NCBI GenBank assembly: GCA_013115145.1
Contig: JAAPAO010000285.1
Span: 1 to 43,028 of the forward strand
Source: Perkinsus chesapeaki ATCC PRA-425
Taxonomy: Eukaryota; Protista; Perkinsozoa
Length of the DNA stretch: 43,028 nt
Direction of reading: 5' to 3'
Made by a program: the position numbers and the translations under genes
Shown: piece by piece, positions 1 to 43,028 of the stretch
Layout of the letters: the number at the start of each line of letters is the position of its first letter
How positions within the stretch are numbered: the first letter of the stretch is position 1
The notes under the pieces: generated by a model
Databases searched by the model: none
Told to the model about the DNA's origin: nothing
The model's input: the letters and a program-made list of their open reading frames with translations, nothing else

Positions 1-201
1 GAAACGGAAATGAAACCGCGCTCGCATGAGCGAAGCGAAGTATCACAGATATACAAACGTCATGCATCTACAATTTCTGCGCACAGTAGTAATGAACGAT
101 TACCAGTGCGTAAATATATCCGCATACATGAGATTCTTCATATAATCGTTTGACCTCATAATCGTTCTCTCCAGCAGTCGTCCTCGACACTTCCTTCTAA
201 A

Positions 202-2181
202 ATGACACTTCCTTCCCGGAATACTGCCGTCTCATGCTTCATGGGACAGTTGATTATTCTGTACGTATTTATTGGGTGGATTTACATTACTCACCAAGAT
301 CAACCGGATGAACCTAAGATACGGGCATTGCGGCGCGTGCAGGGGGTTAAGGCCCGAGACCTTGTGGACCCGCTTAGCGGCCGACCATCTACGATAGACT
401 TCTTCTTTCCGCATGTTCCTAAGTCCGAACGGGACGTATGGTCATTCATTCAGTGCACTGGCTGGCACCGAAACCGATCCTGCCAAATTGATAATTTTTA
501 CATCCGAGTTGATGAGCCTGTGAATGGGGAGGCCTCCTTGAACCGGTATGTGGTCATACCGGAGGATCAATTCAGAAGGGGAACCTTCCGTCAAGTACCC
601 TATAGTGGTAAAGCACTAACGTCTGAAGATGTTGAACTGCGAGAGGACATCATTGACACTATGATACCGGTGACAGAGCACACCTTATTGGACTGGCTCT
701 CGAAAGGTCTCAGCTATGACGCCAAGCATTGGGCCTATCACGACATCACCATCCTGCGCTTTCCTTCTAGAGAAGCTGTTCAGGCCTGGGCTAAGAGTGT
801 CTCGGGCGGTGTGGAGTTCCACCGGGGCGTATCGGTAACATTCATGCTGTTTTGGGCCCACCAGATCGGCCATGCTCTCTATGACGTCCTATATCCTGCT
901 TATGTGTCCTTGATACGCTTCGGCTACTTCAATGAGCCTGTCAACATCTACCCATTTGCCCTCAATGACTCCCTGGGCCGCGGCCATCAATACGAGGACA
1001 TGATGCGTGTCTTTGCCGGACGTAACTATTGGAGATTGGACGATTTCCCGATCAACACAATGCATCGGTTTGAGAGGATGGTCATGGGTAACAAATACAT
1101 GGGACATAGGAATCCTCAGGTCAACTCGGCCATGCCCGGCTCATACTCCTATGAAAACGCCTTGTACTGGTTCGGTCAGCGCCTGCTGTCTGGCTACGGT
1201 TTCAGAGACCCATCGGTGGCCATGGACCCGGATAAAACGGTGGTGTCGGAATTTGGTAGTGGGGGCTGCCGAGGCGTCATCACCGATAATAAACGCTTCA
1301 CTGAAGAGGATAGGTTAATGCTGATGGACATAGCCTTACGGTCACAGGAGCTCTTCAAATGTAATATAACGTATCTTATATGGCAGGACTACACCTTCGA
1401 AGAGCAGCTGGAGCTATTTGCCAACTCCGACATTTATATCAGTAGCCTAGGCACTGGGATAGTTCGCAGCCATCTGATACGACCTGGTGGGGTTATAGTT
1501 CAACTGGGTTACCTCGAGGAGCTCGGCACACCATTGCGGCGTCACGTCTCGTATAGGGACGTTCATTTTGCTTTGGGGTCGCCTCATCTGTCGACTGTTG
1601 TCTATCCTAGAAAGCTGCTGCAGCTGTATGAGACTTGGCAGTACCAAGCAGTGGTACATTTGATCGATGAGGCGGTTATGTTGGGCAGGAGAGGCTTTGC
1701 AATACCAAGGCCGTTCGAGCTCGGCCTGGCACCGTCCACGAGGGACTGGCTGAATTTTTGTAAGCACGATCCGGAAGGCTGTGATGAAGTAGTAGATCAG
1801 TTCAATGGTGTTAACAGGGAGCCTCGGACATGGCCGTGTGAGGACTGTGCCTGGGTGGACTATATCGGAATCTCGCCAATGTGGACCCCTAAGGGCTGTA
1901 GAGAGGTGGATACGGGCGAACACGTTACGTGCAGGCTGTCTCGAGGGACCTATATGAGCGTTAGTTCTCCTGAGCATAGAGCCTTCGATGCCGATTGCTA
2001 TGCAGCCAAGTTACCAGAGATGCTATTGCTCAAAGACAGACTGCTAGAAGAGGAGGCAGGTCGGTTGGGTAAGACCGTCGATGAGCTTACTCCCGAGGAG
2101 GCAACTAACGCTATGCTCATGGCCGAGCCTCCCGAGTGCCCTTTGGTAATGCCCGATGATATCCCTCTGTGTGATTGCTGA
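202..2181 (+). CDS. Type II membrane glycosyltransferase, GT61/DUF563-like, intronless, 659 aa
   Basis: Long ORF from ATG. It has an N-terminal signal anchor (LIILYVFIGWIYI), a GT61-type segment (YTFEEQLELFANSDIYISSLGTGIVRSHLIRPGGVIVQLG) and a Cys-rich C-terminus. Family assigned by motif recall only. Confidence 0.7.
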   Translation: MTLPSRNTAVSCFMGQLIILYVFIGWIYITHQDQPDEPKIRALRRVQGVKARDLVDPLSGRPSTIDFFFPHVPKSERDVWSFIQCTGWHRNRSCQIDNFYIRVDEPVNGEASLNRYVVIPEDQFRRGTFRQVPYSGKALTSEDVELREDIIDTMIPVTEHTLLDWLSKGLSYDAKHWAYHDITILRFPSREAVQAWAKSVSGGVEFHRGVSVTFMLFWAHQIGHALYDVLYPAYVSLIRFGYFNEPVNIYPFALNDSLGRGHQYEDMMRVFAGRNYWRLDDFPINTMHRFERMVMGNKYMGHRNPQVNSAMPGSYSYENALYWFGQRLLSGYGFRDPSVAMDPDKTVVSEFGSGGCRGVITDNKRFTEEDRLMLMDIALRSQELFKCNITYLIWQDYTFEEQLELFANSDIYISSLGTGIVRSHLIRPGGVIVQLGYLEELGTPLRRHVSYRDVHFALGSPHLSTVVYPRKLLQLYETWQYQAVVHLIDEAVMLGRRGFAIPRPFELGLAPSTRDWLNFCKHDPEGCDEVVDQFNGVNREPRTWPCEDCAWVDYIGISPMWTPKGCREVDTGEHVTCRLSRGTYMSVSSPEHRAFDADCYAAKLPEMLLLKDRLLEEEAGRLGKTVDELTPEEATNAMLMAEPPECPLVMPDDIPLCDC

Positions 2182-2324
2182 GGGTAGGATACGCTTTGGT
2201 TGTGCATGAAAGATTCTTTCATGGTTGCCTTTTGGCCATTCTGTTGTCCTTAAAAAGTTTGTAGTGTTCCAGTTGGGGCAATTTGGTGTCGTCGTCGTGT
2301 AGCTTTTTTATAATAGCGCTTTAC

Positions 2325-2552
2325 ATGAGTGTCGAAATGAACGGCATGCCGCCGATCCCTGAGGCTTTCGGTGGGCCAATGGTGAACTATCAGAGTTCTA
2401 GAAAGGATAAACAATACACATCTGAGATAGAACGAATGATTTATGTGTACAATCAAATGGATTGGAAGGCGAAGAAGACTATCACATACAGTAAGCAGCG
2501 GGCGTATCTAAGGTTCACGCGAGGATTTCGAAAGTTTCCTGGCAAAAATTAA
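2325..2552 (+). CDS. Small basic hypothetical protein, 75 aa (MSVEMNGMPP...FRKFPGKN)
   Basis: First in-frame ATG is 2325; the track start at 2283 is TTG. It occupies its own intergenic slot and has a protein-like, K/R-rich C-terminus. Confidence 0.5.
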   Translation: MSVEMNGMPPIPEAFGGPMVNYQSSRKDKQYTSEIERMIYVYNQMDWKAKKTITYSKQRAYLRFTRGFRKFPGKN

Positions 2553-2670
2553 GTAGTCCCCTGCCACACCCGTCAGGCATTTCCAGGTCTTGACTTTTCC
2601 TCGTGCTTCGAGTGATTTTTTATTCGTCATTTTCTGACACTTGTCCAGCCATCTCTATTTTGTTGTAATT

Positions 2671-5600
2671 ATGTTGTTCAGGTCTCCTTGGTGGATACTT
2701 CAGTCTACTTTTAATTTTTCGGCTCTGTGCGAGCGACTTTGCCACCTTGGCCACGGCCAGCGCCCTCCTCACCAGCATCTATGCCCTTTTCTTTGCCTTC
2801 TGGCTGGCAGCTTTCGTATTTAGGCATGATGAGGTAGCAGTTGTTGCTGTTGCCTACCACTCCTCCTTCACTTCAACTCAGGGTGATGCTGTAATGCAGA
2901 GCATAGCCGATCCTATTCGGGAAGGCAGCGAAGGCTTCTTTGCGGTCCAGTATGGCACCATCGCCAAGATCTCCGTACTGGCCGCCTTCCTGTTATTCAT
3001 GCTATACATTAGTCGAGATGATACCTTCCTGGCTGCGGTGGGCGGTGGAAAAGCCACCAGGTACCATCCCAGTAGCCTTCTGTTGTTCACTTTTATCGCA
3101 GGGTCTCCTCGATTGCCATGGCTCTAATAACAGCCTGTACGTTCCTCATTGGCGCATTTTGCAGTGCATTGGCCGGCTACGCTGGGATGTGGGTCTCGGT
3201 ACGACCATGGCGTGTATGCCTCTCCCCACCACTCGGCTGCCGGTGCTCGCAGGTCCGCGCCAACGTCCGGGTCTCGTCGGCGGCTCGGCGGTGCTACAAT
3301 ACAGCAATTCAATTGTGCTTCCGAGCTGGAGGCTTTGCCTCTCTAGTCAACGTTGCCATGGTCATCGGTGGCCTGTCATTCATCATGATTGTCCTACGAA
3401 TCATCTATCCGACTCTTGAGTGAGGGCTGCCAGCAGCTATACCTCGTCAGGCGTAACCACTACCGTGTCAGGTTCCAGCAGGCTCCTTTACTATTAGTGG
3501 GCTATGGCTTCGGGGCATCTCTTGTGGCCATGTTCGCTCAGTTAGGTGGAGGTAAGTAACCTGTAGCCGTGGAGAAGAAGGTGTAGGCTTATCATTTGAA
3601 AAGCGATGTTGTTTATTTTCCTGTTGTATATTAGGTATTTACACCAAAGGAGCTGATGTCGGGGCAGATCTTGTGGGTAAGGTAGAAGCTGGCATACCCG
3701 AAGACGATCCGCGGAATCCTGCCACCATCGCTGACCTGGTAATCTATTTCCTGAGCTCATACCAACTTTTCGACAAGTCTCGGTGTCCTATCTCATCCAG
3801 GTCGGCGATAATGTGGGTGACTGTGCCGGACAGTGTGCTGACACCTTCGAGTCCATCGCTGCTGAGATCCTCTCGGCCATGATCCTTGGTGGTAGCCTGG
3901 CTGATGAGGGCTCAATGAACAAAGGAGTCACTGCTGGCTTTGTGGCCTTCCCACTGGCGGTGATGCCACACGTTGCTTGCCATGTAGGAGCAGCTCAGTT
4001 GGTCAGGTGCACTGTATGGATATGGTCGTGTCCTCGGTGGGGATGATGTTGATTCGGGCAAAGAAGGGTATGCCGACCCATAGTGCTAAGGACACAGCTG
4101 ATGAAGACCCAATGAAGATCATGAAACGGGCGTAGGTGCTGGTGATCACGGCGAGAATTTCGTGGCGCAGCGGTCATTGTGGTGCTACTCAGATACTCCG
4201 TGACCCTTTTCCTTGCTACTATTGGCTTTCTTATTTTATGTCGATCCTTCCTATGGGTGCCCAACACCAGTTCATGGGCATGGTTCTTCGGATGTGGTGC
4301 AGTAGGCATGACCTGCTCTTACCTCTTTGTCATTATAACTCAGTACTACACCGACTACGAGTACGACGACTTCATCGCAACACCCCCTTTTATTATTACC
4401 TTTTCAGGCACAATAAGGTTCGCTCTATAGCCTATGCTTCGACCACAGGACCAGCTACCAACATCATTGCCGGTAAGCTAGTAAGCCTCCCACCACACAA
4501 GCAGCTCACCTCCACACTCAGGCATGGCGGTGGGGTTGGAGTCCACAGCAGCACCGGTCCTGTGCATTTCCGTAGCGCTAGTCTCGAGCTACTATATGGG
4601 TAAGCTCTAGTGTCCTTGCTTTGTTGGTTACGATTGATCAGGTATGCAAGCCACAGCGGGTGTTGTGCCGGCCTCGGAAGCTGCCGTCTCGGGTCTTTTC
4701 GGCACGGCCGTCGCCACCATGGGCATGCTATCTACCGCAGTCTTCGTGCTGGCCATGAGCAACTTCGGCCCCATTGCGGACAACGCAGGTGGCATAGTCG
4801 AAATGAGCCAACAGGTGAGGTGGCCGTGATCACTGCCGTGATGGCTTGCCCTCCTCAGGCGGAGGAGGTTCGCCTCATCACAGACAAGTTGGATGCAGTT
4901 GGCAATGTGACAAAGGCCAACACTAAAGGGTTCTCGGTTGGCACGGCGGCTCTTGCCTGCTTTTTACTCTTCGCTGCCTTCATGGACGAGGTCAGTGTGT
5001 ATACCAACAAAAAGTGAGCACGAGTCAGCCAGTGGTCGCCACCGCTGATGTCCCTTTTAGATTCGAGTCGGTCGATCTGGCTCGCTGTGAAGTATTTGTC
5101 GGAGGTATACTGGGCGCCTGTCTAGTATTCCTCTTCGCGGCCTGGGCCATGAATGCTGTGGGTAGAGCAGCGGCGCAAGTTGTTACCGAGGTAGCCAGCA
5201 CCTGTCGTAGGTCAATTGTGCAATCTGTCCCCCTCAGGTGCGTCGGCAATTTAAAGAGCGTCCGGGAATCATGAACTGGAGCGAGAAGCCCGACTACTAC
5301 ACCTGTATTGCCATCGTCAGCCGCTCCGCTCTGAGGGAGATGATCCGCCCCGGCGCTCTGGCAGCTCTTTCGCCCGTCATCGTAGGTTTCGTTTTCCGGT
5401 AAGCCTTTCCGTTATCCGGCTCTCGCTGGTCACCTCGCGCTGTTCAGAGTCATCGGCTCGTATAGAGGTGACCCGACCCTTGGGGCGCAGGTCATTGCAG
5501 CGTTCCTTATGTTCTCAACGGCCACTGGTATACTAATGGCCCTTTTCCTTAACAACGCCGGTGGTGCCTGGGACAACGCTAAGAAGTGCGCTGTTAGAGT

Positions 5601-5896
5601 CAGGGATGGGCCATACCGCTCCCTCCGCAGGTACATCGAGATCACAGGGTGCCACGGTGGTAAGAACTCAGAAGCCCACAAGGCTTCGGTGGTTGGTGAT
5701 ACAGTTGGCGATCCATGCAAGGACACAGCGGGCCCCAGCGTCCATGTCCTTATCAAGGTGAAGCTCGATCTTGCCGCTTATTATTGATGTCATCTCTCAG
5801 CTCGTTTCCACTGTGACGATGGTCCTAACGCCGGTCTTCTGTGGCCAAATAGCCACTGGCTCCGGCGGTGTCGCTGGTGCTGGTATCATACCGTAG
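2671..5896 (+). CDS. VP2: H+-translocating membrane pyrophosphatase, type II (AVP2/VP2-like, K+-independent), multi-exon
   Basis: Spliced exons give [75 protein letters not shown] and [15 protein letters not shown]. Lys in GNxxK (4913-4915) marks the K+-independent clade. Predicted 11-nt first coding exon at 2671-2681; stop TAG at 5894-5896. Confidence 0.95.
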
Positions 5897-6100
5897 ATGT
5901 CGGCATAGTTTCATGTTAATAACTATGGGCTGCTGCTGATGATGACGGAGGTGGTGATGGATAGTGAAGATGATCATCATGTGCCCAATAACAACACTTT
6001 TCATTAATCAGTATTATACTTTATCTGCTCGGGCTCACCGAGGCACCGCCTAACACTCGTTGCGTTTCTCGCTTCTCCGACATTCTTATCAGTCCTTTTT

Positions 6101-7456
6101 ATGCGGGATCGTCACAAGCGCCCACCGTCAGGGCGGCAGGAGCGTCGATCGGTCCTCGGTGGCCTAACTTTGCTACTGACCATCTCCGTTCTTCTCTGTT
6201 ACGGTATTGGTCAGCTGTTCCTGGCCCCACCGGCTCACAAACCGATGGCTTGGGGCCCTGCTCTAGGGCCTGTGGTATCCACTAACACTGCGTCGACCAG
6301 GGCAATCGGTTGGTCTTGGGGCTCTACAGCGGCAGTGATGGCGGCAGCCGTCATCGCTGTGGGAGCGGTGGCTCGGAGGGCCACACTGGAACTCTTTTCG
6401 CCAGCCAAGGTGAACACCTTCCTGAAAATCACAGGTAAGGCGGGAGGCTGGAATCACAGGATTGTCTGGCCAGGCCACCACAGTACTCTCTTCAGGCCGC
6501 ACCGAGCCGCCGAACTCGATGCACACAATGGTGTCCCAGTTCCATACGATCAGTCTGGGGGACTGGATGAAGATATCTACCATTGATGGCAGCAAGGACA
6601 CTCTGCAATGTGATGACCCTAGTGTCCCCACTGACGAGCGTAACCTTGTTCTCAAGGCATTCGGGTTGTTCCGGCAGAAGACCGGCTCCGAGCAGCATTT
6701 CAGTGGTGAGTAAAACAATACTGTACTGGATGTCAAACTGTCATCTCAGTGTTACTTACCAAACGATGCCCTAATCAAGCCGGTCTGGGCGGAGGCAGTT
6801 CCAACGGCGCCACCGCCCTATGGGCTGCAAACCGTCTCACTCACTACGGCGCCGATGATGAGACCTTGGCCAGATGGTCCAGAGAGGTGCGACCACTGGC
6901 TTTCTTTACATTCCTATTTATATATTCTCAGCTCGGTAGTGATCTTCCCTTCTTCCTGGCGAGCCGTGGGGCAGCCCTCTGCAGTGGCGTTGGCGATGAA
7001 GTCTTCCCGATGACACCAGAGGCCATTGGAGGCAGCGGTGGCATGGTCTTCGTTAAACCTCCCTTTGGTAAAGTTTATGTGCAGGGTGCTTCATCTTCAT
7101 CCGGCATTCATCTGTCAGGCCTACCGACACCAGCAGTCTACAAGGAGTACGCTAGAGGCCATGGCCCATCTCCTCGACCGCTCAATGATTTAACCAGAGG
7201 AGCTGTCGAGTTGAGACCGGAGCTGCTGGACATGGCCAAAGACATGGAGGAGATAATGGGACTCAAAGGGGTCTCCATGTCCGGCAGCGGCAGCTGCCTA
7301 TTCGGCTACGGCAAGCCTGATGATGTTGAAAAGTTCAAGAGCAAGTATCCTGGTGTAGCAGTATGGCCTGATATCGTTCCGGTATTCCGCAAGGCAGATG
7401 AGTGGTACAGCGCCTCCGAGGGAAGCAGCACTGATAGTTTTGTTTCTATTGTGTGA
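6101..7456 (+). CDS. ispE: 4-diphosphocytidyl-2-C-methyl-D-erythritol kinase (MEP pathway) with bipartite plastid-targeting leader
   Basis: GHMP/IspE motifs SPAKVNTFLKITG, CPNQAGLGGGSSNGATAL, LGSDLPFF and MSGSGSC are joined by four GT-AG introns. An N-terminal extension of about 95 aa precedes the enzyme domain. Confidence 0.93.
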
Positions 7457-7561
7457 GATCCACTATATGTTGCGTTATCGAGTACGGAGACAAAGCCCTC
7501 ACACGACCGTTGCCGCAGCGAAGTGTACAAGAGACAGTCCCTCGTCAGTTGGCTCCTTCAG

Positions 7562-8998
<1,437 letters not shown>

Positions 8999-9200
8999 CT
9001 TACGTTTCTATACCTCACTTTATCTTGTGTCGACCATTTGATTGCTCAGCTTTCCGTAGAATGGAAACCCTTGTAAAAGAGGCTATCCCGTAGTTGGATG
9101 AAATGCTGTGTCCACCAGGAAGGGCTCGTACTCTAAGCCAGCATGCCTTCCCTTTATAATTAGACCCGATAGGTTCAGTTCAGTTCCTTATTTATTACCC

Positions 9201-11090
9201 ATGTTCCTTTACGTTCAGCTCGTCGCTACTCTCCTACCTCTAACCTTGACCTGCACTACCATAGTAGTCTCAAAAGGTGCCTCTAAGACTGGCATTCCCA
9301 TGGTTGCTCACACGGCTGATTGCTCAGAATGTGACACTCGGTTGGGTTTGATACCCCCTAGAGACCACAGTCCTCGTGATGTTCATGCCGTCTATGGTGT
9401 TGGCCATATCTACCCTCGGACATGGTCGAAGCGTGCGGCTATCTACGACGACCCTAATCATCAGCCAACTGGCGTCAATGCTACCGTCCCTGAAGTTCAA
9501 CATACGTACGGCTATTGGGAGTCCGAGTACGGTATGATGAACGAGCACGGTCTGGCAATGGGCGAGTCTACCACGGAGGTCAGCGTGCCCGGCAAGCCTG
9601 GTGTGGACCTAAAGGATCCCGTCAGTGGCGAGCTCGGTCAAGCGGTGTTTTCTATTCGAGAGCTGACAATGATCGGGCTCGAGCGCTGCAAGACCGCTGT
9701 ATGTGCCGTTTCAACTATGGGAGCCATGGCAGAGAAGTACGGCTTCTATCCCGAGAACTGGCAGACTGGTGAGAGCCTCACGATTGTTGATGCTGTTGGT
9801 GATGGCTGGATCTTTCATATAGCCCAAGACTCCACGGGGGAATCGGCCGTATGGGCTGCCCAGAGAGTCCCTGACGGTCATGTAGCAGCCATAGCCAATC
9901 AGTACACCATTAAAGACATACCAGAGTTCCCTAATGATGACTACATGTTCTCCTCCAACCTTCGCTCAGAGGCTTTGGCCTTGGGCTTATGGAACGGCCA
10001 GGAGCCTTTCAGTTGGGTCAGAGTCTATGGCACTGTTAGCTTGCAGTTGCCTATGTACACTAGTGTTAGGATATGGAATGTATTCCGCCACGCAGCTCCC
10101 GATCACGTTGTTGACTTTCACGAGAATCCCTTCGATCTCCCCTTCTCGGTGCCAGCTGACCATCTCCTCGACCTTGAGGACGTAATGGCTATCTATCGTG
10201 ACAACTACGAGGGTACCCAATTCGACTTAACCCAAGGGATCTTGGCTGGCCCATTTCATAGCCCTTACCGTCTTGAAGGTGGCGTCGGTGAGAAGGAAGT
10301 CCCGGGCCAGTTCGCGCGCGGTATATCTATCCCTCGAACGGCCTATACCATGATCGGCTATCCCGACCCTGAGAACCTGGTTCTCTACTACAGCGAAGAC
10401 GCTCCGGCCACCAGCCTGTTCGTGCCTTTCCTCTGCAAGACCCTATCTGAGGCGGCAGGCATGGAGCTCAGCAAAACCTCCAGTTTGTACGCTAAACCGT
10501 TTCAAGTAGGATACAAGGGAGACTTCTCCAACGCCAAGGAGACCGCCTGGTGGGCCTTCGATTTCGTGGCTAATTGGATGGATGCTAACTATGTTAATAT
10601 GTCTCAAGAGTTCGTCAAACCTGCTATAAGCTACTGGCAGCCTAAGCTACTAGAAGCTGCCGCCTCCAAGTCGACTGATACCTGCAAAGCTATTCAGGAG
10701 CATGTTGTGAAGTATTGGTGGAACCTTTCTGACACCCTCGTGGTTCGCTATAATGACGGTTTCTACAACTTCCCTCCCAGTAACCCAGCTGCCGTTGAGC
10801 ACATTGGCTACCCGGCAGACTATCTTGCTATGATCGGCTACAACAACTACTTCTACTCACCCCAGTACGTTCAGCCAGCTCAGTCGACAATGGCTGCTGA
10901 AGATGTCGCGGCGAAGCATTCGACCATTCGAACCTTCCTCATTCTCATACTTGGAGGAATAATTGGACTTATTACTGGCCTCAATATGGAGAAGCATCGT
11001 CGACGTCGAGACCGATTGGCTTCTTCATCCAACTCCGCCACCACAACCCCACAAACCGGCTATACTCGTTTAATAAACTCTACTGTATAA
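9201..11090 (+). CDS. Peptidase C69 (dipeptidase A/secernin-like Ntn hydrolase), signal peptide plus C-terminal TM, intronless
   Basis: First ATG is 9201; the track start is GTG. The signal peptide is followed by CTTIVV (Ntn nucleophile Cys), AHTAD, MMNEHGLAMGEST and WAAQRVPDGHV..AN, with a TM segment FLILILGGIIGLITGL. Confidence 0.85.
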   Translation: MFLYVQLVATLLPLTLTCTTIVVSKGASKTGIPMVAHTADCSECDTRLGLIPPRDHSPRDVHAVYGVGHIYPRTWSKRAAIYDDPNHQPTGVNATVPEVQHTYGYWESEYGMMNEHGLAMGESTTEVSVPGKPGVDLKDPVSGELGQAVFSIRELTMIGLERCKTAVCAVSTMGAMAEKYGFYPENWQTGESLTIVDAVGDGWIFHIAQDSTGESAVWAAQRVPDGHVAAIANQYTIKDIPEFPNDDYMFSSNLRSEALALGLWNGQEPFSWVRVYGTVSLQLPMYTSVRIWNVFRHAAPDHVVDFHENPFDLPFSVPADHLLDLEDVMAIYRDNYEGTQFDLTQGILAGPFHSPYRLEGGVGEKEVPGQFARGISIPRTAYTMIGYPDPENLVLYYSEDAPATSLFVPFLCKTLSEAAGMELSKTSSLYAKPFQVGYKGDFSNAKETAWWAFDFVANWMDANYVNMSQEFVKPAISYWQPKLLEAAASKSTDTCKAIQEHVVKYWWNLSDTLVVRYNDGFYNFPPSNPAAVEHIGYPADYLAMIGYNNYFYSPQYVQPAQSTMAAEDVAAKHSTIRTFLILILGGIIGLITGLNMEKHRRRRDRLASSSNSATTTPQTGYTRLINSTV

Positions 11091-11393
11091 GTACTTTATT
11101 TTCGTAGAATAATTCGCCCCAGGGCGACCCTTCATTAATACTATTTTCATCACATATTAAGTCTGCTCAGTGGCAGTTCTGTCCGTACAAGAGCCCCACC
11201 AAGCCGTGGCTCCGCCCCTTGCCTCTGAGTGATCATCACAATTTATGAGTCCTATGCATTCGCTGTCTCAATGATGTTCGAACGTCAATTTCTCAGCGCT
11301 GTCTTACTCTTTGTGGATGTCTTTGAGTTTTAAGTAAATCTTGGTTATTCGTGTAAAGAGCTCACACTCTAGCCGAACAGGTGTCCAAATAAC

Positions 11394-11456
11394 AAGCAAG
11401 CAGTCGAGCAAGCAGCAAGCATAAGCAGTAAGCATTCCAGTAAGCAAGCAGTCAAG
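11394..11456. repeat. Degenerate (AAGC/AGCA)n low-complexity repeat between convergent genes
   Basis: aagcaagcagtcgagcaagcagcaagcataagcagtaagca...: about nine AGCA units. Confidence 0.7.
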
Positions 11457-11642
11457 TTTATCGATGGACCTTTACGATGTGCTCACCGAGATGTCTCCGT
11501 ATATTCCACGGAACTAATCCAAGGGCAGCTCAAAGCTCAGAAGAGAATCCTTTAGCCGGCGGTGGTAATTCGGCGAGGACGAGTATATATCCCGACACTG
11601 CTGTTTTCACTCGAACTCAACTCCTGACTCTTCTCACACCGA

Positions 11643-13416
11643 TTAGCCCGAGTGCTCGTCAACCGAGCCCGAGACCTGTCCTGGCGGCGTACCAACAGGA
11701 CCATGCGTGAGCTCGCCGGGCCTTTCAGACTCAAGCATCTCCATCGACGGCTCGCTTGTGAACGGATTCTCAAGACTGACAACCCGCTTGCCGAAATGAT
11801 ACCTGAATATCGGTGAAAACCAATAGGGCGTAGGACCAGGCGTTCAACAGGCTACCAAAAGGGGTTGTGGTTGTCGTCTCTGAACATGACCCATGGGCCG
11901 CCTTCAGCGGTGCTTCTTGAACGATCAATCAACACCTGAGCTTCCTCGGGTGGGACCAGAAAGCCTCCACGGAAAACTTGACCTAATAGCGCTAGTGCCG
12001 CCAGTCGAGCATCCTGTCGAAAGCTCACCAGTGTTGTCGATGCTAAGATGGACGTGCTGTCTGCGGCGCCCTTTGCCATGTAATTTAATAAAACATTGAG
12101 TGCAGAATAGATCCACGCAGTCCTCGCAAAGGACAGTTGCGTTGAGGTGCTCGCACTCCTGAGGAAGACGACATCTCTCCCATCCAAGGAAGATACTTCT
12201 TACCTGACAAACAAGTCCTGAAATAACCCTCTTCAAATGGTTGTGCAATTCGGGCCGAGATGCATGAGTTGTCACGTAGCAGTTGTCGCAGAAGAAGCTA
12301 CCACACTGGACACACTGACATGTAGCGATAACCTCATCGCAGGCGCCACCTAGCATAAAGTTCGCATACTCATTCATGGACGAATTGACTTACAGACTAG
12401 TTGCTCCACATCAGCTGTCACATGACCTCGTCGGTTCCCGGTGGCATGGGTGGCGTTGAAGCAGTCCTAAGTATAGCAGCCTTTCCACTTCAGTGGAGAG
12501 TTTCGGCTCTACTTGGCAGTAATAATCCTGACAGACTTCACACTTGAGAACTGCGCTTTTATCCTCGCACTCTTCACACATCACAACCGCCTCGGGCTTC
12601 TTAATTATATCATCCTTCACCTGATGCCAGCCGTACTCACTAACTCTATCTTTCCCTTCACACTTGATTCTTTCTAAAGCGTCTTAAAAAGCCAATATGG
12701 GCCTCCATGTCGGAAAGGAACGTTGTTAGGTCGTACTGCTTAGCAACATATGCCTCCAAGGTCTGCTTCAGGCATCGCACCTGTCAAGGTGATGATGGGC
12801 CATCATGCCTCCAGATGCACCGACCAAGAAGAACTCTTTAGTGGGGTCAACTCCGAGTAGCTGAGGGATTTGTTCACAAATCTGCGGTGTCGATACGGGT
12901 AGCTCGAGCGCTATTCGCTCATGCAGGGCCTTCAGTATGAATCTGGCCTCAACTTGCTCGTCCTGCGCGGCTTGCAGCCTCACGTGTATTTCTCGCGACC
13001 ATCGTCGGTGTCCTTCATTATCTGCTCCAATAGGAACTAAAATTGACCCTATTAATAAAACTGGCAGACTTGGCGGCGGTCATTTTTGTCACTTTAGAGT
13101 ATGTCTTCTGTTTGTGATAGAGTTGGGAATAATGCTCTATTACAGGGTGGACCTTTTGGACCTTCTTTGTTATCAGGTTGTAATACATTGTGGACCCATC
13201 TTGACCGGTGAACTCCTTCCACTCTTTGTGATCAATCTGGGGGTACACCTCAGCAGGATTCGAGAAAAAGTCGGTATGACCGACCTTCGCCTTGCATGCC
13301 TCTTTAGCTATCCACAGACACTGCGGTTCGGCTACTGGATCCATACCTAGTAGCTTCGCTACAGTCACCAGCCTTGACGCTGGTGGATTGTCCACTGATG
13401 ATTGCATCACAACCAT
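11643..13416 (-). CDS. CEP164-like WW-domain protein with coiled coil and tandem B-box-type zinc fingers, multi-exon
   Basis: N-terminal AKLLGMDPVAEPQCLWIAKEACK..EWKEFTGQDGSTMYYNLITKKVQKVHP resembles the CEP164 N-terminal WW region. Three CxxC/His modules follow (CEECEDKSAVLKCEVCQDYYC; CDEVIATCQCVQCGSFFCDNCYVTTH; CEDCVDLFCTQCFIKLH..H), then a WW-like WVMFRDDNHNPFWYH. Stop TAA at 11645-11643. Confidence 0.7.
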
Positions 13417-13617
13417 TTGCCCCAGAAATGCCTCGCAAGAGCAGCACTAGAATGTTACCAACTAAACACATCAACCTGTGGGGTACAACATCGGCACAGT
13501 AGGCATGCATTGAAGAACATTGAAGATAGATAGTCAGACATATCTCAGGCGAACAGGCAACTACAACGACCTTGACCGCCTGTGCGAGAAAGCCGAACTA
13601 ACCAACATGGGGACAGA

Positions 13618-13691
13618 GTTGGATTGTGTCAGGCTTCGCGGGGCGATCAAATGCCTTTACCGCGTAACCTTCATTCGTTCAGCTAACCAAC
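13618..13691 (-). promoter_or_regulatory. Eukaryotic SECIS element, form 2
   Basis: Minus strand reads AUGA-A (core 13674-13671), helix GGUUACGCGG/CCGCGAAGCC (one A.A mismatch, one G.U), unpaired UAAA, apical mini-stem GGC/GCC, 3' UGAC, and lower helix GUUGG/CCAAC. It lies in the 3' UTR of a gene with an in-frame TGA. Confidence 0.85.
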
Positions 13692-13717
13692 ATCAAACGG
13701 TCAAAGGGTCGATGCAT

Positions 13718-15009
13718 CTACCCACTGTTGCTGATGGGCGACCGGGACGCCTCCTCATCATCATTTTCGGGCACCGCTGACTTCAAGCCAGACCCTAGTA
13801 TCGCATCCAGTTCTCCTGCTGTCCTCATCTCTTTCAGTCTTTCAATATTCTCAATGAAATTTCCTCTTAGGAAGATCTGCGGGAAGCTGTTCTGTCCGGT
13901 AAAGGTTGTCAAGGCATTCTCAATTTCAGAGACGCTGGCGAATGTATCGACGTTGATAACCTCCAAGGAGTCGGTTATCTAATGAACCCTCGACCACTTT
14001 ACCATAATAAGCGCTTACCATGTTAAGTTCAGCCACGGCAAGCTTGCATTGGGCAGAGCAAGACCAAGCGAAACATACAATCGCTGCAGTACCGTTGATC
14101 TTCCGATTTACGTATTGCATCGCCTGAATTCCGTACCGACACTTCCGTGATCGTATCTATGCCGCCGCCGCCCTACCTCAGCTTCATTGCTTATCTTATC
14201 CTCTTCGCAACCAGCGTCCGACTTCTGAACGATCTCGGTGATCTTTAGCGTCCCATCCAGGCAGGCTTCGACGTCGGCTGCCATGTCAGGTGACTTGAGG
14301 CTCCAAAAGCGGACCACCTTGCCACTAAGAAAGGCAAAGGCATCCTGAGGTCACCCACGCATTTCGCAGCACTCTTGATTAATCAGAAACTTCCCGAAGT
14401 TGAATGGAATCGGTTTCAGCTTCCCCGTCTTGTGGTTGTACAGGCCACAGTGGAACTTGAGATATCTAATAACCGTTTCAGATATGGTCGCCATGCAACT
14501 CATGATAGATACGTGCTACTCAAAAACTGGATGAGCATCTTCTCCATTAACATTGACTGGGCTTGCCAGTAGAAATACCTCCCCCTTAACCCCTTTGTAG
14601 GGCGCCATAACCCTCGTCACGAATTGGTCTATTTTAGTTTGAACTTTCAAGCCTTGTGTCATGAACTGCCTGAAGGAGGAGCGTCTTTGTCCATCTCTTT
14701 CTAGTCATTCCTACCGGCTCGGAAATCCGATTATTTTGAATTTTTTGTCCCCAAATTTGCTGCCGATTTCCCCAAAGACTTTGTAATCGGCAGCGGTCAA
14801 GCCTCATTTCGAGGCGACGTTGGCCACCAGCACCACATGGCCTGAAACGGTGCACTAAACCAACAATAATAAATACGAGCTTCACCTTCGAGCGTCTTGA
14901 AGTCGAGGGTGTCCCCGTCTATAAGCTCACAGGAGAGCTCATAGAAGCTCTTGGCTGTGATGCGAGGCTTGGTGGCACCAAAGCCTAACGCACTGGCAGC
15001 AGTTCCCAT
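13718..15009 (-). CDS. GPX: Selenocysteine glutathione peroxidase fused to a C-terminal glutaredoxin-like domain, about 335 aa, 7 exons
   Basis: Exons 15009-14886, 14841-14715, 14669-14520, 14465-14373, 14324-14177, 14123-14019 and 13978-13718 total 1008 nt. All introns are GT-AG and phase-compatible. Motifs: VVLVANVASK-U(TGA 14806-14804)-GLT, IIGFPSRQFMTQ, VNVNGEDAHPVFEYLK, PFNFGKFLINQDGKVV; then Grx-like IVCFAWSCSAQCK...TGQNSFPQIFLRG...GELDAIL. Confidence 0.9.
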
Positions 15010-15302
15010 TGGACAGTTGCTCTGGTTCGGGCGTGAAAAAGCAAAATCACTTAATTTGAGATGACCACAAAAGTGGGAGAGCTTTCGAGAGTGAGTGACT
15101 CCAGCTAAAATATACTGTTCTACAATCAGATGTCAGACTAGAGCTTACGAGACAAAAAAGCGAGACGACTGCTGCGATTTTATGGCGCGCGAGAAATATG
15201 TTGGCACACTTCCCATTCTGGAAATGACAGTGATCACGAGATGGCAAGATTTGATTTGACTTGGTCGCCGTCTAGAGTTTGCCACTACTACCTTACGTTA
15301 GT

Positions 15303-15468
15303 ACAGCACTACTATTAGTGCTGTCAGACTGACTATTAGGCCACTATTGACTAATAGCGCTCTCTGGCGTTCAAGCGTCGGAGAGTGCTCCTAAGGTTGA
15401 TTGATTCAATCTCTTGATTTTAGGCGTATTCGTATCGGGACCTGCGACCAGTGACTGGTCACCAGTCG
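15303..15468. other. Cluster of hairpins and palindromes in a divergent intergenic region
   Basis: 9-bp stem at 15303-15324, 7-bp stem at 15333-15357, 14-bp stem with 3 G.U pairs at 15356-15389, and overlapping interrupted palindromes at 15446-15467. Confidence 0.6.
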
Positions 15469-15517
15469 GAAGTAGCAAGATCGATACTATCCTTTAGCGA
15501 TTACATCCATTTTTATA

Positions 15518-16306
15518 ATGTCAATCACTATGACTAAACTACCATTATTCATCATCTGTTTCGTCTCGTGTACTGCTATTAAGAAGTCCACCACCACCAT
15601 CAACAACAACAACAACAACACTCAGACGACTGTTAATGTGCTCCAAGAGCAGGAAGTAGGCCCCGCTCGGTGTAGTGGTATTAAGACGATTATCATTTAG
15701 GCGAGCTCAGCAAAGCTGTCAAAGGCTCCGGTAGAGGAAGATTACATCTTCAGTGAGTACGGTGATGGGAAATTTGTGAAACTACCCAAGTCGCCATTTT
15801 GGAGGAACGTTCGAATCTACAAAGAAGAGCATCCATTCTTCACCCCAATTGGTGACGAGATCCACGTTGATAGGCTGGAGAAGATGAAGCCTTCGAATAA
15901 CCAGGTGCGCGATTTATTAGGGCGCCAACTTCAGCTTATGGATCGCAATAACTATGTTGATGTCGGATATTATTATATGACCGAAAATGGCGACTTTGCT
16001 GTTTACTCTGGTCGCGGTGACGACCTGGAGATATTCCAAGACGGTTGGACTCTCTACAAAGGGGGCTTTTACCAGTACCGCGGCAAAGGGGATTATTACC
16101 TATCACCATCGGGTGCCATGTTTAAGATATCCAACAAGAAGAAAAGATCCGGTCCTTACGAGAATCCAGTTACTGGAGCGACCTACCTGTTCAATGAAGA
16201 GCTGTGGGTCTACTATCCTGAGAGCTCGAAACCCGACGAAAAGATTAGACGCCCTAGGGGGAACAATGTCGGCAGACGGATGCCATGGATGAGAAACCGC
16301 TTCTAG
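15518..16306 (+). CDS. Secreted hypothetical protein, 2 exons, poly-Asn and Tyr/Gly-rich
   Basis: ATG at 15518 and a signal peptide (LPLFIICFVSCTA). A phase-0 GT-AG intron ends at 15700, and exon 2 is in frame with ORF 15776-16306. Confidence 0.65.
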
Positions 16307-16690
16307 ATGTTGTGCACATGACGGGAATCATTCCTGTTGGACATGATGCTCACGGCAGTGTATCAGACTTTTTGCAATCTGCACCAGTTGTCTTGGGGCA
16401 TACTCGTGCCTTGATATGATGACAGACTGGGTGGGGGATGAGTTAAAGTTAGCCAATGTTCGGGAGGAGCTAGAGTAGTCCAAATCTTTACATTTAGCCA
16501 GTCTTCCCTGCACGCATTCCTCACAGTAAGTACTTCAGTCACGAACCGACTCACTATACCGCGATCTTCTTTGCACATGGGAGATGCCCGTAGTTAGACT
16601 TAGAAACATAACATTAGTCGTAGACACAGTTGCACACGATTGTGAGGGATTTCGGACTCTTGGAAGTGCTTAAGTATATCCAGCCAACCA

Positions 16691-17682
16691 ATGACTGGAC
16701 CTCGGAATGAAGAAGAGACGCCTGCCTCGCCAACGTCATCGGAACTACTAATGCAAGGCATCCTAGACGAGGATTTACCATTTCACTATTCGGACGATGA
16801 GGAAGAGGAACCTCGGAAGTGATGGGGCACTCTGAAAACATAATAGAGCTTGCTACTGTTAGGAGCTCAGGAAGGCAAGGGGGCATGGTTGATGTCGAAA
16901 GCAAGAAGAGCATCTTTGAGGGTGAAACATTGCTCGCGATCAGAACGAGAGATAGCAGTCTAGTTGGTGGCTTCAGATTGTACAGAGGACCATTCGTTAG
17001 GGGATTTCATTACGATTCCGTCACCGCCGGTATCAAGTCCGGCATCAACGCCCAGCGGTCGGAGAGCTCCCAGGAGAAGGCGATGTACATATTAGATATC
17101 ACTGTGATCCGCTAGGCAGCCGCGTCGTCGGCAGGTAGCGTCGAATCACCTGCCTCGTCATCATACTGCGCCTTTCCAAGTGGTGGTGAAGATTCTTGTC
17201 GGCCTCGGTCTCCGGCGGGCGTCCAACTTGATAATGAGAATACCGACAATTCCTTCTGTTAGTAGAATAGTGTGTGAACAAAGGGACATATCTGCCTCTC
17301 AGCCCCAGACACGAGAGTAGCGGTAGAACTGCACAAGCAGTTAGCGTTGGCCCGAAGCCGCTGTCATGAGCTGGAGCAGGCTGATAAGGTTGACTGAGAA
17401 CAATACGCGAGGACTAAGATCCCACTGAGTGAAACAATGTAGATTCATAACTCTGACATCACCGCGTTACGAGCATCGAATATGGCATTAAGAGCAGAAG
17501 TAAACAGCGCAAAACGACAAGTGAAGCTGTCGAATGTGAGCTTTCATGTCGAAGTGTTGGAGTTGTTCATATTGTAGGAGGAAGCCCAATCTCTGCGCCA
17601 CCGCTTGGATGCCACATCTAGAGCGCTGTCTGATCTAGTAAGTAGATGGAAAGCTTCAACCTTTCCTGACAAGGAGAACTAA
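16691..17682 (+). CDS. Hypothetical acidic/coiled-coil protein, multi-exon
   Basis: Short open exons flanked by GT-AG introns (MTGPRNEEE...; ELHKQLALARSRCHELEQADK; EEAQSLRHRLDATSRALSDL). Internal exon structure and stop are uncertain. Confidence 0.4.
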
Positions 17683-17854
17683 GTAGAAGTATTGTGACAT
17701 ACGCGCTCATCAGTTGTTTGCCGTTTATGGTACAAGTCCAATATATATGCAGCACGTGGACTTGGGTCCGTATTACTAGTAGATTTACTATAGTAGTGGT
17801 CCAACTTTGCGCAATGCGATCTTGTCATTGAAACACATTACTAGCGTACCTTAA

Positions 17855-19556
17855 ATGGTAAAGTCGCGTACGACAGTGATTTGGATAGAAATCGAGCAAC
17901 GCAGCATTGGAGGCTCAAACTGGAATCCTTCTACAAAGCCGGAAAGAGCAGCAACCTCTTCACGAACCGGCAGAGAACCGGAAGGCTTCCATAGTGGAGG
18001 GGAATAAATCAACAACCGTTACTCCGAGGTGATGGTGCCTCGTTAGCTTGTGGGAACTTCGTATGGGCCGTAGGCAACGAGGCATTCAGACCGATGAACA
18101 CCCACAAGTTGAGATGGTCAGCTCTGAAGTGCTCGGGGAGCTTAAGCGGAAGTTGATGACATACGAAGAACGAGATGCTAAATATTCGAGGTACGGCGAC
18201 GTATCGGGTAGTTAAACGAACTCTTGAAGGTTCTTGCCTGGCATCGAGTTCATCCAGAGGCATGCCGAGGCCATGGGGAGCAGCACAGAAGACGCACATG
18301 GCGGGGAGCTCTGGTTGAGGGTTATTGCTTATCTGGATGAAAGGATAGAAGGGCTCGAGGAAGACAACAGAACTATGCGGGAGAGAGAAGACCGAGTCAG
18401 ACACCTTCAGGCAAGGCAACGCACTGAGTGAGTAATCAGCGCTTTCCCAGAGAGCAGCTGCCAGTGAGGTTGATGGAGAAACGGTGCAGACTATCAAAGA
18501 GTTGCAGCAACAACTCCGAATCAAAAACGATCTTATAGAAAGTCTTGTACGGCGGAGGCTTTCAACTCCTGGTTGTGAAATCATAAGTTAGGTGAAGCGA
18601 CAAGCTAACACATTGTCAGCCGAGAGCGCTGTCAGTCGTGAAGAGCACAGGTCATTCTGGTCTCTCGCTGCCCCGATGACGAGCAGTCCCAACGGACCAG
18701 CAGCTTCCGGTGAGATCATTTTGCGAATGACTACTGTTACTCGCCTCAACAACCGGTATTTGGTTAATATAACGATTAACGATCCTTCATGATAAGGCCG
18801 TAGATTAATTTAGATTCAACTACATCTCGCTTGGTCGAGCTTTCCTCAATACTGGCATATGAGAGAGACCGAAGACGACAGCTAGAGGCCTTGCTCCAAG
18901 AGCAGGTGTGGCTCTACGTGTGGTTGGAGGCCTGATGTCTTGGATGCTCAGACAGCAGCGACGGGCACAGCGATTGCAGAACGTGACAGATTCAAGAGGG
19001 GCGAAGATTCACTGTTGGTTGACTTCAGATCATTAGCGAGCCAGGTGGATTATTGATATCTTCGTGGAAGTGTACGAGTTTTGACACATCAGGTTTCACT
19101 TCTCCTCCGTGAGCTCCACACCATCACCACATCACAGGGGCATAAAAACAGAGATAGCGAACCAAGGCGAACACGAAGCGAAGCGACCAGCATGAGGTGC
19201 TTGTGAAATGCTTGAACGTTCCGTCTGTCAAACTGTTCAGGGCATTGCAATCCCTCCAAAAGCAGCTGGTCCGCTTAACTCAACGAGCTGATAACCGGAC
19301 GACATCCAGCACTTCGATACTGGGTCAGACGCGACAATTCACTAATAGCGTGATGAGGTGAGAGAAGGCAGGTTCGGCATCCCTCTACAGTTAGAGTGGT
19401 ACAGAGTCATCCTCTTAGTGTCCCTGGAGTCCGGCGGAGATCAACCACAAGATATAACTGTGCGGTTTCCCACGGAGTAGGCCGCGTCCTTCCGTTCGTG
19501 ATTGGTTCAATCGTTTGCCTCTGCCAGTCCGGAAGCCCCGACAAGAGGAGTGGTGA
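17855..19556 (+). CDS. Hypothetical coiled-coil protein, multi-exon
   Basis: Phase-compatible exons encode heptad-rich segments (ELKRKLMTYEERDAKY; YLDERIEGLEEDNRTMRERE; IKELQQQLRIKNDLIESL). Ends are uncertain, and it may join the upstream gene. Confidence 0.45.
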
Positions 19557-19919
19557 CACAGATATAGATCTTAGCATGACTCAAAAGCACGCGATAAAGG
19601 TATTTGCATTATGTCTGTAGTTGCAGCTGCGCCCATGTGATCGCTTCTCCCCTACGGCCCATTCAACACAGAAGCTTGACTTCATTTCGCCAGACTACCA
19701 AGTCGCCCTCCCCAACTCGTCCGCATCACTCGACGGCAGGGGGGTTTGCCCAGAGACAGTCTTGGTCGTCTGCAAGCGAGTTCTTCCGTGGATTATAGCT
19801 CATGCATAATGCCCACTGTGATTGTATCTTCATCGAACCGCTTGCGTTATCGAGTTTAACGGTGCTGATGAGCCGCTGGAAACTCTACGCAAAACTCACG
19901 TAACAACAGAAATAATACA

Positions 19920-21032
19920 TTACGGTATTATCACATCTTCATGGGCCGCACTCTCAATTCGAGTGAATATTCCAAACAGTCTTATACCTCGGTAAACAGC
20001 GCCAAGAGGGTGCTCTGTGACGGTGACACCTGTCAGAGTGGGATTGAACTCAACTTCCCACTTAACGATGTCCTGCTCAAACTCTAGCACTAGACGGTTG
20101 TTGTGCCATTGAACGACGGTGGCCAGGCCTAGGTTGTCAGAGAATATTTGAGCATATGAAGCATTCCTTGGGAGAGGATTCGTGACACGTTTGAAGTTGA
20201 GCGTATCGTATGGATTATACCGGTACGTGTCGAAGAGCTGAAAAGTGCTAGCATGCACTCCAGTAAGAACCCTGTCCACTACTAAGCCGATGGTAGTCCC
20301 AAGGTGGGGAGGAGGACCGATAACCATGCAAATAAGGCCTTCTCGGCCAACCGTGAAGAAGTCTGTTATATTTGCGAAGAAGATTTCCCCGTTGCCAACA
20401 GGCCAGCTACAATTCAACGTGCCGGCGTCCTCGAAGTAGCGCAGAGCATGTCGGACTTCCAATTGGCCTTTTTGGAATATACCATAGTCGTCCATGATGA
20501 GCCAACGGACATCGGGGAGAGCGAGGGCATTGAGAATGTCAGAGTGAACGTGGTCGTAGGTATGAGATGCGTCTATGAGAACAACTTCCACCGGGTTAGC
20601 TGGCATCAGGGTGGAGGCCCAGGAAGTACTGTAGGCATCGAATGAATGCCATTCGATATTGCTAGTGTTACCAGCGAACATCTTCACATTGTCCATGGCC
20701 GTGAAGACATTGCCGAGGTAATACTCCAGCACGATCACGTGTTTGAATATCTTAGACAGTACAGCGGTAGTGTAACCGTGATAAATGCCAACTTCAAGGA
20801 CTGTCCATTCTCGGGCTCCCGGAAGGGGGGCGAAGAAGGCCGCAATGTCACGCTTGAATTCTGGCGAAATGGTTATGCAGGATCGTTCGAATGCAGACTG
20901 TCTTTTCAAAACTTCGTCAACGTCGTCTAGTAAGGCATTGACCTCTTCCGTGGAGCGGGTGTTATCGGGAGGATGTGATGTGAAGCCCCCTTGCGCGAAC
21001 ACACAAGCTGATAGTGCTAAGCCAAGTAGCAT
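19920..21032 (-). CDS. Signal-peptide-bearing class I SAM-dependent methyltransferase (Methyltransf_24-like), intronless, 370 aa
   Basis: Signal peptide MLLGLALSACVFAQG, motif I VLEVGIYHGYTT, and VLIDASHTYDHVHSD...LIMDDY typical of this class. Confidence 0.8.
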   Translation of the reverse strand: MLLGLALSACVFAQGGFTSHPPDNTRSTEEVNALLDDVDEVLKRQSAFERSCITISPEFKRDIAAFFAPLPGAREWTVLEVGIYHGYTTAVLSKIFKHVIVLEYYLGNVFTAMDNVKMFAGNTSNIEWHSFDAYSTSWASTLMPANPVEVVLIDASHTYDHVHSDILNALALPDVRWLIMDDYGIFQKGQLEVRHALRYFEDAGTLNCSWPVGNGEIFFANITDFFTVGREGLICMVIGPPPHLGTTIGLVVDRVLTGVHASTFQLFDTYRYNPYDTLNFKRVTNPLPRNASYAQIFSDNLGLATVVQWHNNRLVLEFEQDIVKWEVEFNPTLTGVTVTEHPLGAVYRGIRLFGIFTRIESAAHEDVIIP

Positions 21033-21726
21033 TCGGATAACGATGAGGCTGGTGTTGGCAAAAGGTGGGTGGACGACTGAGTGCGTGAACTGCGGAGACT
21101 CGGACGGGGACTATCTCGAACACAACAAAGCTGCGAAATGACGCCGAATAGAATCGATACTTTTAGTGCTTACGAAACTAGCCTACCAAATGAGATTATA
21201 GGCCACCGAGAAGAAGAACGAAATAATATTAGATTAATCGATTGCCGACTGGGAAGACCACAACTGCGATGGCGATGTTCGCAAATACGAAACTTACAAA
21301 ATCTTCAAACTGAATTACTTCTAGAAACACACGACAACACACAATTGCGAAAAATAGACAACAAGAGCTGTTAGCCGACGCTTCGATCTCGAGGCTCATC
21401 CTCATCATAGGTCTGAGTCTCTGGCGTCGAGGTGCTCTGCCGGCGTGATTCACTGCAGAAGGCCGTGCTACCAGTAAATATATTATCACCTATACAACGA
21501 GATACAAGATACTGGCGAGCAGCCTTTTACCGTATTTGAGAGATATTCGACGTGGTGTAACCAATTCTGTTATACTATGATACCCATGCTTCATAGGCCG
21601 TAACAGAGGCAAGCGGCGTAACCTAACCACGCATCATCATCATCATCAAGGGTCACGGGTGGAACAGTCAAGTAGGAAAGTGTATCGTCAACTACACCGT
21701 AAATGAATGCAGAGGCAATCGAAGAC

Positions 21727-24700
21727 TTACGCCGCTTCTATTTTGTCTCTATTCTGTAACATTATCTCGCTTCTCCTATACCGTCGGGCCACTCCAGCAG
21801 TAATGGTACCGCATGCCACAGAGAATGGCTCCTTTACTAATTCAACTTCACTAACCCGATACTTGTGCCCTTTTGGAAGGATGTCAGTCGACAACTCGTC
21901 CATCTCCCCTGAGGCAGGTGGCTCGTTTATGATGTATATTAAAAAAGCCTACTCATTATTCTGGCACGTAGCCAGTCAGACTCTAGAAGCTCATCGACAT
22001 GGAAAAGGATCTCAGCTTCGGCAGCCCACAGCTTTGCCGCTCGCACGCATGGGACCTGCGGGACTTAGATTATTGGATATTTCCCAGCGAGACCTTACAA
22101 TGAGAGCGATGATCGCCTCTGCCTTAGATGAGCCAAACGCTACACACTGATCGATGCCACTGCCTGGGGAAGGCGATGGGGAGATACGGACAAGTGAGGG
22201 AAGGATCACAATGAGTTTCATATGCATGCTCAATCCTGCTGGCTGATACCATCCTTCCATCCCCGACGTCGAGCTGCTCACATATTCGCTCATCAAACAA
22301 CTGATGTCATTGGTACTCTAGACCTATAGTAGCATGCCTACCTTAACTGCCCCAGCGGGGAGGACCTCGACTACATCACCAGTGTGGAACCATCCACCGG
22401 GATCTAAGGCATGACATGCTCAGACCCCCTTCAGATGCGAGGCGTACCGAAACGTTGTAGAGTCGCTTGAGGCCTTCGGAAGTAACCGGGGGAGACGCTA
22501 TTGCCTCGTACGCCTGAGACAAAGTAATGCACGGCGGGTGGAGAAAAGGAGGCAGTGTACATAGCTCCCCTCTAGGCCTGAGCTCACAGGTCTGAGCATC
22601 TACATGGGCTACTGAGCAGTCGCCAATGCTCGAACTATGGGATGCATCAACCTGATGATAGAGTTGACCGGCAGATGCTGTTTTATATTAGCTTACCAGC
22701 CTCATATCCAGACTGGCAATAGGTCCGCCGACAAGACCACAACGATAGTCTCTTGGACTGGTAAGGAGGGCTATACCTCCACACTCTGGCACAGTATGAC
22801 AGTTAACCACCGAGCATTGTAGAGCCGTCTATAAGAGATGGTAGGTCAGGTGCTGACAAAAGTTGGCAAGTACTTTTAAGAGGTGATGAAGTCCAATGGG
22901 TAGGGTCCGACCACCGCTGACAATCAGTCGAACTCGGCCTCCTAGAGCCGACCGATTGCCCTTCACAGATGAAGGTCCTAACACACCACTGCCGACCACA
23001 ACCATCACAGCAATGCACCTTCCACTCGAAATGGGCTCGCTGATCTCGACCGCAGCCGTCTCTGAAGTATCCAGGGAAATCGATTCTTCCTTGAAGTCGT
23101 GGAGAGAATGGTATCGGATAGGCGTTCTGATGACAGAAGGAGATGGTATGAGCCTTCACCGGCAGTGTACTCAGGTAGCCTGGCTCAGCCAGTACCACAG
23201 TAGGATGGAGCAATGATAGATCCGACTTCACCAATGTATCGCTCAACGCTCCGCCTGAGGGCAAGTAGGTATCAACTCCTCAGCGCGTGGAGCTACCTGG
23301 ATGGCAATTACTAACGAAACCAAGGCAGCTGCCGTGATACATCCCCAGGTAGATGATGGTCCTGTATAGTGGGTCAGTGATGGGTAAGGTAGAGGCGATA
23401 CCTTCACAGACAACAGTATCAACTAGGTGAGGAGCAGCAGGAGGAGAAGGCCTACAGTCCTGGGATCCAAGCTGTAGTGGTGGTGGGCTACCACCGCCCT
23501 CTCGATACTCTGATAGGGCTGCCAGTGTAGCTATACAATTGCTATGGGTAACCATCACTCCCATAGGGTCCCCTATCGAACCTAGGCAAGCCCTCCTGGT
23601 ACATACAGAGAGACAGACAGCAGGTACCGCCAGTGTACTGTAGTAGAGCTACATCTGATGGTGTTGTCGGATAGGGGGAGAACGGTCTGCCTTGGCCGAG
23701 GGCCATCACCTGAGCCACCTGTGCGATCCTGGGTTATACATAGGTCCCACGTAGGGTAACGTTAAAACCATTAGGTCCATCGCCTCGGCTTGGGCCAGGA
23801 AGGAGGGATCTATCTCTCGACGGTTATCAACATCAATGACCTGATAGAGCTATTGGCAGTAGTGACGGCAGGGGAACTCACCACTAGGCATTTAACATGG
23901 GCAGAGTTGCTGCATTTCAACGCCGCCTCTAGATGGTCACGAGTAACGAACAGCAATGGCATCCTGGTATCGGATATCATATAAGAGAGCTGAAGGTAGA
24001 AAGGAGGAGCTATTCAGTTGGTTATGGTACCATCGGGGAGGGTAAGTCCTCCTGAAGTGGCACAACTGTGATGCCTAGTATATGGCAGGCGAACTCAGTA
24101 AGGATCCAGTTGATGCAGCCGTGTCCATATATACCTGTGTAGGACAGCAAGCCATCAACACCAGGACAATGCGAGTTCGCCCTGGTATGCTATCATCGGC
24201 AGGAAACCGACCAAAGCAAATTGCGCTGTAATTTCTATTGGCTTGGCAGCCGTATCTCAAACTGTATATTCACTGCGGTGATCCGATTTCGATTTCTAGA
24301 CGAGGAAGACCAAAAAAGACTCCGGTGATGCGGATGGTGTACCAGCCATGCGAAAGAAGAGCCTGTAAGGTTCATCATCGAATGCAGCCTTCTGGCAGAC
24401 TCCAAGCTGCTGGATGCCACTTGCTAGTCGATTGGCTTGGGTATCTGCGGGAGATTTATTGGCGCGGTGACGATGAGGGGGGTACAGAAGTCTCGATAGC
24501 TCATGAACCAGTAGACGTCGCCGTGTCGCGCGCCAAGAAATGGTCTGTCGCCATGCAGCATACGGGAGAGCCTGCAAGATTGCCGCAATCCATCTTTCGG
24601 GATTGCCCAACTTACTCTAGAAGGGACGGTAAAGTGGTCATATCAGGGGACAGCATAGGGGTCGATACCAGAGAATCTAAGGTTCATGCTGGTTAGATAC

Positions 24701-24883
24701 AAAATAGGTCACCTTACTCTTGCAGACAACATTCCTATAGATGCTAGTAGATGCATCATCTGATGGCGGCAAGAGCGGTAGTGAGTACACCGGATCCGTA
24801 AATTGCCATGTAGCACCGCTGCCGTCCCCCTTATTAGGATCGCCATTCCCAGGCGGATAGGCGTCGCTGACACACAGACCCAT
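21727..24883 (-). CDS. Long-chain acyl-CoA synthetase (AMP-binding) homologue with degenerate catalytic motifs, multi-exon
   Basis: Collinear ACSL landmarks: SIYRN, DRPFLGAR..SYRDF, DVALLQYTGGSIGDPMGVMVTHSN, TLPITDPLYRT, DLSLLHPTVV, VEGY, PRGEL, GWFHTGDVVE, IDQCVAFG and KEPFSVACGTIT. The 3' end is uncertain. Confidence 0.8.
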
Positions 24884-25402
24884 CGACGGTAACTATGTTA
24901 ACGAATTAACGCTGACCAACCCAGAACCACCAGCCATTGAAACGATAATAAATTACGTGGCACGGTCTCGAGGAACAATATACAGATCTTCGTAGTCTGT
25001 GATGATCTCACTTGCACTGCCTAAGGAGACATCTATAACCAACTAAGGTGTGCCTTACGCTGCTCTATGATGCCGTTACAAACGGGGTACCCTGCCTTCC
25101 TGAGGAGCAGTATACCCTCGGGAGCCATACCGAAGGCCTCGGCTACGTACTTTATGCAAGCTGGGAAAGGCGTATGTTTAGGTATCGAAATAACCTGCTA
25201 ATAGTCTCGGTAGTAGTAGAAAATGAAACCGTCACACGCCACAAAATACCTTGAATCTTCGACGCTCATCAGATACGTCTATGAATCTAACCGTTACATC
25301 CCCCGACATCCCTATAAATCCTGACGCTAACACCAGCCCATGCGGTGACTTCAACGCAACAACTGTCTCCTACTACAAGTAATAATGATATCATGTCATC
25401 CA

Positions 25403-26128
25403 TTAGGATGCCTCAGACCCTATCAACTGCAGTATAGCAAAGGCAACACCTGCCTTAACTCCAATGTTACGTAACCGTCCCCGCTCCTCTGGTGTCATAA
25501 ACACACTAATAGTTCGGCTAACAGCACTGTCCTTTATAAGCTCCTCTAGTATCCCCTTCAGCACCTCATCTCCTTCCTCTATTGCCCCTCCTATAGCGTC
25601 CACTAAACAAAGCAGCAGCTCCGGGTCCACAGTATTGGCCTTGTCAGAGCTTTTCAGTCCTCTAACCACACCCTCCGCCCCAAGCTCCCGCAGCAACGCT
25701 GCCCTCTCCCTATCAGTTTTGGCCCTCCTTAAATTTCTCTCCAGATCCAGCGCCTTAACCCTCCCGCTTTCTACTGCCACTTTCGGCGTCCTCTGTGCCT
25801 CCTTACATCGCCCACTACTCTCCTTCCCGCTAAAAGCTCTGTTGTACGTCTGATGGCGAGCTGGCTTGCTGAACTCATTCCGACTGATTGGGTTTAGCCC
25901 ACAGGTTGCCACTATATCTTGGAACTCCTTATACGACCCACTGGTGTATATCGCTCGCTTCTTCGCCTCATCTACGGTCGTATGCTTCCAATCCGAGTAC
26001 TTACTCTTTTCTACCTGCACTGAACTTCCAACGGTGCTCGACAATCCTCCCTTTCCGACTACCTCCTTCTTCAGACTCCCAAACGACTTCGGATGCCCGT
26101 GTAGTTTCTCCTCCTTGATGATAGGCAT
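25403..26128 (-). CDS. CCDC103: CCDC103/DNAAF19-like dynein assembly factor, intronless, 241 aa
   Basis: WKHTTVDEAKKRAIYTSGSYKEFQDIVATCGLNPI resembles the dynein-attachment N domain (W..NxAKxRA...YEEF..V...L.P), followed by an RPAP3_C-like helical region. Confidence 0.7.
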   Translation of the reverse strand: MPIIKEEKLHGHPKSFGSLKKEVVGKGGLSSTVGSSVQVEKSKYSDWKHTTVDEAKKRAIYTSGSYKEFQDIVATCGLNPISRNEFSKPARHQTYNRAFSGKESSGRCKEAQRTPKVAVESGRVKALDLERNLRRAKTDRERAALLRELGAEGVVRGLKSSDKANTVDPELLLCLVDAIGGAIEEGDEVLKGILEELIKDSAVSRTISVFMTPEERGRLRNIGVKAGVAFAILQLIGSEAS

Positions 26129-26301
26129 TAAAATGTACTAAACAAGTCCCATGGAGTCATCAACGCAACAATAGAGAGCGGCGAAGAAAAAGAGGTTCAT
26201 CCAGCCACCAGCTATTATCAATAATGCTACTCAGAGGCAGCTTGGTCTTGATAGACTCTTCCAGCCTGGTGGCACCGCCGCCACACACTATTGGAAGTAA
26301 G

Positions 26302-26985
26302 CTACTGCCCACCAACAACCCCAGCAACCTCCTTCTGGGCAGTTACCTCATCCCAAAACACAATCATAGGATCACGCTTACAGAAGGACCGCACCTAAGG
26401 GGGTATTCATACGACGATCTGACGGAAAGTTGGTAGTACAGCCAAAGCGAGGTTATCGGTATCCTCGAACATCCGTCCATGGCAACCAGCCTTCACAGAT
26501 TCTGGCACCTTATCCTTACCACCGTACACCGCAGCCTTCAGGTCCTACTAGTAAGAATGAGACAACGCTTGGCGGGCGGAGGCTCCCACCTGAACCGTAG
26601 CTGTAGCCTGCTGGTACACTGGTTTCCCATTACTCCACGAACCGTACTCCTTACCCCAGATAGGCACCTAAATTGGTAGTTAATACGATGAATTGAGGGA
26701 AATATGGTATAATACCTTCTTGGTAGTATCAGGAGTAACGTTGCTATCAGCTACATACACCCTATATTTATACTGATGCTCGGCACGCCAGCGGACCCAG
26801 AAGAGCACAGCTAAACAAAAAACTAAGGCAGAGAAGGCCGGCCCAACCTCACCTGGATAGCCGAAGACCAGCACCCATTTCAGGTTACTCTGGGAGTACC
26901 AGAAGGTATCGTAAAGTCTGCCAAGCCGAAACTTGAAGCCGTCTCGAAGGAAGGAAAATGCGAAACGTTGGGAGGAGGTTGACAT
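26302..26985 (-). CDS. Myzozoan-specific cytochrome c oxidase subunit, ApiCox18-like, multi-exon
   Basis: Spliced product: MSTSSQRF..FKFRLGRLYDTFWYSQ..VFGYPAVLFWVRWRAE..VYVADSNVTPD..VQDLKAAVYG..GCHGRMFEDTDNLALAVRSFCKRDP. The exon chain is clean; the family name rests on recalled similarity. Confidence 0.55.
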
Positions 26986-27118
26986 GGAATGATCCGCAAA
27001 TACAGGGGGCTCCACAAAACTGCGTCGCGCGCCATGAAATTGCCCAGTGCACCACACAGACAGCCTTGGTAAAAGAAACAGACGTTGAAGGTTGACGGTG
27101 TCCCTCCTTACGAGCCCC

Positions 27119-28627
27119 TTATTTCTGGGCTCGCTTTTTCTTATTTTTCTTCGGCTTTTGAAAGGCAAATTCCTCCCGCATATCCGCTAACTCCTTAAAA
27201 GCTTCCAAGATCTCCGCCTCCTCACCAGAGTTCTTGCCGCATATCTTAGCTACCTCCTCTGGACTCTCGCTAGGGTCCTCAGCTAAATACAAGATCCTCG
27301 CAAAGTCATACTAGGACCCCTTACCTCCGGCCCTCTCCTCTATAACGCTGCCTTCTGACCCAACATCGTCATCATCATTATCAACAACCTCATCACCATC
27401 CTCCTCGTTTTCCTCCTTTACCGTTTCTTGCTCAGACTGCTGACGTCGCTTCTTCGGTGACTTGTGCTCAGATGCCTTAGGCTCAGCCGGCGTCTCCGTC
27501 TTCCGCTTAGTCTTATCAAATACACGTATCCGGTTAGCCTTCTTAACCTACCGAGCGGCATCACCTACACCCCATCCCTTGTCCACACTACCTCCTCTTC
27601 CCACTCATTCTTCTTTAATTTATATAACATTAGTGTGCATCTAGCATCCTCCACAGAGCTATGGGCTCCTGTCTGGATCTTACGATCCAAATGAATCTCG
27701 GTTAACCTGATAACATAGACAGTGAGCGTTAGATCTGTTAACATGCCAGACGTCATCACATACCCAATGCCTTCAAGCTACGACTGGACGGCACACTTCA
27801 ATACGCAGACAAAAAGATCGAGTGAAACGACAAAGTGCATAACGAAAAAGGCAACTCAAATCCAAAGGCAAAGGTCTTTTGTATATAAAGGTAGGTCTTA
27901 CTTTTTAAGGCTGGGCACCTTGGTAGTAAGGCCTTCAGGTCGTAGGCCAGGATACGTACTAGTGTCTCTAATCAATAGAGGATCTATCTTCCCTTCCAAC
28001 TCCAGTATCTAAACCACAGGCGTATCCAAAGGTGTAGTGGCGGCTAGGCTGACCTCGATATCGTGATGAATAGCATGGCCGACGACGACCTTCTGATTGA
28101 GAAGTATCTCAGCGGCTTGCTTTTTAACTTCATTTGCAGGCTGACCGAGTCTGTTAAGAGTGGCTTCATCAAGACCAGTCACTTGAGCTCTGTAGTCTGT
28201 GACCTTCTTAGTGGGCTTAACCAAAGCGTCCAGTAAGACCTGAAGGGATAGGGACTCTCTTGAAAAGTAGTATGCGGGCTTACTTTTCCGAAGTAGTTGA
28301 CAATGCTAGCACGAGCCAAGATGTTCTCCTTCCCATCTGGCCCAGCACCGACCATTTCACAGTCAATAGCAACCACGTCTTTACTAGAAGGGAAGCTACT
28401 TGAAGCGAGCAGCTGGCGAGGCCGCAAAGGAGCCTTGGCGACTTGAACCTATCACAGGAGGCGCCAGTTCAACCTAAAGATACGTTTGAGGTCGACAGAG
28501 GTACCTCGTATTGTTTCCGTTTAATTGGTTTTGTCTTGATATTTTGTCTGACCTTCTCCCAGGAGCTGGTGCTGCTATCAGCGTCACCGTCCTTCTTGCC
28601 ACGGTTACCACGGGGCTTGTAAGGCAT
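27119..28627 (-). CDS. REX4: RNA exonuclease 4 (DEDDh) with acidic/basic C-terminal tail, multi-exon
   Basis: Motifs VVAIDCEMVG, LARASIVN, VKPTKKVTDYR, VVGHAIHHD and PSLKKLTE..IQTGAHSSVEDAR. ATG at 28627, stop TAA at 27121-27119. Confidence 0.92.
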
Positions 28628-29571
28628 GGTAGGAAAAGAGGATTCGGGAACGGTGCCAGAGAGTGACCGTTGAGGAAATGCAAGATAGGCAAGTTGTTAC
28701 ACAGTCCGTGACAGGTAAGGTGTATTATAACACTTTTAGTCATGCGGGTATTGGACTCCTGTGAGCATGAACTACTAAATTGGGAGGTATTAGAGATACT
28801 CGAACAGGAACGGAGTAGTCTGGAGAAGGTACTACAGCGGGACGGTGATTGTATATAGAGGAAATGTTAGGATACCAACGTGCTAGCGACGTCACCTTCT
28901 AGCCCGGACAGCTCGGAAGGTGGCTCTCCAAGGGCTGAAGTGGTAGGGCCTGCGGAGGAGGATGAACCTAGCCATGATGAATTAAGAATGTAGCTTTACA
29001 GGGATCGGCGTTAGGTAGTAAGCGACCTCAGGGAGAATCTTTTCAAGAGGTTGGGCTCGTATCTTACCGACGATCTACAGACTGACAACCTCCGATTAGA
29101 CCGGATACCGAAGGTCATACCGTAACTTTCTATTCCTGCCTTATTTTCTATCATCAGGCTCTCGCCCTCCTTAATAGCCATGGTCTTCCTCAGCAATGTT
29201 CCTGTGAGCTCCTTAACAACTCAAGGCTCTGTGCTAATAGTGACGTCTACGTATATGCTGCTATTGAATCAGTCCCTAACGTTAGTGAGGAGGTAGGATA
29301 GGTATCCTCAGCTGCTGGAAGGTTCCCTACCTTAGACTCTGGAAGCTGCCAGGAACATTGTTAATTTCGTCCTGGGGTCTGACGACGTTAGTGAAGAGGA
29401 CATGGTAGGGCCGTTGGGGCTCTCTGTGGATGGGGACGAAACCCAACCTAAACGGCCCCGACGAACGTCTAATCGAAACGATCGTTAGAGCCTTAACGTT
29501 TCTGCAGCCCTTTGTTGAGTTCATGGGTATCTTGCATGCTGCTACCTAGATACCTAAATTGCCTGGATTCT

Positions 29572-31293
29572 ATGACTGACATTCTACCCCTAGATACTAC
29601 TACTAGCTTCGTCATTCCCTCTAAGCTTCACATCTCATCCACTACATTATTGCTTGGTTTCATATTATTATGGGCAGTGGCTGAGAGCATGGCATATCTC
29701 TGGTAGTATATTATTATTTTTGTCCATACCCATTTTTTATAAACTTTCTCATGGGTTACGTAACTAAACTCCTCCCTATGTGGGCTGCAGCTGAAGGCGG
29801 TTACTTCTTCTGGTACTCTTTTATATCATCCCTTCGTCACTGTGTAATAACCTTTCTACCCCCTCATATAGGTACAGACGGCGCCTAGCCATAAGGAATG
29901 CTACGCCAGCTATTGTTCCAGCTGTGTCACCAGAACAAAGAGATTTTGTATTTGATAATGTTGTGGAGCTGGGGAGATATTACCCAGATGGAGTGTGGCG
30001 GTTACTAAAGGGCTGGTAGTACTGGTGATAGGGAGGAGGAACTATTAGCGGTGGCATTATTATCAGGTTTTACCCTAGTATAGCGCAGCAGGATCTAAAG
30101 CAAGATAACCTTAATGAGATGCTAGCATGGGCCTTCTGCTATAAAGATACTAAGGTACCCTTCAGGGACGATGGATTATAGGAAATCGTATATCTATTGC
30201 TATGTTATTATCAACTACCTGAAGTAGATTTCGTATTAATTTATATTATTGGTACAGTCTCTAATGGCGGCATCATTGATCAGGATCTCCCCAAGTCTGA
30301 ATGGCAGTGGGTGGAAAAGGCTAAGAAGACGATTGCAGATGAGTACGGTTATAGTCCTAAACCTGGAAGAGCTGACGTATTGCATTGGGGCATCATACGG
30401 TTTCATACCGTATTCTTGTAATTTAGGTTAAAACCATTAGAAATACCCTTGATCCCATAGTATCTAATTATCACCCTTTATCCTTTTACTGTGGGGTCTA
30501 TCTAGCTAAAGCGTTTGGTGCCGCAGTTCTCCGTCTACGAGGCTATCATCACTATAACAGTGGCAGGGTAAAGTACTGGTACCGGTCACGTCCGTCCCTA
30601 GAAGAGTCTCTAGTGGACCAAGGCGAGAGCAACCAAGAGGCCTTTGTCTTCTTCCATGGTATTGGTATTGGTCTGGTCACGTACCTCAGTATGATATTCA
30701 AATTAACCCAGCCAACTCAGTTCCTATTTGAGATGCCATGGATATCTATGAATCCATTGGCACCAGTGGTACCTGATGATGAGTACGCTAAGGACGTTAA
30801 GGCGGCCCTTAAGGAACGTGGTGTTGCTGATACCCAAAGGCTGTGCCTTGCCGGCCATTCCTTTGGTAGCTTACCTATAGTGTGGGTAAAGCGTCATTGC
30901 CCAGAACTCTTCGATAGGAGCAGAGTAGTGCTGGTGGATCCGGTTTGCATCTATTTAAACCTTCCAGATGTCTGCCTTAACTTCCTTTATCGTAAGCCAC
31001 ATCGCCTCTTCATGCGGTTCCTACGTTACATAGCGTCTGAGGAGCTCGGCATAGCCTGCTCGCTCCATAGGGAGTTCTTTTGGATGCAGTCAGTGCTATT
31101 CCCCCAGGAGCTGCCACCGGACTCAACGGTCTTCCTGTCTGAGCATGACCACGTCGTACCGGTACATGACGTCTATACTGGATGCCAAAGAGCTGGTGTG
31201 GACACTAGACTGTTGAAGGGTATAGATCATGGTTGGTTCCTAGCTGTTCCAGAATATCTTAGAGAGGTAACTAAGGTACTCAATGCCCAGTAA
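29572..31293 (+). CDS. Membrane-anchored alpha/beta hydrolase, tandem paralogue A, with two candidate first exons (ATG 29572 or 29751)
   Basis: FFHGIGIG oxyanion region, nucleophile CLAGHSFGS, acid SEHDHVVP and His GIDHG. The exon layout parallels paralogue B. Confidence 0.8.
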
Positions 31294-31496
31294 TGAGGCT
31301 GCCCTAATAGGGGCCCCTGGTCAACCTGGGCATACTGTCATCATAAATTGTATCCAAAAGCACCATTCTGTATAATCGCTTTATTACCATAGTCGATATT
31401 ACTTTACCCTTCGTCGTATTAGTTCAAATTGTTTTGCATTCGCCGAGCCGATGTCCCATTTGTTGTGTTACCAAGTTGTCATCGAAGTCCGGCGCC

Positions 31497-33024
31497 ATGG
31501 TCAGGCTGTATGTGATGGATCGTCTACTTTCCTCTAGTCCGATAGGGATCATATCAGCCTCTATTATAGCTTGGGCATTTGCTGAGGGTTGCTTTTATAT
31601 ATGGTAACGAAACGGAAAGATACTTTTTAGCTCAACCAGCTCGCAGGTTTAGACGCCATTTATCGAAACAGACAAATACCCCAGCAGTAGTACCAGCTAT
31701 ACCCGACGGTCAGAGGGACTATATAGCGGAGAAGGTTGCGGAGATGCTAAAGCGTCATCCAGAAGGGCTCTGGCGTTTGCTGAAAGGATGGTATTCTAGT
31801 AGTCGTGCCACCGTACGATATCTGCGGCCTAGGTTCGAGCCGGGTGTCGACCAGGAGTCTCTTCGTGATGATAACATATCAGAGTTCTTAGCATGGGCGT
31901 TTTATTACAAGCATTTAGAGGTCAGTGGGCGAAGGCTGTGGTATCGACTGCTGCAGCAGCACTTGCTGGCTTCAGGCACTTGATGATTCTGAGCGGGAGT
32001 GGGTTGACCAACTTAAGACTCGTGTTGCTAAGGAGCATAGTTTTGATATAAAGCCAGGCAGAGGGGATGTAGGAGTGGTATAGAGAAGTCTAGCAGTAGC
32101 GACGGTGCTTAGGTTAAGGTCAACCGACAGACCTTGGATCCGGTTATGGCAGCTCACAGGCCTCTAGTCTTCTATCTGGCAGTTCGTGGCCTTAAGTTCC
32201 TAGGCTCTATAGGGATGCTGTTACTAGGCTACAGGCATTACCAAGAAGGAGAGGTTACATATTGGTACAAATGCAATAGTAATAGCGGGTCGGTGAAGGA
32301 GGACGAGGAGGTTCTTGTATTCTTCCACGGTTTGGGTATCGGCATCACAACCTATTTGCCGTTCCTGCCCAGTTTCAGAGCAGGGACGCATTTCTTGTTC
32401 GAGCTGCCGTGGGTGTCTATGGATCCATGGGCTAAGATAATACCGGCCGAAGAGTACGCTGTTGGGGTTGAGAAGGCCCTTGCTAAGCATGCTTCCTCCG
32501 ATGGTCATCATCACCAAAGACTTTGTCTGGCCGGTCACTCCTTTGGTACTTTCACGATAGCGTGGTTGAAGCACTACTGCCCTAAGGTCTATTCACAGTC
32601 CAGAGTGGTCCTAGTAGACCCAGTGAGTATCCATCTACAGCTGCCAGATGTATGCTCTAACTTCCTCTATAAAGCCCCAGAAAGGCCCTTTGCGAAGTTC
32701 CTAAGGTATATAGCCTCTCAAGAGGTAGGTATAGCTTGTTGCCTCTTCCGCAACTTCTTCTGGATGCAATGTGTCATGTTCCCCTGTGAATTGCCCGAAG
32801 GCTCTGTAGTGTTCCTATCCGAGAAGGACCACGTTGTGCCGGTTAAAGATGTCTATGCTGAATGCTATGCGAGAGGGGTTACTACTATTATTCTGGACGG
32901 TATAGACCATGGAAGCATCCTTATTCGTCGAGACTACATGAGGATGGTTGCCGATGCTATCAACTGTGGCTCCCAACACCTGCTCAAGAAGTGCGCTGAT
33001 CTGCGCTCCATCAATCCGAGCTAA
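31497..33024 (+). CDS. Membrane-anchored alpha/beta hydrolase, tandem paralogue B
   Basis: FFHGLGIG, CLAGHSFGT, SEKDHVVP and GIDHG. It shares long blocks with paralogue A (SRVVLVDPV, NFLY, LRYIAS). Confidence 0.82.
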
Positions 33025-33131
33025 TCGCTTCTGGTTTAGTTTCATCTTGGTCGTATCACATGATTCGAGTCCACCCCTCTTGTTGAGTTCGTATCCTCCT
33101 CAGCCACTTCCGCCGTGAGTTTTTGTAACGC

Positions 33132-34706
33132 ATGTCTCCGCTTGCCATGTCACCACCACTGCATAGAAGACGTCCGAGTGTTGAGAGCTCCAGAGGGGAC
33201 TCCCCTTCCACAACGGCATCTAGTTCTACCTTACCTACCACCAAGGCACAGGAGCCACAACCCTATGAGGTACTCCTCCGTAGATCCTCCCAGCACGGGA
33301 GGGTCAGCTCCTCGACAGCCAGCAGGGTGAAGAAGAATCGTCAACAGCAGGTAGAGGGAGACTTGCGGAGAATCCATTAGTTTCTGTCGCTATGGTCAGA
33401 TACGGCGTATCTTTCGGGCCCTAGATGCCAAGCCTACTATAGACCTTCATGAGCTGCAAATATTAGCTCATTCCCCTATGGGATTCGTCAACTCTGATAT
33501 CCGTCGAAGTGTGTGGCCAGCACTGTTGGGGGTCTCTGGGCCATCCCACCGCCGCCATTCGGATGCCTCAGGAGAAGCCCTTCCCAGTCTGCCAGAGCTT
33601 GAGAAGACCTACCCTGTCATCAGCCGTGACGTGGCGAGAAGTGGCAACTCTTGGAGAGGGTCGGGGAATGTGCGGTTGAGTGTTCGTAGAAGGAAGCAGA
33701 GCTCTTTAGCAAAAGTGTTGGTGGAGTTGTGTAACAAGTACAACGGTGATCTACACTACTTCCAAGGCCTACATGATATAGCATTAGCCATCTTAGAGGT
33801 GGAACCGAGTAGGCTACCGGCGGTAGGTTGCTCTCTTTTTGCCAGCTTCATGTCAGATACGTCAGACTGCTGCGCTATGCTGGACAACCTATGCCTGTTC
33901 TATCTATCCGATTTGTGTTTCTATCCCTTCCAGTACGCTCTACTCCCTGGCCTAGACCTCAGCTTTGCCCTGCTCGAGGCCCTCGACCCCGAGCTCCATG
34001 AAGCCCTTGTGAGCGCTGATATTGAATCACCTCACTTTGCCGTGCCGTGGATTCTTACGTGGATGACACACAACCTACCGACACTGGAAATGTCCCAGAG
34101 GCTGGTGGACTCCCTGTTGTCGAGTCATCCAGCTGTTATCTATTATTATGTAGCCTGCTTGCTCATTATGAAACGGGAAGATATTCTCAAGGTTGAGCCG
34201 TTCGACATGCCTCATGTCCACCAATTTTGCCAGAACCTTCCTTCAACCTTGGATATGCCTTCCTTAGAGAGATTGATTGATATGGTGTGGATATGCATTC
34301 GAGAGGTCTTTCCTTTGCCCACACTTCTACAGTTGCCAGCGGCCAAGAAGATGCCACGGGCGAGTTGCATATTTGCCAAGAGACTCCTCTCTCAAGTGCC
34401 CGATGATGACGAAAGGCAAAGGATCATCAATAGACGCATCGAAGAGCTTAGGAGAGACCAGCGCCGATTTAAAACATCATCGGGAGGTCAGGGAAACCAT
34501 ACCGCTCCCCCGTATCATCTCCTTACATTTCAGGTAGACTCAGTACATGTTTCGGCGGCTCTGCTGTCGGTAAAGGTGCTAGAATGGTTATATCGGTGAC
34601 AGCCGGTTGCCTTGGTGCTGCAGCAGTGGCTTGCGCGGCTATCTTGTGGGCGAGTCGAAACGGTGAAGGTGGTGGTGGTGTCCATCTAGTCGATCATACT
34701 CCTTAA
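33132..34706 (+). CDS. TBC1D20: TBC-domain Rab GTPase-activating protein, TBC1D20/Gyp8-like, probably tail-anchored
   Basis: IRRSVWPALL, Arg finger ISRDVARS, Gln finger YFQGLHDI, and FAVPWILTW. A predicted last intron adds a hydrophobic tail (VISVTAGCLGAAAVACAAILW) ending at TAA 34704-34706. The start is uncertain. Confidence 0.82.
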
Positions 34707-34792
34707 CAGCTGTATTGCCATCTTTCAAGTGACTCTCCTTGGTGTGGTGTTGTTACAGAGTAGAGCAGCTCTTACCAAATTGATTGATCCGA

Positions 34793-35755
34793 ATGTCAGA
34801 GTCAGCAGAATCCAACAGCGTTGAAGAAGAGGAAGACCAGTTAGAAGAAGAAGAAGTCGAGGGCTCCCTAGAGGACACCTTCAGATCCTTTGACCAGCGC
34901 TGCCGCGAGATCCCGCTGCTTTGCAGAGCGTCTGAATTACTGGGCATTGAACCTGGCCTCCTGAGCTCTGTGATAGTAGCTGTGGTGTGTGGTGGCCTGC
35001 TCGTCGGCCGAGGAGCTTTCCTGATAAGGTAGGTCTCCTGGTTCCTGGATTCGGTTTATGGAGCTTACCTTGTGTGATGAACTTAACGTGACATTAGTGA
35101 TCTTAACTGAGGCCGCCTTCTGGGGAACGACTATTGGTTTCGATCTCGCTGATCCGCTGGGGGTCCCAATACGCTTGCCTGATGACATCAACGTGTCTTT
35201 CACCATCATCATACAGGCTCGACATAATAGTGCTACTTGTCGCTAAAAGACTCCATATTGGATGAATATTATTATTCCACTCGGCTTTGTCCCCTTCAGC
35301 ACCGCGGTGGCCGTAATTAATCCCTCATTAAAAAGCATGCATGCCATTAGAGACTTCCAAGCTGATCCTAAGCATGGCGGTCGGCCCCTTCAACGATGTC
35401 TGGAGTGAGGCCTTCCGCTCCGACACCCTCCTATCGATCCTGCCATCTGGCAGATACTGGGTATGCCTCGGCGCCATAATGGTTGTAGAGTCCATAAGCC
35501 TGAGCACGCTGTTGTTCCATTTCCCACTGTGGTATATCTTTAAAGTGGCCATAGTTCTATACCTACAGATGGATAACTCTCCGGTGAGCCTCTCGGCATT
35601 GTTCAAGTAGTGTACAGGCTTTTTAGGGTCGAAGGGTGATGTACGAGTGGATCAGAGACCTTGCTGGCGGTCGAGGCGCCGAGGTGGACTCAGTGACGGC
35701 AGTGGCGATGGCCAAGGAACACTCTCCTCGCTCCTCGGCAGCTGAAGTGGAATAG
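34793..35755 (+). CDS. TB2/DP1/HVA22 (REEP/Yop1) family ER-shaping protein, multi-exon
   Basis: Acidic N-terminus and a hydrophobic hairpin, then GFVYGAY, RYWVCLG...ES...LLFHFPLWYIFKVAIVLYL and VMYEWIR. Confidence 0.75.
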
Positions 35756-35838
35756 TTTCTTTGTAACTTCTCTAAGCTTTAGTGTTCATTCTCGTGCCTA
35801 CAGGCTGCAGTTGTCATTCCTTTCAATGGTCGAGGGCC

Positions 35839-38800
35839 ATGGCCTCGACTTCTAGCGCGTCCCCAGTCTATCCTGTGAAATCGGGAGGGAGCATTACATT
35901 GCTCCCCCTGTCCTATCATGACAAAATAGCCGAACATATTGATGCTAAGCTTCGGAACGGTGGAGGGGCCTTAGTGGTCATGGGACAGGGCCTGGGTGCT
36001 TGTGAATTGGTACGGCTATAATTATGTGGCGCGCGGTAGTGGCTATTAGGTATCCGCCCTACTACAGCGTCTTCAGTCCTGTCGGCCTGTTGGGGAGCCA
36101 TTGATACTAGTCACCAATGCCCGGGATGGTGAGACTGAGTGCATTGGCGCTAAGTCAATCACAGCGGATGTGCCGCCAGTACTCCGGGACGAAATGTAAG
36201 CTCGTAAATGTTTGCGACAAATTTACCGTAAAATTTTTATGAGAGATTTTTAATTATTTTTTGCTGAGTTTCTCAGGCTCAGTTCACCAGAATTTCTACA
36301 CTTGTTCTGCCTTCTTAACCGCTCAGCCTGACCTCTGCTCTTCTATGTAGTGTGCATCCCAGGTACCTCGCTGGTGGGTGTATCTCGATTACAAGTAGAA
36401 TATTAGTAACAGACCTCCTTACCAACAGACTTACCACAGAGATAGTCGCCGGTCTCATAGTCCTCAACGCCCATAACAGTTCTTATTCCGAGCAGTTTGC
36501 CTGTGAACTCTACCGTGAGAGGAAACAAAAGGGCAGGGGCTTTATAGCAGCTTTTACTGACCACCCGGTGAAGTGCAAGACACTTATGAATGTGGAAGGT
36601 AAAGTCAGTTCCTATCACGAGGCAGCTTCGAGTTGCCCTATCAGGCTTGCTTAGAGAGCTACAGATAGGGTCATCGGCTATAGTGTTAATACCGAGATTT
36701 AGAGGTGAAGTTATGGATACCTTCAAGCAGGATGATAATGGCGTTGCTTCTGGCGATGGTGGCGGCGCCAGAGTGCTGACCAGTAAGATGGGGGTTTTCA
36801 TTAACCATACACAATCCTATTTGGTTGCACTGCTATAGGGCAGCATCGATAAAGGCAGCTTATGAAGAGTCACTGTCTTGTTCAGTACCGATCCCTGACC
36901 AAATCGCTGCTATTGAGAAGACGTTGAATATTATTGTCGAAGCTAATTTTGATGATATAGCCCAAAGCAAGGGTGTGATCGATGCCGGTACCATTACAGT
37001 TTTTATGACTGTGTTACTCCTGTACTTCTCAGGTATACCCATCTACCCGCCGAACCTCCCGAAAGGTGCGCTTCGTGGCCTGGCGGCCCTCGACAACTGG
37101 TTCTCTCTGCGTCCACAACTCTTTATGGTAAGCCCAGGGCTTGTGGACCAGTGATCAACTTAGTCTTATCCTATTCCCTCGTTTCTTCTTTTTATATCTC
37201 TGATGTAGATCACTATGAAGGGTGTGTAGGTATGGGATCAATTGGGCAGACGTACCCAGAATATGATAAGGGACGCTGATGTGCTAGAGCGGCTAACTCA
37301 CAGGCTTCGTTCAGGTGATGCTGCATCGGTGAGTGGCGGCATGGTGCCCGCATCTACCCCATTTCGTATCTTTCTTAGTTCTTCTTATCGTTGCTCGACA
37401 GCATCTCAGCGCATCCCGAATCTCCCTGGGCATCGGCGGGACCGACTCATCAACTGATAAGTCAGGCTAGGCAAAGATTGTAAGGCACTTGCTCTACGGA
37501 GCATTTTTCACTGTTAACTTCACAAACTTCATTATCTATCACAAATTGCTCTACGTGCCATCATACGGCTCTACCCACCCACAACAGGTATAACTGGGAT
37601 GCTAGAGGTCTACATCTCCACATTGATCCTCCTCCCAAGTGGGCACCGCTACAGAAGGCTATCGGTGATGAAGGTAAATGAGTCTGCAATCTTCGAACAA
37701 CCGTGTGGTTCAGCCGCTCGAGTTGCCAGAGAGTTTGAGGGTGCTTCGTCATCGCCATCGTTACCAGAGATAAGAATTACAGTGGTAACATACGCCCACA
37801 CTTCCTCCTTTATGACCAAAGCCCTAATCGATCGTGGTGAGCATCGGCGGTGTTGCGGCCTGCTTATCTAGTGTCCATTGGTAGGGCCGGAAGCAGCGCT
37901 GCTGCAGTCATTTCAAAGCTTCCTGTATGAGGCCCGTGGAAACGACTACTATAAGCCCAAAATGGCGGGCTCGAGCTTTGGTAGGCTCTGCTGTTTGCTC
38001 TTACCCAGCGGCGGTGGATTAGGTATCTCCACGGCGGAGGCACAGCTGCTGAGGGACGAGATCCACAATATGCCAGAGAGGTCCGCTAGAGTATGCAGTC
38101 GATCGTTGGAGGGGCTTAGAGATGTCGTCATTGGCAACTCGACTCTGGGAGAGCCCATGCGGAGGAGCGTCAAGTAGGAACCGCTCGAGGCTCTTGGGGC
38201 TGAATGATGTTGTTAGCGTTATGGTTAATGTCGTCGACGCTTTCAAAGGCGATGGGTATATGAGCACCAGGCTTGCCGACTTCCAACCTAATGTTGTTAT
38301 TCTTTACGATGCTCCTTCGATACTACCGATAAGGGTGGCGGAGCGGTACACTTCCTATATGCGAAGTCGAGGGGGTAGGCAGCGAGGCAAGGCTGGTGCA
38401 GGGTCTACCACTCCCATCAGAGCCGGCCGTTCACACTGTTATATTGCAAGTTCTGAACTCTCACGAGGCTCGGCGTCTGGCCCAGTCTGGAGTGCAGGAG
38501 CAACAGGCATTCCACGAACTCATCAACATGGAGAAGAATGTGTCAGCAATGAAGCCGAAGGACGAATGGATACCACTCACGGTGAGCTTGCTGTTGCTGT
38601 GACGTGTGCCTACATTGCTGCTGTAAGACCCCTGTGGGAGGGGTGACAGCGTCGTCGTCGTCGAGGGCAGGCGGAAGGAAGAGAAAGCGTAACGAGGAGA
38701 TGAAGCAGACAGTGCTGGTGGACGTGAGAGAACTAAGGAGCAATCTCCCGCTAGAGCTGCACCGGAAAGGCCTCACTTTGCTGCCGGTAGGGATGCTAGT

Positions 38801-39907
38801 CTGCGGTGGTTTAGTCTGTAGTGGTGCTTGTCTCAGTATACTCTACCTGTTGGTGACTTTATACTGTCCCGTGATATCTGCGTGGAGCGGAAGTCCTTGC
38901 CGGATCTCATCGGGAGTCTTGCCAGTGGCCGACTGTAAGGACTATTTTTCCTTCATTTCCTCCACTACCGGTCCGTATCTTTTTCTATCACTAAGGTTGT
39001 TGTTGTTATAGATATCGCCAGGCGGTTAGCATGTCCTTCAACTACAAGGTGCCATCACTGTTAGTGGAGGTGCAGGAGACTGATGCAGGGGCGTTGATGA
39101 GGGGGAACTCGGCAAGGATCAGTGACAACGATAACATCTCAAGATTTGGTACCTCTTCACGGCTTACTCGGCGCCCTACGCTTGCTCTCCTTCTTCAGCG
39201 GCTCTTGTTCTCCACTTCCCCAGTCTGCGGCTGTTGTGGTCTTTATCAGACAGGAGCACGGCTAATCTCTTTGTAGCGCTGAAGGTGGGTGGGGGGCCCC
39301 AATGGGCGGTGCCGTACGAGGTTTCTGAACGTCTGAATCTTGGGACCGCGCGCCAGGAAATATTCCCGTGGCTGGAGCGTGGGCGTTACTCAGGTGAGAG
39401 CGGTCCAGCAGCCAGATCCAGTAGAGGCCATGAAAAAGCGTGTGGAGGGGAATGTCCCCGATGATACCCTCGAGAACGGCCAGAGTGGTAAAGTGAAACG
39501 TTCTATTACTTGCCTGAATAGTTCTTCCTTGACATCAGGCCCTATGGACTTGGCTTCGAAGAAAGCCATGAGCGCGAACCCTGCCTCTACAAGGACAGCG
39601 GCCTCGGAGATCCTACTCAAGTGAGATTGTCGTTGCCAGCGGACGCCATGCTGTGTTGTAGCTGCCCTGGCATAACCCCACATATCCTCACAGTGCTGCG
39701 CAACACACCGGAGGCTAACACTCTGAAGAAGCTGGTGAAGTTGGACCTTGATACTATGACTAAGCTGATGGTGAGCCTACCCCGGCTGGGGGTGGTGATT
39801 TACGTACCTTGATTTGGTAGGGGCCGTCGGCTGCCAAGACCTTCCATAAGTTCGTTAATGTGACCATTGATATTAATAGTTTCACCACCAATTCGAGCAA
39901 CTCCTGA
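35839..39907 (+). CDS. ERCC4: DNA repair endonuclease XPF/Rad1, multi-exon
   Basis: Helicase-like N-terminus ([10 protein letters not shown]; [29 protein letters not shown]), nuclease domain ([13 protein letters not shown]; [31 protein letters not shown]) and an HhH-like tail ([12 protein letters not shown]). Confidence 0.92.
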
Positions 39908-39986
39908 ATAAAGTGCATCATCTCCGTTTCCCGTTCCTATCGGCTTGAGTTGATTCCTATCGCCTGGTGGCCTGGTGACTAACAGT

Positions 39987-40690
39987 ATGGGTTCTCCCAT
40001 TGGTAGGCTGCGTACAAGGACTCAGCCATCTCTGCTCCGTCCCAAGCATTGTCCGTATGATGATGGAGAGCTCGCTATGAGGCTGAGGAGAGCAGAAGAG
40101 GAGCTTACTAAGGCTCGGGCAGCAGCCATCAGGTATCACTAAGTGGTCTCATAGGTGTCCAGACGCTCCATTTAGGGCCGAGTTAGGTCGAACCACGGAT
40201 GGCTCCAGTGCCCGGGTAGTCAGTTGGATGGTGGATGCTCCCGATGTTCGAGAGTAGGTCAGATTTACAACCTGTGGCTCCCCAGAGTGTCCTCATTTAG
40301 TTCACAAATAAGTTTGAGTGAACTTTTCGGCCAACTGGTGGATCTACGTCGACAGCAGTTCCGCCACAATAGGACAATTCACGCACTGAAGGAGCAGATG
40401 GCGTCGGAGAGAAAAGTGCAAGACTTCTGGCATTCATAGGTCATCACCTCAGGCAGTTCACTGATGACGGCAGTCCTGCAGTATATTTGAGACCATCTCA
40501 AGTGACTGTACTAAGGAAATGCTTATCGACTTTGAACACAGAGGTCAAGGCTGTGGAGGCAGATCGGGAGCGAGGGCGGCATACCAACCATAGTTGAAGT
40601 CCAGTCCCTCCCCTACCAAGGGACGCCGGGAAGTTCCTGACCATTGGCTGAATGCATGCTGTAGAGGTAGCCAGTGTAGGCTACGGTCTT
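39987..40690 (+). CDS. Possible small coiled-coil hypothetical gene, multi-exon
   Basis: Open helical exons (LAMRLRRAEEELTKARAAAIR; ELFGQLVDLRRQQ..ALKEQMASERK) with GT-AG boundaries. The chain is incomplete and the end approximate. Confidence 0.3.
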
Positions 40691-40793
40691 ACCCGTATGT
40701 GATATATCCAAGTAGTTGGACTGCGTTGTCACTAGTACGGCCTCCGAGCCCACTTCTTGGTAGAGGTATTGATAGTAGTTTGTTTAGTATTTC

Positions 40794-42886
40794 ATGGAGC
40801 TTTTTCATGGAATAGCCTTTATCCTCACAGCAGGGCTGAAGAATAGAGATAAAGTAAAGCGGCAGGTGGAAGAGAACGGTGGAGTTGTTAAGCCCAGAAG
40901 GACAGTGAGGTCTACCTGGTAGGGTCTGATGCCGATGCTTTCGCTCAGAGCGAGAATGATGTTGTCCTTTTTGATCCTGGTGTCATCAAGGATGCCCGCG
41001 GCTTTAATGTAGGGCGACGATAACTGGACGGTGATGCTGCCTTGAATTCATTGGTTTAGGGTATGGCTTTGGATGTCCGATTTGTCACCAACTCTATCCA
41101 AGCAGGAGTCTGTGAGCGTCCGGCTGACTACACGGTGAGAGCCTTGAGCACAGGATGAGGGAGAATCATTGTTTGGTAGATTACTCCTAGTGATCCGGTG
41201 CCGCTGATCTATAGAGAGCAAGGACGGGGTCGAGCCAACCCTCGGTCAGTGGCTCATCATGTCTACACTGATGAAGACGACATGAACATATTCCGCTTCC
41301 TTGATAAGGAAATACGGATAGCGCGGAGCCAGGGGAGACAGGTCCGGCCAGCTGGGATGAAAGTGTGGCAGAAAGCCGCTCGGGAAGGTGAGCTTGAAGC
41401 TGTCGCTTTCAAGGGTGTAATGTGGTCAGGTGTGGCACCCACCCACACATTGGAAAGTATGCGAACACGGTTCAAGAATTATATTGGCCCAAATATGGAA
41501 GAGTTCGCTCGTCGTCTGGCTGCGGAGAGACAGGCGGAAGCGAGCGCTGGCAGAAGCGCCCCGGCTGCCTCTGAGGGCCCTCACTCGGTAGGGCGGCCTT
41601 TTCAAGAGCGGCGGGCCGCGGCGGGGGCGGTGAGGACGCCTGGTGGGGCTGGTACAGCTGCTACACCATATGATAGTAGAAGACTTAGTGAATCGTTCCG
41701 GTCTCCGAGGGAGGAGGAGCCGGGCAGTCTGTTCGAAAGGGTAGAGGGAAGTAAGATGCGGTCACGGCTATCATCAGCGGGTATAGTGGGGAAGAGGTCA
41801 CGGCAAGGGGGACACCGAAGGGATAGCGCCGATGGCGGCCAGACTGGAGGCAATGGACCACTGGATGAGACTGTCTATGAGGAAGCAGAGGAGCCGTTCG
41901 ATTTGAGTGATACGCTATTTGAGGAAAATGAAGAAGCTACCCAGCGGGGGAGGATGGGCGGCAGCAACCAATGCGATGACTCTACCTCAAGTGGTTACGA
42001 GACGATAGTTTGTGACACTCCTCCGACCTCGGAGGAAGGCGGTAAGGCTCGAAAGCGTGCAAGAACGGGCGAAGCTGGTGATGCTTCAATGGTGACGGCC
42101 AGGGAGGGCAAATCAATTCATGGGCGGCAGCAGCCGGGGGAGAGGATATCAATTCATGGGCGGCAGCAGCCTGGGGAGGGCAAATCAATTCATGGGCGGC
42201 AGCAGCCGGGGGAGGGGATATCAATTCATGGGCGGCAGCAGCCTGGGGAGAGGATATCAATTCATGGGCGGCAGCAGCCTGGGGAGAGGATATCAATTCA
42301 TGGGCGGCAGCAGCCTGGGGAGGGCACGTCGTCGTGTGGAAATCGCAGTGGCAACTACTATGGCGGGGCAGACTCTATGATCCCACCTGACCTCATCCCG
42401 GACAATAGATCGAGCTTTACTTCATCATCGTCAAGCAGCTCACCAAGGTCGGCGGAGCGACGGCAAGAGACCGCTGTTTTCGTAGCACAATCAAGGCGAC
42501 TGATGCGGTGGGTTGAGGCGATGGAAAGGAAGTTTAATTTCGAGGGGCAATGGGTGGCCGACATTCTGAGATGGGAAGGAGGCGCCGCATCGAAGGCAGT
42601 GGCGGTAGCCGAACAGCTTAGGGAGATGACTGATGAGCTACATGTGCCTTGCTCGATTGTTATGAAAGTGTACCTAAGAACAGGGAATGTTGCTCGCACA
42701 CAGGAGAAGGTTGAAGGTGTGATGGAGCTCCATAAGCGGACAGGCGTACGATATGATTGGATAGTATTATGGATGGAAATGTTAGATTATGATGTAGCTA
42801 AGACAGAGAAGTATTTGGGTAACCGATACGGCTGCAACGACGACCATTCCCACCACCACCACCACCGTCGACGAGAACGGCGATAA
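40794..42886 (+). CDS. RAP1: RAP1/TERF2IP-like protein (BRCT - Myb-like - C-terminal helical repeats), about 650 aa, 4 exons
   Basis: Exons 40794-40904, 40949-41008, 41060-41134 and 41180-42886, all phase 0 GT-AG. BRCT-like: LFHGIAFIL..KVKRQVEENGGVV..VVLFDP..DVRFVTNSIQAG..ADYTI. Myb-like: YTDEDDMNIFRFL..GMKVWQKA..THTLESMRTRFKNYI. C-terminal MERKFNF... Confidence 0.7.
42104..42325 (+). repeat. Coding minisatellite, 6 x 36 nt (E[G/R][K/I]SIHGRQQPG)
   Basis: tcaattcatgggcggcagcagcc recurs at exact 36-nt spacing, with variation only at a few positions. Confidence 0.95.
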
Positions 42887-43028
42887 CGACCACTAATTCA
42901 CTATTGCTTCTTCATCAGGTCTTGTGTTACCAGCGCGCTGCGGCGCACATTTCTGGGTGTACGGGGCGAGACGTTGCGCGTTCGGCCCCCACCCCCACAG
43001 TTCGCGCCGTGCGGGTAGGGGCCCGCCG

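What the first reader, a model, noticed from the sequence alone, without database searches (positions are those of the whole stretch)
13618..13691. Form-2 SECIS about 45 nt downstream of the GPx-Grx stop codon
The AUGA/GA kink-turn core, roughly 10-bp upper helix, unpaired AAA and apical mini-stem are all readable by eye. It independently supports Sec recoding. Because it lies after the Grx-domain stop, it also supports the fusion being a single mRNA.
Basis: partly seen in the sequence, partly recalled or inferred. Interest (0 to 1): 0.72.

Follow-up and report, generated by a model that had tools for sequence, protein, structure and literature searches.

The report
SECIS hairpin of Perkinsus GPx-Grx gene
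A textbook-shaped RNA hairpin (a SECIS) sits just after the stop codon of a shellfish-parasite gene and very probably lets the gene's internal UGA 'stop' be read as selenocysteine; such signals are well known, so this is a sound annotation, not new biology.

Summary
On the minus strand, 43 nt after the TAG stop (13720-13718) of a seven-exon GPx/Grx-like gene, lies a hairpin with these parts:
- AUGA (13674-13671) opposite UGA (13631-13629);
- an 11-position helix II with one A.A mismatch;
- unpaired AAA (13658-13656);
- a 3-bp GC mini-stem.

Rfam SECIS_1 aligns it end to end, but at only 15.3 bits (gathering score 35). Four equal-sized control stretches gave no SECIS_1 match. My own SECIS pattern hits only this site in the window, and one coding-region false positive in 317 kb of Perkinsus DNA. 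The gene's single in-frame TGA (14806-14804) sits at the GPx catalytic position.

New here:
- The hairpin is the tip of a 155-nt stem-loop (13716-13562; z -5.3, sense strand only).
- An exact 11-nt direct repeat flanks the core.
- The gene and its SECIS are absent from the syntenic interval in P. olseni and P. marinus, so covariation could not be tested.

The scan has already noted other SECIS elements, and a paralogous GPx-Grx gene, on other DNA of this genome.

Verdict: a probable functional SECIS and a new member of a known kind.

The parts
13618..13691 (-).
   Evidence: Sequence. MFE of these 74 nt is this architecture, -20.8 kcal/mol. Rfam SECIS_1 match at 13683-13618, 15.3 bits, model positions 1-64 of 64.
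13671..13674 (-). 5' core AUGA; G13672 and A13671 form the tandem sheared G.A pairs
   Evidence: only pattern hit in the window.
13628..13631 (-). 3' core UGAC; U13631 pairs with A13670, then G13630 and A13629; C13628 departs from the KGAW consensus
   Evidence: consensus from PMC3753652.
13660..13670 (-). Helix II, 5' strand (11 nt); partner strand is 13641-13631; one A.A mismatch at 13665/13636
   Evidence: Same pairs in every fold.
13631..13641 (-). Helix II, 3' strand
13656..13658 (-). Unpaired AAA; 12 nt lie between the quartet's A13671 and the first of these A's
13642..13655 (-). Apical mini-stem GGC/GCC with an 8-nt loop, which makes it form 2 (type II)
13562..13716 (-). Whole predicted stem-loop domain: a 33-bp outer stem (13716-13677 with 13598-13562, six G.U pairs) carrying the SECIS hairpin and a side hairpin
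   Evidence: The 161 nt 13720-13560 were folded. MFE equals centroid, -66.5 kcal/mol, z -5.34, 0 of 200 shuffles as stable. Antisense strand -48.7, z -2.1. Arm duplex -42.2 kcal/mol, beaten by 0 of 2000 shuffles and 0 of 884 genomic controls.
13602..13622 (-).
13683..13693 (-). Upstream copy of the exact 11-nt direct repeat ATGTTGGTTAG; it contains the 5' strand of helix I
13598..13608 (-). Downstream copy of the same 11-nt repeat
13718..13720 (-). TAG stop codon of the GPx/Grx-like reading frame
14804..14806 (-). In-frame TGA (codon 54 of 330), the presumed Sec codon; 871 nt of spliced mRNA lie between it and the AUGA
13718..15009 (-). Seven-exon CDS: exons 15009-14886, 14841-14715, 14669-14520, 14465-14373, 14324-14177, 14123-14019, 13960-13718; six GT-AG introns of 44-58 nt; 990 nt in total
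   Evidence: Pfam GSHPx on the exon-2 piece and Glutaredoxin on exon 7. 36 PDB sequences at E up to 1, nearly all Grx, Grx-related or TGR chains, for exon 7.

Best explanation
This is a functional eukaryotic SECIS element of form 2 (type II). It lies in the 3' UTR of a Perkinsus mRNA that encodes a glutathione-peroxidase-like domain joined to a glutaredoxin-like domain.

Inferred mechanism, from the established SECIS pathway:
- The AUGA/GA kink-turn core at the base of helix II binds SECIS-binding protein 2.
- That protein recruits eEFSec carrying Sec-tRNA(Sec).
- The ribosome then reads UGA at codon 54, 871 nt upstream in the spliced mRNA, as selenocysteine instead of stopping.

Because the only SECIS lies beyond the Grx-like exons, those exons must be in the same transcript as the UGA.

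Shown here: the motif, its predicted fold, its rarity, its position, and the placement of the TGA at the GPx catalytic site. Inferred: that the element is transcribed, is bound and works.

The hairpin is probably only the tip of a larger 155-nt structured domain (13716-13562).
For: - All consensus parts are present, with 12 nt between the quartet's A13671 and the first unpaired A.
- Helix II, AAA and mini-stem recur in every fold, from 74 nt to 268 nt of context.
- Rfam SECIS_1 gives a full-length alignment at 15.3 bits. Four control stretches of the same size gave no SECIS_1 match at E up to 10. Three were in or beside the gene; one was on the pattern false positive in P. marinus.
- The pattern scan finds 1 site in the window against 0.27 expected. 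It finds 1 further site, inside coding sequence, in 317 kb of real Perkinsus DNA.
- The TGA is at the Sec/Cys site of GPx.
- The frame stays open through six GT-AG introns to a Grx-fold C-terminus.
- The structure is much more stable on the sense strand, -66.5 against -48.7 kcal/mol, as expected for an RNA-level feature.
- SECISearch3's authors report that non-metazoan SECIS elements are the hardest to score (PMC3753652).
- Unchecked notes of this scan list a selenophosphate synthetase and several selenoprotein genes in this genome, with SECIS elements 43-55 nt after their stops.
Against: - The score is far below Rfam's gathering threshold (15.3 against 35), and the site is not reported in the default scan.
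- C13628 departs from the KGAW core consensus.
- Helix II has an A.A mismatch; the mini-stem has only 3 bp and an 8-nt loop.
- No orthologue or paralogue sequence could be obtained, so there is no covariation or conservation evidence.
- The gene is absent from the syntenic interval of two related species. It also has unusual residues at conserved GPx and Grx positions, so a decaying duplicate cannot be excluded.
- The thermodynamically preferred fold does not form the canonical helix I.
Confidence: 0.8

Rival explanations
1. Relic SECIS in a decaying, lineage-specific duplicate. The element was a working SECIS in the parent gene. This copy is no longer expressed, or no longer makes a working selenoprotein.
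For: - The gene is absent from the fully covered syntenic interval in P. olseni and P. marinus.
- An unchecked scan note reports a seven-exon GPx-Grx paralogue elsewhere in this genome.
- Conserved residues are altered. My reading of the exon translations: FPSRQF where GPx usually has FPCNQF, FNFGKF where it has WNF.KF, and WSCSAQC where Grx has CPYC.
- Exons 3-6 give no Pfam hit on their own.
Against: - The 990-nt frame is open apart from the one TGA.
- All six introns keep GT-AG and the reading phase.
- All SECIS consensus parts are intact, and they sit in a structure with z -5.3.
Confidence: 0.08
2. Chance resemblance. A stable 3' UTR or intergenic hairpin happens to carry AUGA, AAA and GA. 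The TGA is then a true stop, an assembly error or a nonsense mutation.
For: Sub-threshold Rfam score. The pattern has a non-zero false-positive rate, with one coding-region hit in 317 kb. No comparative or RNA support.
Against: - The chance of a pattern hit in the 300 nt after this particular stop, on the right strand, is about 0.001.
- The per-family Infernal E-value is about 0.002.
- It coincides with a TGA at exactly the GPx Sec position, with homology continuing in frame after it.
Confidence: 0.07
3. The dominant feature is the long inverted repeat 13716-13677 / 13598-13562. It serves another role, such as 3'-end formation, mRNA stability, or a footprint of a small inserted element. The SECIS-like tip is secondary.
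For: The outer stem is far more stable than shuffles or genomic controls. An 11-nt exact direct repeat lies inside the element. In the preferred fold the canonical helix I is not formed.
Against: - No other copy of the element exists in the window or in about 115 kb of related Perkinsus DNA.
- All six non-Watson-Crick pairs in the stem are G.U on the sense strand, and the antisense strand folds much worse. That points to an mRNA structure, which is compatible with an extended SECIS helix I.
- This reading does not explain the catalytic-site TGA.
Confidence: 0.05

Closest known systems
Eukaryotic SECIS element, form 2 / type II (Rfam RF00031 SECIS_1; SECISearch3 description, PMC3753652)
   Same: - AUGA...GA quartet at the base of an 11-position helix II.
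- Unpaired AAA at the usual distance from the quartet.
- An extra apical mini-helix.
- Located in the 3' UTR of a gene with an in-frame UGA at a known Sec position.
   Different: - Scores 15.3 bits against a gathering score of 35.
- C instead of A/U after the 3' GA.
- Lies unusually close to the stop codon: helix I starts at +26 nt and the core at +43 nt.
- The preferred fold replaces the short helix I by a 33-bp stem, with a 21-nt side hairpin on the 3' side of the core.
Other SECIS elements noted by this scan in the same Perkinsus genome (SPS2, SelS/K-like, MSP, SelH, SelM, SelT; unchecked AI notes)
   Same: They are described as canonical AUGA/AAA hairpins. Several lie 43-55 nt after the stop codon, the same compact layout as here.
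   Different: Whether they also sit on long outer stems is unknown.
Thioredoxin glutathione reductase (a Grx domain fused to a selenoprotein; PDB entries such as 2x8c and 3h4k appear among the exon-7 matches)
   Same: A glutaredoxin fold and a Sec-containing redox enzyme in one polypeptide, with one SECIS serving the whole mRNA.
   Different: - In TGR the Grx domain is N-terminal and the Sec is in the C-terminal tail of a flavoenzyme.
- Here the Sec is in an N-terminal GPx-like domain and the Grx-like domain is C-terminal.
- The Grx-like active-site region here is atypical.

Membership tests
Eukaryotic SECIS (RF00031) | Core quartet with tandem G.A/A.G; consensus UGAN on the 5' side and KGAW on the 3' side | tested here: met
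   UGAA at 13673-13670 and UGAC at 13631-13628. The GA/AG pairs are intact. Only the last 3' position (C, not A/U) departs from the consensus in PMC3753652.
Eukaryotic SECIS (RF00031) | Helix II of defined length, followed by conserved unpaired A's (AAR) | tested here: met
   Eleven positions, 10 of them paired; AAA at 13658-13656, 12 nt after the quartet.
Eukaryotic SECIS (RF00031) | Form 2: an additional mini-helix above the A-rich internal loop | tested here: met
   A GGC/GCC stem with an 8-nt loop in the MFE and centroid of every context folded. This is prediction only.
Eukaryotic SECIS (RF00031) | Helix I below an internal loop | tested here: inconclusive
   The canonical 5-bp GUUGG/CCAAC helix is possible and is the MFE of the 74 nt alone. 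In 161-268 nt of context a 33-bp stem plus a side hairpin is favoured by 16 kcal/mol.
Eukaryotic SECIS (RF00031) | Reaches the family's curated covariance-model score | tested here: not met
   15.3 bits against a gathering score of 35. The alignment is full-length, and equal-sized controls give no match.
Eukaryotic SECIS (RF00031) | Lies in the 3' UTR of an mRNA with an in-frame UGA at a Sec position | tested here: met
   At the DNA level it is on the sense strand, 43 nt after the TAG. The TGA is at the GPx catalytic site.
Eukaryotic SECIS (RF00031) | Conserved, with compensatory changes, in orthologous mRNAs | not testable with these tools
   No orthologue was found by word search, by HMMER over 1.84 billion representatives, in JGI metagenomes, or by synteny in P. 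olseni and P. marinus.
Eukaryotic SECIS (RF00031) | Binds SBP2 and supports UGA read-through | not testable with these tools
   Needs a reporter assay, a binding assay or 75Se labelling.

The most novel reading that the evidence does not exclude
The SECIS core may sit on a three-way junction at the tip of a 33-bp stem rather than on an ordinary helix I. Two identical GUUGG strands, inside an exact 11-nt direct repeat, compete for the single CCAAC partner. The 3' UTR could then toggle between a canonical SECIS conformer and a junction conformer. That would be either a non-canonical SECIS architecture or a structural switch that tunes selenocysteine insertion.
Probability: 0.15. Interest if true: 0.6.

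Novelty: new member of a known kind. Interest (0 to 1): 0.3.

Why it matters
The SECIS is the piece of evidence that turns an apparent premature stop into a selenocysteine codon. It therefore supports annotating this locus as one selenoprotein gene (GPx-like plus Grx-like) that ordinary gene finders break or miss. It also adds a protist example that the Rfam model scores well below threshold, which is useful for recalibrating SECIS searches in alveolates. The larger 155-nt structure and the competing repeat are cheap to probe and could show how compact protist 3' UTRs present a SECIS. The element itself is of a long-known kind.

Tried and rejected
- Orthologue search with exon 7: the word search found nothing. 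HMMER over 1.84 billion representatives found only generic glutaredoxins at 38% identity or less. JGI metagenomes gave nothing.
- Synteny route, through the neighbouring C69 peptidase and a methyltransferase ORF: nine Perkinsus loci were fetched. Both flanks are conserved, but the interval lacks the gene in P. olseni and P. marinus.
- The 83-aa hit P0042 was followed to its contig L010 and proved unrelated.
- Exact look-up of the window's 370-aa methyltransferase ORF: not on record.
- tRNA scan of the window: none found.
- Search for copies of the 155-nt element, as for a repeat family: none found.
- A weak C/D-box snoRNA match at 13697-13768 (18.7 bits against a gathering score of 100) was rejected as chance. 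It overlaps the coding end.
- Literature: no paper in the held library describes Perkinsus SECIS elements or a GPx-Grx selenoprotein fusion.
- The exons were searched one by one by reference.

Full report
**What is in the sequence**

Read on the minus strand, the stretch 13691-13618 contains every part of a eukaryotic SECIS.
- AUGA lies at 13674-13671. The opposite strand reads U13631 G13630 A13629 C13628, so G13672.A13629 and A13671.G13630 can form the tandem sheared pairs of the kink-turn core.
- Helix II runs from A13670-U13631 to G13660-C13641. It has ten standard pairs (one G.U) and one A13665.A13636 mismatch (pair list).
- Above it come U13659, three unpaired A's (13658-13656), and a GGC/GCC mini-stem (13655-13653 with 13644-13642) closing an 8-nt loop. 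That makes it form 2.
- Folded alone, these 74 nt give this architecture as the minimum-energy structure, -20.8 kcal/mol.

**Is it more than chance?**

- The default Rfam scan of the window reports nothing at gathering thresholds.
- With permissive thresholds on 13300-13900, SECIS_1 (RF00031) aligns the site over model positions 1-64 of 64, with AUGA, AAA and GA in register. The score is 15.3 bits against a gathering score of 35. The E-value is 7.2 for 601 nt times 4227 families, which is about 0.002 for this family alone.
- Four equal-sized control searches gave no SECIS_1 match at E up to 10. Two were within the gene, one was in the downstream neighbour gene, and one was on a pattern false positive in P. 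marinus.
- My own SECISearch-like descriptor requires R-UGA, at least 9 pairs with at most one mismatch, AA at 9-14 nt, and GA opposite. It hits only this site in both strands of the window, against 0.27 expected in Markov-random copies.
- Over 317 kb of real Perkinsus DNA the descriptor finds one further locus, inside an aspartyl-protease ORF of P. marinus.
- The expected number of such hits in the 300 nt after one particular stop codon, on the right strand, is thus about 0.001.
- The authors of SECISearch3 note that non-metazoan SECIS elements are the hardest to score, and give the core consensus as UGAN/KGAW (PMC3753652). Here the last position is C rather than A/U, a minor departure.

**The gene it would serve**

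Upstream on the same strand lies a seven-exon reading frame.
- Exons: 15009-14886, 14841-14715, 14669-14520, 14465-14373, 14324-14177, 14123-14019 and 13960-13718.
- There are six GT-AG introns of 44-58 nt and 990 nt of coding sequence.
- The only in-frame stop before the TAG (13720-13718) is TGA at 14806-14804, codon 54, in the motif NVASK-TGA-GLT.

I searched the exons one at a time by reference.
- The 29 residues after the TGA match Pfam GSHPx at profile positions 34-60.
- Exon 1's best PDB match is the N-terminal strand of human GPx2.
- Exon 7 matches the second half of Pfam Glutaredoxin. It also matches 36 PDB sequences, nearly all glutaredoxin, Grx-related or thioredoxin glutathione reductase chains.

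The TGA therefore sits where GPx enzymes carry Sec or Cys, and the frame ends after a Grx fold. In the spliced mRNA the UGA and the AUGA are separated by 871 nt.

A relaxed scan of the minus strand from the TGA to the next gene finds no other SECIS candidate, apart from a poor 6-bp one inside exon 7. A Sec-decoding mRNA must therefore extend through the Grx-like exons.

Folding more context changes the lower part of the picture.
- The 161 nt from the stop codon to 13560 fold with -66.5 kcal/mol, and the MFE is identical to the centroid. Shuffles give -44.7 +/- 4.1, so z is -5.34, and none of 200 shuffles does as well.
- The antisense strand reaches only -48.7 kcal/mol, z -2.1.
- The stability comes from a 33-bp outer stem, 13716-13677 with 13598-13562, which includes six G.U pairs.
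- The duplex energy of the two arms is -42.2 kcal/mol. None of 2000 shuffles matches it (mean -17.2). None of 884 arm pairs of the same geometry taken along the window matches it either (minimum -34.3).
- In this fold helix II, the AAA and the mini-stem are unchanged.
- CCAAC (13622-13618) pairs with a second, downstream GUUGG (13606-13602) as a side hairpin.
- AGCUGAAC/GUUCGGCU (13684-13677 with 13598-13591) closes a three-way junction four nucleotides (GAAU, 13676-13673) below the tandem G.A pairs.
- The two GUUGG strands belong to an exact 11-nt direct repeat, ATGTTGGTTAG, at 13693-13683 and 13608-13598.
- No other copy of the 155-nt element occurs in the window or in the related loci.

These are predictions from thermodynamics. 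Protein binding and the non-canonical core are not modelled, so I treat the canonical and junction conformers as open alternatives.

**Comparative evidence**

- The neighbours are conserved. The C69 peptidase (9108-11090) is 82% identical to P. olseni proteins and 78% to the P. marinus-containing protein cluster. That supports the genus; the species name P. chesapeaki comes only from earlier scan notes.
- Synteny with P. marinus (L006) and P. olseni (L007) runs up to the start codon of the downstream B-box gene (window 13416) and then stops.
- On the other side, P. olseni contigs L008 and L009 are collinear with window 16353-32856.
- The tail of L007 overlaps the tail of L008 at 96% identity, so the P. 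olseni interval is fully covered.
- Neither that interval nor the gap-free P. marinus interval contains any exon of this gene.
- Searches with exon 7 found no orthologue in the word-indexed protein collection, among 1.84 billion HMMER representatives, or in JGI metagenomes.

Covariation could therefore not be tested. This copy of the gene appears specific to the window's lineage at this locus.

Unchecked notes of the scan report three things:
- a seven-exon GPx-Grx paralogue on another piece of the same genome;
- a UGA-recoded selenophosphate synthetase;
- several other selenoprotein genes whose SECIS elements lie 43-55 nt after the stop.

These notes fit the compact layout seen here, but they are leads, not evidence.

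**Interpretation**

The best explanation is a working form-2 SECIS that recodes UGA-54 of a GPx/Grx-like mRNA (confidence about 0.8).

The rivals are:
- a relic SECIS in a decaying duplicate, suggested by the gene's lineage-specific position and its altered GPx and Grx motifs;
- a chance resemblance;
- a long hairpin with another primary role.

Against family membership stand the sub-threshold covariance-model score and the unresolved helix I. The core, helix II, the A's, the mini-stem and the position all meet the definition.

**Verdict**

The element is a new member of a well-known kind. The extended stem, the competing repeat and the absence from sister species are modest additional findings. 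Transcript mapping, comparison with the paralogue's SECIS, and a core-mutant read-through reporter would settle the matter.

Noticed in passing
window 13683-13693 and 13598-13608 (minus strand): An exact 11-nt direct repeat, ATGTTGGTTAG, lies 85 nt apart and brackets the SECIS core. Each copy carries a GUUGG that can pair with the single CCAAC at 13622-13618. Its origin (a duplication footprint?) and its role are unexplained.
   Followed up: partly
window 13417-16350; L006 14027-17674; L007 9400-13692; L008 14834-20310: The GPx/Grx-like gene and the adjacent ORF 15776-16306 lie in a synteny gap. Both flanks are conserved in P. marinus and P. olseni, but their intervals hold aspartyl-protease-like sequence instead and contain no exon of this gene.
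   Followed up: yes
window 14715-14375 and 14123-14019 (minus strand): Conserved redox motifs are altered: FPSRQF where GPx usually has FPCNQF, FNFGKF where it has WNF.KF, and WSCSAQC in place of the Grx CPYC-type site. Exons 3-6 give no Pfam hit when searched alone.
   Followed up: partly
window 9108-11090 (+) and 19923-21032 (-): A Peptidase_C69 gene and a 370-aa secreted class I methyltransferase-like ORF have 82-85% identical P. olseni orthologues, but no identical entry in the protein collection. This genome's own calls for them seem to be missing there.
   Followed up: partly
L001 5537-6820 (the same P. marinus region lies within L006 14027-17674, mapped from the pattern hits at L001 6035-6124 and L006 15008-15097): P. 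marinus carries a 427-aa aspartyl-protease ORF (Pfam Asp), called on the Logan contig. There is no gene call in the NCBI record of that region.
   Followed up: no
L010 780-1092: An unrelated Logan contig (ERR12944157) has a glutaredoxin domain split by an in-frame TAG directly after the ...LCPKSM active-site region. This could reflect a variant genetic code or a broken gene.
   Followed up: no
window 13697-13768 (minus strand): A weak C/D-box snoRNA-like Rfam match (GlsR16, 18.7 bits against a gathering score of 100) overlaps the end of the coding sequence. It is most likely chance, caused by the GAUGAUGA codons.
   Followed up: no

What the first reader, a model, noticed from the sequence alone, without database searches (positions are those of the whole stretch)
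13718..15009. Hidden selenoprotein: Sec-glutathione peroxidase fused to a glutaredoxin-like domain
Seen in sequence: a 7-exon, phase-consistent 1008-nt CDS has TGA exactly at the GPx peroxidatic position (NVASK-U-GLT). The frame continues through all GPx motifs and, via a phase-0 intron, into a Grx-fold domain. Established: animal GPx1-4 use Sec in this motif, and peroxiredoxin-Grx hybrids (PGdx) exist in bacteria. Inference: this is a self-contained peroxidase plus reductant module, an architecture I do not recognise for Sec-GPx. Automated annotation would truncate or split it. I could not check novelty against databases.
Basis: partly seen in the sequence, partly recalled or inferred. Interest (0 to 1): 0.92.

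Follow-up and report, generated by a model that had tools for sequence, protein, structure and literature searches.

The report
Selenocysteine glutathione peroxidase fused to glutaredoxin
This is a real, previously undescribed kind of selenium-containing peroxidase gene in a Perkinsus-like shellfish parasite, in which the peroxide-destroying enzyme is joined to a glutaredoxin-type domain, and which gene-finding software truncates or mis-splices because its selenocysteine codon looks like a stop.

Summary
On the minus strand, seven GT-AG exons (15009-13718) give a 1008-nt frame. Its single in-frame TGA (14806-14804) aligns with the peroxidatic Cys of bacterial GPx.

- **SECIS:** a SECIS-type stem-loop lies 43 nt after the stop (13691-13618). 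It is the only such element my scan found in the 43-kb window.
- **DNA check:** contigs from two samples carry the TGA.
- **Homologues:** Perkinsus olseni and a second Perkinsus lineage have the same gene. Exon lengths, Sec codon, SECIS (with compensatory pair changes) and the Grx fusion are all shared.
- **Selection:** both domains there show dN/dS of about 0.03-0.04. Their Grx exon has no ATG, and intron 5 changes length by 1 nt, so the Grx domain can only be made as a fusion.
- **Annotation:** GenBank models of the P. olseni gene ("Glutathione peroxidase 7") start after the TGA or skip the Sec exon.

The window copy is only 51% identical to them and is not syntenic. It has lost canonical motifs: WNF is FNF, CPHC is C-SAQ-C, and GG is EN. 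It is probably a divergent paralogue.

No RNA data were available, and the Sec machinery could not be tested here. I found no paper describing a GPx-Grx fusion.

Verdict: a new variant of a known kind, of moderately high interest.

The parts
14886..15009 (-). Exon 1 (124 nt). Start ATG at 15009-15007. The N-terminus MGTAAS fits the N-myristoylation pattern, and SALGFGATKPR is conserved in the homologues.
   Evidence: 58% aa identity to P. olseni exon 1.
14715..14841 (-). Exon 2 (127 nt). The Sec exon, encoding VVLVANVASK-U-GLT.
   Evidence: 80% aa identity to P. olseni exon 2. The piece after the TGA hits Pfam GSHPx at E 0.029.
14804..14806 (-). In-frame TGA, selenocysteine codon 54, at the peroxidatic position.
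   Evidence: Aligned with Cys of bacterial GPx. TGA sits at the same column in L003, L006 and L007. Present in DNA contigs of two samples.
14520..14669 (-). Exon 3 (150 nt). Contains the catalytic Gln85 (SRQF) and the VNVNGEDAHPVF block. There is no resolving Cys.
14373..14465 (-). Exon 4 (93 nt). The motif PFNFGKFL has Phe155 (14404-14402) in place of the catalytic Trp. Asn156 is kept.
14177..14324 (-). Exon 5 (148 nt). End of the GPx domain (to about residue 188, with the conserved Cys186), followed by a poorly conserved linker of about 25 aa.
14124..14176 (-). Intron 5 (53 nt, GT..AG, phase 0). This is the joint between the GPx and Grx parts. If retained, the frame stops at TAA 14110-14108.
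   Evidence: An intron sits at the same position in P. olseni (46 nt) and in L006 (47 nt), and is the least conserved segment (55%).
14019..14123 (-). Exon 6 (105 nt). N-terminal part of the Grx fold, with the motif SCSAQC at 14063-14046. That motif comprises Cys236, Ser237 at the position of the catalytic Cys, and Cys240.
13718..13978 (-). Exon 7 (261 nt including TAG 13720-13718). C-terminal part of the Grx fold. TGQNSFPQIF keeps the cis-Pro motif, GG is replaced by EN, and an acidic tail of about 30 aa is absent from the homologues.
   Evidence: Pfam Glutaredoxin E 1e-4. PDB glutaredoxins E 1e-4 to 1e-3..
13618..13691 (-). SECIS element in the 3' UTR. Its parts are helix I (13691-13687 with 13622-13618), ATGA 13674-13671, helix II of 11 positions, a UAAA bulge, a GGC/GCC mini-stem, and GA 13630-13629.
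   Evidence: The MFE fold gives helix II and the mini-stem. It is the only hit of my scan in the window, against 1.4 expected per shuffled window. It is conserved with 3 compensatory pairs in the homologues. Rfam SECIS_1 matches full length at 15.3 bits, below the gathering score of 35.

Best explanation
The locus is one gene for a 335-residue selenoprotein of about 36.6 kDa. It has three parts: an N-terminal GPx4-like (short-loop, monomer-type) glutathione peroxidase domain whose peroxidatic residue is selenocysteine (UGA codon 54), a linker of about 25 residues, and a C-terminal glutaredoxin-fold domain derived from a class I dithiol Grx.

The UGA is recoded by a SECIS stem-loop that lies after the Grx stop codon. 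The mRNA must therefore span both domains, and removal of the phase-0 intron 5 joins them in frame.

The gene belongs to a family found so far only in Perkinsus-like organisms. The copy in this window is a divergent, probably paralogous member. It keeps Sec, Gln and Asn of the GPx site but has Phe for the catalytic Trp. Its Grx site reads C-S-A-Q-C instead of Y-C-P-H-C, and the GG motif is lost.

Inferred mechanism:
- A hydroperoxide oxidises the selenolate to selenenic acid.
- Because the GPx domain has no resolving Cys, the selenenic acid is reduced through a thiol of the tethered Grx-like domain.
- In the canonical P. olseni form this would go through a Se-SG or Se-S(Grx) intermediate resolved by the CPHC pair and glutathione, as in peroxiredoxin-glutaredoxin hybrids.
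- In this copy it would go through Cys236 and/or Cys240, with an unknown final reductant.
- The conserved N-terminal MGxxxS pattern suggests myristoylation and action at a membrane, for example on lipid hydroperoxides.

Shown here: gene structure, Sec codon, SECIS, conservation of the fusion, and purifying selection. Inferred: the splicing in this species, Sec insertion, the electron path, and lipidation.
For: - **Exon model and single TGA:**
- **GPx match:** full-domain GPx alignment with the TGA opposite Cys, E 3e-22.
- **SECIS:** found by fold. It is unique in the window, against 1.4 chance hits per 86 kb of shuffled sequence, which gives roughly 0.01 expected in the 300-nt 3' UTR. Rfam SECIS_1 aligns to it full length, below threshold.
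- **Real TGA:** present in contigs of two DNA samples.
- **Homologous loci:** L003 and L007 (P. olseni) and L006 (Logan SRR12548988) have the same exon lengths (124/127/150/93/148 or 145/105), the same TGA column, the Grx fusion and a SECIS 46 nt after the stop.
- **SECIS pairs:** 90.6% paired against 25-48% when the partners are slid, with 3 compensatory pairs.
- **Selection:** dN/dS between L003 and L006 is 0.032 for GPx and 0.036 for Grx, at dS about 1.0-1.3.
- **Fusion is obligatory there:** intron 5 is 53, 46 and 47 nt in the three lineages and only 55% conserved. Exon 6 of the P. olseni clade has no Met before CPHC, so the Grx domain can only be translated as a fusion.
- **Independent gene models:** P0061 and P0034 join GPx to Grx. 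P0061 passes the Pfam cut-offs for both GSHPx and Glutaredoxin.
- **Grx type:** the P. olseni Grx domain matches yeast Grx2 and Grx1 structures at E 1e-17, and its GPx part matches GPx5 and GPx4 structures.
- **Genome context (unchecked notes):** notes on the same genome report a tRNA-Sec, a Sec-containing selenophosphate synthetase and other selenoproteins.
Against: - No transcript evidence. The two RNA runs with this species label hold nothing from the locus.
- Rfam does not call the SECIS at its gathering score. A 3.4-kb scan missed it altogether, and no SECIS family matched the P. olseni element.
- Sec machinery could not be checked in this window.
- This copy lacks the catalytic Trp of GPx and the catalytic Cys and GG of Grx, so its activity and the role of its Grx-like domain are uncertain.
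- Exon 6 here begins Ala-Met, so a separate start is formally possible in this species.
- dS between this copy and P. olseni is saturated, so constraint on this lineage alone cannot be measured.
- The spliced protein could not be passed to the Pfam, structure-prediction or large-database tools, because it has no reference.
Confidence: 0.8

Rival explanations
1. The mRNA gives two products rather than a fusion. In this reading intron 5 is retained, so the Sec-GPx ends at TAA 14110-14108. The Grx-like protein is then made on its own from ATG 14120, for example from an mRNA trans-spliced with a spliced leader at the intron 5 acceptor, as perkinsids and dinoflagellates are known to do (from general knowledge).
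For: Exon 6 starts GCG ATG, three bases after the AG acceptor. A retained intron gives a stop 23 codons on. No RNA data exist to exclude it.
Against: - The only SECIS lies after the Grx stop, so the GPx message must run through the Grx exons.
- In the P. olseni clade the same phase-0 intron is present, but exon 6 has Lys where this copy has Met, and there is no other Met before the active site. The Grx domain there is nevertheless under dN/dS 0.036.
- Intron 5 length varies 53/46/47 nt, and the segment evolves like non-coding DNA.
- Independent gene predictions join the two parts.
Confidence: 0.06
2. The gene is a decaying or neo-functionalised paralogue. It may still be transcribed, but it no longer works as a peroxidase-plus-reductant unit. 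The canonical copy elsewhere in the genome would do that job, and this copy would be a pseudo-enzyme or have another thiol or selenol function.
For: - This lineage has lost residues that are conserved across the GPx and Grx homologues compared here: Trp of WNF, the N-terminal Cys of CxxC, GG, and the Lys of TGQK.
- It is only 51% identical to the P. olseni gene (40% in Grx, 28% in the linker), while a neighbouring gene is 82% identical.
- There is no synteny, and a P. olseni-like contig that is syntenic up to the neighbouring WW gene lacks this gene.
- An unchecked note reports a second Sec-GPx fused to a dithiol Grx in the same genome.
Against: - The 335-codon frame is intact and all 12 splice sites are canonical.
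- The costly Sec codon is kept, and the SECIS is kept with compensating changes.
- pN (0.36) is well below pS (0.83) in the Grx part.
- The core Grx fold motifs and the cis-Pro are kept, and two Cys still flank the active-site turn.
Confidence: 0.12
3. The gene model is a chance construct or an assembly artefact, and the TGA is a sequencing error or a true stop.
For: None beyond the lack of RNA data.
Against: The TGA is present in two independent DNA samples. The structure is identical exon by exon in three other loci. The SECIS is conserved.
Confidence: 0.01

Closest known systems
Perkinsus olseni 'Glutathione peroxidase 7' (KAF4680960.1 / A0A7J6NBS7, KAF4652740.1 / A0A7J6KZZ5, KAF4723145.1)
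   Same: Homologous gene with the same seven exons, the same Sec TGA, a SECIS after the stop, an N-terminal MGxxxS and a C-terminal Grx domain.
   Different: The P. olseni gene is 51% identical and lies in another genomic neighbourhood, between PEX1 and a kinase. It keeps WNF, CPHC and GG and lacks the acidic tail. The database models are wrong (truncated, Sec exon skipped, or intron retained), and the records name them only 'Glutathione peroxidase 7', with no mention of selenocysteine or a fusion.
Selenocysteine GPx4-type (phospholipid hydroperoxide) glutathione peroxidases of animals
   Same: Both have Sec in NVAS(K/Q)-U-G, Gln and Asn of the tetrad, a short loop before the WNF position (monomer type), no resolving Cys, and a eukaryotic SECIS in the 3' UTR.
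   Different: GPx4 has no fused domain and uses free glutathione or protein thiols. The Trp of the tetrad is Phe here.
PGdx, the peroxiredoxin-glutaredoxin hybrid of Haemophilus influenzae and other bacteria (PMC1361801)
   Same: A thiol peroxidase with a Grx domain fused to its C-terminus, giving a glutathione-dependent peroxidase with a built-in reductase. This is the best analogy for how the locus may work.
   Different: The peroxidase domain is a Prx5-type peroxiredoxin with Cys, not a GPx with Sec. It is bacterial, its Grx is canonical, and there is no homology in the peroxidase part beyond the thioredoxin fold.
Thioredoxin glutathione reductase (TGR) of mammals and flatworms
   Same: A selenoprotein in which a class I Grx domain is fused to a redox enzyme and exchanges electrons with its Sec centre. 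TGR Grx domains are among the PDB matches.
   Different: The Grx is N-terminal, the partner is a flavoprotein reductase, and Sec is in the C-terminal GCUG.
Class I dithiol glutaredoxins (yeast Grx1 and Grx2, human Grx1 and Grx2)
   Same: Same fold, the TGQ..(T/S)xP cis-Pro motif, and a C-terminal helix. The P. olseni domain matches them at E 1e-17.
   Different: In the window copy the catalytic Cys is Ser with a Cys one residue earlier (C-SAQ-C), GG is EN, and the Lys residues conserved in the class I Grx sequences aligned here are absent; that these residues bind glutathione is from general knowledge, not tested here.

Membership tests
Glutathione peroxidase (Pfam PF00255 GSHPx) | Sequence similarity over the whole GPx domain | tested here: met
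   blastp of the spliced product against a bacterial GPx covers residues 21-188 against 10-166 at 36% identity, E 3e-22. The homologue P0061 passes the Pfam cut-off even without the Sec exon (28.4 against 27 bits). Single exons of the window give only E 0.029. The spliced protein could not be given to Pfam.
Glutathione peroxidase (Pfam PF00255 GSHPx) | Peroxidatic Sec or Cys in the NVAS-x-(U/C)-G motif | tested here: met
   TGA codon 54 lies in NVASK-U-GLT, opposite the Cys of NTASQCGFT.
Glutathione peroxidase (Pfam PF00255 GSHPx) | Catalytic tetrad partners Gln, Trp and Asn | tested here: not met
   Gln85 and Asn156 are present, but the Trp position is Phe155 (PFNF). The P. olseni and L006 homologues keep PWNF. 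The feature is therefore met in part only.
Eukaryotic selenoprotein (UGA recoded by a 3' UTR SECIS) | In-frame UGA aligned with Cys or Sec of homologues | tested here: met
   The DNA of two samples confirms it.
Eukaryotic selenoprotein (UGA recoded by a 3' UTR SECIS) | SECIS with the AUGA..GA quartet, helix II of about 11 bp, unpaired AA, and helix I | tested here: met
   All parts are present at 13691-13618. They are conserved, with compensatory changes, in three other loci.
Eukaryotic selenoprotein (UGA recoded by a 3' UTR SECIS) | Score at or above Rfam's gathering score for a SECIS family | tested here: not met
   SECIS_1 scores 15.3 bits against a gathering score of 35, E 1.8 in a 151-nt search, although the alignment is full length. 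The 3.4-kb search gave no hit, and L003 gave none.
Eukaryotic selenoprotein (UGA recoded by a 3' UTR SECIS) | Sec machinery in the genome (tRNA-Sec, SPS2, eEFSec, SBP2, PSTK, SepSecS) | not testable with these tools
   The window holds no tRNA. Only unchecked notes report a tRNA-Sec and a Sec-SPS2 elsewhere in this genome.
Eukaryotic selenoprotein (UGA recoded by a 3' UTR SECIS) | Selenium actually incorporated | not testable with these tools
   Needs 75Se labelling or mass spectrometry.
Class I dithiol glutaredoxin (Pfam PF00462) | Grx-fold sequence similarity | tested here: met
   Exons 6 and 7 against the P. olseni Grx domain give E 1.4e-16, and against CPYC-type domains E 2e-9. Exon 7 alone scores 22.8 bits on Pfam against a cut-off of 22.9, and matches PDB Grx entries at E 1e-4.
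Class I dithiol glutaredoxin (Pfam PF00462) | C-P-(Y/F/H)-C active site with the N-terminal nucleophilic Cys | tested here: not met
   The window has S-C-S-A-Q-C, with Ser237 at the catalytic position, Cys236 one residue before it, and Cys240 kept. The homologues have S-Y-C-P-H-C.
Class I dithiol glutaredoxin (Pfam PF00462) | Glutathione-site motifs: (T/S)-x-cisPro and G-G-x-(S/D)-D | tested here: not met
   SFP is kept, but GGNSD is ENIER and the Lys of TGQK is Asn. The feature is met in part only.
Peroxiredoxin-glutaredoxin hybrid (PGdx) | Prx5-type peroxiredoxin domain with a peroxidatic Cys, N-terminal to the Grx | tested here: not met
   The N-terminal domain is GSHPx, not AhpC-TSA or Redoxin. 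This is an analogy of architecture only.

The most novel reading that the evidence does not exclude
Perkinsids carry a lineage-specific family of membrane-tethered, self-recycling selenoperoxidases. In them the fused Grx domain forms a selenenyl-sulfide directly with the Sec of the GPx domain. In the divergent copy in this window, the shifted C-xxx-C site and the Trp-to-Phe change mark a switch to a different, glutathione-independent electron donor or substrate. That would make it a natural example of co-evolving active sites in a fused peroxidase-reductant pair.
Probability: 0.2. Interest if true: 0.8.

Novelty: new variant of a known kind. Interest (0 to 1): 0.62.

Why it matters
- **Antioxidant defence.** Perkinsus species are major parasites of oysters and clams. 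They lack catalase and are thought to rely on ascorbate peroxidase and thiol peroxidases to survive the host oxidative burst (PMC6642578). A selenocysteine GPx with its own tethered Grx adds an unrecognised component to that defence, and shows that these parasites use selenium.
- **Redox enzymology.** A natural GPx-Grx fusion joins PGdx and TGR as evidence of which redox partners work together. The GPx domain here lacks a resolving Cys, so the fusion suggests how its Sec might be recycled by a tethered thiol domain. The pair of forms, canonical in P. olseni and altered here, is a ready-made experiment on active-site co-evolution.
- **Annotation.** This is a worked case in which public gene models of a selenoprotein are wrong in three different ways.

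Tried and rejected
- **Rfam over 12000-15400:** no SECIS. Only a narrow rerun gave a sub-threshold SECIS_1 hit.
- **Pfam on single exons:** too weak to be useful.
- **RNA runs:** the two with the species label hold nothing from the locus, so splicing could not be checked.
- **HMMER search of 1.84 billion representatives with exon 7:** the top hits were multi-Grx (PICOT-like) proteins that rank high only through repeated domains. The true homologue P0034 was rank 34 and was recognised only after a local search with exons 6 and 7 joined.
- **Metagenome scans:** exon 7 found nothing, and exon 3 found only two ordinary bacterial GPx genes. I used these as reference GPx sequences.
- **The search for homologous proteins with P0034:** only ordinary single-domain Grx proteins beyond its own cluster. 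With an exon-3 alignment it found no candidates at all.
- **MAFFT of exon pieces with P0061:** several pieces were misplaced, so the alignment was not used.
- **ESM Atlas look-alikes of P0061:** GPx-only clusters, none with GSHPx plus Glutaredoxin. This is a lead that the architecture is rare, not proof.
- **P0040 / L009:** this looked like an exon-7-type fragment from another organism, but it is a Grx-like stretch behind an unrelated protein, not a GPx fusion.
- **Synteny:** there is none between the window and the P. olseni locus. The syntenic P. olseni-like contig L004 ends its match at the WW gene.
- **Structure prediction and fold search:** not run. The spliced protein has no reference and long sequences may not be typed, and the available database models lack the Sec exon.
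- **Literature:** no paper on a GPx-Grx fusion or on Perkinsus selenoproteins in the searchable library.
Full report
**The observation**

Seven exons on the minus strand give 1008 nt:
- 15009-14886
- 14841-14715
- 14669-14520
- 14465-14373
- 14324-14177
- 14123-14019
- 13978-13718

All six introns are GT..AG and measure 44, 45, 54, 48, 53 and 40 nt. There is one in-frame TGA, at 14806-14804 (codon 54, in NVASK-U-GLT), and the terminal TAG is at 13720-13718. ATG 15009 is the first in-frame ATG after an upstream stop. The predicted product has 335 residues and a mass of 36.6 kDa.

**The GPx part**

The tools do not accept a protein read through a stop by reference, and a spliced protein has no reference. 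I therefore worked with single exons in the database tools and with the joined sequence in local scripts.
- Single exons give only weak Pfam hits (GSHPx E 0.029, Glutaredoxin E 1e-4).
- Joined, residues 21-188 align end to end with a bacterial GPx that a metagenome scan happened to return (L001). Identity is 36% and E is 3e-22, with the TGA codon opposite the peroxidatic Cys.
- Gln85 and Asn156 of the catalytic tetrad are present, but the Trp is Phe155 (PFNF).
- There is no resolving Cys in the helix where thioredoxin-dependent GPx enzymes have one.
- The loop before the WNF position is short, as in monomeric GPx4-type enzymes.

**The SECIS**

A SECIS-type stem-loop starts 43 nt after the stop codon. 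Its parts are:
- helix I, 13691-13687 pairing with 13622-13618
- ATGA, 13674-13671
- helix II, 11 positions with 10 paired
- a UAAA bulge
- a GGC/GCC mini-stem
- GA, 13630-13629

The minimum-free-energy fold reproduces helix II and the mini-stem. A crude SECIS scan of my own finds this and nothing else on either strand of the 43-kb window. Shuffled windows give 1.4 hits each, so about 0.01 would be expected in the UTR of up to 300 nt.

Rfam is less kind. A 3.4-kb scan reported nothing. A 151-nt scan gave SECIS_1 over its full length, with every hallmark aligned, but at only 15.3 bits against a gathering score of 35. I count this as met on features and not met on Rfam's score.

**Is the TGA real?**

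Logan contigs of two DNA samples (X3 from 2020 and X4 from 2022) cover the codon with no other letter. The only difference in the coding region is a synonymous G>A at 14995. The two small RNA runs with the species label hold nothing from the locus, so no transcript evidence was obtainable.

**Relatives**

An exhaustive HMMER search with exon 7 found no near-identical protein. Its top ranks were multi-Grx proteins. A local search with exons 6 and 7 joined picked out P0034 as by far the best single-domain match (E 1.4e-16).

P0034 is KAF4680960.1, 'Glutathione peroxidase 7 [Perkinsus olseni]'. Its 224 residues are the second half of a GPx, a linker and a Grx domain, and it starts at the first Met after where a TGA would be. 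Reading its locus L003 shows the complete gene:
- the same MGxxxS start
- the same seven exons, with lengths 124/127/150/93/148/105 identical to the window's
- TGA in NVASK-U-GLT
- a phase-0 intron between the GPx and Grx parts
- a SECIS 46 nt after the stop

Two other P. olseni assemblies (L007, L008) and a more divergent Logan contig (L006, from SRR12548988) have the same structure.

The GenBank models are each wrong in a different way. P0034 starts after the TGA, P0061 skips the Sec exon by reading into intron 1, and P0062 retains intron 6.

**Is it really a fusion?**

Four lines of evidence say so.
1. The only SECIS lies after the Grx stop, so the GPx message has to contain the Grx exons.
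2. Between L003 and L006, dS is about 1.0-1.3, while dN/dS is 0.032 for the GPx domain and 0.036 for the Grx domain. Both parts are therefore translated and constrained.
3. In that clade exon 6 has no Met before the CPHC site. Intron 5 is the least conserved segment (55%) and differs in length by one base (46 against 47 nt, and 53 nt here). The Grx domain can therefore only be read in frame after splicing to exon 5.
4. Independent gene predictions join the parts, and P0061 passes the Pfam cut-offs for both GSHPx and Glutaredoxin.

The SECIS alignment of the four loci keeps 90.6% of cells paired, against 25-48% when partners are slid, with three compensatory pairs. The first 150 nt of the 3' UTR are as conserved between L003 and L006 as the exons are (82%).

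**How this copy differs**

The window's organism is a Perkinsus-like species other than P. olseni. A neighbouring peptidase C69 gene is 82% identical to the P. olseni protein.

The GPx-Grx gene is only 51% identical overall: 62% in GPx, 28% in the linker and 40% in Grx. The flanks share nothing. A P. olseni-like contig that is syntenic with the window from 9246 to 13417 carries an aspartic protease where the window has this gene. An unchecked note from this scan reports a second 'Sec-glutathione peroxidase fused to a dithiol glutaredoxin' elsewhere in the same genome. Together these point to a divergent paralogue, although I could not check the other copy.

Relative to the P. olseni clade and to ordinary class I Grx proteins, this copy differs as follows:

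| Feature | P. olseni clade | This window |
|---|---|---|
| GPx tetrad motif | PWNF | PFNF |
| Grx active site | SYCPHC | SCSAQC (Ser at the catalytic Cys, a Cys one residue earlier, second Cys kept) |
| Motif after the TGQ block | TGQK | TGQN |
| GG motif | IGGNSD | IENIER |
| C-terminus | no tail | acidic tail of about 30 residues |

The P. olseni Grx domain is a canonical class I dithiol Grx (E 1e-17 to yeast Grx2 structures), and its GPx part matches GPx5 and GPx4 structures.

The window copy is not obviously dead. Its frame, its 12 splice sites, its Sec codon and its SECIS are intact, and pN (0.36) is well below pS (0.83) in the Grx part.

**Mechanism**

My best reading is a Sec-GPx whose selenenic acid is recycled through the tethered Grx-fold domain. 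This is analogous to the bacterial peroxiredoxin-glutaredoxin hybrid PGdx (PMC1361801) and to the Grx domain of TGR. It is straightforward for the P. olseni form (a CPHC site and a putative glutathione site).

For this copy the thiols available are Cys236 and Cys240, and the final reductant is unknown. It may have changed partner or substrate, or be losing function. I give that second possibility about 0.12.

The conserved N-terminal M-G-x-x-x-S followed by SALGFGATKPR fits the myristoylation pattern and suggests a membrane location. This is inference only.

**Novelty**

I found no paper on a GPx-Grx fusion, on a Perkinsus selenoproteome, or on this protein. A survey of algal selenoproteomes lists other fusions but not this one (PMC7539508). 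The 100 nearest large ESM Atlas clusters to P0061 are GPx-only.

The homologues are already in GenBank and UniProt, but truncated and named only as GPx7. I class this as a new variant of a known kind: real, conserved within perkinsids, and relevant to the antioxidant defence of catalase-less shellfish parasites (PMC6642578). It is still a domain fusion of two well-known folds, and it has no expression or activity data.

**What I could not do**

- Pfam, structure prediction, fold search or a large-database search with the full spliced protein.
- Any RNA-level test of splicing.
- Any test of the Sec machinery.
- A search of other perkinsid, dinoflagellate or chromerid genomes.

Noticed in passing
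window 13018-13416 (-): A 132-aa ORF with a WW-domain-like stretch lies directly downstream on the same strand, which limits the 3' UTR of the GPx-Grx gene to about 300 nt. It is conserved (about 73-78% aa) in the P. olseni-like contig L004. Pfam gave no hit.
   Followed up: partly
window 13417-15009 compared with L004:5049-7475: There is a synteny break. L004 (Logan SRR12548988) matches the window from 9246 to 13417 and then carries an aspartic protease ORF instead of the GPx-Grx gene. The same run holds its GPx-Grx gene next to PEX1 (L006).
   Followed up: partly
window 9108-11090 (+): A single-exon peptidase C69 (dipeptidase) gene is 82% identical to a P. olseni protein. It has paralogues at about 55% in P. 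olseni, P. chesapeaki and P. marinus. I used it to place the organism.
   Followed up: yes
window 15027-15158: One contig of DNA run X4 skips 130 nt here and has 62 other letters instead. This looks like an allelic indel or replacement just upstream of the start codon, in the likely 5' UTR or promoter. X4 contigs also break at 14741-14768 and 14974-14995, which suggests heterozygosity.
   Followed up: no
window 15009-14992; L003:2623-2640: The N-terminal M-G-x-x-x-S (MGTAAS here, MGGMQS in P. olseni) fits the N-myristoylation pattern and is followed by the invariant SALGFGATKPR. An unchecked note reports similar signals on ascorbate peroxidases of this genome.
   Followed up: partly
L003, L007, L008 (P. 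olseni GenBank assemblies): There are three different mis-annotations of one selenoprotein gene. KAF4680960.1 starts after the TGA, KAF4652740.1 skips the Sec exon, and KAF4723145.1 retains intron 6.
   Followed up: yes
L009:532-1092 (Logan ERR12944157): A Grx-like stretch (…FTQPLCPKSM, then TAG, then VVQSLTDGHIEAKVVEVDT…FPQIYIDGKFVGG) is interrupted by an in-frame TAG and follows an unrelated upstream ORF. This may be an organism with a reassigned stop codon or a frame artefact. It is not a GPx fusion.
   Followed up: no
window 13697-13768 (-): Rfam gave a weak match to a Giardia C/D snoRNA (GlsR16, 18.7 bits against a gathering score of 100, E 1) overlapping the stop codon. It is almost certainly chance.
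   Followed up: no
window residue 186 (codon in exon 5) and the homologues: Cys186 in EAC(L/I)(D/E)G at the end of the GPx domain, and the second Grx Cys (Cys240), are the only cysteines conserved in all four family members.
   Followed up: no

What the first reader, a model, noticed from the sequence alone, without database searches (positions are those of the whole stretch)
40794..42886. Candidate shelterin RAP1 orthologue in an alveolate
Three small upstream exons missed by the ORF track supply a BRCT-like domain. With a Rap1-type Myb domain and a C-terminal helical unit recalling human RAP1 RCT (MEKFNL...), this gives the BRCT-Myb-RCT order of yeast, vertebrate and trypanosome RAP1. To my knowledge clear RAP1 orthologues are not described in apicomplexans, so this could inform telomere evolution in Myzozoa.
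Basis: partly seen in the sequence, partly recalled or inferred. Interest (0 to 1): 0.7.

Follow-up and report, generated by a model that had tools for sequence, protein, structure and literature searches.

The report
RAP1-family telomere protein gene in Perkinsus
This oyster-parasite relative (Perkinsus chesapeaki) has a five-exon gene whose front half is clearly of the RAP1 chromosome-end protein family. It extends that known family to a new branch of life, but its tail could not be shown to be the family's usual partner-binding domain.

Summary
At 40794-42886 (+) lies a five-exon gene of Perkinsus chesapeaki, GenBank FOL47_005087 / KAF4664541.1. Perkinsus is a perkinsid, not an apicomplexan.

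**BRCT and Myb: supported.**
- Three small exons plus the start of exon 4 encode an N-terminal BRCT domain. A Rap1-type Myb domain follows.
- Pfam Myb_Rap1 scores 30-34 bits (cut-off 27.1). BRCT_2 scores 26.7 bits (cut-off 27.3).
- hhalign against non-Perkinsus RAP1-like proteins gives 99.5% probability over 161 columns spanning both domains.
- The AlphaFold model has pLDDT 84. It matches BRCT folds, and its Myb matches telomeric Rap1 and TEBP-2 Mybs.

**RCT: not shown.**
- There is no Pfam Rap1_C match.
- A small RCT profile finds human RAP1 RCT at E 3e-4, but scores only 1.6% (hhalign) and 3 bits on this tail.
- No homologue of the tail was found, and it could not be folded (pLDDT 43).

**Gene model.** The public model (452 aa) removes a frame-shifting "intron" inside a 36-nt tandem repeat and so loses the tail. 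Codon statistics favour an uninterrupted 636-aa product. No RNA data exist to confirm any splice.

**Novelty.** UniProt and Pfam already flag BRCT and Rap1-Myb automatically, and a full BRCT-Myb-RCT RAP1 exists in the oomycete Phytophthora. This is a new member of a known kind. Telomere function is inferred only.

The parts
40794..40904 (+). Exon 1: start codon and the first 37 residues of the BRCT domain (strand 1, helix 1 and the GG-V-V strand 2).
   Evidence: The in-frame stop lies just upstream. The BRCT starts at residue 3, as in Penicillium and Phytophthora RAP1.
40905..40948 (+). Intron 1, 44 nt, GTGAGG..CAG, frame-shifting.
   Evidence: This junction scores 36.8 bits against the RAP1-BRCT HMM, within 0.1 bit of the top score among 21 in-frame alternatives.
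40949..41008 (+). Exon 2: BRCT residues 38-57.
41009..41059 (+). Intron 2, 51 nt, GTAGGG..TAG. It contains an in-frame stop.
41060..41134 (+). Exon 3: BRCT residues 58-82 (strand 4 and the last helix).
41135..41179 (+). Intron 3, 45 nt, GTGAGA..TAG. It contains in-frame stops.
41180..41387 (+). Exon 4: the linker and Myb helices 1-2. The Myb starts at about 41264.
41388..41429 (+). Intron 4, 42 nt, in frame and stop-free, GTGAGC..CAG, inside the Myb domain.
   Evidence: Removing it lifts Myb_Rap1 from 19.9 to 30-33.7 bits. An intron sits at the same place in P. olseni homologues, with stop codons inside it in two of the four loci, L002 and L011. The P. chesapeaki paralogue has one there too.
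41430..42886 (+). Exon 5 in the preferred, uninterrupted model. It holds Myb helix 3 (to about 41527), a roughly 310-residue low-complexity region, the tandem repeats, the C-terminal helical domain, a His/Arg tail and the TAA stop.
41264..41527 (+). Rap1-type Myb domain, protein residues 111-184, interrupted by intron 4.
42044..42064 (+). A basic K-A-R-K-R-A-R patch, a candidate nuclear localisation signal.
   Evidence: Read from the sequence. Its function is inferred.
42078..42133 (+). The disputed 'intron 5' of the GenBank model, 56 nt and frame-shifting. Probably not an intron.
   Evidence: With it removed, the frame closes at 42380 and the coding C-terminal domain is lost.
42112..42322 (+). 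A 36-nt tandem repeat, 5.9 copies at 94% identity. It encodes six 12-residue S-I-H-G-R-Q-Q-P-G-E-x-x units and is open in all three frames.
42467..42829 (+). C-terminal helical domain of about 121 residues (protein 498-618). It stands where RAP1 proteins have their RCT, but homology is unproven.
   Evidence: Codon log-likelihood is +17.5 in the ORF frame against -41 and -37 in the others, with 0 against 11 and 13 stops. Hydrophobic content is 39%. At least five helices appear in a low-confidence model. No family match was found.

Best explanation
The gene encodes a RAP1-family protein of Perkinsus chesapeaki, most likely 636 residues long.

**Shown.** It has an N-terminal BRCT domain followed by one Rap1-type Myb domain. 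These are collinear with, and homologous to, the BRCT-Myb module of fungal, oomycete and human RAP1.

**Inferred.**
- By analogy with RAP1 of yeasts, vertebrates and trypanosomes, the protein enters the nucleus, possibly by way of the basic KARKRAR patch.
- It probably sits on duplex telomeric chromatin. The predicted Perkinsus repeat is TTTCGGG.
- There it would act as an adaptor for end protection and subtelomeric silencing.
- Recruitment could be direct, through its mildly basic Myb, or through a still unknown duplex-repeat-binding partner held by the C-terminal helical domain. The Myb's closest structural matches are the DNA-bound Mybs of C. elegans TEBP-2 and yeast Rap1.
- The C-terminal domain stands where the RCT stands in other RAP1s. 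I put about even odds on it being a diverged RCT.

**Gene model.** The public gene model is probably wrong at its 3' end. It splices out 56 nt inside a tandem repeat, shifts frame and drops this domain.
For: **Family membership of the BRCT-Myb module.**
- Pfam Myb_Rap1 scores 30.0 bits on the whole protein and 33.7 bits on the fragment (cut-off 27.1). No other Myb family is listed at E up to 10.
- BRCT_2 scores 26.7 bits over profile positions 2-85 of 86, ahead of generic BRCT at 19.9. The same ranking is seen in bona fide RAP1s from Penicillium and Phytophthora.
- An exhaustive phmmer search of 1.84 billion proteins aligns both domains in one stretch to Penicillium RAP1 (P0008, which carries BRCT_2, Myb_Rap1 and Rap1_C) and to Phytophthora RAP1.
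- hhalign against 12 non-Perkinsus sequences gives 99.5% probability, E 2e-22, over 161 columns.
- The family profile finds human RAP1 8rd4_D at E 9e-21, then 1fex and yeast Rap1.

**Structure.**
- The AF2 model has pLDDT 84.

**Exon structure.** See, with the conserved Myb intron.

**The C-terminal domain belongs to the gene.** It uses the same coding frame as upstream exon 5, with a positive codon log-likelihood and no stop codon.
Against: - No RNA-seq run holds this locus, so no splice junction is confirmed.
- BRCT_2 is 0.6 bit under Pfam's cut-off.
- RCT was not detected. Pfam Rap1_C is not listed even at E 10. hhalign against an RCT profile that does find human RCT gives 1.6% probability. 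The HMM score is 3.1 bits, seventh of 501 against shuffles. The conserved W-x-x-D-D motif of RCTs is absent.
- No orthologue with the same architecture was found in P. olseni or any other alveolate.
- No telomeric repeats and no TRFH protein were found in the draft assembly, though both searches are uninformative.
- Telomere association is pure inference.
Confidence: 0.65

Rival explanations
1. The protein is a RAP1-family descendant that no longer works at telomeres. It would be a BRCT-Myb chromatin or transcription factor, or a DNA-damage adaptor, whose lineage-specific C-terminal domain binds non-telomeric partners.
For: - The C-terminal domain has no detectable RCT features and no homologues.
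- Yeast and mammalian RAP1 also have non-telomeric transcriptional roles (abstracts listed).
- Rap1-type Mybs occur in other contexts in Perkinsus: a second paralogue, and P. olseni copies next to or fused with an OB-fold gene.
Against: - The BRCT-Myb_Rap1 combination was found here only in RAP1-like proteins.
- The nearest structural matches of the Myb are telomeric proteins.
Confidence: 0.2
2. The GenBank model is right: a 452-residue BRCT-Myb protein ending at 42380. The helical domain at 42380-42886 would then be a separate small gene or an alternative isoform.
For: - The proposed intron 42078-42133 has GT..AG ends and a length (56 nt) close to the other four.
- The repeat region is open in all three frames, so ORF continuity across it is weak evidence.
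- An ATG lies at 42377.
Against: - The downstream coding frame is the same as the upstream one, which a 56-nt frame-shifting intron would not give.
- In the GenBank frame the reading stops exactly where the well-coding domain begins, which leaves no intergenic space.
- The product of the shifted frame is a low-complexity A/W/G repeat.
Confidence: 0.15
3. The RAP1 resemblance is chance or convergent. On this reading an ordinary BRCT protein happens to lie next to a generic SANT/Myb domain.
For: By fold alone the BRCT matches MDC1, ECT2 and XRCC1 slightly better than it matches human RAP1 BRCT.
Against: - hhalign gives E 2e-22 over both domains.
- Myb_Rap1 scores above Pfam's curated cut-off, with no generic Myb hit.
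- Fold rank among BRCTs does not discriminate subfamilies.
Confidence: 0.03

Closest known systems
Fungal RAP1 (for example Penicillium oxalicum EPS33933.1, P0008) and oomycete RAP1 (Phytophthora capsici, P0020)
   Same: - An N-terminal BRCT starts at residue 3-4.
- A short linker follows, then a single Rap1-type Myb.
- Next comes a long acidic or disordered region, then a C-terminal helical domain.
- BRCT and Myb align in one collinear stretch.
   Different: Those proteins have a recognisable Rap1_C (86 and 21.8 bits) with the W-x-x-D-D motif. The Perkinsus tail has neither. Perkinsus also carries a 6 x 12-residue tandem repeat and a His/Arg tail.
Human RAP1 / TERF2IP (PDB 8rd4, 1fex, 7oz0, 3k6g)
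   Different: Human RAP1 is recruited only through TRF2 binding to its RCT. No TRF2-like partner and no RCT could be shown here.
Trypanosoma brucei RAP1
   Same: It is a protist RAP1 with BRCT, Myb and a poorly conserved C-terminal region. It shows that the family reaches far beyond opisthokonts (PMC7045384 and PMC10813129, listed).
   Different: TbRAP1 has an extra MybLike domain, and it binds TbTRF through its Myb (PMC8653790). No second Myb is detectable in Perkinsus.
C. elegans TEBP-1/2 (DTN-1/2) Myb-containing domains
   Different: TEBP proteins have three tandem Myb-containing domains and no BRCT. This is a fold-level resemblance only.

Membership tests
RAP1 (TERF2IP / Rap1p) family | N-terminal BRCT domain of the RAP1 type | tested here: met
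   - Pfam BRCT_2 scores 26.7 bits over profile positions 2-85 of 86. That is 0.6 bit below the cut-off, and it is the same Pfam family that matches the BRCT of bona fide RAP1s.
- It scores 36.8 bits against an HMM of four non-Perkinsus RAP1 BRCTs.
RAP1 (TERF2IP / Rap1p) family | Rap1-type Myb domain (Pfam PF08914) | tested here: met
   It scores 30.0 to 33.7 bits against a cut-off of 27.1, and no other Myb family is listed. The profile hits 1fex and yeast Rap1.
RAP1 (TERF2IP / Rap1p) family | BRCT then Myb in one polypeptide, collinear with known RAP1 | tested here: met
   hhalign gives 99.5%, E 2e-22, over 161 columns spanning both domains. phmmer gives single-stretch alignments to P0008 and P0015. 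This depends on splice junctions that have no RNA support.
RAP1 (TERF2IP / Rap1p) family | C-terminal RCT domain (Pfam Rap1_C, a six-helix bundle that binds the partner) | tested here: inconclusive
   - Sequence tests were negative. Rap1_C is not listed at E 10. hhalign against the RCT profile gives 1.6%. The HMM gives 3.1 bits, shuffle p about 0.014.
- The same RCT profile finds human 3k6g at E 3e-4.
- The fold test was impossible: single-sequence AF2 gave pLDDT 43, and no homologues exist to build an alignment.
- RCT is known to be poorly conserved in sequence (PMC8653790).
RAP1 (TERF2IP / Rap1p) family | Association with telomeric chromatin | not testable with these tools
   The draft assembly holds no TTAGGG, TTTAGGG or TTTCGGG arrays of four or more units. 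This needs ChIP or imaging.
RAP1 (TERF2IP / Rap1p) family | Recruitment by a TRF/Taz1-type duplex-repeat binder | not testable with these tools
   The six-frame search for the TRFH domain (PF08558) found nothing in the genome. Its controls did not ring either, so the result is uninformative.

The most novel reading that the evidence does not exclude
The C-terminal domain is not an RCT. It would be a new, perkinsid-specific partner-binding module. Perkinsus would then have rebuilt its duplex-telomere complex, on the unusual TTTCGGG repeat, around Rap1-type Myb domains used in several architectures: BRCT-Myb plus the new domain here, a Myb-only paralogue, and an RPA-like OB-Myb fusion in P. olseni. 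Recruitment would be independent of a TRF/Taz1-type protein.
Probability: 0.25. Interest if true: 0.6.

Novelty: new member of a known kind. Interest (0 to 1): 0.4.

Why it matters
RAP1 is described as the most conserved shelterin subunit (PMC8653790). Plasmodium, by contrast, is said to lack discernible homologues of almost all model-organism telomere-binding factors (PMC8902816).

A clear BRCT-Myb RAP1-family gene in a perkinsid, together with a complete RAP1 in an oomycete, points to three things:
- RAP1 was probably present in the SAR ancestor and very likely in early eukaryotes.
- Its apparent absence from Plasmodium, the one apicomplexan for which the literature read here speaks, would then be loss or extreme divergence.
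- It gives an entry point, by tagging and pull-down, into the unknown telomere complex of Myzozoa.

Practically, the public gene model appears truncated, and a corrected 636-residue model is proposed.

Tried and rejected
- **RNA evidence.** No run holds the locus. Two small same-species runs laid nothing on it.
- **Word-indexed homologue searches.** The long ORF, its C-terminal region and the BRCT-Myb part each found only the protein itself.
- **Metagenome scan with the C-terminal domain.** It gave 125 pattern hits, none confirmed.
- **ESM Atlas look-alikes of the tail.** There was nothing usable. The best score was 0.79, to a UBA-like cluster, which is below the level of shuffled controls.
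- **Single-sequence AlphaFold of the tail.** pLDDT was 43, so no fold search was attempted on it.
- **PDB sequence search with the tail.** It returned only His-tag artefacts.
- **Three 35-residue UBA-like internal repeats in the tail.** This was my own idea, and it is not significant (shuffle p 0.17).
- **Alternative exon 1-2 junction.** My first reading kept a 'VYLVGSD' strand, which would need a 23-nt intron. It scores lower (34.9 against 36.8 bits), so I dropped it.
- **Pfam six-frame searches of the genome.** PF08914, PF11626 and PF08558 found nothing. PF08914 missed even this gene, because the intron splits the domain, and the controls did not ring. These searches are uninformative.
- **Telomere-repeat patterns in the assembly.** None were found.
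- **P. olseni loci.** Only the Myb is conserved there. No BRCT or tail was found, so they could not supply an alignment for the tail.
- **Complex prediction.** Not used, because I have no candidate partner and make no binding claim.

Full report
**Identity of the locus.**
The window is a contig of Perkinsus chesapeaki. The only database protein matching the long ORF is KAF4664541.1, locus tag FOL47_005087 (P0001, 452 aa). UniRef names it 'BRCT domain-containing protein', and Pfam PF08914 (Rap1 Myb) is precomputed for it. Perkinsus is a perkinsid, sister to dinoflagellates within Myzozoa. It is not an apicomplexan.

**Gene structure.**
The ATG at 40794 follows an in-frame stop. A script that required GT..AG borders and an exact match to P0001 recovered these exons and introns:
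- Exons: 40794-40904, 40949-41008, 41060-41134, 41180-41387, and an exon starting at 41430.
- Introns: 44, 51, 45 and 42 nt, all starting GTGAG or GTAGG and ending CAG or TAG.

For intron 1, I enumerated all 21 in-frame, stop-free GT..AG alternatives. I scored each against an HMM built from four non-Perkinsus RAP1 BRCTs. The annotated junction scores 36.8 bits, within 0.1 bit of the top. A 23-nt alternative that I had first favoured by eye scores lower, at 34.9 bits.

The fourth intron lies inside the Myb domain. It is in frame and stop-free, which is why the ORF list shows one 562-codon ORF.
- Removing it raises the Pfam Myb_Rap1 score from 19.9 bits (E 0.001) to 30.0 on the whole protein and 33.7 on the fragment. 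The cut-off is 27.1.
- The Myb match is interrupted at the same position in four P. olseni loci. The intervening stretch holds stop codons in two of them, L002 and L011.
- The second P. chesapeaki copy has an intron there too.

No RNA-seq run holds this locus, and two small same-species runs laid nothing on it. All junctions therefore rest on homology and signal logic.

**The 3' end.**
GenBank removes a fifth intron, 42078-42133 (56 nt). It lies inside a 36-nt x 5.9 tandem repeat. Removing it shifts the frame and ends the protein at 42380 after a low-complexity A/W/G stretch.

I trained a codon log-likelihood on six long ORFs of the window:
- Region 42380-42883 codes in the same frame as 41432-42077. 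The score is +17.5, against -40.7 and -36.5 in the other two frames, with 0 stops against 11 and 13.
- The repeat itself is open and uninformative in all three frames.

A frame-shifting intron would not leave the downstream coding frame equal to the upstream one. I therefore prefer an uninterrupted exon 5 (41430-42886) and a 636-residue product. I leave about 15% for the GenBank reading or a separate downstream gene.

**BRCT and Myb.**
Pfam results on the spliced protein:
- BRCT_2 scores 26.7 bits over profile positions 2-85 of 86 (cut-off 27.3).
- Generic BRCT scores 19.9 bits.
- Myb_Rap1 is above its cut-off.
- No generic Myb family is listed at E up to 10.

The exhaustive phmmer search of 1.84 billion representatives with residues 1-185 gave 15 hits at E 0.001 or better. 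They include:
- Penicillium oxalicum RAP1 (P0008). It carries Myb_Rap1 at 90 bits, Rap1_C at 86 bits and BRCT_2 at 35 bits, and it aligns over query residues 3-167.
- A Phytophthora capsici protein (P0015, with its fuller EukProt model P0020), aligned over 4-170.

Profile-level and structural results:
- An alignment of 12 non-Perkinsus hits compared with the Perkinsus N-terminus by hhalign gives 99.5% probability, E 2e-22, over 161 columns covering both domains.
- The family profile finds human RAP1 (8rd4_D, E 9e-21, both domains), the human RAP1 Myb 1fex (4e-14), yeast Rap1 DNA-binding domains, and the yeast Rap1 BRCT 2l42 (0.011).
- AlphaFold2 with this alignment gives pLDDT 84. It shows a canonical BRCT (four strands plus helices) and a three-helix Myb at pLDDT 95-98.

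**The C-terminal domain.**
Residues 498-618 of the 636-aa model (about 42467-42829) are 39% hydrophobic. Residues 185-497 are low-complexity, with 14% hydrophobic residues and 70% S/G/P/A/Q/E/R. A low-confidence model shows at least five helices. This is a real folded-looking unit in the position of the RCT, but I could not show that it is one.
- Pfam Rap1_C is not listed even at E 10.
- phmmer against PDB gives only His-tag artefacts.
- BLASTP against the Penicillium RCT gives nothing.
- I built a three-sequence RCT profile from Penicillium, Phytophthora and one metagenomic protein. It detects human RAP1 RCT 3k6g at E 2.8e-4, so it has cross-kingdom power.
- The same profile against the Perkinsus tail gives hhalign probability 1.6%. 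With filters off, HMMER gives 3.1 bits, ranking seventh of 501 against shuffles, p about 0.014.
- That weak alignment falls on residues 107-148 of the 168-residue piece.
- The W-x-x-D-D motif shared by the fungal, oomycete and human RCTs is absent.
- No homologue of the tail was found by word search, Atlas or metagenome scan.

RCT is known to be weakly conserved in sequence but to share a six-helix bundle (PMC8653790). I call this feature inconclusive, at about even odds, mostly on positional grounds.

**Context in Perkinsus and beyond.**
- The P. chesapeaki genome has a second Rap1-type Myb at C3141:17554-17685(-), near a contig end.
- In P. olseni, the nearest homologues are 42-53% identical in the Myb. 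P0003's best match in P. chesapeaki is this gene.
- Their Myb exons have no ATG of their own and lie about 100 nt downstream of an RPA-like OB-fold gene. Two of three public models splice them onto that gene. No BRCT or tail was found nearby, even on a 451-kb contig.
- Orthology across Perkinsus species is therefore unresolved.
- Phytophthora capsici P0020 is a full BRCT-Myb-RCT protein (Rap1_C 21.8 bits). RAP1 therefore exists elsewhere in the SAR supergroup.

Literature searches found no paper describing RAP1 in perkinsids, dinoflagellates, oomycetes or apicomplexans.
- PMC3622300 predicts TTTCGGG as the P. marinus telomere repeat.
That note is a lead only.
- The draft assembly holds no arrays of TTAGGG, TTTAGGG or TTTCGGG.

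**Verdict.**
This is a genuine RAP1-family gene by its BRCT-Myb module, already flagged by automatic annotation. Its C-terminal domain has unproven affinity and appears to be missing from the public model. Telomere function is inferred from family membership. It is a new member of a known kind, of moderate interest for telomere evolution in Myzozoa.

Noticed in passing
L001:3541-3877; L002:1986-2285; L011:12590-13189: In P. olseni the Rap1-type Myb exons lie about 100 nt downstream of an RPA-like OB-fold gene (Pfam REPA_OB_2) and have no start codon of their own. Two of three GenBank models (KAF4736738.1, KAF4753731.1) splice the OB fold and the Myb into one protein. If real, an OB-Myb(Rap1) fusion would be an unusual telomere-protein architecture.
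   Followed up: partly
G000:C3141:17554-17685 (-) = L009: A second Rap1-type Myb gene in P. chesapeaki. It is 52% identical over the first Myb half, has the intron at the same position, and lies 450 nt from a contig end, so its N-terminus is unknown.
   Followed up: partly
window 42112-42322: A 36-nt tandem repeat (5.9 copies, 94% identity) inside the coding region. It is open in all three frames and encodes 12-residue S-I-H-G-R-Q-Q-P-G-E-x-x units. It probably misled the gene predictor and may vary in length between strains.
   Followed up: partly
P0015 / P0020 (Phytophthora capsici): The NCBI model KAG1685980.1 (173 aa) truncates a RAP1 whose EukProt model (346 aa) has BRCT, a Rap1 Myb and a sub-threshold Rap1_C. 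I found no paper describing an oomycete RAP1.
   Followed up: partly
P0004, P0006, P0007, P0009, P0013 (metagenome and ENA proteins): Unnamed proteins carrying two to four tandem Rap1-type Myb domains. P0007 also has an N-terminal BRCT. The architecture recalls C. elegans TEBP-1/2. Their source organisms are unknown.
   Followed up: no
window 13618-15009: Earlier notes of this scan place a candidate Sec-containing GPx-Grx fusion and a SECIS element elsewhere in this window. I did not examine them.
   Followed up: no
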